Notes under the pieces: model-generated
What the model was told of the DNA's origin: nothing
Databases searched by the model: none
What the model saw: the letters and a program-made list of their open reading frames with translations, nothing else
Part shown: positions 1 to 64,000 of the stretch, in pieces
Numbering within the stretch: position 1 is the first letter of the stretch
Layout: the number at the start of each line of letters is the position of its first letter
Program-made: the position numbers and the translations under genes
Origin: an uncultured Gammaproteobacteria bacterium
Lineage (GTDB): Bacteria > Patescibacteriota > Patescibacteriia > Patescibacteriales > UBA12465
NCBI GenBank assembly: GCA_964435515.1
Contig: CAYSZD010000004.1
Location: forward strand, 11,955-75,954
Direction: 5' to 3'
Length of the DNA stretch: 64,000 nucleotides

Positions 1-126
1 ATTTTTGCTTTAGCCTCAGTACTTATTGGTCTTATTTTTTCTTTATTATTAAATTTACCTACTGGGGCCAGTATTGTTGCTTCAGGACTATTTCTATTTA
101 TTTTAGCCTATTTACTTAGAAAATAG
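1..126 (+). CDS. 3' end of a metal ABC-transporter permease gene (ABC-3, ZnuB/MntB-like); 5' part lies outside the window
   Basis: Frame 1 is open from nt 1 to TAG 124-126. The hydrophobic tail ...LNLPTGASIVASGLFLFILAYLLRK resembles the conserved LP(S/T)GA-IV C-terminal helix of ABC-3 permeases. Confidence 0.4.
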   Translation: MFALASVLIGLIFSLLLNLPTGASIVASGLFLFILAYLLRK

Positions 127-201
127 TTTGACATAATAGCTTTTTTATCTTAAATTGAAGATAGTTCATTTTAACATTCATATTGTAGGCAAGGAGGTGT
201 C

Positions 202-471
202 ATGAAAAATTTAAATAGATTAAAATTAAAACGGGTGGTTGATATTAGTTTATATTATCAGACACTTCGTATTAAAAGAATGCTGTTTAAAACAAGCTTC
301 TATTTAGCGATATTGTTTGTTGTCTCTGCTTTTTTTAGCCCAAGCTTGGAATTAATTTATATAGCTCTGGCTCTAGCTGTTTTATTGGAGACGATAAGCT
401 GGCTGGTTTACAAGGGCAGTTTAGACGATTTTATTGTCAGACATATTCAAAGTAGAAAATCTTATACTTAA
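202..471 (+). CDS. small membrane protein, unknown function
   Basis: 89-aa ORF. Its ATG is preceded by a strong SD, AAGGAGGTG (191-199). It has hydrophobic helices and a hairpin downstream at ~489-515. Confidence 0.6.
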   Translation: MKNLNRLKLKRVVDISLYYQTLRIKRMLFKTSFYLAILFVVSAFFSPSLELIYIALALAVLLETISWLVYKGSLDDFIVRHIQSRKSYT

Positions 472-560
472 GAATGTGTTGGGCAATTAAGGAGCAGTAC
501 ACTGTTCCTTTTTTAATTAAAAAAACAGAACCGCTTAAGATGAGGTTCTGTAAAGTTTTT

Positions 561-863
561 TTAAAGCTCCGCTCTGGCTGGAGCTAATATTTTGTTTAAG
601 CGACCTTCAATCATGGTTGTGTAGAAATTGAAATCGCTTTGGTCGGCATATGGTTTTATTTTTTCTTTAAACTCAAACCAATAGATTTCAAAGTTAGAGG
701 CGGGGATAGAGTCTTTTAATTTCTCACTCACTTGATAAATGCCATCAAGCATTATTTGGCATTTATTTTCATCTGGAGTGCTTTCCAGGCAGTTTGTCAT
801 TTTTTGGAAAAATTCCTTAATGACAACGCAATCACTTTTTTCGCTTAATTGTTTTTTGGCCAT
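561..863 (-). CDS. hypothetical protein (100 aa)
   Basis: Intact ORF followed on the minus strand by hairpin ACAGAACC/GGTTCTGT plus a T-run (~524-553). No family recognised. Confidence 0.5.
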   Translation of the reverse strand: MAKKQLSEKSDCVVIKEFFQKMTNCLESTPDENKCQIMLDGIYQVSEKLKDSIPASNFEIYWFEFKEKIKPYADQSDFNFYTTMIEGRLNKILAPARAEL

Positions 864-989
864 GCTTTATGTTTTTTTAGGTTTATATTTAATGAACTAA
901 TTATATTTAAATACAAAAATTGTCTTTTGTCAAATGGCTTCAGGGGTCTTGACCTAAATTAATTTTTGTACATCTGCTATAATATTACT

Positions 990-1454
990 ATGAATAAAAT
1001 TACTATCATCTCTGTTGGAGCTTTAAAAGACCAGTCTTTTAAAAGATTAGTGACAGAGTATCAAAAAAGAATGTCTCCTTATGCTCGTTTAGAGCTTCTT
1101 GAAACAAGAGCCTATCCTTTTAGTGAGGCTAATAAAAAAAGAGCAAAAGAGCAAGAAAAGCAGGCTTTAGAGAAAGTTTTGCACAACTATAGCAAAGAGC
1201 AAATATATCTTTTAGCAGAGGACGGGAGAGAATATAACTCATTATCATTTGCTAGCTTAGTCAATGATTATGACGGCAAAGACTTAGTTTTTGTCATTGC
1301 TGGTGCTTTAGGTTGGGACGATGAATGGGAAAAAAATTATCAAAGCATATCTTTGTCTCCTTTAACTTTCCCCCACGAGTTAGCTAGAGTTATTTTAATG
1401 GAACAAATATATCGGGCTATTTGTATTAATATGGCTAAAGATTATCATTATTAA
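990..1454 (+). CDS. rlmH: 23S rRNA (pseudouridine1915-N3)-methyltransferase RlmH (SPOUT)
   Basis: MNKITIISVG...VFVIAGALGW...LSLSPLTFPHELARVILMEQIYRA is the RlmH pattern. The ATG at 990 lies just after an extended -10, TGcTATAAT (975-983), so the mRNA may be leaderless. The track start at 966 (TTG) is probably an upstream extension. Confidence 0.9.
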   Translation: MNKITIISVGALKDQSFKRLVTEYQKRMSPYARLELLETRAYPFSEANKKRAKEQEKQALEKVLHNYSKEQIYLLAEDGREYNSLSFASLVNDYDGKDLVFVIAGALGWDDEWEKNYQSISLSPLTFPHELARVILMEQIYRAICINMAKDYHY

Positions 1455-1462
1455 TAATTAAA

Positions 1463-1496
1463 AAGCCTTTCAAAAAAGAAAGGCTTAATATTTTTT
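1463..1496. terminator. bidirectional hairpin terminator between rlmH and a convergent small ORF
   Basis: AAGCCTTTC (1463-1471) / GAAAGGCTT (1478-1486), with A-run and T-run flanks. Confidence 0.6.
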
Positions 1497-1641
1497 AATA
1501 GCTTGAGTAAAGCAAATCTCTAATGATAGTGAGTATTCTCACTAAGATTTCTTCAGCCAAGCTAGCAGCTTCGGTGGGCATGATAAAACGTAGCACGAGA
1601 ATGATCACCAGGAAGCCGATAAATCCACTTAACTCTTTCAT
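1495..1641 (-). CDS. candidate 48-aa hydrophobic peptide (below the ORF-track cutoff)
   Basis: ATG (revcomp of 1639-1641) to TAA (1495-1497). Translation: MKELSGFIGFLVIILVLRFIMPTEAASLAEEILVRILTIIRDLLYSSY, with one N-terminal TM helix. It is convergent with rlmH and shares the terminator. Confidence 0.3.
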   Translation of the reverse strand: MKELSGFIGFLVIILVLRFIMPTEAASLAEEILVRILTIIRDLLYSSY

Positions 1642-1846
1642 ATGTTTAGAATTAAGTTTATAAATTCGGGACCTGAGAGTGACCAGCTCTCGGCTTGCTA
1701 CTTATTGTAAGTAGCCCCCGTGCTTTAGAAATAAGCATTTATTTACAAAGCACGGAGTATTTTATTAATGCCTTTAAAAGAACTATGTTACTATAATTAT
1801 ACGGATGAAGACGAGTTTTGTTACAGTAATTTATAAATATTTATTT

Positions 1847-2587
1847 ATGAAAATTGAATTAAAAAATAATAAGCAATTAGCTTTAGATATTAATAAATTA
1901 ATTGATAGCGATAAGGCTAAAATTCTTAGTCGTTTTTTTAAGACTGCCCCTGGTCAGTATGGAGCAGGAGATCAATTCTTAGGCATCACTGTACCACTTA
2001 TAAGGGGCCTTGAGGGCGCCTATCCTGACATGAGTGATAGTTTAGTGGTAGAACTTTTAAGTAGCTCATATCACGAAGTGAGGCTGCTAGGAGTACTGGC
2101 TATAGTTTCTAGATATCAAAAAGCTAAGAATGATAAGTTAAAGGAAGAGATTGTGTCTTTCTACTTAAAACATCGCTATGCACTAAATAATTGGGACCTG
2201 GTAGATTTGTCAGTCTATAAAGTTTGGGGAGATTATTTATTGCATCATCCTGAAGAAAGAAAAATATTATTTCAATATGCTAAATCAAAAAATCTTTGGG
2301 AAAGACGAATGGCAATTGTTGCTACTTTGGCCCTTATTAAATCTTTTCAGTTTAAAGAAATATTAGAGCTTGTACGAATGTTGAAGGAAGACAGAGAAGA
2401 TTTAACTCAAAAGGCTTTAGGCTGGATGCTGAGAGAAGTGGGGAAGAAGGACGAAGACTTGCTAAAAGATTATTTAAATCAAGAGGCTAGTAGTTTAGCC
2501 AGAACAACCCTACGCTATGCTATAGAGAGATTAACACCAGCAGAAAGGCAATATTATTTAAAGTTAAAGAGCGAGATAAGCGAATAA
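1847..2587 (+). CDS. DNA alkylation repair protein (AlkC/AlkD-like HEAT-repeat glycosylase family)
   Basis: FFKTAPGQYGAGDQFLGI..., NNWDLVD, LWERRMAIVATL and GWMLREVGKKD match the DNA_alkylation family. The likely start is MKIELK at 1847, with TATAAT at 1791-1796. Confidence 0.8.
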   Translation: MKIELKNNKQLALDINKLIDSDKAKILSRFFKTAPGQYGAGDQFLGITVPLIRGLEGAYPDMSDSLVVELLSSSYHEVRLLGVLAIVSRYQKAKNDKLKEEIVSFYLKHRYALNNWDLVDLSVYKVWGDYLLHHPEERKILFQYAKSKNLWERRMAIVATLALIKSFQFKEILELVRMLKEDREDLTQKALGWMLREVGKKDEDLLKDYLNQEASSLARTTLRYAIERLTPAERQYYLKLKSEISE

Positions 2588-2705
2588 TAGGGTTAGTTAT
2601 TTTGTTTAAATAGTTAAATAGTTGTTGACAAATATAGTTATCTATGATACAAATAATAGTTGCAAAAAGTTTGCAATAAGTATATTAAAAACAAAAAATA
2701 GGAAA

Positions 2706-3545
2706 ATGAAAAAATTAAGTATCGTTTTTTGTTTGGTGTTTGCTAGTAGTTTTGTAGCAGTTGCCCAATGGGAACCAGCTGCCTTTGCGGGTTCTGGTTA
2801 TATGACTGACAATTCTGGTGAGGGCATCTATATTTATGCCCAGGCTGGAGCGGCTAAGAAAAAGAATTCTCATCGTCTTGGTGCCTTTGCTAGCAATGTA
2901 ATTGTTGACGTTAATTTCAACAACTACCGCTACCGGGCCCAAGAATATGGACTTGGATTTTCTTATGATACTTGGAAAAAAGTATCGGAAAATTACACCT
3001 TCGCAATGTGGTTTAATCCACAGATAAAGTATTTTAATGATCATGGTGAAAATGCTTCTAATGGTGAGGAAGCTTTTCAACAAGACATTGGCGCCAATAT
3101 AGTATTGGGCTTTAATTTTAACGATTCTTTAAACCGTTGGTTTAGGAGTTATAAGTTTCAGACTCAATATCAACAACCTTTTTGGTCTAATAGACAAGGT
3201 ATTTGGGCTGATGAGGATGGTTATCTTTCTGACAAGGTTAATTTTAAGGCAGTTAATAAAACTTACTGGAAATCTCAGTTTGAGGTGACTCTTAAAAAGT
3301 TGGACGTATCTCAATTGCTACAGCTAGAACCAAAGTTGGTTATTGCCTATCAGCTTAATGGTAATAATCAAATTATGTATGAAACGGGCGCGGGCGTGGC
3401 TTTTTCTTTTATGAAAGGGGATAGATACTTTGAAGTAGCTTCACTTCAGTATCGGGCTCGTTCCGGCAAATATGTAATGGAGCGCCTCGACTTAATTGAG
3501 TTTAGTATTGACTTTATCAATAGCTACAGGCTCATAAAAAAATAA
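2706..3545 (+). CDS. secreted protein with beta-barrel-like alternating-strand pattern, unknown function
   Basis: Start MKKLSIVFCLVFASSFVAVAQ is a signal peptide. There are many short amphipathic aromatic-rich strands (YIYAQAG, GLGFSY, IVLGFNF, LVIAYQL, GAGVAFSF, LIEFSIDF). The track start at 2622 is an upstream extension. Confidence 0.6.
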   Translation: MKKLSIVFCLVFASSFVAVAQWEPAAFAGSGYMTDNSGEGIYIYAQAGAAKKKNSHRLGAFASNVIVDVNFNNYRYRAQEYGLGFSYDTWKKVSENYTFAMWFNPQIKYFNDHGENASNGEEAFQQDIGANIVLGFNFNDSLNRWFRSYKFQTQYQQPFWSNRQGIWADEDGYLSDKVNFKAVNKTYWKSQFEVTLKKLDVSQLLQLEPKLVIAYQLNGNNQIMYETGAGVAFSFMKGDRYFEVASLQYRARSGKYVMERLDLIEFSIDFINSYRLIKK

Positions 3546-3584
3546 ACAATATTTCTCGCTGACAAATTTATTTTTGTCAGTAGC

Positions 3585-3616
3585 ACCCGGTCTCATGTCA
3601 ATGACCGGGTTTTTTA
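3585..3616 (+). terminator. rho-independent terminator
   Basis: ACCCGGTC (3585-3592) / GACCGGGT (3603-3610) followed by TTTTT. A second hairpin, CTGACAAA/TTTGTCAG, lies just upstream. Confidence 0.8.
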
Positions 3617-3874
3617 TTTTGTCAAGTTTTTAAATTGGCTCAAAGCCTTGTAATTATTGGCATTATTTTTTTAATGTGTTATAATACGCTTATAAACAAG
3701 GATGAATATTTTTAAGGCTAATTTCTTGCCGATAAATAAAGGCTTTTAATAGGCTACAGATATATTTACCTTTTAGTTTATAAATTTATTTTTTTAAAAT
3801 ATTTTTAATTGGCTTATTTCTTACTTCGGTAAGTGTATAACTTTCCGCTCGTAATTAAGGCCCCATGCAAACTT

Positions 3875-4156
3875 ATGTCAAAAATGACTAAGGCTCAGAT
3901 CGTAGCCACTATGGCTGAAGATACTGGCTTAAGCAAAAAAGATGTTGCTGCTTTTTTTGAAGCTTTCTCAACATTAGCTTATAAAGAAGTAAAAAAGAGT
4001 GGTGAATGTTTAGTTCCTGGTTTCGGTAAATTAGTTAAAGCAAAAAGAAAAGCTCGCGAAGGTCGTAACCCAGCTACAGGTGAAACTATTAAGATCCCAG
4101 CTAAGACTGTAGTTAAGTTCCGTTTAGCTAAAGCGGTAAAAGACGCAGTTCTATAG
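3875..4156 (+). CDS. hup: DNA-binding protein HU/IHF family
   Basis: MTKAQIVATMAEDTGLSKKDV...GFGKLVKAKRKAREGRNPATGETIKIPAKTVVKFRLAKAVKDAV is a canonical HU fold sequence. The start is 3875 or 3884. Confidence 0.9.
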   Translation: MSKMTKAQIVATMAEDTGLSKKDVAAFFEAFSTLAYKEVKKSGECLVPGFGKLVKAKRKAREGRNPATGETIKIPAKTVVKFRLAKAVKDAVL

Positions 4157-4185
4157 TAGGTCTGTAAAATACAAATTGTTTAAAA

Positions 4186-4216
4186 AAGACATCCACGGAA
4201 TCGGATGTCTTTTTTG
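4186..4216. terminator. bidirectional terminator between hup and the convergent HTH gene
   Basis: AAGACATCC (4186-4194) / GGATGTCTT (4203-4211), flanked by an A-run and a T-run. Confidence 0.8.
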
Positions 4217-4477
4217 CTAATTACGATTTTTGATAAAATATTGGCCGAGACCAAATTCTAGTAATTTATTTTTTAGTTTCTTGTTTCGGTGCATATACAT
4301 AACCAGCGAACCCAACTCAATCTGATACCTATTTTTTATCACCTTAAATTTTAAAAGACTGCCAACTTGTAGTCCACGTCTAATGGTTTTAGGCGTTACT
4401 CCCGCTAATTTAGCCGCCTCACTAACAGAAAGCCAAATAGGATTTTTAGTGTTTAGCGATTTAAAGTGATTAAACAT
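4217..4477 (-). CDS. small helix-turn-helix DNA-binding protein (excisionase/MerR-like HTH_17 type)
   Basis: WLSVSEAAKLAGVTPKTIRRGLQVGSL is a typical HTH. Its promoter region carries two palindromic operators (4489-4577). Confidence 0.65.
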   Translation of the reverse strand: MFNHFKSLNTKNPIWLSVSEAAKLAGVTPKTIRRGLQVGSLLKFKVIKNRYQIELGSLVMYMHRNKKLKNKLLEFGLGQYFIKNRN

Positions 4478-4488
4478 TATTGTGGTAT

Positions 4489-4514
4489 TTAAGTCTAGTT
4501 ATATCTAGACTTAA
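4489..4514. promoter_or_regulatory. palindromic operator 1: TTAAGTCTAG-N6-CTAGACTTAA
   Basis: Perfect 10-bp arms at 4489-4498 and 4505-4514, 12 nt upstream of the HTH gene start. Confidence 0.6.
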
Positions 4515-4549
4515 ATATTATATTTATTTAATAAAAGCTAAATTATATA

Positions 4550-4577
4550 CTTAAGTCTATGTTATATTAGACTTAAG
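4550..4577. promoter_or_regulatory. palindromic operator 2: CTTAAGTCTA-N8-TAGACTTAAG
   Basis: Perfect 10-bp arms at 4550-4559 and 4568-4577. Same half-site as operator 1. Confidence 0.6.
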
Positions 4578-4691
4578 TATCATTATTTATTTAAGTTATC
4601 ATAATAGTTAGTTTAAGTCAATGGTATTTTTTTTGTTATTTTTATATATACCCTATAATTAAAAAAGACCTGTTTTATGCAGGTCTAAGTT

Positions 4692-5180
4692 TTAGGGAGA
4701 GAGTATAATTTGAGCCTCATACTCTTGCTGCAGATTATCTCGATAATCGGCAATTGATTCCCAAAAGTCTAAGCCTAAGCCCTCTATGGTTGCCACTAAA
4801 GCGTAGCTGAGAGTAGAGTTATAGGCTATGAGTTTGATGTAAAGAGTCTGGTCAAGCGGTAGTTTAGTGCCATATTTGGTGCTAGTTTTTTTAGCGCCTA
4901 AATATGAATCACTAAAATAGACAAAGGAGACATCATTTATATCTCTGATAATATAGCCAATGGGACTATCTAGCCTATTTTCTATACTTATCTTAGCCTC
5001 GTCAGCATTGAAGGCGGGCCAGATAGTAATTTTTACATTACCCAATACTCCGGGCATGGGGCCGAGAACATATTCGCCGTCATTGTTGTAGTCGGGCACA
5101 ATAATTTGATTTATCACCTCCTCTTTTTTACAAGCAGAAAGGATAATTAAAGAAAGAAAAAAAATTGTTATTTTTTTCAT
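4692..5180 (-). CDS. lipoprotein, unknown function
   Basis: MKKITIFFLSLIILSAC is a signal peptide with lipobox L-S-A-C. The mature part looks all-beta. Confidence 0.65.
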   Translation of the reverse strand: MKKITIFFLSLIILSACKKEEVINQIIVPDYNNDGEYVLGPMPGVLGNVKITIWPAFNADEAKISIENRLDSPIGYIIRDINDVSFVYFSDSYLGAKKTSTKYGTKLPLDQTLYIKLIAYNSTLSYALVATIEGLGLDFWESIADYRDNLQQEYEAQIILSP

Positions 5181-5365
5181 GATACATAGATTTTAAGGTT
5201 CAACTTATTGCTCCTATAATGCCAAAAATATTCAAATTTGTCAATTAATTATTTCTCCTTTTTTAAGCTTAGAAGCTTGGCTTTTTATCATTATTATGAT
5301 AGGATGAGTGAGTAAAATTTTGATTGATGAAAACGGGGCCTTGGCCCTCATTTTTGATTATATAC

Positions 5366-5953
5366 ATGAACGCAAATATATTAAAAAAATTTAAGGACAA
5401 GCAATTATTGCAACAGTTAAAGCATAAAGATAAAGAAGCGTTTATTAAAGTCTATGATGAATACGCTGAAGATTTATACCGCTTTATCTATTTTAAGGTT
5501 GGTAAAGAAACAGAGGCACAAGATCTAACTTCTTTAGTATTTCTAAAAGCTTGGCATCATATTCAAGCTAATTCTTTAAGTGATAGTAAGACGCTCAGAG
5601 CTTTAGTATATAAAATAGCTCGTCATGCTGTTATTGATTATTATCGAGAGGGAAGTAATAAATTAGAATTGTCTTTAGATGATGAAAATAATCCGATTGA
5701 GATAATTGATGATGATCAAAATTTAGCTGATAAGCTTGATAAGGCTAGTGATTTAGCTTTGCTTAAAAAACAACTACCGCTATTAAAAGAAGAATACAGA
5801 GAAGTTATTATTCTGCGATTTGTGAATGACTTAAGTTTAGAAGAAATAGCTGATGTTACCTCTAAGAGTCGTGGTAATGTGAGAGTTATTCTGCACCGAG
5901 CCTTAGCCGCTTTAAAGGAAATGGTTGAAAAAGAAATGGAGAAGAAGAAATAA
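5366..5953 (+). CDS. ECF-type RNA polymerase sigma-70 family factor (sigma A of this window)
   Basis: Region 2 (DLYRFIYFKVG..AQDLTSLVFLKAW) and region 4 HTH (LSLEEIADVTSKSRGNVRVILHRALAALKE). ATG at 5366. A sigma70-like promoter, TTTAAG-N17-TATAAT, lies at ~5191-5219. Confidence 0.85.
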   Translation: MNANILKKFKDKQLLQQLKHKDKEAFIKVYDEYAEDLYRFIYFKVGKETEAQDLTSLVFLKAWHHIQANSLSDSKTLRALVYKIARHAVIDYYREGSNKLELSLDDENNPIEIIDDDQNLADKLDKASDLALLKKQLPLLKEEYREVIILRFVNDLSLEEIADVTSKSRGNVRVILHRALAALKEMVEKEMEKKK

Positions 5954-5967
5954 TAATTATTATTAGT

Positions 5968-6516
5968 TTATTTGAATAAAAAAGATTCTAAATCTTTTTT
6001 GGTTAATAACATGCTGTAGTTAGCATGTTTTTTTAAAGCAAAACTAACTTGATGCTTAAAGCTAATATACTCTACATTTTTACCTAAATGTTTTATTTTT
6101 AAAATAGCTGGTATGAGATCAGTGTCAGAGGATATAATAATTGCAGTATTGTAGAGATTTTCATAAGCCCCTACTAATAAGTCTACAGCAATTTTTACAT
6201 CTACTCCTTTTTCATGAAAGACGCCCTTATTATTCATAAGGTATCCTTTTTTAATAATTATACTCTGTCTTTCTAAAGCATTGAGTAAGTTTAATTGTTT
6301 TTCTCTTTTTGCTTGATTGATAAGGTCTGTGTTCTTTGTTTTTATAATACCAACATAATAACGACGAGAAATGCTTTGACGACCTGCGCACAGATAATCA
6401 CAAAGCTTTGCATAATTAAATTTAGTTGTATTTCTAATTTTTAAGTCCTTCAGCTTATGATATAAATTGCTACCATCAATATAAACGCAGACTCGTATAT
6501 TTAATAGTCTGTTCAT
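5968..6516 (-). CDS. NYN-domain (LabA/DUF88, PIN-like) putative ribonuclease
   Basis: VCVYIDGSNLYH, GVDVKIAVDLL and IIISSDTDLIPAI are the conserved acidic motifs of the NYN fold. Confidence 0.8.
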   Translation of the reverse strand: MNRLLNIRVCVYIDGSNLYHKLKDLKIRNTTKFNYAKLCDYLCAGRQSISRRYYVGIIKTKNTDLINQAKREKQLNLLNALERQSIIIKKGYLMNNKGVFHEKGVDVKIAVDLLVGAYENLYNTAIIISSDTDLIPAILKIKHLGKNVEYISFKHQVSFALKKHANYSMLLTKKDLESFLFK

Positions 6517-6520
6517 ATAT

Positions 6521-6613
6521 AAAAAAAGCCCACCGTGATCTCTTTCGAGACCAGAGTGGGTGGGGTAAGTAAAAATAATATAGAATCTATAGTAATCTTA
6601 TATTTCTTCTGAT
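6521..6613 (-). ncRNA. candidate ~95-nt leader/sRNA ending in a strong intrinsic terminator that abuts the NYN start codon
   Basis: Minus-strand promoter: TTGACA (6642-6647), 16 nt, TAAAAT (6620-6625). Hairpin CCCACTCTGGTCTC-GAAA-GAGATCACGGTGGG (6529-6560) followed by U7 (6521-6527). No ATG in the transcript. Confidence 0.45.
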
Positions 6614-6758
6614 GATCTAATTTTAACATAAGTAGATTTATTGTCAACGACATATTTTATTTATAATCATCATCTATCTTATTCGGCCACTTTTCAGTAT
6701 AGCAATATGACGATAGCAGATTAATAACATTTCTTAATCAACCTATTATCAAGGTATT

Positions 6759-6787
6759 AAAAAAAGCCCATCGATGAAGATGAGCTT
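6759..6787 (-). terminator. rho-independent terminator of the 6809-7126 gene
   Basis: Minus strand: AAGCTCATC / GATGGGCTT 9-bp stem followed by a U-run (plus-strand A-run 6759-6765). Confidence 0.7.
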
Positions 6788-6808
6788 TTGAATTAAAGAT
6801 ACTAAGTA

Positions 6809-7126
6809 TTAGATAGCGTCTTTAACTAATGGCGGGTACCCTAGAATAGAGATGCCCAATTCTTTTCTTTCTTTATCGCTCTTTATTTTTCGAACGACAT
6901 CTTTTGGTCTGATTGGTTTACCACCAAAGACCTCTGTCGCTACCAGGTAACGCTGACGCTTGTGGTCAACGGATTCCAAGGTTGTCGATACCTTGTCGGT
7001 AGCAATGACCTTGAGTAAGCCATTGGGCAGTTCGTTGGTATAGTCTACCAATCTACCCGTGTGCGAGTTGCCCCAGAGGTATCCAATAAGACCTCCGAAA
7101 AAGAAAGCAAAAATAATTAATGCCAT
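6809..7126 (-). CDS. N-terminally membrane-anchored small protein, unknown function
   Basis: MALIIFAFFFGGLIGYLWG is a TM anchor followed by an 85-aa soluble part. A TTGACA-N17-TTTAAT promoter lies on the minus strand (7255-7260 / 7232-7237). Confidence 0.55.
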   Translation of the reverse strand: MALIIFAFFFGGLIGYLWGNSHTGRLVDYTNELPNGLLKVIATDKVSTTLESVDHKRQRYLVATEVFGGKPIRPKDVVRKIKSDKERKELGISILGYPPLVKDAI

Positions 7127-7323
7127 GATGTTTTGTTTTGTGGAATGTGCGACAACTAGAGTAAGAGTCTTAGCTGTTAGCCTAGGTGTGGCAACATTCC
7201 TGGTTTAAAAAGAACTGTTAACTGTATTTATATTAAAGCATATTTATATAACTTTGTCAAGGAAGATTTGTTTTTAGGGATTGCTTCTATTTAGCTATTT
7301 TTCCCCATAATCTTGATAATTAT

Positions 7324-7352
7324 TAGACTTAAGTCTAGAAATATGTAGACTT
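7324..7352. promoter_or_regulatory. operator 3: TAGACTT + AAGTCTA-N8-TAGACTT
   Basis: Same half-sites and the same 8-nt spacing as operator 2: AAGTCTA 7331-7337, TAGACTT 7346-7352, plus an extra abutting half-site at 7324-7330. Confidence 0.55.
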
Positions 7353-7409
7353 ATCTTTTCTAAATCTAATAAAGCTCAATATTTATAGGCTTTTTCTCTT
7401 CTTTATAGC

Positions 7410-7437
7410 TGTAACGTTTTAGTCATTTATCCGTATG
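7410..7437 (+). promoter_or_regulatory. ECF-type promoter TGTAAC-N16-CGTATG
   Basis: TGTAAC 7410-7415, a 16-nt spacer, CGTATG 7432-7437. The ATG of the downstream gene is at 7447. This matches the TGnAAC-N16/17-CGT architecture of Bacillus sigma X/W/M-type ECF promoters. Confidence 0.5.
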
Positions 7438-7446
7438 CTATAGTGT

Positions 7447-8286
7447 ATGACAAATAAAGACTTTCTCTCACAACTTAATACTTTGAAAGAAATTCGTCCT
7501 CAATCAGCCTGGTTAAAAAGTAACCGGGAGATTTTGTTATCTCAAATTTCTAACTCAGGGGCAGAACAACTTTCATATTGGCAGAAGATTATTATTGATT
7601 TAAAAAGTTTTAGCATGGTTGTTTCTAAACCGGTAGTAGTGATGGCCTCTTTATTTGCCTTCCTATTAGGCACCTCTGCTTTTGCTCATTTAGCTTTTAA
7701 CAGTACTCGTCCTAATGACTCTTTATATATTGCTAAAATTATTTCTGAGAAAGCAAAGCTTAGCACTGTTTTTAACGCTCAAGAAAGAGAGAAATTAGAA
7801 GCTCAGTTTGCTGTTGGTCATGCTGAAGGTATTAGTTCTGTTTTAGCTGAGGCTAAAATTGATGATAGCAATGAAGATCAATTAGCTAGTTTAAATAATG
7901 ATTTCAATAAAGAGATAAATATTGTTAGAGAGAAGATTGCTGTGATATCTAAGAATGTTAAGAAAGATGAGCCTGTTGCAAATATTGATATTAATATAGA
8001 GGCTTCCAGTTCTCTTGATACTTTGGTTAGCGTGGCTGATAACGGTAAAGATGAACAGGGAACTCAGATTAGTATTAATAACACAGAGAAAGATATTGAC
8101 ATAGATGTTGTTAAGGCTAGTAGCACTGAAGATGTTGAAGCCGAACCAGAAATTGATACAGCTAATAAGGTGGAGGAGCTAAAAAATCCTGAACTTATAT
8201 TAGAGGAAGCTCAGATATTATTTGAATCTAAAAATTATCAAGGAGCACTTGATAAGATTAAGGAGGTAAAAGAGTTAATTAAGTAA
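7447..8286 (+). CDS. single-pass membrane protein with acidic extracytoplasmic domain (possible anti-sigma/sensor partner)
   Basis: A 60-aa cytoplasmic N-terminus, a TM helix (VVVMASLFAFLLGTSAFAHLAF) and an acidic low-complexity C-terminal part. It is preceded by the ECF-type promoter. Confidence 0.6.
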   Translation: MTNKDFLSQLNTLKEIRPQSAWLKSNREILLSQISNSGAEQLSYWQKIIIDLKSFSMVVSKPVVVMASLFAFLLGTSAFAHLAFNSTRPNDSLYIAKIISEKAKLSTVFNAQEREKLEAQFAVGHAEGISSVLAEAKIDDSNEDQLASLNNDFNKEINIVREKIAVISKNVKKDEPVANIDINIEASSSLDTLVSVADNGKDEQGTQISINNTEKDIDIDVVKASSTEDVEAEPEIDTANKVEELKNPELILEEAQILFESKNYQGALDKIKEVKELIK

Positions 8287-8338
8287 TGTTTTTCGTCCTT
8301 TTACCATTGTTCTTTTAGTTATTTTTAAAAATAACTTT

Positions 8339-8810
8339 CGCCGGTGTTTATTAGTTTATCTTTGACAGCGATACCTTTTCAGAAGATCAGATTACTGCTT
8401 TCTTCCGATCTGGATTGTACTCATAAGATAAATTAATAAATCCTGGCGACTACGGATTAGTGGAGCAATCTACTCTTTCCGCTTAGCTCGGGTTAGCGAG
8501 CCTAAATAAAGGTCGTGCCTTGTAACAAAGGTTGGCCTCGCTCATTATAAATTACATATTTTCCCCCTGGTTTTCTTTGTTTCATCTTTATTTTGATTTT
8601 TTCTATTTAGAAAAGAAGTTGTCGTAATAAGCTAATAAGAAATCCCGTAGATTGATTAAGCTTTTCTCCAGCCTCGGCTAAACAGCCTTTCAGGCTGGCA
8701 TTACTTAATTGTCTTACCGGTCTTTAAAGCTTGTTTCCGCTGACGCGTTGGTGAGGCGGGATTCCGATCAATTTATAAATTTTCTTAAAGGCATAGAACG
8801 ACTCCGGAAA
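8339..8810 (+). ncRNA. candidate large structured 5' leader or ncRNA (unclassified)
   Basis: ORF-free region. A 22-nt helix, 8339-8360/8427-8448, pairs 21/22 positions, and its 3 G-U pairs are valid only on the + strand. Further hairpins lie at 8668-8698 and 8736-8760, with long-range pairing 8462-8473/8647-8669. Confidence 0.45.
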
Positions 8811-8946
8811 AGAAGAATAGATTTTGATAAATATAAGAAAAAGATAAAGAATTAACTAAGGGATAAGGAAGATAAAACTTATATCATTTAGATATTGTTC
8901 TCGCTAATATTGTGCGGACAAGTCTGAGTGATTTCAATTATTACTT

Positions 8947-11900
8947 ATGAAAAAATTACGCAAATTTCTAGTTGTCAGCGTAATGGTATTATCAATTATC
9001 GCTATGAGTGGTTTAACCTTTAATCCGGTTAATGCTGCTGCTCAAGCTGGTGATTTGATTAAAATGGATGGTTTATCATCTGTTTATTACCTTGGCAACG
9101 ATGGCAAGAGATACGTTTTCCCTAGTGAATCCGTATATTTCTCTTGGTACAATGATTTCAGCGGCGTGGTAACCATTCCTGCTTCTGAATTACAATCATA
9201 CCCATTAGGCGCAAACGTAACCATGAGACCTGGTACTAAGCTTGTAAAGATCACTACTGATCCTAAAGTTTATGCAATTGGTCAAAATGGTACTTTACAC
9301 TGGGTACAATCCGAAGCTGATGCTATCGCTTTATATGGCGCTAACTGGGCTTCAAAAGTTGTAGACGTAGCTGATGCTTTCTTTACTAATTATACTATTG
9401 GTACAGCTTTAACTTCTGGTACATATCCTGCAGGCACTCTTTTAAAGAATGCTAATAATGCAAGTATCTACTACTTTGATGGTACAAACTACCGCATGAT
9501 TTCAAGCGAATCAGCTTTCATGGCTAACCGCTTCAATTATGACAACGTAGTTACTACAACCATGACTTTAACTGCTTCTGGTAATGCTATTAATGGTATG
9601 GAGGATTTCTCTAAACCATCCGGCGCTACTAGTGGTTCAGTTGTTACAAATTCTGGTTTAAGCGTAGCTTTAAGCTCAATGACTCCAGCTTCCATGAATA
9701 TTCCTGGAAATTCTTCAGTTGAATTCTTAAAGATTAACTTAACCGCTGCTAATGATGGTCCAGTTAATGTTTCTAGCATTAAATTAACCGCTTATGGTTT
9801 AAGTGATGCTCAAAACATTGATGATGTAACTTTTTATGATGGTGGAATGAAGATTGGCACTTCTAAGAATATTAGTTCTGACAGAGTTGCTACTTTCAAT
9901 TTTGCTACTCCTATTTACATCGGTGCTGGTTCTACTAAAACTTTAACAGTGAAGGCTACTGTTGCTTCAACATCTGGTAGTTATGGATTAGGTATTGCTG
10001 CTGCTACAGACGTTATGTCTAGTGCTGCTACAGTAACCGGTTCTATGCCTATTGTTGGTAACTTAATGTCAGCTGTTAGTGCTTCATTAGGCACTCTTAC
10101 AATTGTTGATGTAGATCAAAGTAAAACTGTTAGCTTCGGTGAAGATAACGTTTTATTAGCAGATTTCACCTTAGAAACTTCTAATGATGAAGATGCTTTA
10201 TTGCAATCTATTAGTCTTTACAATGGTGGTACCAACGCTAATGACGTAGTATCTAACCTAAAAATGATTATTGATGGCGTTGAAGTAGCTACCGGTTCTT
10301 ATACAGATCGTTATGCTTATTTCAATTTAAATGGTTATCAAATTGAAAAAGGTAAGAATGTTTCTGTTGAGGTTCGTGGCGACATGGGCGTAACTAGTAG
10401 TGGTGACACTATTAAATTATACCTTAAGGATAATTTAGATTTAGTTGCTCTTGGTAAGACTCATGGATTCAACATGGGTATTACTAACAACTTTAATAGT
10501 GTTCTTACTAGCGTTGTATTATCTACTGGTGATTTTACTATTGATATGGATAAATCTGCTACTCCTGCTAAAGATGTGAAACCTGACACAGATGGAGTTG
10601 TACTTGCAACTTTATCTCTAAAATCAAATGGTGAAAATGCAACTATTACTGATATTGCTGGTTCTGGTTTCTATGTAACAACCGGTACTGGTACAAGTAC
10701 TATATTATTAGAAAACGTTAAGATGGTTGATAAATCTAACGGCGGTATTTATGATTTAGCTATTGCTACTTCTTCAACTGCCACTCGTCAAGAATTAACA
10801 TTATCTGACGAAATCGCTTTAGTTAAAGGAGTTGCTAAGACTTTTGAAATTAAAGCTGATATCTTAAGCATCGTTCCAGAAAATACTACCTTACAGGTAG
10901 AATTAAATGGTAGTGCTATGGCTATTGAAGGTGATGTTTCTGGTGCTGATATCAATGATATTACTCCAAGCAGCGTTGCTGGTTCTATTATTACCGTTAA
11001 AGACGCTTCTTTAACTTTAATTCCTGTAACTTTGACTAATGTTAGCGTTGTTGGTGGCCAAAAAGACGTAGTTGTTTATCAAGGTAGATTAAAAGCTGGT
11101 AATGCTGATGCAGTTAAGCTTTTATCTGTTAAATTAACAGCTGCTTCAAGTTCCGCTGCTTATGCTTTCACTAATAGCAATATTAGCAAGTTAAGTTTAT
11201 GGTTGAACGGTCATGAGCTAAAGGCTGTATCTAACCAAATCAATGAAACTTCTAAGACTATTACTTTCAGCTCTTTAGACACAGCTTACTATACAGTAGC
11301 TGCTGGCACTGAAGTTGATTTAATGGTTAAGGCTGATTTTGCTTCTAGCGTTACAACTGGTGACTTCAAGTTAAGTGTTGATAATAATGCTGACATGACT
11401 GCTCGTTCATTTGTTGGCAATAACACTGTTACTCCTTCAACTGCAAGCACTGATTCTAGAATTGTTACTACTGTAGATAAAGGTACTCTAACAGTTGCTT
11501 TAGTAACTACTGATGCTAAAGCTAATAGAGATTCAATGTTATTAGCTGGTTCTCAAACTGAAGCTGATCGTTATCTTGGTGAAATTAAATTCACTACTGC
11601 TAATGAAGCTATTAAAGTTAGCACCTTAGCTTTAACTAAGAAAGCTGGTGCTACCGCAACTAATGCTGACTTGAAAGAAGTTAAATTAGTTAAGGCTGAT
11701 GGCACAGTTGTTGCTACTAAGACTGTTAATGCTGATGGTTCAGTAACTTTTGATCCATTCGATGTAGTATTTGACGCTGATCAAGCTACTTCATTATTCA
11801 TTGTTGCTGTAGCTAAAGGTTTAAATGTTAATGGTGATCCAACTGCAACTGCAACTTCCGGCCGTACTATTCAGTATTCTTTAGGCACGGTAACTGCTAT

Positions 11901-12474
11901 TGGTAATGCATCTGGTTCTACTATTACACCTACTGCTCCTGTAACAGATTCTAAGACTGCTACTATTGTTGGTTCAAAGCTTAACTCTATTGTTAATGCT
12001 ATGAATGACGGTCAATTGACCGGTGGTACCGCTAAGACTATTGGTAAATACACTTTTGTATTTGACAATGGTAACAACAGAAATACATCTGATAATACTG
12101 AATTAAAAGCTGTGTTAACTGACTTAGTAATTAACATTTCTAAGAGCGCAACTACTTCTATAGCTAATGTTAAGGTTCAGATTGAAGGCACTTCTGATAA
12201 GAGCGCTGCCGCTACAGTAACAGGAACAGCTACTGCACCTATCGCAACATTTGCATCCGCTGATTTAGACGATCTAACAGATGGTGCTAAATTAGACGGT
12301 ACTGTTACTTTAGTTGTTTCAGCTGACATTACTACTACTTCTGAGGATGGTGAATACTTACAGACTTCTATGGCCGACACTTCACTTGCTCTTGATTACA
12401 CAAGTAATGGTATAGCTCATACTACTATGCAACTTCCAATGTCTGAGGTTGTAGGTGGTACATTAAGCGAATAG
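8947..12474 (+). CDS. giant secreted S-layer-like surface protein with ~6 tandem beta-sandwich modules
   Basis: Signal peptide MKKLRKFLVVSVMVLSIIAMSGLTFNPVNAAAQA, followed by an N-terminal LIKMDGLSSVYYLGNDGKRYVFP domain. Repeated ~110-130-aa modules share the pattern (V.L..F.L.A....V.V.S..L.........V.L..DG..V....F......I..G.S..L.VKAD). The protein is A/T/S/V/G-rich with strongly biased GCT/GGT/ACT/GTT codons. Confidence 0.85.
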   Translation: MKKLRKFLVVSVMVLSIIAMSGLTFNPVNAAAQAGDLIKMDGLSSVYYLGNDGKRYVFPSESVYFSWYNDFSGVVTIPASELQSYPLGANVTMRPGTKLVKITTDPKVYAIGQNGTLHWVQSEADAIALYGANWASKVVDVADAFFTNYTIGTALTSGTYPAGTLLKNANNASIYYFDGTNYRMISSESAFMANRFNYDNVVTTTMTLTASGNAINGMEDFSKPSGATSGSVVTNSGLSVALSSMTPASMNIPGNSSVEFLKINLTAANDGPVNVSSIKLTAYGLSDAQNIDDVTFYDGGMKIGTSKNISSDRVATFNFATPIYIGAGSTKTLTVKATVASTSGSYGLGIAAATDVMSSAATVTGSMPIVGNLMSAVSASLGTLTIVDVDQSKTVSFGEDNVLLADFTLETSNDEDALLQSISLYNGGTNANDVVSNLKMIIDGVEVATGSYTDRYAYFNLNGYQIEKGKNVSVEVRGDMGVTSSGDTIKLYLKDNLDLVALGKTHGFNMGITNNFNSVLTSVVLSTGDFTIDMDKSATPAKDVKPDTDGVVLATLSLKSNGENATITDIAGSGFYVTTGTGTSTILLENVKMVDKSNGGIYDLAIATSSTATRQELTLSDEIALVKGVAKTFEIKADILSIVPENTTLQVELNGSAMAIEGDVSGADINDITPSSVAGSIITVKDASLTLIPVTLTNVSVVGGQKDVVVYQGRLKAGNADAVKLLSVKLTAASSSAAYAFTNSNISKLSLWLNGHELKAVSNQINETSKTITFSSLDTAYYTVAAGTEVDLMVKADFASSVTTGDFKLSVDNNADMTARSFVGNNTVTPSTASTDSRIVTTVDKGTLTVALVTTDAKANRDSMLLAGSQTEADRYLGEIKFTTANEAIKVSTLALTKKAGATATNADLKEVKLVKADGTVVATKTVNADGSVTFDPFDVVFDADQATSLFIVAVAKGLNVNGDPTATATSGRTIQYSLGTVTAIGNASGSTITPTAPVTDSKTATIVGSKLNSIVNAMNDGQLTGGTAKTIGKYTFVFDNGNNRNTSDNTELKAVLTDLVINISKSATTSIANVKVQIEGTSDKSAAATVTGTATAPIATFASADLDDLTDGAKLDGTVTLVVSADITTTSEDGEYLQTSMADTSLALDYTSNGIAHTTMQLPMSEVVGGTLSE

Positions 12475-12527
12475 TTAATTGCTATAAGCTAAAGAGTCTT
12501 CCTAATTTCCTTTAATTAATTAGGTAA

Positions 12528-12570
12528 AGAAAAGAGCGGCCATTTGGTCGCTCTTTTCTGTTTGTTTTAA
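12528..12570 (+). terminator. strong rho-independent terminator
   Basis: AGAAAAGAGCGGCC-ATTT-GGTCGCTCTTTTCT 14-bp stem followed by a T-rich tail. Confidence 0.85.
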
Positions 12571-12652
12571 AACAGCTTCTTTTTATATTATTTTGTAGCC
12601 TTAACATGCTACAATGAAATGGATTATGATATAACTAATATTTATTTGTACC

Positions 12653-12681
12653 TGAAGAAAACCCTTCTTCTAAACGTATTA
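12653..12681 (+). promoter_or_regulatory. ECF-type promoter TGAAGA-N16-CGTATTA (autoregulatory candidate)
   Basis: GAAGA 12654-12658 and CGTATTA 12675-12681, 42 nt upstream of the sigma gene ATG. The same motif recurs at 14204-14231. Confidence 0.45.
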
Positions 12682-12722
12682 ATATATAGGATGCAAGAAA
12701 GCTTGAAAAATATGTATGAATT

Positions 12723-13310
12723 ATGTTAAGTGATGTGTCTAATATTGAAGAGCAGAGTGATTCTGACCTAGTGTTGGCTAGCTTAGCTAATCCTGAGTCT
12801 TTTTCGGCTATTATAAAACGCTATGAGAGACCCTTATTTCTGTACATCTCTCGTATCACTAATGTTTCTCATGATGAATGTGACGATATATTACAAGAGG
12901 TATTTATTAACTGTTATCTAAACCTTAACGATTATAATAGTGATTTAAAATTCTCTTCCTGGCTCTATCGTATTGCTCATAATCAAGCCATTAGTCACTA
13001 TCGCAAGCTTAAAGCTAGACCAGAGGGTCATATGCTAAGCATTGATGAAAGTGAAGCTTTAGACTTAGTATCTAGTCTTGATATAGGACTAAATATTGAT
13101 ATTTCTTTAAATCAGGAAAGTATTACTCGTGTATTATCAGCTTTGGATAAAAAACATCGAGAAATATTAGTGTTAAAATTTTTAGAAGAGAAAAGCTATC
13201 AGGAGATATCAGATATTATTAAAAAACCACTGGGAACAGTTGCTTCAAGTGTTAATCGGGCTAAATCGGCTTTTAAAGAAGAGTTTAATAGGCAAGCTAT
13301 TAAATTATAA
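12723..13310 (+). CDS. ECF-type RNA polymerase sigma-70 family factor (sigma B of this window)
   Basis: Region 2 (DILQEVFINCYLNLNDY..FSSWLYRIAHNQAISHYRK) and region 4 (KSYQEISDIIKKPLGTVASSVNRAKSAFKEE). Confidence 0.85.
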   Translation: MLSDVSNIEEQSDSDLVLASLANPESFSAIIKRYERPLFLYISRITNVSHDECDDILQEVFINCYLNLNDYNSDLKFSSWLYRIAHNQAISHYRKLKARPEGHMLSIDESEALDLVSSLDIGLNIDISLNQESITRVLSALDKKHREILVLKFLEEKSYQEISDIIKKPLGTVASSVNRAKSAFKEEFNRQAIKL

Positions 13311-13320
13311 TTTTTTATAT

Positions 13321-14106
13321 ATGGAAGATAATAATTTAGTTGATAAAATAATAACTAAAATCAAGCATGAGGGCTTAGAGCCTAAACCTCGTTGGCATTT
13401 TTTATTGAAAGATTATGTGGTGTGGATTAGTGGCGCTTTAGCTTTGATTTTTGGTGCTTTAGGGGTATCAGTTATCATCTATTTGTTAAAATATAATAAT
13501 TGGTCAATGGGCAGCTTGGGGGATAAGAGTTTTTTAAGCTTTATGATTATGACCATGCCCTATTTTTGGCTCCTGTTTTTAGCTATTTTTATCTTTGTTT
13601 TATATTATAATATTAAACATCTCAAGAAAGCCTATTTATATCCAGTGAAAGTTATTATCCTTTTAGCTTTTTTGAGCAGTATTCTTTTAGGCGAACTTTT
13701 CTATCTCTTTGGCTTTGGTGAGGAAATTGATGAACTGTTAGGGGCTAAAGCTCCTTTATATGGTGAAATGTTTAACCCACAACTTAATTTCTGGTTTCAG
13801 CCAGAGGCTGGTCGTTTAGCTGGAATGGCTATTATAACAGATGATGGCTTAGAACTTATTGATCCTAGTGGTAAAATATGGCAAATAGTTTTAGCTAAAG
13901 AATTAAAAGTTTTGCCTGAAATTGTCTCTTATGAGCCTTTAAATATTCTTGGATCCATTGAGTCGGAACAGGTATTTAAAGCTCAAATAATCAAAGCTGT
14001 GCGTCCTGGCAGAGCCTTTATGAAGCGACCAGGAAGAGCAGGGTGCCCTCCAGGAGTTCCTTGTGAGCTTAAAGCTCCTATGCCGGAACGTTTAAGAAAT
14101 AAATAG
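13321..14106 (+). CDS. multi-pass membrane protein immediately downstream of sigma B (candidate anti-sigma/partner)
   Basis: ATG at 13321, 10 nt after the sigma stop. It has a short cytoplasmic N-terminus, ~4 TM helices, and a C-terminal soluble domain ending in a P/R/G-rich tail. The track start at 13240 overlaps the sigma gene and is rejected. Confidence 0.65.
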   Translation: MEDNNLVDKIITKIKHEGLEPKPRWHFLLKDYVVWISGALALIFGALGVSVIIYLLKYNNWSMGSLGDKSFLSFMIMTMPYFWLLFLAIFIFVLYYNIKHLKKAYLYPVKVIILLAFLSSILLGELFYLFGFGEEIDELLGAKAPLYGEMFNPQLNFWFQPEAGRLAGMAIITDDGLELIDPSGKIWQIVLAKELKVLPEIVSYEPLNILGSIESEQVFKAQIIKAVRPGRAFMKRPGRAGCPPGVPCELKAPMPERLRNK

Positions 14107-14203
14107 TTGTTGATAATTTATAAGCCCCTTTTAGCAATGCTAAAAGGGGCCATTAGCTTTACAGCTTCAGGGACTCTTTTGTTTTCATATTTTTGAATTC
14201 TGT

Positions 14204-14231
14204 GGAAGAAATTTTTATATTCAACGTATTA
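14204..14231 (+). promoter_or_regulatory. ECF-type promoter GGAAGA-N15-CGTATTA
   Basis: GAAGA 14205-14209 and CGTATTA 14225-14231. It shares both boxes with the 12653-12681 element. Confidence 0.45.
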
Positions 14232-14242
14232 GTTAGTGAAGG

Positions 14243-14264
14243 CGAATAATTCGCGAATAGTTCG
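14243..14264. repeat. two abutting 11-bp palindromes, CGAATAATTCG and CGAATAGTTCG
   Basis: Read directly at 14243-14253 and 14254-14264, in the leader of the 14309 gene. Confidence 0.6.
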
Positions 14265-14308
14265 TCTGGTTAATAATTAATACGTTTTTAATTAAACGAA
14301 GAAAATAT

Positions 14309-14728
14309 ATGAAAAACAAAAATTTAGTTAGAATTACTTTTGCCTTAGCGGCAGTTGCCTTGATTGGTGGTGGAATTATAGCAGCTCAAGCTGCTAGCAG
14401 TGATACAGCTTTTGCTAATAGACGAGCAGAAGCTCCTCTAAATGCTTCTAGCTTAGAAGTTAGGGCAGAGCGTCAAGCTCAAATGGAAGCTAACAGAACA
14501 GCTAGTTTAGCTGCTATAGAAGCTGGAGATTATGATGCTTGGAAAGAAGCGGTAGGAGAAAATAATCCTTTTGCTGATCAAATCACAGCAGAAAACTTTA
14601 GCAGATTTGTTGAGGCTCATAATTTAAGAATGCAGGCAGATTCTATCATGGCCGAATTGGGTATTGATATGCCACAAGGACATGGCGCTCAGAGACGGGG
14701 CAGAGGAATCCATAGAATAGCACAATAA
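14309..14728 (+). CDS. secreted/anchored helical protein, unknown function
   Basis: N-terminal signal/anchor (ITFALAAVALIGGGIIAAQAASS) followed by an Ala/Glu-rich helical part. Confidence 0.6.
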   Translation: MKNKNLVRITFALAAVALIGGGIIAAQAASSDTAFANRRAEAPLNASSLEVRAERQAQMEANRTASLAAIEAGDYDAWKEAVGENNPFADQITAENFSRFVEAHNLRMQADSIMAELGIDMPQGHGAQRRGRGIHRIAQ

Positions 14729-14885
14729 TTTTTTGGATATTTAAATAGATAAAAATAAGTCCTTTTAAGGGCTTATTTTTTGATCTTTAACTATCTTTTA
14801 AAATTATAAACAATTTTTTTCATTGACCATGTTTTAGTCCTGGTTTATAGTTAATATAGCTTTATATAAATTTAATATAAACCAT

Positions 14886-15335
14886 ATGAAACATATCTGG
14901 AGTTTGCTTTGTCAAAAATCTTCAATTGATGTGGAGAGTAACCAACTTAGTTTGTTTAACTGCTTGGAAGAGATTAGTATTAGTTTAGAGAGTACAGAGG
15001 CTTTAAAAAATAATTTAGTTATTCCTATTGAATTTCAATTAGTGAGCTATTGGTCTCGCCAGCAGGCAGATGAGGAAATTAATTTAGAAGCAGAGGGCGA
15101 GCTAGTTGATGCTAATGGAAAAATAATTAATAATTTTAAAAATAGTTTTTTAATTAAAACCGGTATACTACGTTTTCGTAGTCGCACTAATATTCAAGGT
15201 CTATCAATTACTGGTCCTGGTCAATATTATGTGCGCTTCTATCATCTTGATAATAATAAGAAAAGGGAAATGGTGACTGAATTACCAATTGATGTGAAAA
15301 TTAATTATAAGATAATGGATATTCCTAAGAAATAA
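14886..15335 (+). CDS. hypothetical protein (149 aa)
   Basis: Intact ORF with its own sigma70-like promoter, TTGACC-N17-TATAGT (14823-14851). No family recognised with confidence. Confidence 0.55.
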   Translation: MKHIWSLLCQKSSIDVESNQLSLFNCLEEISISLESTEALKNNLVIPIEFQLVSYWSRQQADEEINLEAEGELVDANGKIINNFKNSFLIKTGILRFRSRTNIQGLSITGPGQYYVRFYHLDNNKKREMVTELPIDVKINYKIMDIPKK

Positions 15336-15410
15336 AGAATAATAAAAAGAATGATAATATTAAAACACTCTTTTAAAAGAGTGTTTTTGTTTATTGTATT
15401 TTTTTATAAC

Positions 15411-15439
15411 TTGACTTATAGTTTATCTTAAGATAAACT
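15411..15439 (+). promoter_or_regulatory. TA-operon promoter with embedded 20-bp perfect palindrome
   Basis: TTGACT 15411-15416 and TAAACT 15434-15439. The palindrome AGTTTATCTTAAGATAAACT (15420-15439) fills the spacer and the -10. Confidence 0.6.
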
Positions 15440-15466
15440 TTAAATAAGTTAATAAATATAAAAATT

Positions 15467-15682
15467 ATGGAAAAACTTATCTCTTTAAAAGACTTACGTC
15501 TAAACATGGAAAAATATGCTAGTCAGGTGAAACAGGGTCAGTCTTTTATTATTCTAAAACGTAGTAAGCCTATTTTTCAAATTAATCCAGTATCTCAAGA
15601 TGGTGATTGGGAAGAATTAATTAATTTTGCCCAAATAAAGAAGGGTGGTGTGGAAATTAAAGATTTATTGAAGCTACTTTAA
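15467..15682 (+). CDS. type II antitoxin, Phd/YefM-like
   Basis: 71 aa. The N-terminal ISLKDLRLNMEKYASQVKQGQSFIILKRSKPIFQINPV matches the Phd/YefM fold pattern. It lies 6 nt upstream of the toxin ORF. Confidence 0.65.
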   Translation: MEKLISLKDLRLNMEKYASQVKQGQSFIILKRSKPIFQINPVSQDGDWEELINFAQIKKGGVEIKDLLKLL

Positions 15683-15688
15683 TGACTT

Positions 15689-15925
15689 ATGAATAAGATT
15701 GAAAAAGCTTTGAAAAAATTATCAGCTTCAGAGCGCCAAGTTTTTAAAAAAATGTTAATCTCTATTCAGTCTGGTAAATTGTCTAATTTAGATATTAAGA
15801 AGTTAAAAGGCAGAACAGATATTTATCGTGTAAGAAAGGGAAGAATGAGAATAATTTTTCAAAAAATAGCTGATGATGATTATAGAATTTTAACTTTAGA
15901 AAGAAAATCAGAGAATACATATTAG
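15689..15925 (+). CDS. type II toxin, RelE/ParE superfamily (short form)
   Basis: KKLKGRTDIYRVRKGRMRIIFQKIADDDYRILTLERKSENTY matches the LKG..g.yR.RvGdyRiif core of RelE/ParE toxins. Confidence 0.6.
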   Translation: MNKIEKALKKLSASERQVFKKMLISIQSGKLSNLDIKKLKGRTDIYRVRKGRMRIIFQKIADDDYRILTLERKSENTY

Positions 15926-16001
15926 TGATACTATTTAAATATAATTAACTTTAAAACGCTTAAATAGCGTTTTTTACTTATCCACAGGGTTAGCCCTTGT
16001 C

Positions 16002-16041
16002 TTTCGGTTTAGTTTCGGTTATAATAATATTGTTAGCTAAC
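16002..16041 (+). promoter_or_regulatory. lexA promoter region with candidate operators
   Basis: Direct repeat TTTCGGTT at 16002-16009 and 16013-16020 (11-bp period) abuts TATAAT (16020-16025). A perfect palindrome, GTTAGCTAAC, lies at 16032-16041. Confidence 0.4.
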
Positions 16042-16064
16042 TAAGCTTAAAATAATTAATAAAT

Positions 16065-16676
16065 ATGGCTATTTTAACTAAAAAACAAAAAGAAGTATTT
16101 GATTATATCTCTAGCTATGAAAAAGATTATGGCTACGCCCCCTCCTTAAATGAAATCAAAGAAGCTATGGGAGCTTCAGCCGTCTCTACTATTCATGAAC
16201 ATGTAAGTAATTTAATTAAGAAAGGCTTTATTAAAAGAGCCAAGGGCTCAGCTAGAAGCTTAGAGCTCTTAAAGCTCAAGTTAGCTGAAACAATGTCAGT
16301 GCCATTACTTGGTTCTATTGCTTGCGGTGAGCCTCTTGAAGCTATTGAGGAGAGTGATGAGGCAGTGTCTATAGTAGACGACAAACGCTTTAATATTTCT
16401 GATTTATATGCTTTAAGGGCTAAGGGAGACTCAATGTTGGGAGATGGTATTTTTAATGGTGATTATTTGATTGTAAGAAAGCAATCCTATGCTAATAATG
16501 GCGATACTGTTGTTGCTATTATCGATGACAATGAGGCAACTTTAAAAAGATTTTATAAGGAACAAGGAAGAATTCGTTTGCAACCTGCTAATGAAAATTA
16601 TGAACCTATTTATCGCAAAGAAGTAGAGATAAGAGGGGTGGTGGTAAGGGTTATTCGTGATTTAGTAGCTGTTTAA
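16065..16676 (+). CDS. lexA: LexA repressor (S24 peptidase)
   Basis: N-terminal winged HTH (LTKKQKEVFDYI...APSLNEIKEAMG.SAVSTIHEHVSNLIKKGFI), an AG-type cleavage region, and an S24 domain with GDSM...K. Confidence 0.9.
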   Translation: MAILTKKQKEVFDYISSYEKDYGYAPSLNEIKEAMGASAVSTIHEHVSNLIKKGFIKRAKGSARSLELLKLKLAETMSVPLLGSIACGEPLEAIEESDEAVSIVDDKRFNISDLYALRAKGDSMLGDGIFNGDYLIVRKQSYANNGDTVVAIIDDNEATLKRFYKEQGRIRLQPANENYEPIYRKEVEIRGVVVRVIRDLVAV

Positions 16677-16710
16677 TTTATTAAATTTATTTATAATTAA
16701 TTTTAAATAT

Positions 16711-16848
16711 ATGATTAATTCAATCTTTTCCTCAAACAAAAAACTGGTTCATATTATTGTTAAAGAATCACCAAAAGAACAGAGAATATGGCGCGCTAAG
16801 TATAATAAGTTTATGAAATCTAGGCAGTCTCTTGTTTGGGTTAGATAG
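16711..16848 (+). CDS. candidate 45-aa basic peptide co-transcribed with lexA
   Basis: ATG 16711 to TAG 16846-16848. Translation: MINSIFSSNKKLVHIIVKESPKEQRIWRAKYNKFMKSRQSLVWVR. It lies between the lexA stop and the first terminator (16871-16894). Confidence 0.3.
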   Translation: MINSIFSSNKKLVHIIVKESPKEQRIWRAKYNKFMKSRQSLVWVR

Positions 16849-16870
16849 ATTAAATAAAGGAAATAATTCA

Positions 16871-16894
16871 AAAACTGCTAAAAGCAGTTTTTTG
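16871..16894 (+). terminator. rho-independent terminator of the lexA unit
   Basis: AAAACTGC / GCAGTTTT stem followed by a T-run. Confidence 0.8.
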
Positions 16895-16970
16895 CTTGAC
16901 ATTACAAGTAGAAGTGTTAATTTATAATAAGTTCTTTGAAAAAAACAATAATTAAAATAGGAGGTTGATT

Positions 16971-19112
16971 ATGAGTATTAGTATGGAGATGATAACCTTG
17001 ATTATGCTGGTTACGGGCGGTTTATCCGCCTTGGCTTACATGATAGGCCAACAGCATTGGCTCCGACGGCAAGTTGTTAGGGAAAAGCCAATTCAACTAA
17101 TTGCCGATGAGATAAAAAAGGGCGTTTATAGTTTTATTAAAAGGCAGTATTCAGTTGCCTTTGAAATTATTGGCGTGTTTTTTATCCTTTTAGTGTGGAT
17201 GGCGTATAATGACTTTATTACTTGGTATACCCCATTCGCGGTGTTAAGTGGTGCTGGTTTTTCCGCATTGGCAGCTTATTTGGGTTTGTTAGCAGCTGTT
17301 AAAGCAAATGCAGCAACAGCCCATGCTACTAAAAAAGGCTTGGCCGAATCTGTGAAAACAGCTATTAACGGAGGAGCAATAATGGGCTTTTCTGTTTGTA
17401 GCTTTGGTATGTTAGATTTAGCTTTTTGGTATAGCTTGATCTATTTTCAAAATCCTAATATTTCTGTTTATGAATTTAATGAAATATTAGTGTCTACAAT
17501 CATCACTTTTGCTTTCGGCGCCAGCTTTATGGCTTATATGGCTAGAGTGGCTGGTGGTATTTTTACCAAATCAGCTGACTCAGCTGCTGATAGCGTTGGC
17601 AAAGGAGAATATGGTTGGGAAGAAGATGATCCTAGAAATCCGGCTACCATTGCTGATAATGTTGGCGATAATGTTAATGACATTCAGGCAATGGGGCAAG
17701 ATTTAAATGAGTCCTATGTAGCTGGTAATGCAGCCGCCATGGAAGCCGGTTTCTATTCTTTCAATACTCAGTCTGCTGTTTTTGGCGTATCTTTGGGTGT
17801 GAGTATTTTGGTTGGCTTGCCCTTGGCCGTATCGGTGATTGGTATTTTTGCGTCAATTATTGGTTTAACAGTATTGAAGGCAAAGAGCAATGATCTAAAA
17901 TCGCTCTTAAATGCTTTTAGAGCTGGTGTGTATTTAACATCTGTTTTAATTGCTATTGTCAGCGCTCCACTGGTATATTACTTATTCGGTGACTTGAATC
18001 GGTGGTATACAATCGTTATTGGACTGATTACTGGTAACGTATTGGCCAGTATATCTGAATATTACACTTCTACTGCATATAGCCCTGTTCGTCGTTTAGC
18101 TAATAAAGCTGAAGGTGGACATGCTAGCGTGGTAGTTGCTGGTGAATCATTGGGCAGGGAAAGTGTATTGTTTACAACTTTGGCTCTGTGCCTAGGTATG
18201 TTGGCAGCTTTCTATGTGTCTGGTGGTGGTAATTTTGCAGAGGGTATTTATGGGGTCAGCTTGGCAGCTGTTTCCATGCTTGCTACTTTACCCATTACTC
18301 TTACAATCGATGCTTTTGGGCCAATTGCTGACAATGCTCAAGGATTACTTGAGATGAGTCAAATTGATGGCGAAAGGCTGAAGATTGGTAATACCTTGGA
18401 TGCACTTGGTAATACTACCGCTGCTACTGGCAAGGGTTATGCCATTGGTTCAGCTGCTTTTGCAGCTATTGCTTTGTTAAATGCACTTTGGCACAGCATT
18501 GAAAGAAGTGTGATTCAGTTTAACTTACCAGCCATAGCATTAGGTTATGATAAGGTTATTTGGATTATGGCCGGTTTATTACTGGGCATTGCTGTACCGT
18601 GGATGTTTTCGTCCTATCTGTTAAAAGCTGTTGGTAATACTGCTTTTGTTTTAATCCAAGAGATTAAAAGGCAGGTAAAAGAACTTGGTATTTTGACTGG
18701 ACTTAATCCGCCTGACACTGAAAGATGCGTTAGCATTTCCTTAAAGGCAGCTCAAAGGTATAGTATCGTGCCAGCCTTATTGGTTATTTTAATTCCTTTC
18801 ATTGTAGCGGTAGTTGGCGGACCTTTAACACTCATCGCTTTTCTTACTGGTTCTTTATTTTCCGCTTTCACTCAAGCAGTTTATATGAATAATGCGGGTG
18901 GTGCTTGGGATAATGCGAAAAAACTGATTGAAGCTGGTTATTTGGGCGGCAAACATACTGATGCACATCGGGCTGCTATTACTGGTGACATGGTCGGCGA
19001 CCCCTACAAGGATACTGCTGGCCCAGCTCTTAACATTTTGATTAAGTTAATGGTGACCTTCTCCATTTTAATGGCTCCATTAACCATCTATTTGCATTCT
19101 GTATTGTTTTAA
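16971..19112 (+). CDS. hppA: membrane-bound H+/Na+-translocating pyrophosphatase
   Basis: ~16 TM helices. Diagnostic motifs are DNVGDNVND and GDMVGDPYKDTAGPALNILIKLM. SD AGGAGG is 6 nt before the ATG at 16971. Confidence 0.95.
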   Translation: MSISMEMITLIMLVTGGLSALAYMIGQQHWLRRQVVREKPIQLIADEIKKGVYSFIKRQYSVAFEIIGVFFILLVWMAYNDFITWYTPFAVLSGAGFSALAAYLGLLAAVKANAATAHATKKGLAESVKTAINGGAIMGFSVCSFGMLDLAFWYSLIYFQNPNISVYEFNEILVSTIITFAFGASFMAYMARVAGGIFTKSADSAADSVGKGEYGWEEDDPRNPATIADNVGDNVNDIQAMGQDLNESYVAGNAAAMEAGFYSFNTQSAVFGVSLGVSILVGLPLAVSVIGIFASIIGLTVLKAKSNDLKSLLNAFRAGVYLTSVLIAIVSAPLVYYLFGDLNRWYTIVIGLITGNVLASISEYYTSTAYSPVRRLANKAEGGHASVVVAGESLGRESVLFTTLALCLGMLAAFYVSGGGNFAEGIYGVSLAAVSMLATLPITLTIDAFGPIADNAQGLLEMSQIDGERLKIGNTLDALGNTTAATGKGYAIGSAAFAAIALLNALWHSIERSVIQFNLPAIALGYDKVIWIMAGLLLGIAVPWMFSSYLLKAVGNTAFVLIQEIKRQVKELGILTGLNPPDTERCVSISLKAAQRYSIVPALLVILIPFIVAVVGGPLTLIAFLTGSLFSAFTQAVYMNNAGGAWDNAKKLIEAGYLGGKHTDAHRAAITGDMVGDPYKDTAGPALNILIKLMVTFSILMAPLTIYLHSVLF

Positions 19113-19116
19113 TTGT

Positions 19117-19148
19117 GGCCGTCTCTAGTTATCTGAGACGGCTTTTTA
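19117..19148 (+). terminator. terminator copy 1 (GGCCGTCTCTAGTTATCTGAGACGGC + T-run)
   Basis: Perfect GCCGTCTC/GAGACGGC stem. A near-identical copy lies at 19647-19680. Confidence 0.85.
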
Positions 19149-19217
19149 TTTGACAAATGATGATTAAAGTATTAATTTTTAGTTAGTTCATTTAATATTA
19201 ATTTAATAAAAGCAGTC

Positions 19218-19640
19218 ATGGAAATAAACAGTGTTAAATACGTTTTGTTTGTCCTATATTTATGTGGAATGGGACTTTCTTTAATCTCTGGAATTGAACT
19301 GAGACTTAGGGCTAATCAAGAGTTTGGTAAGAAATTCCTGTTTATTTATAGCCCGATTGTTTTAATCATATCATTATTATTTGCCGCTGACTTATGGGTA
19401 TTGGGGCTAATATTGATAATAATTCCAGTGTGTATCTGTGTTTATACTATTGCTGAAAATAGTATATTTAAGCATAATCTGGCATTCATATTTGTTAATG
19501 CTTTGGTTTCTCTCCTGGTGTGGTTTTTTAACATGTTTGCCACTGAAGTTATCATCATGAATTTCTTCATGCTTTTAATGTTTCTTTTTTATTATAACCA
19601 AATTCTTTGGTATGATAGAAGAAAAAAAAGAAATAGTTAA
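19218..19640 (+). CDS. 4-TM membrane protein, unknown function
   Basis: 140-aa very hydrophobic ORF bracketed by two copies of the same terminator. Confidence 0.6.
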   Translation: MEINSVKYVLFVLYLCGMGLSLISGIELRLRANQEFGKKFLFIYSPIVLIISLLFAADLWVLGLILIIIPVCICVYTIAENSIFKHNLAFIFVNALVSLLVWFFNMFATEVIIMNFFMLLMFLFYYNQILWYDRRKKRNS

Positions 19641-19646
19641 TGTTTT

Positions 19647-19680
19647 GCCGTCTCTAGTTTTTATCTGAGACGGCTTTTTA
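19647..19680 (+). terminator. terminator copy 2 (GCCGTCTCTAGTTTTTATCTGAGACGGC + T-run)
   Basis: Same stem and flanks as 19117-19148, with 3 extra T in the loop. Confidence 0.85.
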
Positions 19681-19756
19681 ATTTATATAAGAGAGTTGTT
19701 CTTTTATTGGCTATATTATATAATAATTTTAACTATTTTATTTAATATTTAATTTT

Positions 19757-21988
19757 ATGAGCGCTAAAACCTATCAACGTATTCTTCAATATGGATTATT
19801 TTTATCCTTAGGAGTTATATTTTTAGTATTTGGTAGTTTACTTTTTCCCTACATTTCTTCTAAGCAATTAACATTTAACATTTTAATGGAGCTAATGTTT
19901 CCATTTTGGTTATTATTAGTTTGGAAATATCCAGATTTTAGACCACTCCGTTCTCGTATCACTTATGGTTTAATTGTTTATTTAGCAGTGATTTTAATCT
20001 CTGCATTTACCGGTGTTGATTTTAATCTAAGTTTCTGGGGTGATACTGAAAGAATGTTGGGATTTTTTCATGTTTTACATTTTTTCCTTTTTTATCTTTA
20101 TCTTATTACTGCTTTCAGAGATAAAAAAGATTGGAATTGGTTTTTTATTTTATCTGTCTTATTAGCCACTATTCAAGCTATTATAGTAGTTGGGTTTAAT
20201 AAGATTGGGACAATTGGTAATACCGCTTATGTGAGTGGTTATTTTATTTTTAATATCTACTTTGCTCTGATTTTGGTTTTTAAATATAATTGGCGTATTC
20301 ATTGGCCTTTATATCCAACTATAGTGCTAATGTTGGTTGCCTTTTTAAAAGCTAATACCTCTGGAGCCATTATTGGCTTATCTGCTAGTTTAATGTTGCT
20401 GTTATTGTTATTAGGTATATTTGCAGCTAAAAAACAAGTACGTCGCCTATCTTTAAGTATTCTAATAGTTGCTTTAGCTGGTATTATATTATTATTTTCT
20501 CAATATAATCAGCCTTGGTTTAAAGAAAATCAGGCTCTACGTAATCTAAGTTTTCATAAAGCTACTTTTCAAACTAGAAGATTATCTTGGGAGGGGGCAG
20601 CTAAAGACTTTCACCTACATCCTTGGCTGGGAACTGGTTTTGGTAATTATGCTATTATTTTTGATCGTCAATTTGATCCAGATTTCTTTAATTATGCTAC
20701 TAGTGAAACCTATTTTGACCGGGCGCATAATAATATAATTGATATTATTTCCACTACTGGAATTTTAGGTCTTTTAGCCTATTTAAGTATTTTTATTTTT
20801 TTAATTATAGAGTGGTTACAGGCTTTAAAACGAGAAGCTTGGCGAATAAGACCAGGTAGAGAAGGGGCGCGAGTACGTGAGTTAATGTTAATAGCAGTTT
20901 TAATTTTTGCTTACTTTGTTCAAAATTTAGCAGTCTTTGATTCTTTGGCTACATATATGGGTTTGATGGCGATTTTGGCTTATTTTATTTTTTTTAGAAA
21001 TTATAATCCAGAATTTGAACCAGGAGAAAGAGATGAGCGTTTAAGTGCGGGCAAAGAGTTGGGGATTTTAGTTACAACGATTGTTTTGGTGTTGATAATT
21101 GTTTCTAGTTTTAATATTAGACCCTATAAAATGATGACTAAAACTATAAAGGCCTATCAACTTTTATCTAGTACAGAAATGGATGATGCTTTTGAAAGTT
21201 TTCATCAAGCCTTTATTCCTTCTACCGTTCTAGACAGAGATAGTCGTAGTATTTTAATTAATTTTGTAATTAACAATCCCACGTTGATGATAAGAGGATT
21301 GTCGGCTGGTAAAATGGAGACAGCCTTAGATTATGCTATGTCTTTAGTGGATAGAAATTTAGAATATAATCCAGCTGACAGCCTAACATTAATGCAAGCA
21401 GCTCAGTTGTATGATATTAGCTCAAGATACTATTATCAGGATTCAGATAAGTTTAAAGAATATTCTGATAAAGCTATTTCATTTGCTCAAAAAGCAGTAG
21501 ACGCTAGTCCTCGTCGTATTCCCGCTTTTTTTGTTCTTGGTCAAATTCAAGCGAATGCTGGTTATTTAGATGAAGCGGAAAATACTTTTTTAGCTGCTCA
21601 TGAACTTAATCCTAATTATGTTGAAACTAGTTGCCAGTTAGCTAACTACTATTATTTAGTGAAGGATAGTCGTTACTCAGATTATAGTGGTGTTTGTTTA
21701 AAGGATGCTAGTGTTAATTTAGTGCCTGATCTATTAACAGATATTATTAATAATACTAGTTTCGAGGATGATCCTGAGCTATTACTTTTAGCTCATCGAG
21801 CCCTTGCTACTAAAGGTATAGAGGAGCCATTGCTTTATATTAATTTAGCTAAGTTGGAATTATGGGCTGGTAATTTTGATGCAGCTATGAAGGCAGCCGA
21901 GGTGGCTGGTAATTTGGACGAAACTTTAAAGCCAGAAATTGAACAATTTTTAAAAGAGATCGAATCTGCTCAAATCGAAAAACAATAA
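19757..21988 (+). CDS. O-antigen ligase/polymerase-like (Wzy_C) membrane protein fused to C-terminal TPR repeats
   Basis: The ~12-TM N-terminal half has GTGFGNY...DRAHNNIIDIISTTGILGL (Wzy_C signature). The C-terminal ~300 aa is TPR-like (AGYLDEAENTFLAAHELNPNY...). Confidence 0.8.
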   Translation: MSAKTYQRILQYGLFLSLGVIFLVFGSLLFPYISSKQLTFNILMELMFPFWLLLVWKYPDFRPLRSRITYGLIVYLAVILISAFTGVDFNLSFWGDTERMLGFFHVLHFFLFYLYLITAFRDKKDWNWFFILSVLLATIQAIIVVGFNKIGTIGNTAYVSGYFIFNIYFALILVFKYNWRIHWPLYPTIVLMLVAFLKANTSGAIIGLSASLMLLLLLLGIFAAKKQVRRLSLSILIVALAGIILLFSQYNQPWFKENQALRNLSFHKATFQTRRLSWEGAAKDFHLHPWLGTGFGNYAIIFDRQFDPDFFNYATSETYFDRAHNNIIDIISTTGILGLLAYLSIFIFLIIEWLQALKREAWRIRPGREGARVRELMLIAVLIFAYFVQNLAVFDSLATYMGLMAILAYFIFFRNYNPEFEPGERDERLSAGKELGILVTTIVLVLIIVSSFNIRPYKMMTKTIKAYQLLSSTEMDDAFESFHQAFIPSTVLDRDSRSILINFVINNPTLMIRGLSAGKMETALDYAMSLVDRNLEYNPADSLTLMQAAQLYDISSRYYYQDSDKFKEYSDKAISFAQKAVDASPRRIPAFFVLGQIQANAGYLDEAENTFLAAHELNPNYVETSCQLANYYYLVKDSRYSDYSGVCLKDASVNLVPDLLTDIINNTSFEDDPELLLLAHRALATKGIEEPLLYINLAKLELWAGNFDAAMKAAEVAGNLDETLKPEIEQFLKEIESAQIEKQ

Positions 21989-22018
21989 TATTTTCTAGTA
22001 AAGTAGTTATTAGTATAA

Positions 22019-22043
22019 ACGCCCTTATCTAAGGGCGTTTTTG
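22019..22043 (+). terminator. rho-independent terminator
   Basis: ACGCCCTTA / TAAGGGCGT stem followed by TTTTT. Confidence 0.75.
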
Positions 22044-22137
22044 TTTATTATGGATTATTGTAATTTCATTATTAATTTCAAATCTCTTCACTGGCTATTT
22101 GTTAGAATATTTTCAGCTAGCTAAACAGGCCCAGTAT

Positions 22138-22178
22138 ACTTCTGTCTTTCGCTTACGCGCCAAGGGAAAGACAGAAGT
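22138..22178 (+). promoter_or_regulatory. perfect 13-bp stem-loop in the leader of the 22194 operon
   Basis: ACTTCTGTCTTTC (22138-22150) / GAAAGACAGAAGT (22166-22178) with a GC-rich 15-nt loop, GCTTACGCGCCAAGG. There is no T-run. It ends 15 nt before the ATG. Confidence 0.5.
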
Positions 22179-22193
22179 AGGGGCACGACGCAT

Positions 22194-23153
22194 ATGACAC
22201 TATTACTTAATTTAAAAAAGAAGAAAAAGAAATTTATTTGGCAAGATTTTTTTAGAAAAAGATATCCATATTTAATAGGGATAGTTGTTGTGTCGATGTT
22301 ATTTATTCTTTTAAGTCCCTATATTTTTCATGCTTGGGTTAATTATCCTGAGGAGTTAAGAGCGGAAATGGCTTGGCGTAAATTTACCAATTCTTTTGAT
22401 GGTAATTGTCGTGAAAGCTGTTTAGCTAGTCGTCAAAGTTATGCCAGTATTTGGCGCCCATTATATAAAAAACATCCAGATTGGCAAGAAGAAAAACTTC
22501 AATTAGTTTTTAATGGAGACAATAGCGAACTGCAATCGGCGATGATAAAAATTATGGCAGCTGATTATGGTTCAAATAATTTGCCTCCATATTTTGCTGA
22601 GCTGCTCATGAGCCCTCAAGTGTCAGAAGAAAATAAAAGGCTAATGGTAGTTTTCTTTCCAGGAGCTTTTCATAATGAATCATGGTTGAAAATTGTGAGG
22701 ATGAGGGTAAGTGCTAAAGATTTAAGTGATGCAGACAGGGCCTATGCTTTGAGCCTATTAGCCCCTTATCCTGACTTAGATAATATTAATCTAATTAAGA
22801 ATATTATTCTTGGTAGTGATAATAGAATAATTTTAGATGCGGCTTTTAAAGTATCATCAACTTGGTCAAAAGAAGTTTTAGCCTGGCAAGAAGCAGAGTT
22901 GGATAGGTTAAAAGAAAGCATCATGATAGCGAAGACTAAAGAGTTACGTTGGCGTCGAATTTGGCTACTTAGTGAAGTTAATAATGACGCACTTAAAAGG
23001 AAAGAGAGATTAGAAGCAATAGCTTCTTTTAGTGCTTTAGATAATATTAGTAGGGGTTTAGCCGCTGAAAGTTTACGCTTAGAATTTTCATTAAATATTA
23101 ATACACCTGAACCAAGTAGTTTGGAGTGGCAAGAATTATATGATTATTTATAA
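22194..23153 (+). CDS. membrane-anchored helical-repeat protein, unknown function
   Basis: Lys-rich N-terminus, one TM helix (YLIGIVVVSMLFILLSPYIF), then ~260 aa of alpha-helical, HEAT-like sequence. It overlaps the next gene by 14 nt. Confidence 0.6.
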   Translation: MTLLLNLKKKKKKFIWQDFFRKRYPYLIGIVVVSMLFILLSPYIFHAWVNYPEELRAEMAWRKFTNSFDGNCRESCLASRQSYASIWRPLYKKHPDWQEEKLQLVFNGDNSELQSAMIKIMAADYGSNNLPPYFAELLMSPQVSEENKRLMVVFFPGAFHNESWLKIVRMRVSAKDLSDADRAYALSLLAPYPDLDNINLIKNIILGSDNRIILDAAFKVSSTWSKEVLAWQEAELDRLKESIMIAKTKELRWRRIWLLSEVNNDALKRKERLEAIASFSALDNISRGLAAESLRLEFSLNINTPEPSSLEWQELYDYL

Positions 23154-26100
23154 TAAACAATATTTTCTTTTTTTTACTATTTTTCTATGTCTTTTACTTT
23201 TATTATTATTTTCTCAGTCTGAAGTTTTAGCCATGGAGCCAGGTACTATTTTATACCGTACTTCTAGTGAGGGTAAGATGTATGGTTATAGTAGTAAAGA
23301 ATTAATTAAAGAAGAATATGGAGTCATGACTCATATCTATCCCGGGCACGCGGCTATTTATATTGGCGAAGAAAATGGAATTCATTATGTAGTGGAAGCT
23401 CTTAGTAGCGGGATAGTAAAAACGCCAGCTGAGTATTTTATCAATGAGTCTTTAGGAGAGGAATTTATTAGTGCTAAAATTCCACGTGCATCTACCACTT
23501 GGCAAAGAGCAAGAGCAGTGGCAATTGCTAAATATTTAGCTAGCGCAGATTTAGCCTATGACTTTGATTTTTCTAGTCAGAAAGGTCCAGCTAGCGGAGA
23601 TTGGACTTGTGTTGGTTTAACTGAAAAAGTATATGAAAGTGCTGATGCGACTAATCCAGAAAGACTTAGTTCTTTAGAGTATAATCCTCGCTATTATGCA
23701 GTGGATATTACGCCTGATGGTTTTGATAGCAGTAGTATATATAATTTAGAGAAAGATATTTTTTCTAAGGAAGTGGAGTTTTCAAAGATAAGTAGGAGGG
23801 ATAAGACTATTTTACCAGCGCCGGAAATTATTGGTTATAATGCTGGTAAAGAGTATCAGGGTGGTCGTTATATTTTTTTGCCATACACTCAAGCCCTGCA
23901 GCCTAGCTTAGTTTCAGTACCAGTAGATATTGAACTTTCTTCAAGTTTTGAAGATAGTTTAGTGAGAGGTAAGGTGAATAATATTGGCCTTATCCTAAAA
24001 TGGAGTTTGATTAACAATCCTATTTCTAGTGTAAAAAAAATAGCCACTGGCATTGCTTCTATTTTTTCTGATAATAATGAAGAGGAGGTAATTAGACTAT
24101 CTGATAACGATTTAGAGGATGTAAATGATTATAGGACTAATATTATTAATACACCTTTAATTGTAGATGATGGACCTAGTTTAAAAGATGAAGTAGAAGA
24201 GAATGATATAGCTAGTGTGTATCCAAGTACAAAAATAAGCTCCGAGATTCCTGCTTATAACCCAGTTAATATACAACAAGGTAGTAAAAACTCTATCACT
24301 GAAAGTGCTCAGAGTGAGGATAATAAAGAAAATATAAATACTAATGAAAAAACTAGCAAAAGTAAAGGAAGCACCGTTGTCTCCAGTCAGACGGAAACTG
24401 ATACTCGTTTAGCTTTATGGTCGCCGATTGCTACGCCTATTATTAATAAAGAAATTAAGAAAGAAGCAGATAAACAAGAGAGTCAAAAAAAAGAAGATGA
24501 AAAAGAACAAGATAGTTCTACGCAAACACAAAAAGAATCTGAAGTTGAAGAGGAGGAAATAGCGGCGCCTCTGACTTTAGTTATTAGTCGATTGTATGCT
24601 GAAGCTAATGATGATTGGCTGGAAATTTGGAATTATGGTGATGAAGATATTAATTTAAAAGAAAGGGAAATACGAATTGAAAAAGCTAAAACAACTTATG
24701 ATCCAGGAATAATTCTACGTTTTGATGCTGATAGTGATGCAATTTTTCCTGGAGGAGTGATTATAAAAGCTGGTTCTTTCTATCGCATTGTTCGAGATGA
24801 CGCTAGTGCGGATATTCGAGCAGGAGCTCAAGCGATTGCTATTAGACCTGATTTTACCTTTACTAATAATGGCTATTCTTTGTATTTAGCCAAAGGACCG
24901 GTTAGTAGCCCTGAGGATGAAGATATCATTGATTTTATTGGCTATGGTGAAGCTACTTATTTTGAGGGCCTAGCCCCAGCTCCAGCCATAGAAAGCAACT
25001 ATCTATTACGTCGAAAAGCTCAGGCTAATACCAAATTGGAAGATATTTTAAATGATGGTCTTCAAGCTAATTGGTCGCCTATATATGATAGCGATAGTAA
25101 TGTAAATGATTTTCTACTTTGGCCCTTAGGGGGAGAGTTAATTGTAGCTGAAGAAGAGGAAGAAGAAGAGGAGGAGGAAGAAGAAGAGGAGGAAGAAGAA
25201 GAGGAAGAAGATGAAGAAGATGAAGAAGATGAAGAAGATGAAGAAGATGAAGAAGATAATAACACAGCTTTTACCATGCTTCCTGGTTTAAATTCAGATG
25301 GCTTGTATAGACTTTGGTCATTTTCAGATTGTCAGGGTTTTAACATTCCAGACATGGTGAGTCAAGATAGTAGTAATGTGCTAAGAACTACTGGACACTG
25401 GGAAATTGGTCGTTGGGGTTGCGGACAAAAAATGCCTTATGGTGATGAAGGTGAGTTTTTATATGAATTTGATCCACTTCTCAGTGGTGAGAATTTTAGT
25501 ATCTTATTAAATTTTAAAGGAAAAACAGGTGGTGATCATACATATTTTTCAGTCTATAATGGAGCTGAAGAATTTGGTTTAAGAGTAGATCTTTTTGGCG
25601 GCATGCTTCAGTTTAGCGGTTTTCCTGGATTAAGTGGTAGGTATGAGCAGGCAGGACTTATGAATACAGACTGGCAACAAGTAGTTTTAGTTTGGAATGC
25701 TTTAGAGGGATATTGGTCTTTATATCTTGATGGAGAAGAAGCATTCTCGCAAAATTTTAGCGGACTAGCTCCTGGTTTTGATATTTTGCAATTAGGAGGG
25801 GTTTCTGGTGTAGTTTTGGTTGATGATATTGCTCTTTGGCAAAGAGCCTTAAGCCCAGATGAAATTGCCTTTATCTATAGTTCCGGGCAACCTTTAAATC
25901 CACAAAAGCCTGTTACTCAGCCAGCTGAAGTAGAACTAAAGCATGCTTGGTATTTTGATGAAACAACAGGAGATACTAGCGTAGATGCGGTTAATAATTT
26001 AAATTGGGAATTACCGGTAGATTCTTTAGATTTTAATGGTTTGAGTGGTAGAGCTTTAAAAACACCAAATAATTCAGAGCCATATTATTTAAATATACCA

Positions 26101-26550
26101 GCTATCGGCACAAATAATTTTTCTCTTTCTTGGTGGTATCATAATGACAATGCGTTAGAGGAAAATAGCGGTAGGTTACATTTAGGAATGGAAGGGAATG
26201 ATAATTATTTAGCTGAATTTACCATGGAGACAGTGAGACAAAGTTTAAGCACTTTTGAGGGAAATAAAATATTAGCGGAAGGGAATCAAGTTATGTCTCA
26301 TGATAATAATTGGCATCACTTAGCTTTAGTTTATGATAATTATCGCTATTTATGGCAGGTCTTTGTTGACGGGATTTTGAAGTTGGAAGATTATCGCTTA
26401 CCCATATTACAATCTACTTATATTGATAGATTAGTATTTAGGAGTACCTATTATGGCTATCGTTTAGATAATTTTAAAATCTGGCAAGGAGCTTTAAGCC
26501 CAGATGAGGTATGGGTTGATTATAATTTAGATAAAGTGTTGGAGTATTAA
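23140..26550 (+). CDS. giant secreted multidomain protein: permuted papain-like amidase (YiiX/NlpC-P60-like), lamin-tail domain, poly-Glu/Asp linker and two LamG-like lectin domains
   Basis: It has a signal peptide. GHAAIYIG...YVVEA...GDWTCVGLTEKVYE is the Cys/His amidase pattern. LVISRLYAEANDDWLEIWNYGDEDINLKE is LTD-like. A 36-residue E/D tract follows. Two blocks end in ...DDIALWQRALSPDEIAFIY and ...DNFKIWQGALSPDEVWVDY, which are Laminin_G_3-type endings. Confidence 0.8.
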   Translation: MIIYNKQYFLFFTIFLCLLLLLLFSQSEVLAMEPGTILYRTSSEGKMYGYSSKELIKEEYGVMTHIYPGHAAIYIGEENGIHYVVEALSSGIVKTPAEYFINESLGEEFISAKIPRASTTWQRARAVAIAKYLASADLAYDFDFSSQKGPASGDWTCVGLTEKVYESADATNPERLSSLEYNPRYYAVDITPDGFDSSSIYNLEKDIFSKEVEFSKISRRDKTILPAPEIIGYNAGKEYQGGRYIFLPYTQALQPSLVSVPVDIELSSSFEDSLVRGKVNNIGLILKWSLINNPISSVKKIATGIASIFSDNNEEEVIRLSDNDLEDVNDYRTNIINTPLIVDDGPSLKDEVEENDIASVYPSTKISSEIPAYNPVNIQQGSKNSITESAQSEDNKENINTNEKTSKSKGSTVVSSQTETDTRLALWSPIATPIINKEIKKEADKQESQKKEDEKEQDSSTQTQKESEVEEEEIAAPLTLVISRLYAEANDDWLEIWNYGDEDINLKEREIRIEKAKTTYDPGIILRFDADSDAIFPGGVIIKAGSFYRIVRDDASADIRAGAQAIAIRPDFTFTNNGYSLYLAKGPVSSPEDEDIIDFIGYGEATYFEGLAPAPAIESNYLLRRKAQANTKLEDILNDGLQANWSPIYDSDSNVNDFLLWPLGGELIVAEEEEEEEEEEEEEEEEEEEEDEEDEEDEEDEEDEEDNNTAFTMLPGLNSDGLYRLWSFSDCQGFNIPDMVSQDSSNVLRTTGHWEIGRWGCGQKMPYGDEGEFLYEFDPLLSGENFSILLNFKGKTGGDHTYFSVYNGAEEFGLRVDLFGGMLQFSGFPGLSGRYEQAGLMNTDWQQVVLVWNALEGYWSLYLDGEEAFSQNFSGLAPGFDILQLGGVSGVVLVDDIALWQRALSPDEIAFIYSSGQPLNPQKPVTQPAEVELKHAWYFDETTGDTSVDAVNNLNWELPVDSLDFNGLSGRALKTPNNSEPYYLNIPAIGTNNFSLSWWYHNDNALEENSGRLHLGMEGNDNYLAEFTMETVRQSLSTFEGNKILAEGNQVMSHDNNWHHLALVYDNYRYLWQVFVDGILKLEDYRLPILQSTYIDRLVFRSTYYGYRLDNFKIWQGALSPDEVWVDYNLDKVLEY
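25150..25257 (+). repeat. in-frame GAA/GAG run (20 codons) followed by 6 perfect copies of GAAGAAGAT
   Basis: Read directly. The 9-bp units are at 25204-25257. The region encodes E20(DEE)5D, i.e. 20 Glu followed by D alternating with EE. Confidence 0.9.
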
Positions 26551-26602
26551 AAAACCCGCTCTTTAGAGAAGAAACGGGTTGTGATGATAGGAGTGTCTAG
26601 TA

Positions 26603-26749
26603 TTAACGGACCGCTCCATATATTTTATTTTCTGCCAGGATTGTGATGGCAGGAAATTTTGGTGGGACACATTCCCACAGAGTTAACTCCACAATTTCAT
26701 TGTGGACGTTTTTCACTGTTACTCTGCCCCTTTTAATGTCTCGGAGCAT
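26603..26749 (-). CDS. candidate 48-aa ORF in the structured spacer (weak)
   Basis: ATG (revcomp 26747-26749) to TAA (26603-26605). Translation: MLRDIKRGRVTVKNVHNEIVELTLWECVPPKFPAITILAENKIYGAVR. There is no SD, and the region is equally consistent with a structured RNA. Confidence 0.2.
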   Translation of the reverse strand: MLRDIKRGRVTVKNVHNEIVELTLWECVPPKFPAITILAENKIYGAVR

Positions 26750-26804
26750 ACTTTTGTGTATTTGTCAATGTTTTGCCTTTCTTTTGTTATTTCAATAAAT
26801 ATAG

Positions 26805-26833
26805 TTGATTTTTTCCGTATTTCTTAGTATTAT
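26805..26833 (+). promoter_or_regulatory. rnpB promoter TTGATT-N17-TATTAT
   Basis: -35 at 26805-26810 and -10 at 26828-26833, ~14 nt before the RNase P RNA 5' end. Confidence 0.55.
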
Positions 26834-26846
26834 TAGAGTGTTGATT

Positions 26847-27183
26847 GGGGCAAGTAAGCGGCCGCTTTTTTCGCATTAGCGAAAGAAGAGGAAAGTCCGG
26901 ACTTCATAAAAAAGACAGCGGATAATGTCCGCCAAGAGTAATCTTAGGGAAAGTGCCACAGAGACAATACTATCCGATTTATCGGAGAAAGGTGAAAAGT
27001 TGCTTGGTGTCTTTATCGGCTACAAGCAACAACTGCTGGTAACAGCATGTTTGGGGTAAACCCTGTCTGAAGCAAGAACAAAGCCTTAGCAATAAGGTAA
27101 AAAGTAGTTCGCTTGACTTAATTGGTGACAATTAAGCTAGATAAATGGCCGCTCACGACAGAATCCGGCTTATCGCTTGCCCT
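26847..27183 (+). ncRNA. rnpB: RNase P RNA, bacterial type A
   Basis: Universal motifs GAGGAAAGTCCGG (26889-26901 region) and ACAGAATCCGGCTTA (27158-27172 region). P1 pairing is GGGCAAG 26848-26854 / CTTGCCC 27176-27182. Length is ~337 nt. Confidence 0.9.
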
Positions 27184-27211
27184 CTATCAATACTAATTTA
27201 TTATTTTATAT

Positions 27212-28627
27212 ATGAAAAAACCAGATCTATTTTTTAGTTTTGTGTTAGTGCCTCTAGATTATATTTTAATTGTCTTGGCGGCTGTTTCAGCCTATCATCT
27301 TCGTTTTTCTAATCTCACTACTGAAATTAGGCCTATTATTTTTAATTTACCCTTTGATAGTTATTTTTATTCAGCTTTAATTGTTGCCGCCGCTTGGGTA
27401 TTAGTTTTTGCTTTTTCTGGTTTATATAGTTTTCATCGTCCGGCTAATGCGGCTAAAGAGTTAGCCAGAGTAGTCTTAGCTTGTTCTACTGGTTTAGCTC
27501 TAATTGCGATATTGATTTTTTTCCGTCGTGAATTATTTGACTCTCGTTTTATTGTGATAGCTACCTGGATTATAGCTATCTTTTATGTGGGTTTGGGCAG
27601 ATTGCTTATTAGATACTTACGTCGTTTTTTGCTTCGTTATGGCATTGGTGTGCGCCATATTGTTTTAGTGGGTAGTAGTAAGACAACGGAAAAATTAATT
27701 GCTGAATTTGCTGCTAAGCCAAAAATTGGCTATCAGGTAGTGAAAAGATTAAGAGATTTTTCTTTAGATAGCATGGCTGAATTAGTGGAACTGATGAAAA
27801 TAAAAAGAGTAGATGAGCTTATGCAAAGTGACCCTAATTTAAGTAAGGCCGAAGCTTTAAGGTTGTATGATTTTGCTTCAGAAAATCATTTAAATTATAA
27901 GTATGTAGCTGATTTATTAGAGGTTAAGGTATTACGCACAGAAGTAACTGATTTGCTCGGAGTGCCTATTGTAGAGGTCAAGAAGACTACTTTAGAGGGT
28001 TGGGGTAGAATTTGGAAGCGTTTATTTGATTTAGCTATATCTAGTATTTTAATTATATTATTATCACCTATATTACTTTTAACGGCGATTATTATTAAGC
28101 TTGATTCTCGTGGTCCAATTTTCTTTTCTAAACGTGATGACGGCTCTTATGTTACTCGTGTTGGTGAGGGCGGTCAGGCTTTTCGTTATTTTAAGTTTCG
28201 CTCTATGATTGCTAATTCAGATAGTATGCGCTATCGAGAATTATCTGATAAAAATTTGAGAACTGATGGTCCCTTGGTAAAGATAAAAGATGATCCTCGC
28301 GTGACTAGGTTTGGGCGCTTTATTAGACGTTGGTCACTTGATGAATTACCTGAACTATTTTTAGTTTTTAGTGGTAAAATGAGCTTAGTTGGTCCTCGTC
28401 CACACTTACCTGAAGAAGTGGCTAAATATGAGAATCATCATCGCAAAGCATTAACTGTTAAGCCTGGTATCACTGGTTTAGCTCAAGTATCTGGACGTAG
28501 TGATTTATTATTTGAAGAAGAAATGAAATTAGACGTATATTATTTAGAAAATTGGTCCTTACTTATGGACATAGCTATTTTATTTAAAACTCCTTTGGCG
28601 GTCTTTAAACATCGTCAAGCGGAATAA
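27212..28627 (+). CDS. polyprenyl-phosphate glycosyl-1-phosphate transferase (WbaP/CpsE-type bacterial sugar transferase)
   Basis: N-terminal TM helices and a C-terminal PF02397-type domain: KRLFDL..., RVGEGGQAFRYFKFRSM, DELPELFLVFSGKMSLVGPRP, PGITGLAQV. Confidence 0.85.
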   Translation: MKKPDLFFSFVLVPLDYILIVLAAVSAYHLRFSNLTTEIRPIIFNLPFDSYFYSALIVAAAWVLVFAFSGLYSFHRPANAAKELARVVLACSTGLALIAILIFFRRELFDSRFIVIATWIIAIFYVGLGRLLIRYLRRFLLRYGIGVRHIVLVGSSKTTEKLIAEFAAKPKIGYQVVKRLRDFSLDSMAELVELMKIKRVDELMQSDPNLSKAEALRLYDFASENHLNYKYVADLLEVKVLRTEVTDLLGVPIVEVKKTTLEGWGRIWKRLFDLAISSILIILLSPILLLTAIIIKLDSRGPIFFSKRDDGSYVTRVGEGGQAFRYFKFRSMIANSDSMRYRELSDKNLRTDGPLVKIKDDPRVTRFGRFIRRWSLDELPELFLVFSGKMSLVGPRPHLPEEVAKYENHHRKALTVKPGITGLAQVSGRSDLLFEEEMKLDVYYLENWSLLMDIAILFKTPLAVFKHRQAE

Positions 28628-28637
28628 ACTACATTAC

Positions 28638-29783
28638 ATGAAAGTTGCTTTAATACATGATCATTTAGCTCAAGAAGGTGGAGCCGAAAAGGTGTTAAAA
28701 GTGCTCAGTGAGATTTTTCTCGAAGCACCTATTTATACACTTTTGTATGATAAGAAAAAAGTGGAGAAGAATTTTGCTGATAGACATATAGAAAGCTCCA
28801 TCATTCAGCGTTTACCTGGCGGAGTTCGGCATTATAAATGGTATTTATATTTTATGCCGATGGCCGTTGAGTTTTTTGATTTAAGAGAATTTGATTTAGT
28901 AATTTCAGACGCTAGTGCCTTTGCTAAAGGGGTTATCACTACACCAGACACAACTCATGTGTGTTATTGCCATACCCCTACTCGTTATCTCTGGAGTGAC
29001 GCCCATCAATATTTAAATGAGTTAAAATATAATAAATGGTTAAAGAAAATAGTATCCCTTACTTTGGGACGTTTGCGTTTGTGGGATTTTGCGGCGGCTC
29101 AAAGAGTTGATCATTTTATTGCTAATTCTATTACGGTTCAAAAAAGAATAACAAAATTCTATCGTCGTTCTTCTCGGGTAATTTATCCACCGGTAGAAAC
29201 TGAGAAGTTTTATCTTAGTGATTTAAGTAAACAAACTAAGGAGGAGCGTTATTTTTTACTAGGTTGTCGTTTAGCTCCCTATAAAAGAGTTGATATTGTG
29301 GTTGAGGCCTTTAAAAATTTAGGGCCTGATTATCGTTTAAAGATTTTTGGCGACGGCTTGGATTTAAAGAGATTACAGAAAATTGCAGCAGGGAGTACTA
29401 ATATTGAATTTTTAGGAAGAGTAGGGGAAAGTGAAAAAGCTGAATTATATTCTAAGGCTTTAGCTTTTATTAATCCTCAAGAAGAAGACTTTGGTATTAC
29501 CGCCGTTGAATCAATGGCTTCTGGCCGTCCAGTACTTGCCTATCATCGCGGTGGCGCTTGTGAGACTGTCGTATCAGGTGAAAATGGCTTATTCTTTTAC
29601 GAGCAGACCAGTTCAGCCTTGTGTGAGTTAATAAAGAGCTTTATGTCTGACATTGATGCTGGCAGGAAGATATGGGATAGTAATACAATAAAAGAGATGG
29701 CTAATAAATATTCTGTTTTAAGTTTTAAAACCCAGTTATTTAATTATTTAGAAGAGAAAGGTATAAATACGCATAAATTATGA
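28638..29783 (+). CDS. glycosyltransferase family 4 (GT-B)
   Basis: EEDFGITAVESMASGRPVLA is the E-x7-E motif region. An ATGA overlap links it to the next gene. Confidence 0.85.
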   Translation: MKVALIHDHLAQEGGAEKVLKVLSEIFLEAPIYTLLYDKKKVEKNFADRHIESSIIQRLPGGVRHYKWYLYFMPMAVEFFDLREFDLVISDASAFAKGVITTPDTTHVCYCHTPTRYLWSDAHQYLNELKYNKWLKKIVSLTLGRLRLWDFAAAQRVDHFIANSITVQKRITKFYRRSSRVIYPPVETEKFYLSDLSKQTKEERYFLLGCRLAPYKRVDIVVEAFKNLGPDYRLKIFGDGLDLKRLQKIAAGSTNIEFLGRVGESEKAELYSKALAFINPQEEDFGITAVESMASGRPVLAYHRGGACETVVSGENGLFFYEQTSSALCELIKSFMSDIDAGRKIWDSNTIKEMANKYSVLSFKTQLFNYLEEKGINTHKL

Positions 29784-30922
29784 AGATAGGTGTCGACATC
29801 AGGGTTTTGATGGATAAAAATTATAGTGGAGTAGCTGACTACACTTCTATTTTGTTAAGAGAATTATTGAAAAAAGATAGTAGTGATAGTTTTTCTCTTT
29901 TTTACAATTCTTTTAAAGATGTAAGCGGTCGTATTGGTAGTTTTGATTATGACAACGTGAAAATAAAAAAATTATCTTATCCTAATAAAGTATTTAATTA
30001 TTTATTGCAAAGTTCTTTAGCTTATCCTAAATTAGACAAATTACTTGGCGGAACTGACGTTTTTTGGTCGCCTCATATTAATTTCACGAGATTGTCTAAA
30101 AACACTAAACATGTCTTAACTATTCATGATCTTTCCTTTTTACGTTATCCTGAATTTTTTAATCGACGTAAAAATTTATGGCATAGAGCTTTGAGAATTA
30201 AGAAATTAGCTCATGAGGCATCAGTAATTGTGGCTGTATCTGAAAACACTCGTCAAGATGTAATTGAACTTTTAGGAGTGTCAGGAACAAAAGTAAAGAC
30301 AATTTATTCTGGTGTAAATCCAGTTGTTTCTTTACCTAGTTCCGAAGAAACTAAGAAGTTTATAGGACACAATAATCTTAATACTCGTTTTATTCTTTAT
30401 CTTGGCACGATTGAGCCTCGTAAGAATTTAGCTGGTCTTATTTATGCCTATAATCGTTTCAGGGATGAGAATATAAATTTAGTTGATGTGCAATTAGTCT
30501 TAGCTGGTGCTAAAGGTTGGCGACATCGAGATATTTTTCGGGCTTGGGAAAACTCACCTTATCGTCATGATATTAAATTTCTAGGTTATGTATCAGCGGC
30601 AGAAAAAGAATTATTATATCAAAAGGCAGAAGTTTTTATTTATCCCTCATATTATGAAGGATTTGGTTTACCAGTTTTAGAGGCTATGGATAGAGGTTTG
30701 GCAGTTATTACTAGTAATGTGTCTAGTGTGCCCGAAGTGGTCGCCGATGCAGCTCTTATGCTTAATCCGTATGATATTAATGAATTAGCTAAAGCAATGG
30801 AACTTATGATTAATAATCCTGACTTAAGAAATAATTTTATTGTAGCCGGGAAAGAGAGGTCAAAATTATTTTCTTGGGAAAAGACTGCTGAAGAATATTT
30901 AGCGCTATTTAGAAGTATTTAA
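29780..30922 (+). CDS. glycosyltransferase family 4 (GT-B)
   Basis: YLGTIEPRKN and YYEGFGLPVLEAMDRGLAVITS are typical GT4 motifs. Confidence 0.85.
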   Translation: MKIGVDIRVLMDKNYSGVADYTSILLRELLKKDSSDSFSLFYNSFKDVSGRIGSFDYDNVKIKKLSYPNKVFNYLLQSSLAYPKLDKLLGGTDVFWSPHINFTRLSKNTKHVLTIHDLSFLRYPEFFNRRKNLWHRALRIKKLAHEASVIVAVSENTRQDVIELLGVSGTKVKTIYSGVNPVVSLPSSEETKKFIGHNNLNTRFILYLGTIEPRKNLAGLIYAYNRFRDENINLVDVQLVLAGAKGWRHRDIFRAWENSPYRHDIKFLGYVSAAEKELLYQKAEVFIYPSYYEGFGLPVLEAMDRGLAVITSNVSSVPEVVADAALMLNPYDINELAKAMELMINNPDLRNNFIVAGKERSKLFSWEKTAEEYLALFRSI

Positions 30923-30923
30923 T

Positions 30924-31361
30924 ATGCGTGCAGTGATTCAAGTGGTAAACAAAGCTCAAGTGAGTGTTAATGATGAAGTGATAAGCCGTATTAATGACGG
31001 TTTTTTAGTGTTATTAGCTATTAAAAAAGGAGACACTGAAAAACAAGCTGTAAAATTAGCTTATAAAATTGCTAATTTACGCATTTTTAGTGATGAAAAT
31101 GATAAAATGAATAAATCTTTGTTAGAGTTAAAGAAAGATCTTTTATTAGTTTCTCAATTTACTCTTTATGGAGATACAACTAAGGGTAATCGGCCTAGTT
31201 TTATTGAAGCGGCCCTGCCAACTGAAGCTAAAGCTTTAATCGACTTAGTAGTTAGTGAATTAAATAATTTAGGTATTAAGGTCTTTCAGGGTTCCTTTGG
31301 TGCACATATGAAAGTATCTTTGCTTAATGATGGTCCAACTACCATTATTATAGACCTCTAA
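30924..31361 (+). CDS. dtd: D-aminoacyl-tRNA deacylase
   Basis: MRAVIQVV...VSQFTLYGDTTKGNRPSF...GAHMKVSLLNDGPTTIIID is the canonical Dtd sequence. Confidence 0.9.
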   Translation: MRAVIQVVNKAQVSVNDEVISRINDGFLVLLAIKKGDTEKQAVKLAYKIANLRIFSDENDKMNKSLLELKKDLLLVSQFTLYGDTTKGNRPSFIEAALPTEAKALIDLVVSELNNLGIKVFQGSFGAHMKVSLLNDGPTTIIIDL

Positions 31362-32455
31362 TGTCTATGAATAATATTAAAACAAGAAAATTAAAAATAT
31401 TGGTCGCTCTTTCGGGTGGAGTTGATTCTTCGCTTGTAACTCAATTGCTTGTTAACAAGGGCTATGATGTTAGCGCAGTTTTTTTGAAGTTTTGGCAAGA
31501 TAAAAAAAATGGAGTATCTTCAGAAAATTCAGCTTCATCAAGTCAGGCTTTTAGTGATGCTCAAAAAGTAGCTCAAAAGATAGGGGTAAATTTTTTTAGT
31601 TTAGATTTATCACAAGAATTTAAGAAGGAAGTAGTGGACTATTTTTTAAGTGAATATGAAAAGGGAAGAACTCCTAATCCTTGCATAGTCTGTAATCGAG
31701 ATATAAAGATAGGATTGCTACTTAAGAAAGCTTTAGCTTTAGGTTACGACGGTTTAGCTACTGGTCATTATTTAAAAATAGTTAATAAAAAGGAGGGTGT
31801 AACTGTCTACAGAGCTAAAGATAGACATAAAGATCAGTCATATTTTTTATATACTTTAAATCAAACACAACTGAAAAAATTATATTTTCCTTTAGCTAAA
31901 TATACTAAAGATGAAGTGAGAGAATTGGCCCATCAATATGGATTACCAACAGCTTCAAAAAAAGAGAGTCAAGATATTTGTTTTATCAGTGGCTCTCATA
32001 ATAATTTTTTAAAAAATTATATTAAATTAAAAGAGGGAAATATTAGATTAAAAGAAAGCGGTGAGATTATTGGTCGTCATCAGGGCTTAGCTCTTTATAC
32101 TTTGGGACAAAGAAAAGGAATTGAGATAGGTGGTAGCGGACCATATTATGTAGCCGAAAAAGAACAGGGCAACAATACTTTGTGGGTAACATCTTCTTGG
32201 TCAGGGAAGGAATTGTTGGGGCATGAATTTATTGTTTCTCAACTTAACTTCATTAATCCAAAAAAAATAACCTTTCCCCTTAATTGCCAAGTAATGATTC
32301 GTTACGGACAAGAACCACTGGCTTGTCGATTAGAATTGTATCAAAAAGATAAAGTGAGAGTGATATTAAAGACGGCTGTAAGGGCAATAAATGCTGGTCA
32401 AAGCGCTGTTTTCTATCAAGCTTCTAAAGTTTTAGGTGGAGGAGTTATTATATAA
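31361..32455 (+). CDS. mnmA: tRNA 2-thiouridine(34) synthase MnmA
   Basis: PP-loop SGGVDSS, NPCIVCN, and DQSYFLY motifs. Confidence 0.9.
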   Translation: MSMNNIKTRKLKILVALSGGVDSSLVTQLLVNKGYDVSAVFLKFWQDKKNGVSSENSASSSQAFSDAQKVAQKIGVNFFSLDLSQEFKKEVVDYFLSEYEKGRTPNPCIVCNRDIKIGLLLKKALALGYDGLATGHYLKIVNKKEGVTVYRAKDRHKDQSYFLYTLNQTQLKKLYFPLAKYTKDEVRELAHQYGLPTASKKESQDICFISGSHNNFLKNYIKLKEGNIRLKESGEIIGRHQGLALYTLGQRKGIEIGGSGPYYVAEKEQGNNTLWVTSSWSGKELLGHEFIVSQLNFINPKKITFPLNCQVMIRYGQEPLACRLELYQKDKVRVILKTAVRAINAGQSAVFYQASKVLGGGVII

Positions 32456-32515
32456 TTATTTGACATTGGTGATGTTTTATATTAAATTAATGTTTCCATA
32501 GTTCTTTGTAAATAA

Positions 32516-32583
32516 AATAATTAGATTAATTATTAGCTTTATTTAAAATTAATTAAGTAGTTCTAATAATTAATCTAATTATT
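32516..32583. repeat. 21-bp perfect inverted repeat with 26-nt spacer
   Basis: AATAATTAGATTAATTATTAG (32516-32536) and its exact reverse complement at 32563-32583, ending 17 nt before the ATG at 32601. Confidence 0.8.
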
Positions 32584-32600
32584 AACCTTAAAAGCTAGTC

Positions 32601-33044
32601 ATGAAAAAAGCATTACTCTTCTTCTTATGTTTTTGTGGTCCATTAAGTGTTCTATATCTTTTTGGACAAAGCGTTGATAACCCCTTAGTTATTAGCCCCT
32701 CTGCTCTAGATCGCATTTATAACTATGAGCAATTAGACCCAACACAGGTTTATATGTTAATCTCATTTTTTGTGGTTTTTCTACTTATTTTGCTTTATAG
32801 CTATAAGTATGAAAAGAGTCGAGGCTTACTTATAGCTATGTCTGTCATTTCTTTTGTTGTGGCGATGATATTAGGTGCATTTAGCCTGACTTTTATTAGT
32901 CTTGTTTTTGCTTCTATGGCAGCCTTTTTTAGCTTAGCTTTTCTTAGATGCGCTATCTATAGGTTGTCAATAAAATTTGACTTAGCTGTGTATGTTATTT
33001 CTATAACCCTGGCTTTTATGGTCAGCTTAATAGAGCGTACTTAA
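32601..33044 (+). CDS. 4-TM membrane protein, unknown function
   Basis: 147-aa hydrophobic ORF with a terminator hairpin at ~33060-33095. Confidence 0.55.
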   Translation: MKKALLFFLCFCGPLSVLYLFGQSVDNPLVISPSALDRIYNYEQLDPTQVYMLISFFVVFLLILLYSYKYEKSRGLLIAMSVISFVVAMILGAFSLTFISLVFASMAAFFSLAFLRCAIYRLSIKFDLAVYVISITLAFMVSLIERT

Positions 33045-33150
33045 GAATCTTATTTAAAGAATTGCCTAGTTTAGCAGTTCTTTTTTATTTGCTAAATTTT
33101 TGTGCTATACTTTTTTCATCTTAATATTTATTTTTTAATATATTTATCCT

Positions 33151-33504
33151 ATGACCAATTTACATGAAGTGTTTAACAGGCTACAGAATAGCCAGAAAGA
33201 TCAAAGAGAGCTTAAAAAAATGTATCGTGAAGCCTTATCTGTTAACGCGCCATATCAAGAATTATTAAAAGAGTTAGATATTTTAAAAATTAAAAAGAAA
33301 CAAATAGAAGCTGGTGTGCAGGCTGATTTCCGAGAAGAATTTGATAAACTGGAAGGATTAAAATTAAATATTGCTGGTGATAAACAAATTTTGAGCGATA
33401 TTGCTTTAACTCAATTTACTAAAGGTGAAGAAGTAAAAGTTGTAGATGAGCATCAAGTAGAATATGAACCAATATTTAGTGTCAGGTTTCAAAAGATGAG
33501 ATAA
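33151..33504 (+). CDS. hypothetical coiled-coil protein (117 aa)
   Basis: Intact ORF with a charged, heptad-like sequence, followed by the bidirectional terminator. Confidence 0.5.
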   Translation: MTNLHEVFNRLQNSQKDQRELKKMYREALSVNAPYQELLKELDILKIKKKQIEAGVQADFREEFDKLEGLKLNIAGDKQILSDIALTQFTKGEEVKVVDEHQVEYEPIFSVRFQKMR

Positions 33505-33528
33505 GGTGTATTAAAGAATAAAAAAATA

Positions 33529-33562
33529 CCCCGAACACTTGCTTGTGTTCGGGGCTTTGTTT
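33529..33562. terminator. bidirectional terminator
   Basis: CCCCGAACAC (33529-33538) / GTGTTCGGGG (33545-33554) with A/T runs on both sides. Confidence 0.8.
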
Positions 33563-34407
33563 TATTTGCCTGCTAGATACAAAGTCTCGCGACAATTTTC
33601 CTTTATTGTTTTGAGGAGTAAATTGTATCCAGTGTATTCTTTTTTTGATTCAATTAGCATTAAGAAGTCCTTCATTTTTTTTATCTGGACTTTTAACATA
33701 TTGTCATCATAAGAAAGGCTGGTCAGCTTTTCTATGAGACTCAGAGCTAAGACTAACTCATTTTTCCAGATGATATGCTTTTTAATGTCTGAAATTGTGA
33801 TTAGCTCATGGAGCGGGGCGGAGACTATCTTTAATAACATTTGATCTTTCATTTCGCTAATTTCATTAGCGTTGTAAAGATACGTTATTGCCAGAATATC
33901 TGCCCATTTAGCAATCTGAGAAGATTGGATATTTTTCAGAGCTTGTTGGGCTCTAGCTTCTCTGATTGCTCTCTCATTTGTTTCTCTAATTAGAAGCTCT
34001 TTATGCAATTCGGAGCTTTTCTTTTCTTCTGCTTTTTTGTTTATAATTATAAAAATTATTTTTATAAGTATAATAGTAAAAGCTAAAAGAAGAAAAAGAA
34101 TAACTATTAAAGTATCGCTATGCTTTATTTGAGATAAAGCACTAGCAATACCAGCTAGTATTGGCAAGAAGACAGTAAACTTGATCCAATTTCTCCCCTT
34201 CGTCCATTTCTTGACGTAGAAATTGCGGAAGAGTCCCACCATTAAGGCGGTAAGAAGCGTTGTTGGTGCCCAGATTAAAGGGCTACCAAAATAGTATACT
34301 ATGCCAGTAATCATTATTACTGACAAGAGTATACTAAGAATAAGTATACTCTGATTCTTTTCTGCTCTGCGCGTAGCTGAGCTTTCTGCATTTTTTTTCA
34401 TTATCAT
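33562..34407 (-). CDS. membrane protein (4-5 TM) with C-terminal helical cytoplasmic domain, unknown function
   Basis: 281-aa ORF. The N-terminal half is hydrophobic and the C-terminal half is charged and helical. Confidence 0.55.
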   Translation of the reverse strand: MIMKKNAESSATRRAEKNQSILILSILLSVIMITGIVYYFGSPLIWAPTTLLTALMVGLFRNFYVKKWTKGRNWIKFTVFLPILAGIASALSQIKHSDTLIVILFLLLAFTIILIKIIFIIINKKAEEKKSSELHKELLIRETNERAIREARAQQALKNIQSSQIAKWADILAITYLYNANEISEMKDQMLLKIVSAPLHELITISDIKKHIIWKNELVLALSLIEKLTSLSYDDNMLKVQIKKMKDFLMLIESKKEYTGYNLLLKTIKENCRETLYLAGK

Positions 34408-34504
34408 TTAATTTTTAAAGAAATGAGCCATTCTTGTACATTTAGGTGTACATTGGTCGTCAACTGACGGCTTTTACTTGGAGCTCTTAAACCAAGATAA
34501 AGCT

Positions 34505-34571
34505 ATATTAGCACGATTATTAATAATTGTCAAGGTATATCATTGACAAATAAGTAAAACTATGATATAGT
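34505..34571. promoter_or_regulatory. back-to-back divergent sigma70-like promoters
   Basis: The -35 boxes form the inverted repeat TTGTCAA (34527-34533) / TTGACAA (34543-34549). Plus strand: TTGACA-N17-TATAGT (-10 at 34566-34571). Minus strand: TTGACA-N17-TAATAT (-10 = 34505-34510). Confidence 0.55.
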
Positions 34572-34652
34572 ACAAAGTTGTCTCAATTTACAATCTTGTA
34601 AGTTGAACCAACATAAACAGAACATTAACATTAACTTAAAACCCAAATAATC

Positions 34653-35132
34653 ATGAAAAAAGTGATCGTTATGGCTATCGCGATAGTCGTTATTTTTGCC
34701 TCTTGTGGGCATAAGAGTAATAATTTAATTGGTGATTTTAAGGTCATCAAAAAAATTAAAACTTCTAAATACTATGACCGCGGTGCTCTTATTATGGCGT
34801 CCAAATTAAAGGACACCATCAGGGTTAACGTTGACCTGGAAGAGCATTATCTTCAGGTCAGAATAAACGACATTCTTCCGGTAAGGAAGGATGAATTTAA
34901 TAATCTTGTTTTGTCTCAAAGAAAAAGAAGGGGAGTTGTGGGAGATTCAAGGGTGATCGAGAAATATTCGTATCACCAAAAAGTATATTGTCGGGTAATC
35001 ACTCGAGGGGGTGACACTATAGTTGCCCAAGTGAATGAGGTTATTTATTATAATGTTTCTGTTAATGACAAAATATTTGTCAAAAAAAACAGAGGCATTA
35101 AAAAAGGTCAACCCAAGTATTATGTTGAGTAA
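34653..35132 (+). CDS. lipoprotein, unknown function
   Basis: MKKVIVMAIAIVVIFASC carries a lipobox (F-A-S-C). The mature part is a basic beta-rich region. Confidence 0.55.
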   Translation: MKKVIVMAIAIVVIFASCGHKSNNLIGDFKVIKKIKTSKYYDRGALIMASKLKDTIRVNVDLEEHYLQVRINDILPVRKDEFNNLVLSQRKRRGVVGDSRVIEKYSYHQKVYCRVITRGGDTIVAQVNEVIYYNVSVNDKIFVKKNRGIKKGQPKYYVE

Positions 35133-35242
35133 GAAAGGGTAGGGCCTTAAAGATGATTTTGGTATTACACCGGAATCATCTTTTTTAATTTTCATTAGTA
35201 ATTTAGTATACAAAAAAAGACTTGTTAAAAGTCTTTTTTATG

Positions 35243-35326
35243 TGCCGCGAGAGGGGATCGAACCCTCACGAAGTTACCCTCACACGAGTTTGAGTCGTGC
35301 GCGTCTACCAGTTCCGCCACCGCGGC
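35243..35326 (-). tRNA. tRNA-Leu (anticodon CAA), class II with long variable arm
   Basis: Revcomp is GCCGCGGTGGCGGAACTGGTAGACGCGCACGACTCAAACTCGTGTGAGGGTAACTTCGTGAGGGTTCGATCCCCTCTCGCGGCA. The anticodon loop is CT-CAA-AC, the T-loop is GGTTCGATCC, and the acceptor stem has 7 bp. Confidence 0.9.
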
Positions 35327-35457
35327 TAATGTTCTTTACGAATTTTAGTATAATAAAGAAAAACTTAATTGTCAAAGCATTTTATTTAAGATATAATAAT
35401 ATTATTAAGACTGATTTAGCTTATTTTTTTATTAATTTTTTTGATTATTGTTCTAAT

Positions 35458-36222
35458 ATGGCTCAAATTATTGCTGTTGTAAATCAAAAAGGTGGAGTGG
35501 GCAAAACAACCACTAGTCTCAATTTAGGTGCCTATTTAGCTTCTTTAGGAAAAGAGGTTTTACTTGTAGATCTTGATCCTCAGGCTAATGCTACTTCTGG
35601 ATTAGGTATTGAGCATCAAAAATTGGAGGCGGGTTTATATGAAGCTCTGTTAGGACAAAAAACAATTAAGGAGGTTATTTGTAAATCAAAGCAAGAAAGA
35701 TATAGCGTGGCTCCAGCGACAGTAGCTTTAGCAGGAGCTGGTATAGAATTAGTATCTTTAGAAAATAGAGAATTTCGTTTAGCCTTATTACTAGAAGAGT
35801 TAAGGAATGATTATGACTATATAATTATTGATGGCCCGCCTTCACTGGGTCTTCTAACTGTTAATAGTTTAGTGGCGGCTGATTCTATCCTTATTCCTAT
35901 TCAAAGCGAATACTATGCCTTAGAGGGCTTAGGACAGCTGCTGGAAACTATTAAACTAGTACAGGATAATTTAAAACCATCTCTAGAAATTTTAGGAGCA
36001 GTGGTCACAATGTTTGATCGTCGTAATAAATTGTCTGGAGCTGTTTTAGATGAACTCAATAAATTTTTTCCTGCGAAAGTATTTAATTCAATTATTCCTC
36101 GTAGTGTGAAGTTAGCTGAAGCTCCTAGTCATGGAATGAGTATTCTTCATTACGATCCTCGTTCCCGTGGTGCTTTAGCCTATGAGTCTTTAGCTAAGGA
36201 GATAATTGCTTTAACAAAATAA
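35458..36222 (+). CDS. parA: chromosome partitioning ATPase ParA/Soj
   Basis: MAQIIAVVNQKGGVGKTT is a deviant Walker A motif. The track ORF start at 35242 runs through the tRNA and is rejected. Confidence 0.9.
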   Translation: MAQIIAVVNQKGGVGKTTTSLNLGAYLASLGKEVLLVDLDPQANATSGLGIEHQKLEAGLYEALLGQKTIKEVICKSKQERYSVAPATVALAGAGIELVSLENREFRLALLLEELRNDYDYIIIDGPPSLGLLTVNSLVAADSILIPIQSEYYALEGLGQLLETIKLVQDNLKPSLEILGAVVTMFDRRNKLSGAVLDELNKFFPAKVFNSIIPRSVKLAEAPSHGMSILHYDPRSRGALAYESLAKEIIALTK

Positions 36223-36232
36223 TTTTTTACAT

Positions 36233-37105
36233 ATGTCACAAACTTTAGGGAGGGGCTTAGGCTCTCTTATTCCCAAAAAAACATTAGACACTCAAATTAA
36301 AGCTACCCCTCTTGTTGCTGAAGCTTTGAAAGATGATGAGCGTATTTTTCAAATTGACCCAGCTTTAATTGAGGTAAATCCCTATCAGCCTAGACATAAT
36401 TTTAGTGAAATATCGCTACAAGAATTAGTTGATTCTATTAAAGAGCATGGTATCATGCAACCTTTAGTAGTAACTAGACAAGGTGACAGATATCAATTAA
36501 TTGCTGGAGAAAGGCGATTACGTAGTGCTGTGATAGCTAAGTTAAAAACAGTTCCAGTAATTATTAGAGAGGCAAGCGAACAGAAAAAATTAGAGTTAGC
36601 TTTGATTGAGAATGTTCAGCGTCAAAATTTAGATGCAGTGGAAACTGCTCGTGCCTATCGTCGTTTAATGGATGAATTTAACTTGAGTCAAGAAGCGACT
36701 GCTAAAAGAGTTGGTAAAGCTCGTTCAAGTGTAGCTAATATTTTAAGATTATTAGAGCTACCAGAAGAAATTCAAAGAGCTTTAAGTTCTGGACGTATTA
36801 GTGAGGCTCACGCTAAATACTTACTTGGTATTGAAGGAGAAACAAAACAACTTATTCTATTTAAAAAAATACTCCATCAAAACTTATCTGTGGCTCAGAC
36901 TTATGAAGAAACTAAGCGTTTAGGGGGAACAAAAATGGCTCAAGTAGTGATAAATTATGCTGATCAAGACAGAGAAAAGCAATTACGTAGTTTTTTTGGC
37001 ACAAAAGCCAAGATTATTCGCTCTAAAAAGGGTGGTCGTATAGTTTTAGATTTCTATAGTGATGGAGAACTTGATAATATAATGGAGAAATTAGGGGATG
37101 ATTAG
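36233..37105 (+). CDS. parB: chromosome partitioning protein ParB/Spo0J
   Basis: LGRGLGSLI, the ParB box QPLVV...YQLIAGERRLRSA, and the HTH SQEATAKRVGKARSSVANILRLL. Confidence 0.9.
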   Translation: MSQTLGRGLGSLIPKKTLDTQIKATPLVAEALKDDERIFQIDPALIEVNPYQPRHNFSEISLQELVDSIKEHGIMQPLVVTRQGDRYQLIAGERRLRSAVIAKLKTVPVIIREASEQKKLELALIENVQRQNLDAVETARAYRRLMDEFNLSQEATAKRVGKARSSVANILRLLELPEEIQRALSSGRISEAHAKYLLGIEGETKQLILFKKILHQNLSVAQTYEETKRLGGTKMAQVVINYADQDREKQLRSFFGTKAKIIRSKKGGRIVLDFYSDGELDNIMEKLGDD

Positions 37106-37131
37106 TATTCATTAGATTTATTTTGTTTTTA

Positions 37132-37158
37132 AAAAGAGGAAAATTATTCCTCTTTTTT
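37132..37158 (+). terminator. rho-independent terminator after parB
   Basis: AAGAGGA / TCCTCTT stem followed by a T-run. Confidence 0.75.
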
Positions 37159-37257
37159 AAGAGATAGGGAAGAAAATGGCTTCTTTGTCTAGATTGCGAT
37201 AGTCTTATAAAATTGTTATAGTTGAAACATAAAAAAACTATTATTTTTAGATAAATC

Positions 37258-40200
37258 ATGTTTATTCATTTGCACAATCATAGTCATTACTCCTTGCTCG
37301 ATGGTCTTACTAAAATTGACGATCTAGTTGCGCGTGCTAAAGAAGAAGGAGCGCCAGCGATTGCCTTAACAGATCATGGCGTTTTATATGGTGCTATTGA
37401 ATTTTATCAAAAAGCTAAAAAAGCAGGAATAAAGCCAATAATTGGTTTTGAGGCTTATTTAGCACCGCATTCTAGATTTGATAAACATACTAGAGAAGAT
37501 GGTCGTAGTTTTCATTTATTATTACTAGCAAAAAATAATGTTGGTTATAGTAATTTAATTAAATTGGTATCTTCAGCACATCTTGAAGGCTTCTATTACA
37601 AGCCTCGTATAGATTGGGAGTTATTAAAAGAGCATCATGAAGGCATTATTGCTTTAAGTGCATGCTTAGGTGGAGAAATTCCTCAACTTATTCTACAAGG
37701 AAATTTAGATAAGGCTAGAATAAGAATTAAAGAATACGCTGAGCTTTTTGGTCCTGATAACTATTATCTTGAAATAATGGATCATCCTGAACTTGAGGGT
37801 CAGGCTAAGGTAAATGAACAATTAATTAAATTTTCTAAAGAATTAGGAGTTCCGCTGGTAGCAACTAATGACTCTCATTATGTTCGACCAGAAGACGCAG
37901 AAGCACAAGATATTCTATTGTGTCTACAGAATAAAAAGAAGATTGAAGATACTGATAGAATGAAAATGATTGGTTTTGGAGATTATTCTATTAGACCAAT
38001 TGCTGAAATGAAAAAAGTTTTTGCTTATGTCCCTGAAGCAATAACTAATACCCTTAAAATTGCGGAAATGTGTAATGTTGAAATTTCTTTAGGAGAAACA
38101 CAGTTACCTCATTTTGAAGTACCTGATTCTTATGACGGCAATTCTTATCTGCTTCATTTATGCGAAGTGGGTTTAGAAAAAAAATATGGGCTTATTAAAA
38201 AGGGCGATGATTATATTTTAAAAGAGGGAATAGTTGATATTGCTCATGGACTTAGCAAAGAACAGATTATTGAAAGACTTCATTATGAGCTTAGTGTTAT
38301 TGCTAAAATGGGATGGCCAGCATATTTCTTAATTGTAGCTGATTTTGTTAATTGGTCTAAAGATAATAAAATCGTGGTTGGTCCTGGTAGAGGTAGCGCG
38401 GCTGGTTCTCTGGTTTGTTATTTAACCGGTATTACTAATCTAGATCCATTGCACTATGATTTACTCTTTGAAAGATTTCTAAATCCAGATCGTGTTTCTA
38501 TGCCTGATATTGATATGGATTTTGCTGATGCTCGCCGGGCTGATGTTTTAGATTATGTAGCGGAAAAATATGGGCATGACCACGTAGCGCAAATTATTAC
38601 TTTTGGTACTATGGCTGCTAGAGCAGCAGTGCGTGATGTCGGTAGAGTCTTGGGAGCCCCTTATGATTATTGCGATAGGATTTCTAAAAGCATTCCCATG
38701 TTCACTTCTTTAGATAAAGCAATAAAAGAGGTGCCGGAGGTAAAAGAAATATACAATAACGAGGCTGAGGGCAAGAGAATATTGGACTATGCTCGTCGCT
38801 TGGAAGGTGTGGCTCGTCATAGCTCTACTCATGCTTGTGGCGTTTTAATTACTCCTAAACCTTTAACAGAATACGTACCTATTCAATACGCATCTTCTTC
38901 TGACAAAACAATTGTTTCTCAATATTCTCTTCATCCAGTTGAAGATTTAGGTCTCTTAAAAATGGATTTTTTAGGTTTAAAGAACCTAACTATTATGGAG
39001 TCAGCATTGAGGATTATTAAAAAAACTAGGGGCATAGAGCTTGATTTAGATAATTTGCCGCTTGATGATAAAGATACCTATAAACTATTTCAAAAAGCGG
39101 AAACAACTGGTGTCTTTCAATTTGAATCTTCTGGTATGAAGCGTTATTTAAGAGAATTAAAGCCTAATCAATTTGAAGATATTATTGCCATGGTAGCCTT
39201 ATATCGTCCTGGTCCAATGGAATGGATCCCTGATTATATAAGAGGTAAACATGATCATAAAAAAGTATCATATATACATCCAAAATTAGAGCCCATTTTA
39301 GCGCGTACTTATGGGGTGGCTATTTATCAGGAACAAGTAATGCAAATTGCGCGTTCTTTAGCTGGTTTTACTCCTGGTGATGCCGATGTTTTGCGCAAAG
39401 CCATGGGTAAGAAGATCGCCTCTTTGCTAGCTGAACAAAAAGTTAAGTTCATAGATGGTTGTGTGAAAAATGGCATTCATAAAGAATTAGCTGAACAGGT
39501 ATTTGCTTTTATTGAGCCTTTTGCTGGATATGGTTTTAATCGTAGTCATGCTGCCTGTTATGCCATGATTGGCTATCAAACAGCTTATCTCAAAGCTCAT
39601 TGGCCAGTTGAATTCATGGCAGCCCTTTTAAGCTCGGATCAGCATGATAGTGATCGTGTGGCTATTGAGATAGAAGAGTGTCGCGCTATGGGTTTAAAAG
39701 TTATGGCGCCAGATATCAATGAATCTTTTGACTCCTTTACCGTAGTTACGGCTGGAACTAAGGAAAACAAAGCAGTGGATATTAAAGCTAAAGTTGATAC
39801 AATTCGTTTTGGTTTAAATGCTATCAAAAATGTTGGTGAAAATATTGTTAGTGTAATAATTAAAGAAAGAAAAGAGCACGGACCATATAAAGATGTTTTC
39901 GATTTATTGGAAAGAATAAATGATAAGGATTTAAATAAAAAATCTTTAGAAAGCCTGATTAAAAGTGGAGCCCTAGAGAGCTTTGCTTCTCGTTCGTTAT
40001 TACTTTTTAACTTAGAAAAGTTATTATATTTTAATCGAGATGTTTCTAAAGAGCAGTCTAGCGGACAAACAAGTCTGTTTGCTGCCTCGGCTCAATTGGC
40101 CAGTCTTTCTCGTCCCAATTTAGATGAAGCACCTGAAGTTCCTGAATTAGAACGCTTGTCTTGGGAAAAAGATTTACTGGGTCTTTATATTACTGGTAAT

Positions 40201-40914
40201 CCTTTATCAAGTTTTGATCATTATTTAAAAGCCTTTGCTGTACCACTTTTTCAATTAAATTCTAAACGTGGCGATGATTATATCGTCATAGCTGGGGTAA
40301 TTACTAATATCAAGAAGATTGTGACTAGAAAAGGAGAAACGATGATTTTTGTAAAAATTGAAGATAAAAGTGGCAGTGTAGAGTTATTAGTTTTTCCGCG
40401 TACTTATAAAGAATCTTTAGAGATTTGGGAAGATTCTAATATTATTATTGCTCGAGGAAAATTATCAGAAAAAGATCAGGAGCTTAAATTTTTAGTTGAC
40501 TACGCCGCTAAGTTAGATGCTGATAGTCCTCAGGAATCACTTGATAATTTTAAGCGTAAAATTTTAGAAATGAAGCCAATAAAAAGATGGCAAAGTAAAG
40601 AGAAAGCTAATTTTAATCAGCCAGTAAAAACGGTAGAAGAAAAAATTGAAGAAAAGAAAATAGAAATTTTAAAGGAACCAGCTTTGCGTATTGCCTTTAA
40701 AAATACACCTAATGATAAAGAACAATTAGTTTTAAAAGATATCATCGCTTCTTATCCTGGAGAAAATCCAGTTTATTTTAGATTAATTGATGGCAGTCAG
40801 GATAAGGTTATTAAAATAGCAGCCACGGTAAATAATTCTGCAGAGTTAAGGCAGAAACTAAGAGAACAATTAAAAGCTATTGCTCAAATTATTGAGCCTG
40901 ATAAAACCGAATAA
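37258..40914 (+). CDS. dnaE: DNA polymerase III alpha subunit
   Basis: PHP domain (FIHLHNHSHYSLLDG), palm/fingers (PDIDMDF, FESSGM, YRPGPM), and an OB-fold C-terminus. 1218 aa. Confidence 0.95.
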   Translation: MFIHLHNHSHYSLLDGLTKIDDLVARAKEEGAPAIALTDHGVLYGAIEFYQKAKKAGIKPIIGFEAYLAPHSRFDKHTREDGRSFHLLLLAKNNVGYSNLIKLVSSAHLEGFYYKPRIDWELLKEHHEGIIALSACLGGEIPQLILQGNLDKARIRIKEYAELFGPDNYYLEIMDHPELEGQAKVNEQLIKFSKELGVPLVATNDSHYVRPEDAEAQDILLCLQNKKKIEDTDRMKMIGFGDYSIRPIAEMKKVFAYVPEAITNTLKIAEMCNVEISLGETQLPHFEVPDSYDGNSYLLHLCEVGLEKKYGLIKKGDDYILKEGIVDIAHGLSKEQIIERLHYELSVIAKMGWPAYFLIVADFVNWSKDNKIVVGPGRGSAAGSLVCYLTGITNLDPLHYDLLFERFLNPDRVSMPDIDMDFADARRADVLDYVAEKYGHDHVAQIITFGTMAARAAVRDVGRVLGAPYDYCDRISKSIPMFTSLDKAIKEVPEVKEIYNNEAEGKRILDYARRLEGVARHSSTHACGVLITPKPLTEYVPIQYASSSDKTIVSQYSLHPVEDLGLLKMDFLGLKNLTIMESALRIIKKTRGIELDLDNLPLDDKDTYKLFQKAETTGVFQFESSGMKRYLRELKPNQFEDIIAMVALYRPGPMEWIPDYIRGKHDHKKVSYIHPKLEPILARTYGVAIYQEQVMQIARSLAGFTPGDADVLRKAMGKKIASLLAEQKVKFIDGCVKNGIHKELAEQVFAFIEPFAGYGFNRSHAACYAMIGYQTAYLKAHWPVEFMAALLSSDQHDSDRVAIEIEECRAMGLKVMAPDINESFDSFTVVTAGTKENKAVDIKAKVDTIRFGLNAIKNVGENIVSVIIKERKEHGPYKDVFDLLERINDKDLNKKSLESLIKSGALESFASRSLLLFNLEKLLYFNRDVSKEQSSGQTSLFAASAQLASLSRPNLDEAPEVPELERLSWEKDLLGLYITGNPLSSFDHYLKAFAVPLFQLNSKRGDDYIVIAGVITNIKKIVTRKGETMIFVKIEDKSGSVELLVFPRTYKESLEIWEDSNIIIARGKLSEKDQELKFLVDYAAKLDADSPQESLDNFKRKILEMKPIKRWQSKEKANFNQPVKTVEEKIEEKKIEILKEPALRIAFKNTPNDKEQLVLKDIIASYPGENPVYFRLIDGSQDKVIKIAATVNNSAELRQKLREQLKAIAQIIEPDKTE

Positions 40915-41041
40915 AAGATAATGTCTATTTTTTATTGTGAGCTATTCAAAAATCTGTTATAATACAAAATATAAAATAATTATAAAAATGATTTTATTTT
41001 CTCATTAGTATTAGTCCGGCTTGTCCGGAGGAAACAAGCTT

Positions 41042-42526
41042 ATGCCTAAAACAAAAAAAGAGGAGGAGAAGAAGAAAACAAAAATAAAAAAAAGTTCAAC
41101 TAAAAAAACTTCTTCAAAAACCAGCTCTAAAAAAAGTTCAACTAAAAAAACCTCAGCTCCAATAGGAGCACAAGCTATTACTATTGATGTTATAGCTGAC
41201 AATGAGGATGTTTTATTTCAAGAGCCAATAGAAGAAGAAATGGAAGCAGTAGAGGATCGAGATAATTTAGATGTGCAAAAAAAATTCTTTTCTGATTTAG
41301 TAGCTGAAATGAAAGACAAAAAAGAGAATCGTGATTTACCTTTAAGAGCTGATATTGATTTTAGTGAACCTAGACCTAAGACTGCTCCGCGTAAGTCATT
41401 GCGTTTATATCGTCGCATGGCCTTACAGTCAATTGTCTTAACGCTTTTTCTGCTATTAGTGGTAGGCTATTTTTTAGTGCCTAGTTTAAAAATAGCTATT
41501 CGTCCTAATTTTGAAGCTGTGGCCGATAGTCTTTCATTTAGAGTTTCTAGTGAAGATACTAAAGTAGACAGCGTGATAGCTTCAAGTTCTCGTAATCTTC
41601 AGGGTAGCTTAGTAGTCATTCCTATCAGCGCTGAAAAAGTATATGAAGCAAAAGGTGAAGAGGTTTTAGGTGAAGAGGTTGTTGGTAAAGTGACGCTACA
41701 CAATGAATATAATCGTGATCAACCTCTAGTGATTAATACTCGTTTATTAAGTGAAGATAATAAGTTATTTCGTTTAACTGAATCTGTTAATATTCCTGCT
41801 AACTCGACTATCACAGCGGCTGTTTATGCTGATCAGCCTAGTCAGGAAATGGCTATTGGTGCTAGTCGTTTCAGTATTCCTGGTTTATGGCTAGGTCTTC
41901 AGGATAGAATTTATGCTACTAGTGAAAGTAATTTTGAATACAGACATCAAGTTAAAAGTTATGTTAAGCAGAGTGATCTTGATCAGGCAATGATCGATAT
42001 AAAAAATGTTTTAATTGAAAAGTCAGAACAAAATATTAAAAGTTTAGAAGCTGGTGGCGAGCAAATTGCTTATTTGCTTGATAATAATAGTATAGAAATT
42101 GAATTAGGAGCTAAATTAGGAGAAGAGGTAAATAGTTTTACAGTATCAGCTAAAAATAATTTAATAGTAGCTAGTTTTTCCAAGGAACAAGCAGAGGCTT
42201 TAGTAAAAGCAAAATTATCTTTTCTATTACCCGAAGATAAGCGATTAAGTGATTTTCAAACATCTTCCATTATTTATCGCCTAGAAGCTTATGATGAAGA
42301 TGATAATAGTGCTAGTGTTAGTGCTTCTTTTAAAGCTAATATGTCTCTTAGAACGGATGCAGATATTATTGATAGAAAACAATTAGTTGGTTTAAATCAA
42401 GAACAGATAGCTGAGTATTTACGTTCTTTTGCAGAAATAGATTCCTATCGTTTAGAGTTTTTCCCTAGTTTTATTAAATCAGCTCCTATATTACCTGATA
42501 GAATAAAGGTAGAAGTAATGGAATAA
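41042..42526 (+). CDS. membrane-anchored protein with Lys/Ser/Thr-rich N-terminus, unknown function
   Basis: SD GGAGGA is 9 nt before the ATG at 41042. It has a basic low-complexity head, one TM helix (ALQSIVLTLFLLLVVGYFLV) and a ~350-aa extracytoplasmic part. Confidence 0.6.
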   Translation: MPKTKKEEEKKKTKIKKSSTKKTSSKTSSKKSSTKKTSAPIGAQAITIDVIADNEDVLFQEPIEEEMEAVEDRDNLDVQKKFFSDLVAEMKDKKENRDLPLRADIDFSEPRPKTAPRKSLRLYRRMALQSIVLTLFLLLVVGYFLVPSLKIAIRPNFEAVADSLSFRVSSEDTKVDSVIASSSRNLQGSLVVIPISAEKVYEAKGEEVLGEEVVGKVTLHNEYNRDQPLVINTRLLSEDNKLFRLTESVNIPANSTITAAVYADQPSQEMAIGASRFSIPGLWLGLQDRIYATSESNFEYRHQVKSYVKQSDLDQAMIDIKNVLIEKSEQNIKSLEAGGEQIAYLLDNNSIEIELGAKLGEEVNSFTVSAKNNLIVASFSKEQAEALVKAKLSFLLPEDKRLSDFQTSSIIYRLEAYDEDDNSASVSASFKANMSLRTDADIIDRKQLVGLNQEQIAEYLRSFAEIDSYRLEFFPSFIKSAPILPDRIKVEVME

Positions 42527-42547
42527 ATATTAAGAGTAATTAGTATT

Positions 42548-42575
42548 AAAAAAGATGTCTAAGACATCTTTTTTG
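42548..42575. terminator. bidirectional terminator between convergent genes
   Basis: AAAAAAGATGTCT-AAGACATCTTTTTT palindrome. Confidence 0.8.
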
Positions 42576-42601
42576 TTTATAGAAATTTATTCCTTACTTT
42601 T

Positions 42602-43555
42602 TTAGAGAAATCCTAAAATTTTAGTCTTTACTTTTTTAGTAGTTTTATTCTTAGATTTTAATATTTTTAGAGCTTCTTGATAGCTAGCTTGATGATGAAT
42701 CATGGCGCTGATAGCTCTGCCTAATGATGTTGCCTCTTTTAATGAGCGTTGGTGCAGATTGCGACCGATAGCTAAACCAGAGGAGCCGTTCTTTAATTGT
42801 CTGTCTAAGTGTTTAAGTAAGTCCTCAGCTTTTTGACGACTGCCACCAACACATATTACTTGAGTTCTACCGGCTGCCTCTATTACTTCTTGAAATTCGC
42901 TGGCTTTTTTGTCTGTATTAGCAGTTTTGTATGGATATTTTACTTTAACAAAATCTGCTCCAAGGGAAGTGGCTACTCCAGCCCCTCCAGCAACAAGATG
43001 TGGATCATCTTCATTCTTTATTTTTGGGTGACGAGGATACATCCAAATAATAGCCAGCATGCCAGCTTTATGAGCCGCTTCAATTGTGCTAGCTGCTTCT
43101 TGTAGCATTTTAGCCTCTTCTTTACTACCTAAATAAATAGTGTGTCCTAAGCCTACTATTTTTAAGTTACTTTGTTCTTTAAAATTAATAATTTTATCTA
43201 TATCTAAATTAGGAGCACTATAGGGAGCATCTTTAGAGTCATTTAAATTAGTTTTTCCATTTACTTTTAGAATAAATGGTATTTTATTATAGTCCTTGCC
43301 GTATCTGTCTAATAATCCAATATGAGTTGCTAAAATAGCCCCTGGAATACTACTAGCAATTTTAAAAAGATGTTCAGGTTTATTATCTTCTAAGCTAATG
43401 CCTGGCCCATAGAAATCATCATTTAAATGTTCCATTTTTTGGTCCCCTGCAAAAAGCAATAATTTACCAGTATTTTTAGTGGCCAAAATATAGTTATTTT
43501 TAAATTCGCCTCGTTTATTTCTTGGAACTGACAAGGGGATGATAAATTTATTCAT
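42602..43555 (-). CDS. class I fructose-bisphosphate aldolase (archaeal-type, DhnA/FbaB family)
   Basis: LLLFAGDQKMEHL..., ILKVNGKTNL and GADFVKVKYP (Schiff-base Lys region) are typical of the DeoC/FbaB TIM-barrel aldolases. Confidence 0.75.
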   Translation of the reverse strand: MNKFIIPLSVPRNKRGEFKNNYILATKNTGKLLLFAGDQKMEHLNDDFYGPGISLEDNKPEHLFKIASSIPGAILATHIGLLDRYGKDYNKIPFILKVNGKTNLNDSKDAPYSAPNLDIDKIINFKEQSNLKIVGLGHTIYLGSKEEAKMLQEAASTIEAAHKAGMLAIIWMYPRHPKIKNEDDPHLVAGGAGVATSLGADFVKVKYPYKTANTDKKASEFQEVIEAAGRTQVICVGGSRQKAEDLLKHLDRQLKNGSSGLAIGRNLHQRSLKEATSLGRAISAMIHHQASYQEALKILKSKNKTTKKVKTKILGFL

Positions 43556-43632
43556 ATTTTTCTTGAATGTTATTTTCTTTTAAAATTTTTAAAAGCTATG
43601 CTATAATTGATTAATATAATTATATCATATTT

Positions 43633-44541
43633 ATGAAGAAGAAAGAAAGTTCAAAAGCAGGAGTTGATTTAAAAAAATATAAAACCAAGAATAGTTTAAG
43701 TTTAGGACAAATGAAACTTGGTTTATGGCTCTCTACTAATAGGCGTCGATTAACTAGAATTATAATTATTTTTTTAATAATTTGCTCAGCTAGTTTTTTT
43801 ACTTATTCTAGTTATCATTATATTGTTTATTTTCTCTATGGCAGAGAAGCTGATAAAAAATTAGCCGCTTCTTTAGCTGAAAATCTTATTGATATGCAAA
43901 GTTATAGAGAAGCGACAGCTCCGCAGATTATATCGGCTGGACAAGTAAATAGTTTTTCGGTTAATGGTAAAAAGGATTTTGTCGTGTCTTTAAAAAATTC
44001 TAATTTAAATTATTACGGAGTGTTTGATTATTGCTTACAGGATTCACAAAAAAATGACATTGCTTGTGCTAGTAGTTTTATTTTGCCTAATTCAGAAAAA
44101 CAGTTAATTTTAACATCACAAGATATTAAAGAAAATACTAGCAATTTAAGTTTTCAGGCGGTTAACGTTTATTGGCAAAGATTGAATTATCGCGAAATTC
44201 CTGATTGGAATAGTTATTTGCAAGAACGTTTAAATATAACTATTAGCAACTTAGTTTATTCAAAGCCAGATTATAATGCTCGTACACCTTTGCACGAAGT
44301 GTCTTTTACGATTAAAAATAATAGTCCTTATCATTTTGCTAAATTACCATTAGATATTATACTTTCTAACGGCAGTTCAATTAGTGGTGTTAATGTTTAT
44401 AATTTAAACAATTTTATGTCACTTGAAACTAGGGATTTAAGAATTTCGTGGCCAGCTGCTGGTGAAAGAGCTAGTAGCGTAGAGATAGTTCCGGACGTAA
44501 ACATTTTGGACGAAAATGTATTTTTACCTTATCGAGGTTAA
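43633..44541 (+). CDS. single-pass membrane protein translationally coupled to the SEDS gene, unknown function
   Basis: Basic N-terminus, a TM helix (IIIIFLIICSASFFTYSSY) and a ~230-aa beta-rich exodomain. Its stop overlaps the next start (TAATG at 44539-44543). Confidence 0.6.
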   Translation: MKKKESSKAGVDLKKYKTKNSLSLGQMKLGLWLSTNRRRLTRIIIIFLIICSASFFTYSSYHYIVYFLYGREADKKLAASLAENLIDMQSYREATAPQIISAGQVNSFSVNGKKDFVVSLKNSNLNYYGVFDYCLQDSQKNDIACASSFILPNSEKQLILTSQDIKENTSNLSFQAVNVYWQRLNYREIPDWNSYLQERLNITISNLVYSKPDYNARTPLHEVSFTIKNNSPYHFAKLPLDIILSNGSSISGVNVYNLNNFMSLETRDLRISWPAAGERASSVEIVPDVNILDENVFLPYRG

Positions 44542-45653
44542 TGCTTATGAGGCATCAATTAAAAATATACCTTAAAGCTTTTGATTGGCCGCTAATGGCG
44601 GCCGTTGTTTTATTATCTGCCTTTGGCTTAACTGAGATATATAGCGTAGCCTTGGGTCAAGGTGGCGAAAATCTACTTAATTTCTATAAACAATTAGTAT
44701 TTATTGGTATTGGTATAATATTTTTATTTATTTTTGCTTTTATTGATTATAGGTTTTTAAAAAGTATTCGAAAATATTTATACGCTTTAGCAGTTTTAAT
44801 GTTGGGCGCGGTTTTACTTTTAGGCTCTTCTATTAGGGGCTCAAAGGCTTGGTTTGATATTGCTGGTTTTGGTGTACAGCCGGTGGAAATTGTAAAAGTA
44901 CTCTTACTTATATTTTTGGCTGGTTATTTTGCCGATTTAGCTACTAAAGTTAAGTCCTTGCGGCACTTTATCGCCTCCATGTTAATTACTGCTTTTTTAA
45001 TGTTTTTAATTTTACTTCAACCTGATTTTGGTTCAGCCTTAATGTTAGGCTCAATTTGGTTAGTCTTAGTTTTAGTGGTAGATTTTCCTAAAAAATATCT
45101 GTTCTCAATTCTAAGTATTGTGATGGTATTATTTATTTTGGCTTGGTCTTTCTTTTTTCAGGATTATCAACGCAATCGTATCCTTACATTTCTAAATCCT
45201 GGTGAAAATTCACTAGCTGAAGGTTATAATGTGTCTCAGGCAATTATTGCTGTTGGTTCTGGTAATTGGCACGGTAAAGGGGTTGGCTTTGGTTCTCAAT
45301 CACAACTCAAATTTTTACCAGAAGCTCAAACTGACTTTATTTTTGCAGTAATCGCTGAAGAATTGGGATTTTTAGGCTCTAGCTTAATGTTATTGTTCTT
45401 TGCCTTATTTTTTGGTCGTTGTATTATTGCTATACGAAATTTACACAATGATTTCAGCATTTATTTCATTTTAGGAGCAGTGGGCTTGATTTTTATTCAA
45501 ATGTTTATTAATATTGGTATGAACATCGGAATTATGCCTGTAGTGGGTATTGCTCTGCCTTTTGTTAGTTATGGCGGTAGTGCAATTATTTCACTCTTTG
45601 TCTTAACCGGTATTATTCAAAATATTATTATTAAATCAAAAATTAATTATTAG
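44541..45653 (+). CDS. SEDS-family peptidoglycan glycosyltransferase (RodA/FtsW/SpoVE)
   Basis: 10 TM helices, with QPDFGSA, GSQSQLKFLPEAQTDFIFA and LPFVSYGGSA motifs. Confidence 0.9.
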   Translation: MLMRHQLKIYLKAFDWPLMAAVVLLSAFGLTEIYSVALGQGGENLLNFYKQLVFIGIGIIFLFIFAFIDYRFLKSIRKYLYALAVLMLGAVLLLGSSIRGSKAWFDIAGFGVQPVEIVKVLLLIFLAGYFADLATKVKSLRHFIASMLITAFLMFLILLQPDFGSALMLGSIWLVLVLVVDFPKKYLFSILSIVMVLFILAWSFFFQDYQRNRILTFLNPGENSLAEGYNVSQAIIAVGSGNWHGKGVGFGSQSQLKFLPEAQTDFIFAVIAEELGFLGSSLMLLFFALFFGRCIIAIRNLHNDFSIYFILGAVGLIFIQMFINIGMNIGIMPVVGIALPFVSYGGSAIISLFVLTGIIQNIIIKSKINY

Positions 45654-45702
45654 TCGCCTCCGACAGGATGATTTCCAGGAGCAGGCGCGCTAAGCAGCTA
45701 AT

Positions 45703-46332
45703 ATGGAATTAAAATTATCAGCGAAAATCAGAGAAAAGAAAGAAAAGATAAAAGATCAAGAATTAGCAGCCGTTTTATATGGTCGCGATCAAGAAGCATT
45801 ATCTTTAACTTTAAATTACAATGAATTTGATAAATTATTTACCGTGGCCGGTGAATCAAATTTAATATCATTACAATTAGGAGATAAAAGCTTTCCAGTT
45901 TTAGTTAAAGCTATTCAAAGAGACGTAATTAAAGATACATATATTCATATTGATTTTTACAAAGTTAATATGAAAGAAAAAGTTAAGGCAGATATTCCAG
46001 TTAAATTCTCAGGTGAAGCTAGAGCAATAAAAGAATTAGGTGCAGTCTTTATCACTAACATCGATGAATTATCGGTAGAGTGTCTACCAAGTGATTTAGT
46101 TGATCACATTGAAATAGATATCTCATCTTTGCAAGAATTTGGTGATGCTATTAGGGTTGAAGATATTACTGTGCCAAAAGGTATTCATTTATTTCATGAA
46201 TCACATGAAATTATCTGTGTAGCTGAAGAGCCAAAGAAAGTAGAGGAGAAGGTTGAAGTAGTAGAAGTTGCAGAAGAGAAGGAAGCTGGTGAAACAGATA
46301 AGAAAGAAGAAAAAGCTGAAGAGAAAAAATAA
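45703..46332 (+). CDS. rplY: 50S ribosomal protein L25/general stress protein Ctc
   Basis: RKEK...LAAVLYGR...FPVLVKAIQRD.I....HIDFYKV, plus the Ctc C-terminal domain and an acidic/Lys tail. Confidence 0.85.
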   Translation: MELKLSAKIREKKEKIKDQELAAVLYGRDQEALSLTLNYNEFDKLFTVAGESNLISLQLGDKSFPVLVKAIQRDVIKDTYIHIDFYKVNMKEKVKADIPVKFSGEARAIKELGAVFITNIDELSVECLPSDLVDHIEIDISSLQEFGDAIRVEDITVPKGIHLFHESHEIICVAEEPKKVEEKVEVVEVAEEKEAGETDKKEEKAEEKK

Positions 46333-46348
46333 TACAAATTTTAACGCT

Positions 46349-47431
46349 ATGAGGAATATGCGTTTTGAAAAAATATCTACAAAAGGAAAGGCGATTTTAA
46401 TCGCCTCTCTTTTTATAATAATTATATCAGCCGGGGGATTATATTATCTCATATTTAGTCCTGATTGGAATTTTTTAGATTTATTGAAAGCTAAAGAAGA
46501 TATACCACCAGTAACAGCTGTAGTTGTAGATGAAAAGCCAGTTGAATTATGTCTAGATTGTGCTAATCGTTGGTTAGATGGTTTAAGTGTGGCTAAGGAA
46601 AAGGCAGAAAGTTTTCCAGTAGCAATTATGATAGATAACGATCCTTTAGCTCGACCACAACCAGCTTTATCAAAGGCTCTGCTTGTCTATGAAGCGCCAG
46701 TAGAAGGCGGCATAACTAGATATATGGCTATTTATACTGCTGATATGGATATTGCTAAAATAGGGCCAATTAGAAGTGCTCGTCCTTATTTTGTGGCCAT
46801 TGCTGACGAATTAAAAGCTCTGTATATGCATGTTGGTGGTAGTCCAGAAGCATTAACTTTAATTAACGCAGCTAAGCTTTATGATTTAAATGAGTTCTAT
46901 AATGAGAAGTATTTTTGGCGGGACTATAATTTACCAGCGCCACATTATATTTTTAGTAATCAGGAAAAATGGCAAAGCTATTTAGATGCTCGTGGTTTAA
47001 ATGAAAGACAAGCAGATGCTTGGTTATTTAAAGAGGAGGAGCCGAAAGGAGAAACAAGTCCTGATATTGATATTATTTTTAGTATAAATTTTAAGGCAAG
47101 TTGGCGTTATGATTCAGAAAATAATGAATATTTACGTTTTTTTAACGGACAAGAAGCTAGAGATGAGGAAGCGCAAATAAAAGCTAAAAACGTTATTATT
47201 CAAATAGTTGATAGTGAAGTGTTGGATAGCTTAGGTCGTTTAGCTATTGATGTTAGAGGGGAAGGAAAGGCCATGGCTTGTATTGATGGTATTTGTCAGG
47301 ATGCTTATTGGCAGAAACAAGGTGATAATAGAACTAGATATTATAATTCAGAAAATAATGAAGAAATAAAATTCAATCCAGGGATAAGCTGGATTGAATT
47401 AGCTGATAGTTATACTAAAATTGTCTACTAA
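46349..47431 (+). CDS. DUF3048-domain secreted protein
   Basis: TM anchor followed by PVAIMIDNDPLARPQPALSKALLVYEAPVEGGITRYMAIY...IGPIRSARPYFV. The track start at 46268 overlaps rplY and is rejected. Confidence 0.75.
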   Translation: MRNMRFEKISTKGKAILIASLFIIIISAGGLYYLIFSPDWNFLDLLKAKEDIPPVTAVVVDEKPVELCLDCANRWLDGLSVAKEKAESFPVAIMIDNDPLARPQPALSKALLVYEAPVEGGITRYMAIYTADMDIAKIGPIRSARPYFVAIADELKALYMHVGGSPEALTLINAAKLYDLNEFYNEKYFWRDYNLPAPHYIFSNQEKWQSYLDARGLNERQADAWLFKEEEPKGETSPDIDIIFSINFKASWRYDSENNEYLRFFNGQEARDEEAQIKAKNVIIQIVDSEVLDSLGRLAIDVRGEGKAMACIDGICQDAYWQKQGDNRTRYYNSENNEEIKFNPGISWIELADSYTKIVY

Positions 47432-47438
47432 GTCTAAA

Positions 47439-48305
47439 TTATATATTTGATATAGTGATAAAACGAGTTTGACCGCTAAGGTCAGACTCTTTTTTTATCT
47501 TTATTTCAGTAAATTCTTTTTGACAAATTTCAATCAATTTATTAGCTTGAGTTGGATTTATTTCCATGATAATAAAAAACTTATGAGAGTGATTTATTTG
47601 TTTTAATTGTTTTAACATTTGTCGATAATAGCTTAAACCATCTTTGCCGCCTATTAAAGCTCTATCTGGTTCAAAACGAATGCTAATTTCAGATTTACGT
47701 TCTAGAGCTGTGAGATAGGGAAGATTAGCCATTATAATTATTATGCTATCGGAGTGTTTGTGAATATCTTTTAAAAAGGGAATAGCTAAATGACCAGTTT
47801 TAAATTTAATCTTATTTTGCAGATTGTATAATTTACTGTTTAACTTAGCTGTCTTTATTGTTGGTTTATAAATATCACTGGCTAGAAAGTTAGAATTTTG
47901 ATAGCTGTTTTTATGTTTTAGAGCTAATTCTTGAGCCATTGATATAATTAAAGCTCCGGAGCCAGTACCAATGTCTATAAATAGATTTTTATTTTGATTT
48001 TTAATTGCTTTAGTGAGAATAATATTAATAATTTCTTCACTTTCTGGTCTAGGTATGAGAGTATTCTTGTTAACTATAAATTTTCGACCATAGAAATATT
48101 GTTCTTTAATAATATAGGCAAGAGGATAGCCAGTTTTTAATTTAATTAAACTTTTGTGTAGCTGTTTATATTGTTTGGTACTTAATCGTAGCTCTGGATG
48201 AGCTAAAATCGTACTTTTTTCTTTATTTAAAAAAAACTCTAAAAGAGATAGAGCTTTTTTTTGTTCTTTAATATCTAGTGTGGCTAAAACTTCCTTGACG
48301 GTCAT
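47439..48305 (-). CDS. prmC: release-factor glutamine N5-methyltransferase PrmC/HemK
   Basis: SAM motif DIGTGSGA and the substrate motif NLPY (an NPPY variant). It lies 1 nt downstream of prfA. Confidence 0.8.
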   Translation of the reverse strand: MTVKEVLATLDIKEQKKALSLLEFFLNKEKSTILAHPELRLSTKQYKQLHKSLIKLKTGYPLAYIIKEQYFYGRKFIVNKNTLIPRPESEEIINIILTKAIKNQNKNLFIDIGTGSGALIISMAQELALKHKNSYQNSNFLASDIYKPTIKTAKLNSKLYNLQNKIKFKTGHLAIPFLKDIHKHSDSIIIIMANLPYLTALERKSEISIRFEPDRALIGGKDGLSYYRQMLKQLKQINHSHKFFIIMEINPTQANKLIEICQKEFTEIKIKKESDLSGQTRFITISNI

Positions 48306-48306
48306 A

Positions 48307-49344
48307 TTATGAACGTAATTCCTTTTTGGCGCTTTTAATAATATCTTCTAAATCTCCATCCATTACAGCATTCAGATTGTGCCAATTTTTTCCTAAACGA
48401 TGATCACTTAAGCGATCTTGGGGAAAATTATATGTCTTTATCTTATCACTCCTATCACCAGTACCTACTTGATTTTTACGGGCGCTGGACTCAGAGGCCA
48501 TTCTTTCTTCCTCTTGTTTAGCTAACAGTCTAGAACGAAGTACTTGTAGGGCTTTTTCTTTATTTTGATGTTGTGATTTTTGATCTTGGCAGCTAACAAT
48601 CAGGCCAGTTGGTAGATGAAGAATGCGGATAGCTGAATAAGTGGTGTTTACACTTTGACCTCCTGGTCCGCTAGAACAGAAAGTATCTATTCTAATATCG
48701 GCCGGATTAATAGCAATATCAACTTCTTCGGCTTCTGGTAGAACTACTACGGTGGCAGTTGAGGTGTGTACTCGTCCTTGCTTTTCTGTTTCAGGAACTC
48801 TTTGAACACGATGAGTGCCAGCTTCATATTTCAGTAATCCATAGGCACCGATACCTTTTACTAGAAAAATAACTTCCTTAAAACCACCAATACCAATAAC
48901 GCTAGAATCAATCATTTCATTTTTCCAGCCTTGTCTTTCACAAAATCTGATATACATTTTAAATAAGTCTCCAGCAAAGAGAGCGGCTTCATCGCCACCT
49001 GCTCCAGCTCTAATTTCAATAATGGCGTTTTTGTGATCATTAGGGCCTTGAGGATGGCGAGCTTCTTCGATTTTTTCTTTGATGTCAGTTAATTTAAGTT
49101 CTAAATCTTTTAGTTCTTGTTCGGCAAATTCTTTCATTTCCGCTTCTTCGCTACTATTTAAGAGAACTTTGCTCTCTTCAATTTCTTTTTCCAATCTTTC
49201 TTCTTCATTGATGAAAGTGATTAATTCTTTTAAGCTTGAATGTTTACGAGCAACTTTAATCATCTCAGCATTATTTTTACTAAGTTCAGGATCGGATAAT
49301 TGAGCCTCTAATTGTTTAAATTGTTCTTTTAAATCTTCGTACAT
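48307..49344 (-). CDS. prfA: peptide chain release factor 1
   Basis: GGQ motif (SGPGGQSVNTT) and the RF1-type P-x-T tripeptide (RVPETEKQGRVHTS). Confidence 0.95.
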   Translation of the reverse strand: MYEDLKEQFKQLEAQLSDPELSKNNAEMIKVARKHSSLKELITFINEEERLEKEIEESKVLLNSSEEAEMKEFAEQELKDLELKLTDIKEKIEEARHPQGPNDHKNAIIEIRAGAGGDEAALFAGDLFKMYIRFCERQGWKNEMIDSSVIGIGGFKEVIFLVKGIGAYGLLKYEAGTHRVQRVPETEKQGRVHTSTATVVVLPEAEEVDIAINPADIRIDTFCSSGPGGQSVNTTYSAIRILHLPTGLIVSCQDQKSQHQNKEKALQVLRSRLLAKQEEERMASESSARKNQVGTGDRSDKIKTYNFPQDRLSDHRLGKNWHNLNAVMDGDLEDIIKSAKKELRS

Positions 49345-49437
49345 AAAAGTATATAAAATAATCAGCCGATATTTCGATAACTATAGTTTATGAAAACAAC
49401 AGTTAGCGACAGCTGATTATTTATGAGAATTCTTATG

Positions 49438-49776
49438 TTATTTGTTTTTTCCTAGAGTTACTTGAGCAATCTTTTTAATATCTTTTGTTTTCACAACTAC
49501 TTCTTTTTTAGCTTTTTCCTTGGCTCGAGCAGCTTTCTTTAGCTTTTTACCTTTCTTATCAGCACCAACAGTTTTTTTAGCAGCTACTTTAGCGCTGAAT
49601 TTTTCAACTCGACGAGCAGTATCTACTAATTTTTGTTTACCAGTATAAAAAGGATGACACTGAGAGCAAAGCTCTACTTTAATTTCAGGTACAGTTGCTC
49701 CAGTACTAAAAGTATTACCACAGACGCAAGTAACTTGGCAGTCAGAATAATATTTAGGATGAATATCTTTTTTCAT
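49438..49776 (-). CDS. rpmE: 50S ribosomal protein L31 (Zn-ribbon type) with ~45-aa Lys/Ala-rich C-terminal extension
   Basis: [10 protein letters not shown]...CVCGNTF...[24 protein letters not shown] is the L31 core. An [30 protein letters not shown]... tail follows. Confidence 0.9.
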
Positions 49777-49941
49777 ATTAGATTAAAAGGCGGAAACTGC
49801 CTTTGATGTTATTTCTATTTTTGCGGTAAAGGCGCAAAAAAAGAAAATGATTTTTTTCTTTAATATGCCTAGAATATCATAACTTTTAAAATTAATCAAT
49901 ACCTGATATACTATTTTTATAATTTTTATGGCTTTTTTATT

Positions 49942-51372
49942 ATGCTAAAGGTAGCTAATATTGCAAAAAATACTTCTTATCTCACTATTGCCTTGGTAAT
50001 TCAAAAGATAATCTCATTTGGCTATTTTATACTTTTAGCTCGATTTTTAGGTTTGGACTCTTTGGGGCAATATTATACGGCCCTAGCTTTTACTACTGTT
50101 TTTGCCATTTTTATAGATTTGGGCTTTGCTAATGCTTTAACCAGGGAAGTAGCTAAAGATCAGGATGGAGCTTCTCAGTGGTTAAGGGTGGTTGTGGCTA
50201 TCAAGATAATATTAGCAGCTCTTACTTTATTAGTTGCCCTAGTAATTGCTTTTTTTGTTTATAATCCTTTTCTTTTCGCCTTAATTATAGTGTCTTCCAT
50301 TTCCATGGTTTTAGATTCTTTTACTACGACATTTTTTGCGGTTATCAGAGGTTTTCATAATCTTAAATATGAAAGCATTGCTTCTGTACTTTTTCAATTA
50401 ATTGTAGTTATTTTTGGCTTAGTGGTTATTAAGCTAGGGGCTCCCTTAGTTATATTAATAGCAGTAATTGCCTTGGCTAGTTTTTTTAACTTTTTATTCT
50501 CAATGTTTATTTTAAAAAGAAAAATGAATATCAAAATAGCACCTATTTGGAATAAAGAGATGGCCATAAAAATAATTAGAATTAGTTGGCCTTTTGCTTT
50601 GTATAATATCTTTCAGCGTCTTTTTACTTATTTAGATTCACTGTTGTTAGGTTTTTTATCTGGATACGCTCAAGTGGGAATTTATCAAATAGCTTTTAAA
50701 TTAATTTTTGCTCTACAATTTTTACCCATGGCTTTTACCGCCTCTTTATACCCGGCCATGAGCGCATATTGGCAAAATAATCGTGAACAATTAAAAGTAT
50801 CTTTTGAAAGAGCTTTAAATTATTTATTAATATTAGCCTTGCCAATTATTTTTGGGGTGTTTAGTTTGGCTGATAAAATAACTCCTCTATTTAAAGCTGG
50901 CCCTGAGGCTGTCTGGCCTTTGCGTATTGCTATTTTAGCATTGTTATTTATCTTTTTAAATTTTCCAGTTGGCTCTTTATTAAATGCTTGTGACAGGCAA
51001 AAGAGAAATACTTGGAATATGGGCATTGCTACTTTTGTTAGTGTGTTGCTTAATATAATTTTTATTCCTTTGTGGCAGGCACTTGGCGCTAGCATTACAG
51101 TGCTTATAAGCAATGCTCTAATGCTGATTTTAGGTTTATTTTCTTTAAGAGGTTTAATTAGTTATAACCCTATTAATAATTTAAAACTACTTGCTAAAGC
51201 ACTTTTTGCGGCTATAATAATGGCAGTTCTTATTTATTTTATTAAACATTATGTTCACGTATTTATTGCGGTTGCTATTTCGGGAATATTTTATTTTTTC
51301 GTATTATATATCTTAGGAGGTTTTAAAAAAGCCGATATATTAAGCATTATTCAGTCTTTTAAAAAAACATAA
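49942..51372 (+). CDS. oligosaccharide flippase (Wzx/MOP superfamily polysaccharide biosynthesis protein)
   Basis: 476 aa with ~12-14 TM helices and an N-terminus typical of PF01943. It heads a glycosyltransferase cluster. Confidence 0.8.
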   Translation: MLKVANIAKNTSYLTIALVIQKIISFGYFILLARFLGLDSLGQYYTALAFTTVFAIFIDLGFANALTREVAKDQDGASQWLRVVVAIKIILAALTLLVALVIAFFVYNPFLFALIIVSSISMVLDSFTTTFFAVIRGFHNLKYESIASVLFQLIVVIFGLVVIKLGAPLVILIAVIALASFFNFLFSMFILKRKMNIKIAPIWNKEMAIKIIRISWPFALYNIFQRLFTYLDSLLLGFLSGYAQVGIYQIAFKLIFALQFLPMAFTASLYPAMSAYWQNNREQLKVSFERALNYLLILALPIIFGVFSLADKITPLFKAGPEAVWPLRIAILALLFIFLNFPVGSLLNACDRQKRNTWNMGIATFVSVLLNIIFIPLWQALGASITVLISNALMLILGLFSLRGLISYNPINNLKLLAKALFAAIIMAVLIYFIKHYVHVFIAVAISGIFYFFVLYILGGFKKADILSIIQSFKKT

Positions 51373-51375
51373 GCT

Positions 51376-52455
51376 ATGAAAATTCTACTCGCTACCCTTG
51401 AATATCCGCCTCAGGTAGGCGGAGTGGCTAATTACTATGCTAATTTAAAAAGTGCTTGGCCGGAACCGGAAAATTTTATCATTCTTGATAATAGTGCTGA
51501 TTTACTTCTGGCAAAGCGTCGATATTTTCCTTGGTTGAAATCAATTAGAAGTATAAATGAGGCCTATAAACAAAATCAAGTAGATATAGCTCTTATTGGC
51601 CAAATATTGCCGCTTGGTACTGTTGCTTTAATTTTAAGCTTGTTATCAAAATTTCAATTTGGTATTTTTTTTCATGGTTTAGATTATAGCCTAGCGGTAA
51701 GGAGTCCTTTTAAAAAAACATTAACCAAGCTTATTTTAAAAAGGGCTAAAATTATAGTATGTGCTAATTCTGAGGTTAGCCGTTTGTTGTTAAAACTTTG
51801 TCCTCAGTTTAAAAATAAGATAGAAATTGTTAATCCCGGAGCCAAGCCAAGTAAATTAGATATAATGTCTAGAGATGAATTAGACTTAAAATATAATATT
51901 AAAAATAAAAAAATAATTTTTTCTTTAGGTCGTTTGGTACGTAGAAAGGGTTTTGATCGAGTAATTCAATCTTTAGATAACTTAGATAGAAATGATTTTG
52001 TTTATATTATATGCGGAGAAGGAGAGGAAAAAAGGTATCTACAAGATTTAGCTATAAAGAGTATTTATGTCAAAAATATTATTTTTATAGACAATATTTC
52101 AGAACAAGAGAAGTGGTCATGGCTTGCATTGTGTGATATATTTATAATGCCTTCACGTAATATTGATGGTGATTTTGAGGGTTTTGGTATTGTTTATTTA
52201 GAGGCTAATTTAATGGGTAGTCCGGTTATTGCTGGTGCTAGCGGTGGAGTTGGAGATGCAGTAGTTAATAATTATAATGGCTTATTAATTAATCCAGAAG
52301 ATAATAATGAAATTGCAGCTGCTATAGATAAATTACTTTCTAATCCTGATTTAGCTAAAATATTAGGAGAGCAGGGTAAAGAACGAGCTCTTAAAGAATT
52401 TGATTGGACAGTCTTAGCTAAAAAATTATTTAATAAATTAAAAGTATTATCATGA
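51376..52455 (+). CDS. glycosyltransferase family 4
   Basis: GGVANY N-terminus and the FEGFGIVYLEANLMGSPVIA E-x7-E region. Confidence 0.85.
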   Translation: MKILLATLEYPPQVGGVANYYANLKSAWPEPENFIILDNSADLLLAKRRYFPWLKSIRSINEAYKQNQVDIALIGQILPLGTVALILSLLSKFQFGIFFHGLDYSLAVRSPFKKTLTKLILKRAKIIVCANSEVSRLLLKLCPQFKNKIEIVNPGAKPSKLDIMSRDELDLKYNIKNKKIIFSLGRLVRRKGFDRVIQSLDNLDRNDFVYIICGEGEEKRYLQDLAIKSIYVKNIIFIDNISEQEKWSWLALCDIFIMPSRNIDGDFEGFGIVYLEANLMGSPVIAGASGGVGDAVVNNYNGLLINPEDNNEIAAAIDKLLSNPDLAKILGEQGKERALKEFDWTVLAKKLFNKLKVLS

Positions 52456-53153
52456 TTTCTATTATCATTCCTGTTTATAATCAAGCACAGAAGTTAAAAA
52501 AAACTTTAATTAGTATTGTTAATCAAACTCAGACAGATTGGGAATTAATTATTGTAAATGATGGATCTAAAGATAATCCAGAAACTATATTTACTGAGTT
52601 TAGTAAGACGGTAGAAGTAGCTAATAAATTTCTTTTTATCAATCAAGATAACCAAGGTGCACCGGCTGCTCGTAATCGAGGTCTAAAAGAAGCACATGGT
52701 GATTATATTTTATTTTGTGACGCTGATGCTGAGTTAAAGCCAGAAGCTTTAGAGTTATTACTTAAAGCCTTGGTGGACAATAGCCAAGCATCCTATGCTT
52801 ATTCTTCTTTTATGTGGGGTAATAAGTTATTTAAGGTAGGTCCATTTGATGCTGAAAAATTAAAACAAGGACCATATATTCATACCATGTCTCTTATTCG
52901 TCGCTCAGATTTACCAATTGGTGCTTGGGATGAAAAGATAAAGAAGTTTCAAGATTGGGATTTATGGTTAACAATGTTAGAGTCTGGTAAGACTGGTATT
53001 TGGATAAATCAAGTTTTATTTAAAATTGCCCCTGGGGGGACTATAAGTTCCTGGTTACCATCTTTTGCTTATCGCTTTTTTCCTTTTTTAAAAGCAGTAA
53101 AAAAATATAATGAGGCCATGGCTATCATTAAACAAAAACATGAATTACTTTAA
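52452..53153 (+). CDS. glycosyltransferase family 2
   Basis: ISIIIPVYNQ...ELIIVNDGSKD...FCDADA are the GT-A DxD-type motifs. Confidence 0.85.
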   Translation: MISIIIPVYNQAQKLKKTLISIVNQTQTDWELIIVNDGSKDNPETIFTEFSKTVEVANKFLFINQDNQGAPAARNRGLKEAHGDYILFCDADAELKPEALELLLKALVDNSQASYAYSSFMWGNKLFKVGPFDAEKLKQGPYIHTMSLIRRSDLPIGAWDEKIKKFQDWDLWLTMLESGKTGIWINQVLFKIAPGGTISSWLPSFAYRFFPFLKAVKKYNEAMAIIKQKHELL

Positions 53154-53613
53154 TAAATTAAAACAATTAAGTAGTAGGCAAAAAAGACTCATTAGAGTAT
53201 TATTGCTCATTTTATCCATTACTTTAATTCTTTATATAGTTCAGACAAGCAGAGAGTTAAAAACTGTTAAGATTGGTGATTGTTCCTTTAAGGCAGAGCT
53301 AGCTAATAGCAATGCTGAGCATTATAAAGGTTTATCTAATAGAAAAGATATGGATAATAATAGGGCTATGCTTTTTCTATTTCAAGATAAGCAAGACCGG
53401 AGTTTTGTGATGCGTGATATGCATTTCCCGCTCGATATTATTTTTATTAGCGACTCTAAAGTGGTGAACCTTTTTCATAATCTCACCCCAGAAGGTAGCG
53501 AACCAACACGTTCCTATGAGAGTGGGACGCCCGTCGAGGCAGTTTTAGAGATAAAGGGTGGTTTAAGCCGTTCTTGTAAAATTGGCGTAAGAACTGAAGT
53601 TAATTGGCAATAA
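53140..53613 (+). CDS. DUF192-domain protein
   Basis: TM anchor, then GLSNRKDMDNNRAMLFLF...MRDMHFPLDIIFI....V. The start at 53140 is preferred over 53110. Confidence 0.75.
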   Translation: MNYFNKLKQLSSRQKRLIRVLLLILSITLILYIVQTSRELKTVKIGDCSFKAELANSNAEHYKGLSNRKDMDNNRAMLFLFQDKQDRSFVMRDMHFPLDIIFISDSKVVNLFHNLTPEGSEPTRSYESGTPVEAVLEIKGGLSRSCKIGVRTEVNWQ

Positions 53614-53615
53614 TT

Positions 53616-55088
53616 ATGTTTAAATTTAAAATAAGCAATCCTCTAATATTTGCTAGTTTAATTCTATTACTATTAGAATCAATTTCCTTTTTAGCTTATT
53701 TTCTACCTGGCTTGCAGATATATCTTTTAGCCCTTGTCTTTATTATTGTTTTAATTGTTTCTTTATTTTCTTTAGAGAATGGTATCTTGATAATGATTAG
53801 CGAGTTAATTATTGGTTCTAAAGGACATTTATTGTCAGCTGATATTTTTGGCATTTCTTTGTCTTTGCGCTTAGTTATTTTTTTAGCCTTGATAATAGCT
53901 AGTGTGTATTACATTTACAGAAAGGGTTTGAAAAAAATCTATTATGAGAAGCTGCAATATTATAGCTTCTGGCCCTATATATTGTTATTAGCTTTTTTTA
54001 TTTTCTTGGCAACTATTAATGGATATTTTTTACATAATAGTTTAAATTATCTTTTTAATGATTTAAATGCTTGGTTTTTTATTGCTTTATTATTACCATT
54101 AAGTTTAGTTTATTTACCTCATAGTACGGATAAACAAAAATCTAGATTACTCAGTATATCAGCCATTTCTCTTATTTTCTTAAGTTTAAAAACTCTTTTT
54201 TTCCTTTTTGTATTTTCTCATAATTTGGCTTTTATGCCTGATTTATATTTATGGATTAGAAGAAGTGGAGTGGGTGAAATTACTGCTATGGGTGGTGGTT
54301 ATAATCGTATTTTTATTCAGTCTCAAGTTTATATTGCGATTGCTAGTTTTTTTGTTTTGTTTAAAGCAGTAAGGGAAAAGTCTCTATTTTATTTAGATAC
54401 AAGATATTTAGCATTACTAATTATTTTTCTGTCAGTGATTATTTTAAGCATGTCTAGAAGTTTTTGGTTAGCCATGGCCCTTACTGGACTTATTGGAGCA
54501 ATATTTATCTTTAGAAATAATTGGTGGGCTTATTTAAAAGCTTTTGCCTATATATCTGTAGCCTTGATATTTGCTATTTCAATCATATATTTAATTGTTA
54601 AATTTCCTTACCCTAAAAGCCAGGATGTTTCTTTGGGTGCTTTAAGTGAAAGACTGGTAGTTAATAGTGATGAAGCGGCAGCCGCTTCTAGATGGGCTCT
54701 TTTACCAGCACTATGGCAGAGAGTAAAAGAAAGACCTATTACGGGTAGCGGCTTTGGGGCAACGGTAAGTTATTATTCAAAGGATCCAAGAGTTTTAGAA
54801 AATAATCCTGATGGATTATATACTAGTTATGCTTTTGAATGGGCCTATCTTGACACAGCTTTAAAGTTGGGTCTATTTGGTTTTATATTATATATTATGT
54901 TGTTAGTTAAAATATTATATAGTTTATGGCGTAATAGTTTAAAAACGGATAGCTATCTATTATTAGCCCTAGCGGTCGGCTTATTATTTTTAATGATAGT
55001 AAACATCTTTACTCCCTATTTAAACCATCCTCTTGGCTTAGCTTTCTTATTACTAAGCTCTTGTTTTGTTAGAAAAAATTCTATATAA
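53616..55088 (+). CDS. O-antigen ligase/polymerase-like membrane protein
   Basis: ~12 TM helices with a loop containing SRSFWLA... and GSGFGATV...AFEWAYLDTALKLGLFG (Wzy_C-like). The ATG at 53616 is preferred over the TTG at 53604. Confidence 0.7.
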   Translation: MFKFKISNPLIFASLILLLLESISFLAYFLPGLQIYLLALVFIIVLIVSLFSLENGILIMISELIIGSKGHLLSADIFGISLSLRLVIFLALIIASVYYIYRKGLKKIYYEKLQYYSFWPYILLLAFFIFLATINGYFLHNSLNYLFNDLNAWFFIALLLPLSLVYLPHSTDKQKSRLLSISAISLIFLSLKTLFFLFVFSHNLAFMPDLYLWIRRSGVGEITAMGGGYNRIFIQSQVYIAIASFFVLFKAVREKSLFYLDTRYLALLIIFLSVIILSMSRSFWLAMALTGLIGAIFIFRNNWWAYLKAFAYISVALIFAISIIYLIVKFPYPKSQDVSLGALSERLVVNSDEAAAASRWALLPALWQRVKERPITGSGFGATVSYYSKDPRVLENNPDGLYTSYAFEWAYLDTALKLGLFGFILYIMLLVKILYSLWRNSLKTDSYLLLALAVGLLFLMIVNIFTPYLNHPLGLAFLLLSSCFVRKNSI

Positions 55089-55150
55089 TATATACTAATT
55101 GTTGCGTTTTAAGCTTTGTCAAAAGCTGACGCTTAATAAAATAAATATTT

Positions 55151-55609
55151 ATGTCTGAGCAAATCATCACTCAAGAAGGCTATAACAAGCTTACAGCCGA
55201 ATTAAATCATCTAACCACAATTAAACGTCGTGAAATAGCAGAAAGAATAGAAAGAGCAAAAGAATTAGGGGATTTAAGTGAAAACGCTGAATACAGTGAG
55301 GCTAAAGATGCTCAAGGGCTAAATGAAGGTAGAATATTGGAATTAACCAATACTCTAAAAAATGTAACTTTAGTGGATAGTCGTTGTGCTAAAGATGAAG
55401 TTTGCATGGGTTCAGTGGTAACTGTAAAAAGTGATGACAAAGAAAAAAGTTATAAAATTGTGAGTTTCAATGAAGCTGATCCTTTAAATGGCATGATTTC
55501 CAATGAATCACCTTTAGGATTAGCTTTTTTAAGTAAGAAAAAGGGAGAAACTGTTAAAGTTGAGACACCTAAAGGAGTGGTAGAATATAAGATTGTTAAA
55601 GTAAATTAA
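55151..55609 (+). CDS. greA: transcription elongation factor GreA
   Basis: ITQEGYNKL..EL..L....R.EIAERIERAKELGDLSENAEYSEAKD is the coiled-coil, followed by the C-terminal FKBP-like domain. Confidence 0.9.
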   Translation: MSEQIITQEGYNKLTAELNHLTTIKRREIAERIERAKELGDLSENAEYSEAKDAQGLNEGRILELTNTLKNVTLVDSRCAKDEVCMGSVVTVKSDDKEKSYKIVSFNEADPLNGMISNESPLGLAFLSKKKGETVKVETPKGVVEYKIVKVN

Positions 55610-55625
55610 TTATTCATATATCAAT

Positions 55626-57143
55626 ATGGACACAAATACTAAAGCGCCAGGAAATGAAAGGGAAGAGCGCTTATGTAAATTAGACTTGCTTAAAGAAAAA
55701 GGAATTAACCCATATCCAGCTTCTTGTAATAGGACTCATCAAATTATTGAAGTTATTGAAGCTTTTGATTCCTTGCTAGAGCAAGAAAAACAAGTTATTG
55801 TAGCTGGTCGTATCCGTGGCTTACGTAGTCATGGTAATTTGAGTTTTATTGATTTAGAAGATTCATCCGGAAGATTACAATTAGCCTTTTCAAAAAAAGA
55901 ATTAGGAGATGAAAAATATAAACTATTGGTAAAATTAATTGATAGTGCTGATTTTATTGAAGCTAGTGGTAAATTATTTTTAAGTAATCAAGGAGCTAAA
56001 ACTCTTATGGCCTCTGATTGGCAATTACTGAGCAAGGCAATTGCTCCAATTCCTGATGCTTGGTACGGTCTAAAGGATGAAGATGAAAGATATCGTAAAC
56101 GTTATTTAGACCTATTATTAAACCCAGAATTAAGAGAAATCTTTATAAAAAAGGCTCTATTTTGGGAAGTAGCTAGAGATTTCATGAAAAAGAGAGGCTT
56201 TTTTGAGGTAGAAACCCCAACTATTGAAACAACTACCGGTGGAGCTGAGGCTAATCCTTTTAAAACCAAACATAATGACTATGATTTAGATGTATATTTA
56301 CGCATATCTGTTGGTGAATTATGGCAGAAAAGATTGATGGCAGCTGGTTTTGAAAAAGTTTTTGAAATAGGACGTGTATATAGAAATGAAGGTTCTAGTC
56401 CTGATCATTTGCAAGAATTTACCAACTTAGAATTCTATTGGGCCTATGCTGATTACAATGATGGTATGGCTTTAGCTCAAGAACTATATCAAGAGATTGC
56501 TCAGAGAGTTTTTACTAAAACTAATTTTGTGAGCAAGGGAATGGAATATGATTTAGCGGGCGAGTGGCCAAAAATTGATTATCAAACAGAGATATTAAAG
56601 CAAACTGGTATAGACGTCTTAAAAGCTAGTGAGACAGAAATGAAGGCTAAATTAGCAGAATTAAAGGTGAAATATGAAGGGGATAATAGAGAAAGATTGA
56701 TGGATACTTTATGGAAATATTGTCGTAAAAGTATTGCTGGTCCAGCTTTTTTAATTAATCATCCTAAGATAGTTTCTCCTCTTTCTAAGGCTAAAACAGA
56801 TAATTTAGAGCTAACCGAACGTTTTCAGATTATTATTGCTGGCAGTGAGGTGGGTAATGGTTTTTCTGAGTTAAATGATCCAATTGATCAAAGACAACGT
56901 TTTGAATTACAACAAAAATTAATTGATAAAGGAGATAAAGAGGCAATGATGCCTGATTGGGAATTTGTAGAAATGCTAGAACATGGCATGCCGCCTACTT
57001 GTGGTTTTGGTTTTGGTGAAAGACTTTTTGCTTTTATGGTTGATAAACCTGTTAGAGAAACGACTCTTTTTCCATTGATGAGGCCTAAGATAGCAGAAAA
57101 GAAAGATATTAAAGTAAAAAAGGATAATAAACTTGAAAAATAA
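55626..57143 (+). CDS. lysS: lysine--tRNA ligase, class II
   Basis: OB anticodon-binding domain, then class II motifs (FFEVETP, YLRISVGELWQKRL, FEIGRVYRNEG, GFGFGERL). Confidence 0.95.
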   Translation: MDTNTKAPGNEREERLCKLDLLKEKGINPYPASCNRTHQIIEVIEAFDSLLEQEKQVIVAGRIRGLRSHGNLSFIDLEDSSGRLQLAFSKKELGDEKYKLLVKLIDSADFIEASGKLFLSNQGAKTLMASDWQLLSKAIAPIPDAWYGLKDEDERYRKRYLDLLLNPELREIFIKKALFWEVARDFMKKRGFFEVETPTIETTTGGAEANPFKTKHNDYDLDVYLRISVGELWQKRLMAAGFEKVFEIGRVYRNEGSSPDHLQEFTNLEFYWAYADYNDGMALAQELYQEIAQRVFTKTNFVSKGMEYDLAGEWPKIDYQTEILKQTGIDVLKASETEMKAKLAELKVKYEGDNRERLMDTLWKYCRKSIAGPAFLINHPKIVSPLSKAKTDNLELTERFQIIIAGSEVGNGFSELNDPIDQRQRFELQQKLIDKGDKEAMMPDWEFVEMLEHGMPPTCGFGFGERLFAFMVDKPVRETTLFPLMRPKIAEKKDIKVKKDNKLEK

Positions 57144-57193
57144 TATAGTCTTTATTATAATAGCGATAGTCAATTCAGGCTATAAGCTATAAT

Positions 57194-57264
57194 TCGGGGA
57201 TCGTCTAACGGTAGGACTCCAGGTTCTGGTCCTGGCTATCGGGGTTCGAGTCCCTGTCCCCGAG
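57194..57264 (+). tRNA. tRNA-Gln (anticodon CTG)
   Basis: Acceptor TCGGGGA/TCCCCGA, 3-bp D stem, anticodon stem CCAGG/CCTGG with loop TT-CTG-GT, T arm CGGGG-TTCGAGT-CCCTG. CCA is not encoded. Confidence 0.85.
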
Positions 57265-57276
57265 CATCGATGAACT

Positions 57277-57301
57277 AACAGGTTGTAAAAGGCCTGTTTT
57301 T
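57277..57301 (+). terminator. rho-independent terminator after tRNA-Gln
   Basis: AACAGG / CCTGTT stem followed by TTTT. Confidence 0.7.
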
Positions 57302-57330
57302 GATTGTAAGATATGGTATAATTTATCTAT

Positions 57331-57807
57331 ATGAATAAAGCACAAAAAATAGGAATTAGCTTTGGATTAACTTCGGCAACAATTACAACCTTAGGTTTAA
57401 TGATTGGCTTAGGGGTTAGTACTGGATCTAAGATAGCAGTCACTGCCGGTATTTTAACTATTGCTATTGCGGATGCTTTTTCTGATGCTTTTGGAGTACA
57501 TTTAGCTAAAGAATCTGAAGGTAATTTTAGTAATAAAGAATTATTAGAGGCTACTATTTCAACTTTTTTATATAAATTTATTTTTGCTCTTACATTTCTT
57601 ATACCCGTTCTTTTCTTATCTATGCGCTCAGCTATTTATGTAGCCATTATTTGGAGCATAGTTGTTTTAGTTGCTTTAAATTATCATATTGCTAAATCTA
57701 ATAATAAACGACCAGGCCCGATTATTTTAGAACATGGCCTAATTGCTATAATAGTCATTTTCCTTAGTTGGGGTGCCGGACTATTAATTTATCATTTATT
57801 TATCTAA
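57331..57807 (+). CDS. small 4-5 TM membrane protein (weak VIT1/CCC1-like resemblance)
   Basis: 158-aa hydrophobic ORF. GLTSATITTLGLMIGL and IADAFSDAFGVHLAKESE are reminiscent of VIT-family helices. The family call is tentative. Confidence 0.5.
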   Translation: MNKAQKIGISFGLTSATITTLGLMIGLGVSTGSKIAVTAGILTIAIADAFSDAFGVHLAKESEGNFSNKELLEATISTFLYKFIFALTFLIPVLFLSMRSAIYVAIIWSIVVLVALNYHIAKSNNKRPGPIILEHGLIAIIVIFLSWGAGLLIYHLFI

Positions 57808-57934
57808 AGGCGCTTCATTATTATTGGATATTAATTAAAGTATTTAAATATTAATTTTGATATAAAAATAATAATTTAAAAATATGTCTAATCTGTTTAA
57901 CAAAATTCTACAATTTAAAATCTGTAAAGCTGAA

Positions 57935-58123
57935 ATGAATTACAAAAAGTTGAACTTCAAACATTGAAAAAGACCATCTTTAAAGAAAATAGTTATATTT
58001 TTAGTTATTTTAGCTATCTTTTTAGCAGCCTGTATTACCCTTAAAGATGAATATGAATATCAATTTGGAGACTATTATGATTACTATGCTTATAGCGAAG
58101 ATGATAATTCAGGTTGTAATGTT
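57935..58123 (+). other. disrupted 5' region of sppA (signal-anchor encoded in a different frame)
   Basis: ATG 57935 reads MNYKKLNFNIEK and then stops. The TM helix KKIVIFLVILAIF is in the -1 frame between A5 (57966-57970) and T6 (58018-58023). LAACITLKDEYEY... continues in the sppA frame. Confidence 0.55.
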
Positions 58124-58813
58124 TTGGGGATTGAATTACACGGTGACATAGTTACTTACACAATTCCTGATTATGAAGATGCTGACGGATATCCTTTGAG
58201 AGATGAAACATCTTCAGAATATATTATTTCCGCTATTATGGAAGCTGAGGCTAATGATAATATTAAAGGAATTATATTAGAGATTGATTCTTATGGTGGC
58301 TCACCAGTTGCTTCTAATGAAATTAATCAAGCCTTACATCAAAATACTACTAAGCCAGTGATGGTGTTAGTGCGCACAGCTGCCACCTCTGGCGCCTATG
58401 TGGCTGCTGTAGCTGCTGATACTATCTTTGCTTCACCTTATTCAGATATTGGTGGTATTGGCGTTACAATGTCCTACCTTGATTATACCAAGCAAAACGC
58501 TGAAGCAGGTTTAACTTATAATTCACTGAGCGCAGGGAAGTATAAAGATTATGGAGATCCTGATAAAGCTTTAAGCAATGAGGAAAAAGCTCTTATAATG
58601 AGAGATTTAAATATTATTCATAATGGTATTATTGAAACTATTGCCACTGATCGCAATTTAGAAATTACTAAAGTCAGGGAATTGGCTGACGGTTCATCAA
58701 TGCCTGGTCAGATGGCTAAAGATAATGGGCTAATTGATGAAATTGGTGGTATTAATGAAGTAGAGAAGTATTTACAAGATAAGATTGGTGAAGATGTTAT
58801 AAAATGTTGGTGA
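58124..58813 (+). CDS. sppA: signal peptide peptidase SppA, 36K type (S49), as callable ORF
   Basis: IKGIILEIDSYGGSPVAS, AATSGAYVAAVAADTIFA and GGIGV are S49 motifs. The TTG start at 58124 is only the first start codon after an in-frame stop. See the disrupted 5' region. Confidence 0.8.
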   Translation: MGIELHGDIVTYTIPDYEDADGYPLRDETSSEYIISAIMEAEANDNIKGIILEIDSYGGSPVASNEINQALHQNTTKPVMVLVRTAATSGAYVAAVAADTIFASPYSDIGGIGVTMSYLDYTKQNAEAGLTYNSLSAGKYKDYGDPDKALSNEEKALIMRDLNIIHNGIIETIATDRNLEITKVRELADGSSMPGQMAKDNGLIDEIGGINEVEKYLQDKIGEDVIKCW

Positions 58814-58836
58814 TATTTAAGTTATAATAATTCTAT

Positions 58837-58935
58837 ATGAAAAAAGATATTATAAAAGAAATAATTGATAATAAGCTATTATATATTTCACCAAATATTA
58901 ATGAAGCAGATTGGGTTTTATTAAAAAATAAATAA
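58837..58935 (+). CDS. candidate 32-aa upstream ORF before the GH3 gene
   Basis: ATG 58837 to TAA 58933-58935. Translation: MKKDIIKEIIDNKLLYISPNINEADWVLLKNK. Its stop is 3 nt before the GH3 ATG. Confidence 0.2.
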   Translation: MKKDIIKEIIDNKLLYISPNINEADWVLLKNK

Positions 58936-58938
58936 TCT

Positions 58939-60759
58939 ATGAAATACTATCATCTCTTAATTGTAATTTTTATTTTCTTTACTCTTTTATATTTTTTTGG
59001 TATTAGGGAAAAAAAGACAGACTTAGTTGAAATTTGTCAGAATCGTGATATCAATAGATGTGAAATTAGTAATTTAGATTATAATAATGCCAGTCTACCT
59101 ATAGAAGAAAGAGTGGATGATTTAATTAAACGAATGACCCGAGAAGAAAAAATTGGACAGATGATGCTCATTGAAAGAAAAAGTCTCAAAAGTGAAAATG
59201 ATATTGCGGCATATGGACTAGGAGGACTATTGAGTGGTATGGGCTCTAAGCCACCACGCAATACAGCTGAAGCTTGGTTAGCAATGACGAGAGAATATGA
59301 TCGCATTAGTCGTACTAGCAGGCTAGGAATACCTATTCTTTATGGAGTTGATGCCATTCATGGTCATGCTAATTTAAGTAGTGCCACTGTTTTTCCTCAC
59401 TTTATTGGCCTAGGAGCTAGTCATGATAGTGATTTAGTAAAAAGAGTCGCTTTAGCCACAACTGAAGAATTAGCAGACAGCGGCATTTATTGGAATTTTT
59501 CTCCTAATTTAGATATTTTAGGTGATAAGAGGTGGGGAAGATTTTTTGAATCATTTGGAGATAGTCCAGAATTAGTAGCTGAACTAGGAATTGCCTATCT
59601 AGATGGTATATCTGCATATAACTCCAGCTCATATCATCCGATTGGTACCGCTAAACATTTTATTGGGGCTGGAGCAATGGAGTGGGGAAGCTCATATAAT
59701 AAGAATTTTGAGATTGATCAAGGAGAATCAAATATGAGCTTAGAAGAATTACGCAATCGACATTTAGTTCCATTTAAGGCGGCAGTAGAGGCTGGCGTAT
59801 CTACAGTTATGATTGGCCTTAATAGCTGGGAAAATCAAAAACTATCAGCTAATAAATATTTAATTAGCGATGTATTAAAAGAAGAGTTAGGCTTTAAAGG
59901 TTTTGTTGTATCTGACTGGTACGGTGTGTATGAAATTGAAGATAATAAATATAAATCTACTGTTAGCGCTATCAATGCTGGTATTGATATGGTGATGCTA
60001 CCATTTGAATACGAAAGATTTATGAATGATATGCTTCTAGCCCTTAAAAATGGAGACATTAGCGAAGAAAGGTTAGATGATGCAGTTAGCAGAATATTAA
60101 GAGTAAAATTTCAAATTGGATTATTTGAGAAAATTGACTATTATCCTGAATTTCAACAAGATATAGGTTCAGATGAACATCGCACTTTAGCTCGGGAAGC
60201 TGTTAGTAAATCGGTAGTAGTACTCAAAGATGATGAACAATTAATACCAATCTCTCCTCAAACTAAAAAAATATACCTTGCTGGCAATGCTGCTGATAAT
60301 TTAGGCATGCAATTAGGTGGCTGGTCAGTAGAGTGGCAAGGGATAGATGGCAACTGGACCCCAGGCACAACTATTTTAGCTGGCATTAAAGAAGTAATTT
60401 CCCCTAACACTAACTTAATATATGAAAAAGAAGGAAACTTTAATAAAAATCAAGGACTAGCTGATATAGGCATTATGGTTATTGGAGAAAAACCCTATGC
60501 TGAAGGTTGGGGAGATAAAGAAGATTTAATTTTAGATAAAAAAGACTTAGCAATTATTGAAAAATTAAAGAAAAATTCTAGAAAAATTATTGTTATTATT
60601 ATTTCTGGTCGTCCATTAGATATAAAAGATGAGCTAAATAATTGGGACGCTACACTAGCTGCTTGGCTCCCCGGAAGCGAGGGAACAGGTATAGCAGATA
60701 TTATTTTTGGACTTCAGCCAGTTACAGCAACACTACCCGTTAATTGGGATATAAATTAA
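58939..60759 (+). CDS. glycoside hydrolase family 3 (beta-glucosidase/beta-hexosaminidase-like), membrane-anchored
   Basis: TM anchor, then EEKIGQMMLIE, DAIHGHA, KHFIGAG, GFVVSDW (nucleophile Asp) and a C-terminal alpha/beta sandwich domain. Confidence 0.85.
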   Translation: MKYYHLLIVIFIFFTLLYFFGIREKKTDLVEICQNRDINRCEISNLDYNNASLPIEERVDDLIKRMTREEKIGQMMLIERKSLKSENDIAAYGLGGLLSGMGSKPPRNTAEAWLAMTREYDRISRTSRLGIPILYGVDAIHGHANLSSATVFPHFIGLGASHDSDLVKRVALATTEELADSGIYWNFSPNLDILGDKRWGRFFESFGDSPELVAELGIAYLDGISAYNSSSYHPIGTAKHFIGAGAMEWGSSYNKNFEIDQGESNMSLEELRNRHLVPFKAAVEAGVSTVMIGLNSWENQKLSANKYLISDVLKEELGFKGFVVSDWYGVYEIEDNKYKSTVSAINAGIDMVMLPFEYERFMNDMLLALKNGDISEERLDDAVSRILRVKFQIGLFEKIDYYPEFQQDIGSDEHRTLAREAVSKSVVVLKDDEQLIPISPQTKKIYLAGNAADNLGMQLGGWSVEWQGIDGNWTPGTTILAGIKEVISPNTNLIYEKEGNFNKNQGLADIGIMVIGEKPYAEGWGDKEDLILDKKDLAIIEKLKKNSRKIIVIIISGRPLDIKDELNNWDATLAAWLPGSEGTGIADIIFGLQPVTATLPVNWDIN

Positions 60760-60770
60760 ATATAAATTAT

Positions 60771-61400
60771 ATGAATCGTTTTAAAAAAATCTTAATCCTA
60801 ATTTTATTATCCTTAGTTGTCTTAGTTGCTATTTTCTTCTATGGTCGCTATCTGGGAAAGAAAACGGAATTGACAAAAGCACAACTGCCAGTTATTACTT
60901 CCCAAACAATTCTAGAGCGTATTACTGATCAATATTTTTTAGTCACAAAAACAGTTTTTATTGATAGTAGAGCAGAGATTGAAACAGCTAAAAATAATAA
61001 TTGGACCGATTTATTTACTGGTAAAAAAATGACTGTATCTGGATTAGTTAGAATTGACGTTGGGCTAGAAATGAAAAACATGAAGACAGAGAATATCCTC
61101 ATTGATGCTCGTAATAAAACAGTTACTATTTCATTACCTCAAGCTGAGATTTTAGATGCTTCTTTGTCAGGAGAATTAAATATTGATGAAGATAAGGCAG
61201 TAGTAGAGAAATTGAAAGATATCTTTAAAGATAGTCAAAATGATGACTATAATCTAGCCATGCAAACTATTATTACTAACGCTAAATCGCAAGTAATTGC
61301 TGATGAAAGTATTTTTCAAGAAGCTAAGGCAGATTCAATAAAATTAGTAGAACTGATTGTCTCTAGCATGCTTCAAGATTATGAGATAATTATTAAATAA
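60771..61400 (+). CDS. DUF4230-like membrane-anchored protein
   Basis: MNRFKKILILILLSLVVLVAIFFY is the anchor. The body pattern (YFLVTKTVFIDS...GLVRIDVGLEMKN...KTVTISLPQAEIL) resembles DUF4230. Confidence 0.65.
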   Translation: MNRFKKILILILLSLVVLVAIFFYGRYLGKKTELTKAQLPVITSQTILERITDQYFLVTKTVFIDSRAEIETAKNNNWTDLFTGKKMTVSGLVRIDVGLEMKNMKTENILIDARNKTVTISLPQAEILDASLSGELNIDEDKAVVEKLKDIFKDSQNDDYNLAMQTIITNAKSQVIADESIFQEAKADSIKLVELIVSSMLQDYEIIIK

Positions 61401-61410
61401 TAATTAATAT

Positions 61411-62061
61411 ATGAAATTTGAACAAGTGGATCAATCCCTATTAGCTAATAAAATTAAAGAAGAATCAACGGTGGTGCAAAATATTTTATCAGGTAAATTT
61501 ATAGTTGAATTTATTTCTGAAAATTTAGATAAAGATGAATTTAAAGATTCTAATCATTTGGCCAATTGCTATAATTACAAACTAACTATACCCAGCCCTA
61601 ATGATGATAGTAAAAAATGGGAAACGACTATTTCCATATATCATCCAACGAAGAATAATGTAAGTTTTGAAAAAGTACCTGATTTTAGAATAAAAATACT
61701 AACCGGACAGGGAGAAATGGAATTAACTAAAGATATCAAAATTAGAGAAATGATTTTTAAAAAAATAGCAGAGCAAATAAATATTCAAAATGATATTAAA
61801 AATGAATACATTCCCCAGAGACACTTTTCTTTTGATGGTTTTTTAGAAATCATTGAATATTTGGAAGATCATAAAGAGGCTACAGAAATCCCTGCTCATC
61901 TTTGGGTAGCCAGGAAAAAAGCTATTGCGGTTGATAATAAACTCTGGATTTTAATGAAGGATACTTTAGAAAATTTTAAACATACAATCTATCGTGATGG
62001 CGGAGAAAATGAATTTCAACAATTATATAATAGAGTTAAACAAGTTAATCCTGATTTTTAA
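61411..62061 (+). CDS. hypothetical cytoplasmic protein (216 aa)
   Basis: Intact ORF 10 nt after the previous stop. No family recognised. Confidence 0.5.
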   Translation: MKFEQVDQSLLANKIKEESTVVQNILSGKFIVEFISENLDKDEFKDSNHLANCYNYKLTIPSPNDDSKKWETTISIYHPTKNNVSFEKVPDFRIKILTGQGEMELTKDIKIREMIFKKIAEQINIQNDIKNEYIPQRHFSFDGFLEIIEYLEDHKEATEIPAHLWVARKKAIAVDNKLWILMKDTLENFKHTIYRDGGENEFQQLYNRVKQVNPDF

Positions 62062-62099
62062 AAAACTATTACCATATTTTTATTATTAACTCAATGTAT

Positions 62100-62495
62100 A
62101 TGAAAGAAAAAAAAATTAAAATAATATTGGCCACTATTTTTGTTATTATTGTCGCCATTGTCAGCTTCTATTATTTACAATCAAAATCAAGAGCCATTAA
62201 TTACAATACTAAGGACAACAGTCTTGAAGCTAAGGTTAACGCAATGAATCAAGCAGGAACAGAAGAAATAAACAAGGAGGTTGTTGCAACTTATATTAGA
62301 GATCATATCAGCACCCTCTCTCCAGAGGAAGCTGTATTAGGTGGTACTTTTTACGTGACTAAGATTAATTTTATTGATGATAATTCAGCTATTGTGAGTT
62401 ATGAAGATGGGCATATCGCCCTAGAAGCCAAAGCTATCTTTTATATTAATGAAGACCAAGTATTTATTGATTCGTTTGAATTACTAAAAGAATAG
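62100..62495 (+). CDS. membrane-anchored small protein, unknown function
   Basis: MKEKKIKIILATIFVIIVAIVSFYYL is the anchor, followed by a 100-aa soluble domain. Confidence 0.5.
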   Translation: MKEKKIKIILATIFVIIVAIVSFYYLQSKSRAINYNTKDNSLEAKVNAMNQAGTEEINKEVVATYIRDHISTLSPEEAVLGGTFYVTKINFIDDNSAIVSYEDGHIALEAKAIFYINEDQVFIDSFELLKE

Positions 62496-62578
62496 TAAGC
62501 TAATTATAGCTAATCTTTACAAAATCTATAATCCATACTATGCTTGCTTTAGATTAATTAATATTTAACATAATTTAT

Positions 62579-62701
62579 ATGGCAAAAAGAAGCACTGGGG
62601 TAGGAAAGGGTAAAAAATCCAAATCCCACAAAACAGCAAAACGTTTAGAAATTAAAAGAGTAATGCTGGAAGAAAAGGCTAAAAAAAGAAATAAAGGATA
62701 A
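62579..62701 (+). CDS. candidate 40-aa highly basic protein (below the ORF-track cutoff)
   Basis: Translation: MAKRSTGVGKGKKSKSHKTAKRLEIKRVMLEEKAKKRNKG. Upstream is TTTACA-N17-TATGCT. The terminator at 62707-62740 follows immediately. Confidence 0.35.
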   Translation: MAKRSTGVGKGKKSKSHKTAKRLEIKRVMLEEKAKKRNKG

Positions 62702-62706
62702 AATAC

Positions 62707-62740
62707 AAGAAGCTGAGAATCCCTTAGCTTCTTTTATTTT
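62707..62740 (+). terminator. rho-independent terminator
   Basis: AAGAAGCT / AGCTTCTT stem followed by a T-rich tail. Confidence 0.7.
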
Positions 62741-62747
62741 AAAATCT

Positions 62748-63746
62748 ATGCAAAAAACTATACTCTTTTTAATGGGCCCTCTAAACCCAGCTACAACAGA
62801 TAATAATTATCAAGATTCTTATACACTGCTTGCCTCAAGTTTAATAGATTTAAAGTATATTGATCAGGCTATTTTCTTATATAACAACAATAAAGATAAG
62901 ATAAAAATAAAAGATAATCAGTTAATCATAGACTCTCTAACTAATATTAATAAATATCTTAATAAAAAATATTTAGCTGTTTTTATTCGTGGAAATTGGC
63001 AAGAGCATAAAACACTTTTAAAAAGATTAAATTATAAGCTGCTATATTTTTATGCTGCTGATAGTCAATTTCTGCCTACTTATATCAAAAAAGATGTTTT
63101 TGACTATATTTTTACTGACAACAAACAACAAAAAAGCATTGTTCAACTAAAATATCCACGAGCTAAGTCTATGGTATTTGATAAAAGTGTTAATGAAAAA
63201 ATTTATAGACCTATAAAAATAAAAAAGAGATATGATTTATGTTACATAGCTAATTTTAGGCCTTGGAAAAATCACAATCAGCTCTTTAGTGCGATTAGAA
63301 AATATCAATTAAAGCATCAATGTATATTAAACATAGCTTTAGCTGGTAAATTAAATGATAATTTAGATGAATTAAAAGTTTTATTAAACAAATATGAGAT
63401 TAAAGCCGATTTGTTTAATCAAGTTAAGACCCAGACAGTCGCTAAAATATTAAATCAGTCTAAATTTAGCGTTCAATGTGGCGAACTTGATGCTAACCCT
63501 AGGGCCCTAACAGAAAGCCTAGCTTGCGACACACCAGTCTTAGTTAATAAGGAAATTACAGGTGGCGGCCATTTGATAAATAAAATGACAGGTAAACTAA
63601 TGAGTTTAAATCAATTTCAACTGGGAATTGAATATATGTTAGATAATTATAAGTCATTTAAAGCTAGGCAATATTTTTTACATCATTTAAAAACTAAAGA
63701 TATTGCTAAAAATTGTTTTTACGCTTTAAATAATCACGTTGATTAG
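62748..63746 (+). CDS. putative glycosyltransferase (GT-B C-terminal-domain-like)
   Basis: The C-terminal half (CYIANFRPWKNHNQLF...GELDANPRALTESLACDTPVLV) resembles GT4-type nucleotide-sugar binding domains. The N-terminal half is unrecognised. Confidence 0.5.
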   Translation: MQKTILFLMGPLNPATTDNNYQDSYTLLASSLIDLKYIDQAIFLYNNNKDKIKIKDNQLIIDSLTNINKYLNKKYLAVFIRGNWQEHKTLLKRLNYKLLYFYAADSQFLPTYIKKDVFDYIFTDNKQQKSIVQLKYPRAKSMVFDKSVNEKIYRPIKIKKRYDLCYIANFRPWKNHNQLFSAIRKYQLKHQCILNIALAGKLNDNLDELKVLLNKYEIKADLFNQVKTQTVAKILNQSKFSVQCGELDANPRALTESLACDTPVLVNKEITGGGHLINKMTGKLMSLNQFQLGIEYMLDNYKSFKARQYFLHHLKTKDIAKNCFYALNNHVD

Positions 63747-63773
63747 ATCTAATATAAATGATATTATAGCTAT

Positions 63774-64000
63774 ATGAAAGATAAAATAAATTGGACAAAA
63801 CAACTTAATTCAATCAAAGAAAAAGCTACTGAGGCAAGATTAATGGTTTTAGAATTATTAGAGAAAAATAAAAAACCTATTAGCGCAGAAGAGATTATTA
63901 CTAAAAGTAAACTAGATAAAGCCACTGCCTACAGAGTCCTTAACTTTCTTCAAGATAAAGCTATCATCCGCTTGATAGACCTAAGACAAGGAAAAAGATT
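63774..64000 (+). CDS. Fur-family transcriptional regulator, 3'-truncated by window edge
   Basis: ATEARLMVLELLEKNKKPISAEEIITKSKLDKATAYRVLNFLQDKAIIRLIDL is the Fur/Zur/PerR winged-helix N-domain. Confidence 0.7.
   Translation, partial: MKDKINWTKQLNSIKEKATEARLMVLELLEKNKKPISAEEIITKSKLDKATAYRVLNFLQDKAIIRLIDLRQGKR

Follow-up and report, generated by a model that had tools for sequence, protein, structure and literature searches.

The window, a stretch of 64,000 nucleotides from a Falkowbacteria-like member of the Patescibacteria (CPR), carries two genes for ECF sigma factors, sigmaA (5366-5953) and sigmaB (12723-13310), both located on the plus strand, as are the other genes, promoters, terminators, and RNA domains described below unless noted otherwise. 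Both products contain the Pfam domains Sigma70_r2 and r4_2 and match the NCBIfam model TIGR02937 (87.6 and 84.7 bits, respectively; cut-off, 42.9). The closest NCBIfam model for sigmaA is the BldN-type TIGR02952 (120 bits, under the cut-off of 206), and the closest model for sigmaB is that of SigW (104 bits, under the cut-off of 209). Module A comprises, in order, a sigma70-type promoter, sigmaA, a TGTAAC-N16-CGTAT promoter, a gene for a DUF5667-like single-pass membrane protein (7447-8286), a long leader, and the gene for a 1175-aa secreted protein (8947-12474), here termed the giant protein; it is closed by an intrinsic terminator (12528-12559). Module B comprises a GAAGAA-N16-CGTATTA promoter, sigmaB, and a gene for a membrane protein with three transmembrane (TM) helices (13321-14106), followed by an intrinsic terminator (14124-14150), a second promoter of the same class, and a gene for a small secreted helical protein (14309-14728) with its own intrinsic terminator (14751-14780). 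All of the open reading frames and motifs listed in an earlier sequence-only reading of this region are present, and its promoter motifs at 7410-7437, 12653-12681, and 14204-14231 can be read directly from the DNA.

The sigma70-type promoter of sigmaA (TTGGCT-N17-TAGGAT; 5277-5305) consists of a −35 element at 5277-5282, an extended TG at 5297-5298, and a −10 element at 5300-5305. A corresponding pattern, cTTGCTTT...TaTGATAnnAT, is conserved upstream of sigmaA in 33 loci, bearing out the earlier promoter assignment, and none of these 33 loci has a TGTAAC motif at that position. Transcription of sigmaA would start from a housekeeping-type promoter and pass through a leader containing a conserved terminator-like hairpin and T-run (5335-5357). 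Further upstream, a gene on the minus strand (4217-4477) encodes a small HTH_17/MerR-like DNA-binding protein (HTH_17, E = 5.7e-5) whose synteny with sigmaA holds in every cassette examined. The palindrome TTAAGTCTA-N7-TAGACTTA occurs at three sites in the window, compared to 0 expected by chance: two copies adjoin the start of the HTH gene (4489-4576), and the third, shared with loci L086 and L087, lies ~60 nt upstream of the ECF-type promoter of module A (7329-7353). SigmaA and its partner gene are separated by a lineage-specific insertion on the minus strand (5968-7126), containing an NYN-domain gene (5968-6516) and a 105-aa gene (6809-7126); in other lineages, the two are spaced by 32 nt or by different inserts.

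The giant secreted protein

The giant protein combines a signal peptide, a triple-repeat alpha/beta N-terminal domain (about residues 35-205), and approximately eight Ig-like beta-sandwich domains (model pLDDT, 83). It has at least 1139 homologues without any Pfam domain; the 120 homologues listed are from Patescibacteria or carry nameless source labels, with the exception of two partial records. No relative of the N-terminal triple-repeat domain was detected, and this domain is new. The sequence-only reading had described the protein as S-layer-like. Its size is upheld, while its S-layer identity is putative: fold searches point to generic tandem Ig-like adhesins (Foldseek, E as low as 3e-16), no S-layer protein is present among the top 50, and domain searches found neither an SLH nor a CWB2 anchor domain.

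These observations make it a credible, if tentative, proposition that the giant protein is not an S-layer subunit but an adhesin by which an episymbiotic CPR cell attaches to its host. It has no known S-layer anchoring domain, and its best fold matches are the Ig domains of PrgB, Bap, and antigen I/II, with which it shares a signal peptide followed by a chain of beta-sandwich domains. Identity to these adhesins is just 8-11%, with TM-scores of <0.2, and the giant protein differs from them in lacking a sortase signal or membrane anchor and in its N-terminal domain without relatives. Against the proposition, adhesins are usually variable and multi-copy, whereas the giant protein is single-copy and uniform in length, belongs to a family with >1000 members in the protein collection, and is always accompanied by dedicated regulation, a pattern that fits a core envelope component.

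Promoter classes and membrane partners of the two sigma factors

The sigmaA-class promoter (TGTAAC-N16-CGTATG, 7410-7437) lies 37 nt before the ATG of the DUF5667-like gene. Its core, TGTAAC-N16-CGTAT, was found in every one of the 42 unique loci, in most of them at exactly −37 relative to the ATG; in most genomes, it overlaps the 3′ terminus of sigmaA. A second promoter of this class (TGTAAC-N16-CCGTA, 1800-1825, minus strand), divergent from a DNA_alkylation gene, has syntenic copies in L086 and L087; ~160 nt downstream of it, a conserved gene for a 48-aa membrane peptide (1495-1641, minus strand), with orthologues in the same two loci beginning MKELSGFIGFL..., is likely a sigmaA-class target. 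The sigmaB-class promoters precede sigmaB itself (TGAAGA-N16-CGTATTA, 12653-12681) and the small secreted protein gene (GGAAGA-N15-CGTATTA, 14204-14231). A homologue of the latter gene is found in 59 loci, mostly immediately downstream. The strict sigmaB motif matches 36 of 73 promoters ahead of the sigma gene and 35 of 59 ahead of the small gene (background, 0.02 per 250 nt), and the relaxed motif matches 47 and 52 of these, respectively, in agreement with the earlier placement of the small gene behind a promoter of this class; about a third of the sigmaB promoters have no match even to the relaxed motif. In 30 of 36 genomes, the −35 variant is identical at the two promoters. Both classes also exceed chance in the window, with two matches to TGTAAC-N15-18-CGTA (0.15 expected) and four to GAAGA-N14-17-CGTAT (0.26 expected; the other two are intragenic), but conservation of the motifs at loci in other genomes carries far more weight than these counts. 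Co-location, together with the fact that the window contains no ECF genes beyond these two, suggests that each sigma factor recognizes the promoter class found in its own module.

The pairing of each sigma gene with a membrane protein gene, as proposed earlier, is borne out in other genomes. The stop codon of sigmaA lies ≤200 nt (mostly 32 nt) before the DUF5667-like gene in 30 of 35 related loci, although two inserted genes intervene in the window. A sigmaB homologue is located directly upstream of the 3-TM protein gene in 79 of 80 species-representative loci, with a spacing of 4-10 nt (10 nt in the window), and in all four long contigs. The DUF5667-like protein matches its Pfam family weakly (18.9 bits; cut-off, 27) and has a highly conserved cytoplasmic N-terminus (residues 1-55). 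The 3-TM protein (model pLDDT, 79) consists of an N-terminal helix, the three TM helices, and an extracytoplasmic OB-fold, with a conserved cytoplasmic N-terminus of only ~30 residues.

Both membrane proteins are candidate anti-sigma factors for their respective sigmas. In module A, the sigmaA-class promoter is located downstream, not upstream, of sigmaA, indicating that the usual positive autoregulation is absent. Active sigmaA would instead fire the promoter that yields a nearly leaderless mRNA for the DUF5667-like protein, the putative cognate anti-sigma, resulting in negative feedback on sigmaA. In module B, the promoter would drive both sigmaB and the 3-TM protein as a classical autoregulated sigma/anti-sigma operon, in which the short cytoplasmic N-terminus may hold sigmaB and the external OB-fold domain may sense the signal, while the second promoter would drive one conserved target, the small secreted helical protein.

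Alternatively, the partners could be plain envelope proteins within each regulon, the sigmas being controlled otherwise (e.g., transcriptionally or by unlinked factors). Consistent with this option, neither partner matched an anti-sigma family in Pfam with E up to 1, nor did fold searches retrieve a solved anti-sigma structure; in addition, the DUF5667-like gene has a promoter of its own, and the sigmaB partner exposes very few residues to the cytoplasm. We nevertheless regard this alternative as unlikely, given the near-universal position of both partner genes 3′ of a sigma gene, the N-in membrane topology of both proteins, which is typical of anti-sigmas, the strong conservation of both cytoplasmic N-termini, and the existence of short anti-sigma domains, such as the CnrY type (PMC7826278). 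The earlier suggestion of noncanonical control is unproven: the lack of an HxxxCxxC motif, on which it was based, says little by itself, since many anti-sigmas lack this motif. It does hold that neither partner matches any anti-sigma family in sequence and that the cytoplasmic N-terminus of the sigmaB partner has only ~30 residues.

With SigW/RsiW and SigX/RsiX of Bacillus subtilis, the two modules share a two-domain sigma of ~195 aa followed by a membrane-protein gene, as well as promoters with an AAC-type or GAA-type −35 and a CGTA −10 spaced 16 nt apart; module B further resembles these systems in its autoregulatory promoter and small envelope-protein regulon. In contrast to them, sigmaA and sigmaB score under every equivalog cut-off, no anti-sigma domain is detectable in either partner, the module A promoter follows the sigma gene so that sigmaA would drive its partner rather than itself, and the sigmaB −35 is GAAGAA or GAAAGAA without the usual AAC. 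The very short cytoplasmic sigma-binding segment plus membrane anchor of the CnrH/CnrY-type (class II) systems would fit the N-terminus of the 3-TM protein, which, however, has no sequence similarity to them and differs in its three TM helices and external OB-fold; according to the ECF classification paper, anti-sigmas with three TM helices occur in only one ECF group (PMC7826278). The small secreted protein, which has a signal peptide and a helical core, is comparable to CpxP/Spy/ZraP (LTXXQ, Metal_resist), which are likewise secreted, all-helical, and induced by an envelope signaling system, and many members of its family have an LTxxQ-like motif. Yet, the matches are far under thresholds (PF13801 in 2 of 25 members, E = 1e-3; ZraP 3lay over the full length, E = 3.3), and the core motif GDYxAW...NF..FVEAH.L and Gly/Met/His-rich tails are peculiar to this family.

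A structured leader RNA

The most novel element of the region is the leader of the giant-protein gene. The 660-nt gap at 8287-8946 has a minimum free energy of −195.5 kcal/mol, versus −144.3 ± 5.9 kcal/mol in shuffles (z = −8.6), and contains helices supported by covariation, substantiating the earlier proposal of a structured leader. It is a genuine structured RNA of 450-660 nt with three domains, assigned to the plus strand because of its G-U pairs; no conserved ORF is present in it, and no Rfam match was obtained, even at E ≤ 10. In domain 1 (8339-8549; P1 8339-8362/8425-8448, P3 8495-8502/8535-8542, P4 8518-8521/8530-8533), 96.0% of cells are paired compared to 86.6% in shuffles (reached by 0 of 500) and only 35-45% with slid partners; compensatory changes occur in 18 of 32 pairs, and double-change cells number 132 versus 33.8 in shuffles. 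In domain 2 (8647-8779), 97.2% are paired versus 20-44% with slid partners; its closing helix (8647-8656/8770-8779) has four compensatory pairs, UUAAGCUUUUCUCCAGC and GCGGGAUUCCGA are invariant, and the domain has invariant unpaired stretches between variable, covarying helices. Domain 3 (8883-8932; z = −4.1) is a long hairpin with covarying positions that ends 14 nt before the ATG, without a Shine-Dalgarno sequence.

The gap between the DUF5667-like and giant genes always measures 432-824 nt. In most loci, domain 1 begins just some 15-25 nt past the stop codon of the DUF5667-like gene, and the gap contains no terminator, which together favor co-transcription. The transcript would therefore run on through the RNA into the giant-protein gene, although an internal promoter or processing site in the leader may be used in place of plain read-through. 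As a cis-acting leader, the RNA most likely determines how stable the giant-protein mRNA is or how it is processed or translated. In S-layer genes such as slpA of Lactobacillus and of Thermus, long structured 5′ leaders stabilize the mRNA and are similarly positioned as stably folded, untranslated sequences directly 5′ of a gene for a large secreted envelope protein. The leader described here differs in being much longer, in its three covariation-supported domains and invariant single-stranded motifs, and in its location between two cistrons, conserved across many CPR lineages.

A more specific, and rather doubtful, version of the cis-acting role is a riboswitch-like regulator responsive to a ligand or protein, with domain 2 as the sensor and the 3′ hairpin as the expression platform, that switches giant-protein synthesis. 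The invariant unpaired stretches framed by covarying helices, the capacity of GGCUGG to pair with either of two segments, and the conserved hairpin adjoining an AU-rich start region without a Shine-Dalgarno sequence would fit such a device, but it matches no known aptamer class, is far bigger than typical riboswitches, and shows neither a terminator nor a sequestered start codon. Less plausible still is an independent, trans-acting noncoding RNA whose gene just happens to lie between the two cistrons: the RNA is large, multi-domain, and more highly conserved than the flanking proteins, yet all 70 genuine copies lie between the same two genes in the same orientation, most loci have no room for a dedicated promoter, no terminator precedes the giant gene, and conservation extends right up to its start codon.

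Relationship between the two modules

The sequence-only reading had interpreted the block as one syntenic envelope island, with a separate regulon of each sigma flanking the surface-protein gene. The two promoter classes stand, and in many genomes each is physically linked to one sigma gene. Judged from gene order, however, the block is not a single syntenic unit, and the giant gene is part of the sigmaA cassette rather than flanked by two regulons. An integrated island, inherited as a unit and with both sigmas and partners jointly controlling the giant protein, is very improbable and largely refuted by synteny: despite the physical adjacency of its elements in the window and the CGTAT common to both −10 elements, the giant, DUF5667-like, and NYN genes are absent from all 80 sigmaB loci, the modules lie ~170 kb apart in JAQUAK01 (about 343-362 kb and 515-532 kb), the giant gene is succeeded by a different large gene in L086-L088, and a strong terminator separates the modules. 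Instead, the region probably represents two independent ECF sigma signaling modules, each widely conserved in Patescibacteria and adjacent, by chance, in this genome alone, that operate through the circuits proposed above. The order of the module A cassette (sigmaA, DUF5667-like gene, long gap, giant gene) is the same in L086-L088; of 80 metagenome loci fetched by a 19-mer from the leader, 70 share it as well, the remaining 10 being chance coding matches.

Two ECF sigma factor modules

The open reading frames named in a sequence-only reading of this locus were all found at their assigned positions, and its designation of the genes at 5366-5953 (sigmaA) and 12723-13310 (sigmaB) as ECF sigma factors was borne out by Sigma70_r2, Sigma70_r4_2 and TIGR02937 scores. 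ECF (group 4) factors were defined here as proteins of ~170-220 aa with sigma2 and sigma4 domains only; both proteins have 195 aa and match Sigma70_r2 and Sigma70_r4_2, with no match to region 3 or region 1.1 in the Pfam search. Their scores for TIGR02937 in NCBIfam were 87.6 bits (sigmaA) and 84.7 bits (sigmaB), compared to a cut-off of 42.9. All NCBIfam equivalog cut-offs were missed by both, including those for BldN (TIGR02952; sigmaA, 120.5 bits, cut-off 206.45) and SigW (NF007223; sigmaB, 103.9 bits, cut-off 209).

The candidate anti-sigma factors are a single-pass membrane protein for sigmaA (7447-8286) and a membrane protein with three transmembrane (TM) helices for sigmaB (13321-14106). 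Both have highly conserved N-termini, and their genes lie beside the respective sigma gene, in 79/80 loci for sigmaB and at a distance of at most 200 nt in 30/35 loci for sigmaA. The sequence-only reading had taken both proteins for sigma partners and proposed a comparison with anti-sigma HMMs: no anti-sigma family was matched, and Pfam at E <= 1 revealed no ~80-aa class I anti-sigma domain (zf-HC2, RskA, and similar), either in the complete proteins or in their N-termini. The sigmaA partner scores 18.9 bits against DUF5667 (PF18915), below the Pfam gathering cut-off of 27. Homologues at E <= 0.001 number 292, and among the 120 listed, 8 have a precomputed PF18915 match; cytoplasmic residues 1-55 of the partner are strongly conserved. 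The sigmaB partner has no match in Pfam or NCBIfam and 99 homologues at E <= 0.001, the few organism-labelled ones being Patescibacteria. Its AlphaFold model (pLDDT 79) comprises an N-terminal helix, three TM helices, and a five-stranded beta domain for which Foldseek returned generic OB-folds (Ten1, IF1, RPA14, CcmE; every E > 0.01); no anti-sigma structure was matched by the model. Positive charges place the conserved N-terminus (KIK..I.PKPRWHFLLK), with only ~30 residues ahead of TM1, and a YYNxKHTKxGYRYP loop on the cytoplasmic side, suggesting a topology in which the OB-fold is outside.

Compared to known ECF systems, both modules follow the usual logic (an ECF sigma, a membrane partner, and CGTA-type promoters) with new parts, namely, sigma factors outside the named equivalogs, two membrane partner families without a recognizable anti-sigma domain, and, in module A (the sigmaA module) only, an undescribed large structured RNA. 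The ECF classification paper (PMC7826278) makes no mention of CPR lineages in its main text and describes three-TM anti-sigmas in one group only. Literature searches on ECF signalling in Patescibacteria/Parcubacteria and on DUF5667 returned nothing relevant.

The sequence-only reading had joined all of these genes, together with that of a giant secreted protein (8947-12474), into one envelope island, a grouping that did not survive comparison with other genomes. Neither the giant protein, the DUF5667-like protein, nor an NYN protein encoded between sigmaA and its partner occurs in any of 80 sigmaB loci, and in the genome JAQUAK01 the sigmaA module (module A, with the giant protein) and the sigmaB module (module B) are ~170 kb apart. 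Their adjacency in the window is a chance juxtaposition.

Promoters and gene order of module A

Three related neighborhoods (L086, L087, and L088; 58%, 48%, and 42% identity) share the order HU, a small HTH gene in reverse orientation, ECF sigma, DUF5667 protein, a long gap, and a gene for a protein of ~1140-1180 aa without a Pfam domain. In L088 and most lineages, only 32 nt separate the sigmaA gene from the DUF5667 gene; in the window they are parted by a 1.5-kb insertion. This interval (5954-7446) is an insertion hot spot in the window's clade: here it is filled by minus-strand genes for the NYN protein and a 105-aa protein, in L086 by a Gp49/HTH toxin-antitoxin-like pair (4503-5681), and in L087 by a 430-nt spacer.

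The three promoter-like motifs proposed from sequence are present exactly as that reading had given them, and both ECF motif classes are over-represented in the window. The sigmaA-class element, cTGTAAC-N16-CGTATAyTA, precedes the DUF5667 gene in 42/42 unique loci, with its -35 element overlapping the end of the sigmaA gene in most genomes. In most loci the element begins at precisely -37 relative to the ATG, which would make the DUF5667-gene mRNA nearly leaderless. The sigmaA gene itself has the TGTAAC motif upstream in 0/33 loci and is preceded in these loci by a conserved sigma70-type extended -10 promoter, suggesting that sigmaA would drive its partner and not itself, a promoter placement that is unusual for an ECF system. 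Between this promoter and the sigmaA start lies a terminator-like hairpin with a T-run (CGGG..CCCGTTATTTTTTGTTAAA; 5335-5357), conserved in 33 related loci, which may act as a transcription attenuator.

A second promoter of the sigmaA class (TGTAAC-N16-CCGTATA; 1825-1800, minus strand), syntenic in L086 and L087, lies ~160 nt upstream of a conserved 48-aa membrane peptide gene (MKELSGFIGFL...; 1495-1641, minus strand), with orthologues in L086 (1536-1682) and L087; the peptide is likely an additional member of the sigmaA regulon. The palindrome TTAAGTCTA-N7-TAGACTTA occurs at exactly three sites in the window, with 0 expected by chance: two (4489-4514 and 4551-4576) are beside the start of an HTH_17/MerR-like gene (4217-4477, minus strand), and the third (7329-7353) is ~60 nt upstream of the TGTAAC promoter. 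L086 and L087 also carry the palindrome ahead of their DUF5667 genes. It probably serves as a common operator through which a repressor or an activator would add a further level of control to module A.

A sigmaB-to-sigmaA cascade was rejected as a general feature, the sigmaB-class motif being found upstream of sigmaA in only 3/33 loci and not in the window. In two close relatives, L086 (~3735) and L090, a GAAGAA-N16-CGTATTA element is located ~165 nt upstream of the sigmaA homologue, which hints at such a cascade in some genomes. The corresponding space in the window is filled by a lipoprotein gene (4692-5180, minus strand).

A structured leader RNA and the giant surface protein

Large structured RNAs whose function is unknown are rarely encountered. 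The gap that separates the DUF5667 and giant genes (8287-8946) is more conserved at the nucleotide level than the flanking proteins. Scanning a metagenome collection with an invariant 19-mer returned 80 loci, 70 of which are flanked by homologues of these two genes, always in one orientation; the remaining 10 are chance matches in unrelated coding sequences. The gap measures 432-824 nt (55 loci). A coding reading was dismissed, with 12-19 stop codons per forward frame and no conserved ORF. The predicted minimum free energy is -195.5 kcal/mol versus -144.3 +/- 5.9 kcal/mol in shuffles (z = -8.6), and abundant G-U pairs fix the plus strand as the RNA strand.

Three domains were delineated, all on the plus strand. 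Domain 1 (8339-8549) consists of three helices in which, in a 43-sequence MAFFT alignment, 96.0% of cells are paired versus 86.6% in shuffles (0/500) and double-change cells number 132 versus 33.8 (0/500); compensatory changes occur at 18/32 pairs, and slid-partner controls give 35-45% pairing. Domain 2 (8647-8779) has a closing helix with four compensatory pairs, 97.2% pairing versus 20-44% with slid partners, and the invariant single-stranded stretches UUAAGCUUUUCUCCAGC and GCGGGAUUCCGA. Within it, GGCUGG (8693-8698) can pair with either an upstream CCAGCC (8668-8673) or a downstream UCAGYC (~8730), leaving room for two mutually exclusive structures. Domain 3 (8883-8932) is a long hairpin with covarying positions (folding z = -4.1) that ends 14 nt before the ATG of the giant gene, where no Shine-Dalgarno sequence is present and an AU-rich start context is conserved. 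Rfam yielded no match in the gap at the gathering threshold (best E = 0.53, searched to E <= 10), no description of such an RNA was found in the literature searched on CPR structured RNAs, and the window holds no second copy. This locus offers a large RNA that is backed by covariation and has no Rfam family.

In most loci, domain 1 starts ~15-25 nt past the DUF5667 stop codon, and the gap contains no terminator, suggesting that the leader would be co-transcribed with the DUF5667 gene from the TGTAAC promoter. An internal start was also considered: a TGTAAC in the gap (~8525) was rejected as a promoter, since it is part of a hairpin loop and not conserved, and inspection by eye from domain 2 to the ATG revealed no convincing sigma70 or ECF promoter. 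The leader may serve to stabilize or process the mRNA, to control its translation, or to sense a ligand or a protein.

The 1175-aa giant protein has at least 1139 homologues of uniform length, without a Pfam domain or functional name, and is single-copy in the window, with no paralogues there. Its structural model (pLDDT 83) begins with a signal peptide and a triple-repeat alpha/beta N-domain, from which a linker leads to approximately eight beta-sandwich domains, and Foldseek matched tandem Ig-like adhesins, integrins, and macroglobulins. It is thus a secreted multi-Ig surface protein, which upholds one half of the earlier label "S-layer-like giant protein." The other half fared less well: none of the best 50 Foldseek matches is an S-layer protein fold, and Pfam and NCBIfam revealed no cell-wall anchoring module (SLH, CWB2, or similar) in the protein or its N-domain. 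As an S-layer protein it is only hypothetical. The N-domain has no sequence relative in Pfam or the PDB, its PDB sequence matches being antibodies only and spurious. According to a 2024 preprint, Patescibacteria have predicted S-layer proteins; the main text does not specify which proteins these are.

The giant gene is followed in relatives by a gene for a second large protein of secreted appearance (700-830 aa), with matches to beta-helix or, faintly, pilin-N (L086, 10879-12984; L087, 14044-16530; L088, 13843-16335); it is absent in the window, where sigmaB is found instead.

CPR/Patescibacteria account for a large share of bacterial diversity, and their envelope is essentially uncharacterized. 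A tentative and somewhat doubtful proposal is that the 450-660-nt leader represents a new, Patescibacteria-specific class of large structured RNA which would join an ECF sigma and an anti-sigma of a new type in a feedback circuit metering the major envelope (S-layer) protein of such ultra-small cells. If true, this would provide a first molecular entry point to the construction and regulation of the CPR envelope. The locus yields a conserved candidate major surface protein with dedicated regulation, in addition to two ECF systems with promoters that can be read from sequence for regulon prediction across uncultured genomes.

Module B and the remainder of the window

Module B was examined in 80 loci from a scan of one genome per species, covering Falkow-, Moran-, Komeili-, Magasanik-, and Nomurabacteria and others. 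A sigmaB homologue is located directly upstream of the partner gene in 79 of these, the sole exception being a locus cut by a contig end. On four long contigs, the ECF sigma gene stops 4-8 nt ahead of the partner homologue, and on three of them a small gene without a domain match comes next. Homologues of the small secreted protein (14309-14728) occur in 59/80 loci, usually immediately downstream and in eight loci 4.5-5 kb upstream.

The motif GAA[GA]A-N14-17-CGTA was found upstream of the sigmaB gene in 36/73 loci and of the small secreted-protein gene in 35/59 loci, each against a background of 0.02 per 250 nt. More distant lineages carry tGAAAGAAA as their -35 element, and allowing this variant raises the matches to 47/73 and 52/59, respectively, so that an autoregulatory ECF-type promoter precedes sigmaB in 36-47 of the 73 loci. 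The -35 type is identical at the two promoters in 30/36 genomes, as expected if one sigma reads both. Additional GAAGA...CGTAT matches in the window, at 28514 and 38871, are intragenic and were taken as chance. Terminator-like hairpins at 12528-12559, 14124-14150, and 14751-14780 divide the right half of the locus into separate transcription units.

In the small secreted protein family, a signal peptide and Gly/Met/His-rich tails accompany a helical core, which is often LTxxQ-like and then reads GDYxAW...NF..FVEAH.L. Its resemblance to CpxP/Spy/ZraP is weak: PF13801 matches 2/25 family members (best E = 0.0012) and not the window protein, and the match to ZraP (3lay) has an E value of 3.3. In other genomes the sigmaB partner often ends in a Cys-rich tail, alongside the Gly/Met/His-rich tails of the small protein, and sigmaB modules elsewhere (L003, L004, and a JGI 3300072015 contig) adjoin genes for rubrerythrin, SOD, AhpC, Fur, Zip, and cation transporters. 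Judging from these neighbors and tails, the module B signal may be metal or redox envelope stress.

The window is AT-rich (~33% GC) and is assigned to Patescibacteria by its protein homologues, with Falkowbacteria-like matches among them. Rfam matches at the gathering threshold are limited to a bacterial class A RNase P RNA (26846-27188; 240.8 bits) and tRNAs, among them tRNA-Leu(CAA) (35242-35326, minus strand) and tRNA-Gln(CTG) (57194-57265). A pair of small neighboring genes at 15467-15925 (71 and 78 aa) may encode an antitoxin and a toxin, judging from sequence alone, and Pfam labels on the identical contig L001 assign LexA to 16065-16676 and an H+-pyrophosphatase to 16965-19112.

Follow-up and report, generated by a model that had tools for sequence, protein, structure and literature searches.

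To our knowledge, fewer than 12 classes of large, highly conserved structured RNAs are known in bacteria, and almost none of them comes from the Candidate Phyla Radiation, whose biology has largely been inferred from protein genes. The S-layer mRNAs of other bacteria, such as those of Lactobacillus slpA and Thermus slpA, carry long structured leaders that prolong their half-life, and the large RNA OLE is syntenic with oapA. Intercistronic processing and stability elements (RNase III hairpins and stem-loops) are usually single hairpins of little sequence conservation. Homo-oligomers are known for OLE, ROOL and GOLLD (PMC12286853), and a wide occurrence of S-layers in Patescibacteria has been predicted (10.1101/2024.05.28.596244).

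The window, that is, the whole 64-kb stretch of DNA analysed here, contains at 8338-8932 of the + strand a member of a structured RNA family, with support far beyond chance. The RNA is about 600 nt long in a 660-base gap (the range in the family is 450-650 nt). Comparison of related loci suggests that it is a large multi-domain intercistronic leader of the giant surface-protein gene downstream, a reading to which we give a probability of roughly 0.6. In database and literature searches the family matches nothing described.

Like the leaders of S-layer genes, this RNA lies in cis, on the same strand and 5' of the gene for a large secreted surface protein, with stable hairpins near the start site. 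However, it is 3-6 times longer, its primary sequence has been kept in hundreds of species, its helices meet in multi-way junctions and include mutually exclusive ones, and it is flanked on both sides by genes of an ECF sigma cluster instead of following a strong promoter of its own; the 1175-aa protein downstream is itself only putatively an S-layer protein. The fixed place next to a membrane-protein gene resembles that of OLE beside oapA, but the neighbours here are ECF sigma and DUF5667 genes. With OLE, ROOL and GOLLD (Rfam; PMC12286853) it shares the size class, many conserved helices, invariant junction nucleotides and a restricted phylogenetic range, whereas it has no sequence or structure match in Rfam 15 and abuts a specific downstream ORF with no terminator in between. 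A conserved core and mutually exclusive helices on one strand are also features of riboswitch and T-box leaders; here, however, neither a terminator nor a platform sequestering the Shine-Dalgarno (SD) sequence was found, no riboswitch or T-box model matched, and the RNA is much larger than single aptamers. Finally, it resembles intercistronic processing elements in lying between co-oriented genes without a terminator, in having a duplex (P1) long enough for RNase III and in separating genes whose products are expected to differ in expression, but it possesses three further conserved domains.

The spacer (8287-8946) had attracted attention in a first-pass annotation by its length, its lack of ORFs and its composition, and these observations largely hold. 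The median spacer of the window is 97.5 nt, and the only other one of like length (26551-27211, 661 nt) contains RNase P RNA. No ORF of at least 60 aa is present in the spacer, although the longest one is 48 aa (TTG start, 8709-8855) and not 27 aa as first reported. The GC content is 0.35, while most spacers of the window range from 0.15 to 0.30 and three are higher (0.39 in the RNase P spacer, 0.41 in a tRNA spacer and 0.36 at 21989-22193). The failure to assign the region to a known RNA class was also borne out. A scan of the whole window with the 4227 models of Rfam 15 at gathering thresholds (including T-box, GEMM, ydaO, 6S, tmRNA, OLE, ROOL, GOLLD, HEARO and raiA) detected RNase P and two tRNAs only, all of them elsewhere. 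At E <= 10 the segment 8200-9000 yielded only noise of at most 22.5 bits, in which we include weak matches to Pistol and RsaOG, and no matches were obtained for twelve related loci and the L062 element. Literature searches returned no description of the RNA family or of DUF5667.

A profile built from the window element (nhmmer) matched 121 of 153 fetched loci, and the family was found in hundreds of uncultured Patescibacteria (Falkowbacteria-like) and in Patescibacteria only. Its members comprise at least 396 genome hits in addition to those in metagenomes, and SRR11845624 and SRR11845625 contain exactly the locus of the window. The linkage to the surface-protein gene, proposed from the window alone, holds in every relative examined. 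In about 70 of 80 genome loci the RNA is placed on the same strand directly 5' of the surface-protein ORF, and in a DNA-only pattern scan of metagenomes an orthologue of the surface protein follows 40-150 nt downstream in 57/57 evaluable hits, none of which showed the RNA apart from this gene. There is one copy per locus and one within the window. The upstream DNA remains 64-69% identical even at about 41% protein identity. Approximately 100 positions are near-invariant, among them loop and junction nucleotides in species with protein identities of 41-57% (invariant blocks of 16/16 and 11/11 lie in loops and junctions). Such conservation exceeds the needs of a simple stabiliser, and a trans-acting RNP or a sensor would also fit it.

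Table 1. Features of the RNA and of the surrounding locus, in window coordinates.
Feature	Position	Strand	Remarks
ECF sigma gene	5324-5953		TIGR02937, 87.4 bits (cut-off 42.9)
ECF-type promoter motif GTAAC-N15-CGTA	7411-7435	+	11 nt 5' of DUF5667 start codon
DUF5667-like membrane protein gene	7447-8286	+	presumed anti-sigma partner
P1, long hairpin	8338-8449	+	5' arm 8338-8362, 3' arm 8425-8449, apical region 8363-8424
P2a, alternative helix	8439-8494	+	Y 8439-8445 (AAUCCUG) pairs with Z 8488-8494 (UCGGGUU)
Clade-specific insert between P2a strands	8446-8487	+	
P2	8495-8502 with 8535-8542	+	conserved AGCGAGCC/GGCCUCGCU pairing
Motif in the asymmetric internal loop of P2	8509-8516	+	AAGGUCGU here; family-wide motif AAGGUCGA
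P2b hairpin	8517-8534	+	
Conserved tail CAUUAUAAA	8543-8551	+	3' of P2
Linker 1	8552-8646	+	U/A-rich; variable in length and sequence (alignments A2, A3)
Domain 3, multi-helix junction	8647-8776	+	
P3	8647-8657 (GUAGAUUGAUU) with 8766-8776	+	closes four-way junction
Invariant UUAAGCUUUUCUCCAG	8656-8671	+	
P3a	8660-8663 with 8754-8757	+	
P3b, nested hairpin	8666-8701	+	inner GGCU-AAAC-AGCC; conserved
Invariant GCGGGAUUCCG	8756-8766	+	
Linker 2	8777-8882	+	purine/A-rich, variable
P4, 20-bp hairpin	8883-8932	+	3' end 14 nt before AUG
Conserved apical loop of P4		+	CUAAUAUUGU here; family consensus ACUACUAUUGU
Start region UUCAAUUAUUACUU and start codon	8933-8949	+	AU-rich, unpaired, without Shine-Dalgarno sequence
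Surface-protein gene	8947-12474	+	1175 aa, secreted, signal peptide
First site 3' of the unit that resembles a canonical intrinsic terminator	12531-12556	+	

From 5' to 3', the RNA consists of the long hairpin P1, the core formed by P2a, P2 and P2b, a four-way junction that P3 closes, hairpin P4 and an AU-rich start (Table 1). Aligning related loci and checking the helices for conservation, as the first-pass annotation had suggested, revealed that in 45 sequences the 74 pairs of this structure (structure A) are formed in 95.0% of cells, compared with 32-46% for slid partners. Changes on both sides were found in 35 pairs (10-18 for slid partners, with 0/500 shuffles as high), although simple covariation counts of this kind are inflated by clade structure. 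In paired cells G-U accounts for 13.4% and A-C for 1.4%, a tenfold excess which fixes the + strand, as had been argued from the window. Consistently, the + strand has a minimum free energy of -195.5 kcal/mol (z = -9.0) and the - strand one of -149.9 kcal/mol (z = -3.5). A global naive-covariation scan for pseudoknots and tertiary pairs, in which clade-level co-changes dominated, added no credible pairs to the known helices and P2b. The pairings listed in the first pass are all present in the window, but of these only P1, P2 and P3b are conserved in the family.

P1 is a near-perfect duplex of 23-27 bp. Base-by-base reading and a repeat search agree with the original count of 21 paired positions out of 22, three of them G-U, between 8339-8360 and 8427-8448. 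Its 23 pairs are formed in 96.7% of cells and 11 of them have changed on both sides, and the arm sequences UUAGUUUAUCUC and GAGAUAAAUUAA are nearly invariant in the 45 sequences. The apical region has conserved GAAGA, UCUUC and GGA segments, and no fold of it could be resolved from MAFFT alignments.

The 3' side of the P1 base, strand Y, is also one strand of P2a. For P2a, column pair 155-213 is CG18/UA16/UG11, in a covariance-model alignment 6 of the 7 pairs change on both sides, and in 44/44 members tested Y lies as well within the long duplex with the upstream arm X. The helices X:Y and Y:Z are thus mutually exclusive, although they could in principle partly co-exist as a pseudoknot-like junction instead of switching. 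A switch had been proposed earlier from competing pairings of GCUCG, AGCGAGCC and GGCCUCGCU. That particular set is specific to the window, the pairing of GCUCG with CGAGC not being conserved across the family, but the conserved exclusive pair of P1 base and P2a adjoins it.

The core itself was recognised by model R1 in the segment 8435-8554 (48.9 bits, E = 8e-9). In the core model, 20 of 21 pairs show changes on both sides and 92% of cells are paired, compared with 32-56% for slid partners. The sequence GGGAUUCC and its variant GGGAUCCU are each self-complementary as an 8-mer, so that intermolecular pairing is possible.

Domain 3 departs from the original picture at two points. The proposed pairing of 8462-8473 with 8647-8669 is not conserved; instead, 8647-8657 forms P3, which is 99.8% paired in the 45 sequences and holds in 58 sequences including 13 distant ones (CG49/UA7, GC40/AU10/GU6). 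For the latter count only the P3 columns were used from a mixed MAFFT alignment of close and distant members (A4), whose 528 columns made it too long and ragged to yield a covariance model. Similarly, the CCGC/GCGG hairpin at 8736-8760 is not conserved, and its GCGG (8757-8760) overlaps the 3' strand of P3a and the invariant GCGGGAUUCCG. An alternative fold of the domain, fold II (S1:S3 and S2:S4), fits close relatives as well as fold I. It was rejected as the family fold because distant members show a local S1:S2 hairpin, and fold I was taken, with the complementarity of S2 and S4 in close relatives left unexplained.

A single P4 hairpin of 16-23 bp was found in 45/45 sequences (median z = -4.4), with upper-stem pairs of UA23/CG22 and GC17/AU15/CG6/UA3. 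An SD-like motif precedes only 3 of the 59 window genes; SD sequences are thus scarce genome-wide, and their absence here is not specific to the surface-protein gene.

Gene order in the family is ECF sigma factor, DUF5667 membrane protein, RNA and surface protein, with the RNA and the surface gene in the same orientation; in nearly all loci the DUF5667 gene precedes the RNA. Orthologues of the DUF5667 protein in other loci score 36-55 bits against Pfam DUF5667 (cut-off 27), and the protein is presumed to be the anti-sigma partner. About 70 of 80 loci carry a single + strand copy of the motif GTAAC-N15-CGTA, just 5' of the DUF5667 gene in close relatives and about 30 nt 5' of the ECF sigma gene in distant ones. 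The transcription unit is presumed to start at this motif. With both the sigma gene and the motif present, we infer that the RNA belongs to an ECF-sigma-dependent operon with a predicted promoter, although an alternative promoter may lie within the DUF5667 ORF, in its conserved 3' end. Directly 5' of the RNA no conserved promoter motif was detected, such motifs occurring only 5' of the DUF5667 or sigma gene; a housekeeping-type motif (TTGCTT-N14/15-TGnTAnnAT) was likewise absent near the RNA and present only upstream of the sigma gene. The distance from the DUF5667 stop codon to the RNA has a median of 18 nt (50 nt for the window element). Across 79 loci, the stretch of 650 nt that precedes the AUG showed no conserved terminator, only 7 scattered, non-conserved terminator-like sites, whereas canonical terminators are used elsewhere in the genome. 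The positions of the promoter motifs and the lack of an intervening conserved terminator make an intercistronic leader within an ECF-driven operon the most likely identity of the RNA, and this context favours co-transcription over a free-standing ncRNA.

As such a leader, the RNA would be co-transcribed with the DUF5667 gene from the ECF-sigma-type promoter and would act in cis and post-transcriptionally. The nascent RNA would form full P1 first; a trigger would then free Y, which would pair with Z and so complete the core of P2a and P2. This release might be brought about by an RNase III-type cut in the P1 duplex, by binding of a protein or by a small ligand. In this way the switch, along with P4, would control how the surface-protein message is processed, stabilised or translated, separately from the anti-sigma message with its low level. 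Conserved covarying cores (P2a/P2/P2b and the P3 junction) are located in the leader, with nothing in them that would mark them as ligand-binding. A classical expression platform was not found, neither as a terminator/antiterminator pair (79 loci, 650 nt each) nor as an SD to sequester. An attenuator model was rejected owing to the absence of conserved terminators and to P1 being followed by about 3 U in some members and by none in the window. SD sequestration was rejected for a genome that hardly uses SD, with a start region that is unpaired, and melting of P1 by a ribosome terminating at the DUF5667 stop codon was rejected since the distance from the stop to X is too variable (at most 12 nt in 12/40 and more than 40 nt in 11/40).

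More tentatively, and at well under even odds, the family may represent a new large 'ornate' RNA class specific to Falkowbacteria-like CPR bacteria. It would serve as a sensor or as an RNP or oligomeric scaffold within the ECF sigma/anti-sigma operon, its P1/P2a strand exchange coupling envelope signalling to the major surface protein and its conserved cores, the loop with AAGGUCGA and the junction with GCGGGAUUCCG, binding a ligand, a protein or a second copy of the RNA.

Among the competing explanations, the strongest is that of a large ncRNA of the OLE/ROOL/GOLLD type, free-standing or processed, acting in an RNP or assembly, for example with the DUF5667 protein or the sigma/anti-sigma pair, with the surface gene merely syntenic. 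The multi-domain build at 450-650 nt, junction and loop nucleotides kept near-invariant despite protein divergence, the fixed synteny with a membrane-protein gene and the self-complementary GGGAUUCC and GGGAUCCU all agree with it, but it is a minority reading in our view: the RNA has neither a promoter motif nor a terminator of its own and abuts both flanking ORFs, its domain 3 ends 50-60 nt from the AUG in distant members, it was not found away from the surface gene, and the conserved block extends over P4 and the start region.

We regard it as rather unlikely that the RNA is a passive stabilising 5' leader, whose hairpins would shield an abundant surface-layer mRNA from RNases without sensing or switching. 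Such a role would suit P1 and P4, which are long and stable, as well as the position 5' of a gene for a large secreted surface protein, and leaders of S-layer mRNAs elsewhere do prolong half-life; for stabilisation, however, stems suffice, the invariant single-stranded AAGGUCGA, UUAAGCUUUUCUCC and GCGGGAUUCCG and the family-wide mutually exclusive helices are unneeded, and 450-650 nt is far above known stabilisers. The predicted prevalence of S-layers in Patescibacteria (10.1101/2024.05.28.596244) also speaks for a stabiliser.

Conservation at the DNA level, as a promoter or operator region of the surface gene, is improbable. The region does lie directly 5' of a gene in a sigma factor cluster, and in many close relatives TGAAC/TGGAC...(C)GTT is found within the 5' arm of P4 and immediately before it, resembling an ECF-like TGAAC-N17/18-GTT box. 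As a promoter this box was rejected, for the putative -10 box is itself taken up in the base pairing of P4 (U-G in 41/45 at one position), the spacing differs from that of the cluster motif, and distant members lack the pattern; moreover, the tenfold excess of G-U over A-C in paired columns and the compensatory changes throughout point to RNA. Least probable of all is a small-protein gene, mobile element, self-cleaving ribozyme or the decayed coding remnant that the first-pass annotation had considered, as the positions and frames of ORFs such as the 48-aa one are not kept across 45 members (one has no ORF of at least 25 aa), the sub-threshold Pistol match (8486-8521, 18.7 bits against 34.5, E = 0.73) falls on a window-specific hairpin absent from relatives, the single copy at each locus has no repeats or terminal structures, and the absence of matches in viral contigs led us to reject a viral origin.

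As a candidate, and testable, point of control at the RNA level, the family would tie the main surface protein of these episymbiotic, ultra-small bacteria to the ECF sigma/DUF5667 signalling module. Its alignment and model are ready for Rfam-style curation, and the four-part locus (sigma, DUF5667, RNA and Ig-repeat surface protein) can be used as a lineage signature. The 1175-aa protein had no sequence match in Pfam, NCBIfam or PDB, and its fold matched generic adhesin repeats only. It comprises an N-terminal alpha/beta domain, which is conserved, followed by about 8 Ig-like beta-sandwich domains (pLDDT 83.6).

The spacer at 8287-8946, flanked on the + strand by an ORF of 279 aa (7447-8286, the DUF5667 gene) and one of 1175 aa (8947-12474, the surface protein), is 660 nt long, while the median for spacers of the window is 97.5 nt, and its GC content is 0.35 (0.15-0.30 in most window spacers). 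The only window spacer of equal length, 26551-27211, carries RNase P RNA. The first-pass annotation had described the spacer as free of ORFs of at least 60 aa, which holds, but the longest ORF is 48 aa and not 27 aa as given there; the arms it had paired (8339-8360 and 8427-8448) do match at 21 of 22 positions when read base by base, three of the pairs being G-U. The minimum free energy of the spacer is -195.5 kcal/mol for the + strand (z = -9.0) and -149.9 kcal/mol for the - strand (z = -3.5). In a search of the spacer against Rfam 15, no family reached its gathering threshold and only noise was obtained at E <= 10. No Rfam model matched the structured + strand RNA (8338-8932) in the window or in 12 relatives, which agrees with the initial failure to assign it to a known class, and literature searches found no published description of it. 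The spacer 26551-27211 (661 nt) holds a class A bacterial RNase P RNA at 26846-27188 (240.8 bits), with about 295 nt further upstream of it (26551-26845). Spacers 1455-1804 (350 nt) and 21989-22193 (205 nt) have GC contents of 0.35-0.36, higher than typical window spacers and similar to the RNA-bearing ones.

More than 1100 homologues of the surface protein were found, and many of them carry the label Falkowbacteria or Patescibacteria. Using this protein as a query, 80 loci were collected from GTDB species representatives, and alignment of the spacers upstream of the orthologous genes, as the first-pass annotation had suggested, revealed that the non-coding DNA is conserved across relatives (64-69% identity over about 600-650 nt, BLASTN and iterated nhmmer), even where the surface protein is only about 41% identical (for example, locus L016). 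The anchors UUAGUUUAUCUC / GAGAUAAAUUAA, AAGGUCGA, UUAAGCUUUUCUCCAG, GCGGGAUUCCG and ACUACUAUUGU keep fixed relative positions in most loci. The RNA profile matches 121 of 153 loci (genome and metagenome loci together); the RNA is single-copy in the window and in each locus, and none was found in viral contigs. For a linkage test from the RNA side, JGI metagenomes were scanned with the pure DNA pattern AAGGTCG-N186-216-GCGGGATTCCGNNNNATNT. Among 71 matches, 58 fit the RNA profile and 13 do not, the latter being about what we estimate for chance. A surface-protein orthologue starts 40-150 nt downstream in 57 of the 58, and the contig of the remaining hit ends too early to judge; since all 57 evaluable hits have the orthologue, the RNA has never been seen apart from the surface gene. 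The titles of many GTDB representative records that carry this locus, clearly of Patescibacteria type, read "uncultured Gammaproteobacteria bacterium", and further records are named as Bacillota, Halanaerobium or Nanoarchaeia; mislabelling or contamination of the MAG records is the probable cause.

RNAalifold on 28 sequences yielded 78 pairs, 34 of them with compensatory changes. A hand-curated structure of 74 pairs was then scored on A3, a non-redundant alignment of 45 sequences, where 95.0% of cells are paired, compared with 32-46% when the 3' partners are slid by 1-3 columns (shuffles matching the observed values, 0/500). The helices covary across related genomes, with changes on both sides in 35 pairs vs 10-18 when slid, although a naive all-against-all scan showed that clade structure inflates such counts; the more reliable evidence comes from the slid-partner controls and from the variety of helix sequences among distant members. 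R1, a covariance model of P2a, P2 and P2b, obtained 44 matches in 81 sources, one per locus (window score 48.9 bits, E = 8e-9), and in its alignment 20 of 21 pairs change on both sides and 92% of cells are paired (32-56% slid). P3 holds across 58 sequences, 13 of them distant members, and P4 is a single hairpin of 16-23 bp in 45/45 sequences, its lower-stem sequence varying widely. Because G-U makes up 13.4% of paired cells on A3 and A-C only 1.4%, the helices belong to a + sense RNA, as first proposed, and not to the other strand or to DNA palindromes.

Features of the RNA and its presumed promoter in window coordinates
Feature	Position	Strand	Remarks
ECF-type promoter motif GTAAC-N15-CGTA	7411-7435	+	motif match; DUF5667 ATG at 7447
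P1	8338-8362 with 8425-8449	+	long hairpin; apical region 8363-8424
P2a	8439-8445 (strand Y) with 8488-8494 (strand Z)	+	clade-specific insert between
P2	8495-8502 with 8535-8542	+	encloses asymmetric loop and P2b
AAGGUCGA motif	8509-8516	+	family-wide; in asymmetric loop of P2
P2b	8517-8534	+	hairpin
Tail CAUUAUAAA	directly after P2	+	conserved
Linker 1	between P2 tail and domain 3	+	variable, U/A-rich
Domain 3	8647-8776	+	further hairpins besides P3, P3a and P3b
P3	8647-8657 with 8766-8776	+	closes junction of domain 3
P3a	8660-8663 with 8754-8757	+	
P3b	8666-8701	+	in domain 3; contains GGCU-AAAC-AGCC, the nested hairpin of the first-pass annotation
GCGGGAUUCCG	8756-8766	+	invariant; in domain 3
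Linker 2	between domain 3 and P4	+	variable, A-rich
P4	8883-8932	+	20-bp hairpin, conserved loop; then unpaired AU-rich stretch and AUG

Strand Y has a double role, as the 3' base of P1 (partner X) and as the 5' arm of P2a (partner Z). Both X:Y (column-pair examples GC38/CG7, CG34/UA7 and AU34/CG7) and Y:Z (CG18/UA16/UG11 and AU35/GC9) are supported on A3, and Y:Z independently by covariance-model alignment. In 44/44 members, including distant, sequence-divergent ones, a long duplex with an upstream arm also takes in four or more of the 7 nucleotides of Y (median z -7 vs shuffled upstream sequence). This sharing of Y by the P1 base and P2a is the real switch-like feature of the RNA; the GCUCG alternative proposed earlier is specific to this window. 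Z directly adjoins P2 and Y directly adjoins upper P1, therefore upper P1, P2a and P2 would form one continuous stack in the P2a state. Within domain 3 of close relatives, the alternative set S1:S3 with S2:S4 fits as well as S1:S2, while distant members have the local S1:S2 hairpin. The clade-specific insert between Y and Z carries (C)AAUCUAC, complementary to the P3 5' strand GUAGAU(UG). This is the long-range pairing of the first-pass annotation (8462-8473 with 8647-8654); it is kept (5-8 bp) in about 5 of the 7 members of the window's own sub-clade but is absent elsewhere, and it may compete with P3 in this lineage or be coincidental. The invariant 8-mer GGGAUUCC (8758-8765) is self-complementary when G-U is allowed, as is its sole variant seen, GGGAUCCU, which is compatible with either a 3-bp hairpin or intermolecular (dimer) pairing; the observation covers the window and eight further loci.

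In nearly all loci the gene order is ECF sigma factor, DUF5667-type membrane protein, the RNA and surface protein. The sigma protein scores 87.4 bits on TIGR02937 (cut-off 42.9); the DUF5667 match is below threshold in the window, while orthologues score 36-55 bits (cut-off 27). The DUF5667 stop codon lies a median of 18 nt before the RNA. GTAAC-N15-CGTA, the target pattern of SigX/SigW/SigM-type ECF sigmas, is present as a single + strand copy per locus across about 70 loci. Its place is directly upstream of the DUF5667 gene in close relatives and about 30 nt before the sigma gene in distant relatives; in the window it ends 11 nt before the DUF5667 ATG, implying a near-leaderless mRNA. A housekeeping-type promoter, TTGCTT-N14/15-TGnTAnnAT, was found only upstream of the sigma gene, in close relatives. 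There is no conserved terminator-like site in the 650 nt before the surface-gene AUG, and canonical terminators are used elsewhere in the genome, including 12531-12556 just after the surface gene. With promoters and operon assigned from motifs and spacing only, the simplest reading would be one ECF-dependent transcript of DUF5667, RNA and surface gene. GGAG, GAGG or AGGA lies within 20 nt before the start codon in only 3 of 59 window ORFs, and translation in this genome starts essentially without Shine-Dalgarno (SD) sequences; since the absence is genome-wide, the missing SD at the surface gene is not gene-specific. More distant members of the RNA family do have AAGGA 8-12 nt before that AUG.

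In the AlphaFold2 model of the surface protein (33 sequences, mean pLDDT 83.6), about eight Ig-like beta-sandwich domains are predicted besides a signal peptide and an alpha/beta region at the N-terminus (about residues 35-205). The protein has no sequence match in Pfam, NCBIfam or PDB, and the Foldseek search of PDB gave nothing more specific than generic adhesin-type matches to tandem Ig-like proteins, PrgB, Bap and antigen I/II among them. Its description as a giant secreted surface protein is supported. An S-layer role is plausible, since S-layers have been predicted to occur widely among Patescibacteria (10.1101/2024.05.28.596244).

These results describe a multi-domain RNA on the + strand, located in cis, in which two helices compete and a hairpin precedes the start site. 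In its working it is closest to the long structured leaders found on mRNAs for surface proteins, and to elements of intercistronic processing or stability. In its competing helices it is reminiscent of riboswitch platforms, but it has no terminator or SD platform, and for this reason, together with the lack of Rfam matches, it belongs to none of these classes, nor to the "ornate" large RNAs OLE, ROOL and GOLLD. We class it as a new family of leader-type RNA, unusual in its size and conservation and confined to a CPR lineage. Our main reading, a cis-acting intercistronic leader of the surface-protein message, is given a probability of about 0.6, each reading being scored separately and not normalised to one. 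Full P1 would form first, during transcription. Y would then be handed from X to Z by a trigger, for which an RNase III-type enzyme cutting the 23-27 bp P1 duplex, a protein and a ligand are candidates, and the conserved core would be completed. By way of this switch and P4, the surface-protein message would be controlled in its processing, stability or translation apart from the anti-sigma message. Against this leader model stand the lack of a recognisable expression platform, with neither terminator nor SD platform found, and a loop conservation exceeding what a stabiliser needs. A stand-alone RNA or RNP like OLE, with which the RNA shares size and conservation as it does with ROOL and GOLLD, is unlikely. 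The same loop conservation tells against a purely passive stabiliser, which we consider less likely still. A DNA-level regulatory region, at odds with the + sense of the helices, is very improbable, and a coding, mobile or ribozyme remnant is the least probable of all: ORF positions and frames vary among members, so the region is not coding, and the decayed coding remnant named in the first-pass annotation finds no conserved frame.

Several variations were detected around the locus. One locus (L082) has a second GTAAC-N15-CGTA copy directly upstream of the RNA (-401). In close relatives (L062, L038, L048, L055, L101 and others), a sigma70-like promoter lies about 60-110 nt before the sigma ORF and is followed, in the leader of the gene, by a conserved hairpin and U-run, GGCGGG...CCCGTTATTTTTTGTT, a candidate attenuator or terminator that is absent from the window. 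Almost all related loci have the sigma gene next to the DUF5667 gene or within about 300 nt of it, while in the window a minus-strand block (5968-7126) with an NYN-domain gene (5968-6516) and a 105-aa small membrane-protein ORF (6809-7126) lies between them. The region of the 105-aa ORF has 43-50% GC (window mean 33%), both genes have their own terminator-like hairpin, and the block looks like a foreign insertion. In about ten loci the DUF5667 gene is separated from the RNA by an extra ORF of 250-280 aa that resembles no window protein. Immediately downstream of the surface-gene terminator is a second ECF sigma gene (12723-13310, best matches SigW-like), overlapped by a 288-aa ORF without a family match; the region 12723-14106 may be a second sigma/anti-sigma pair.
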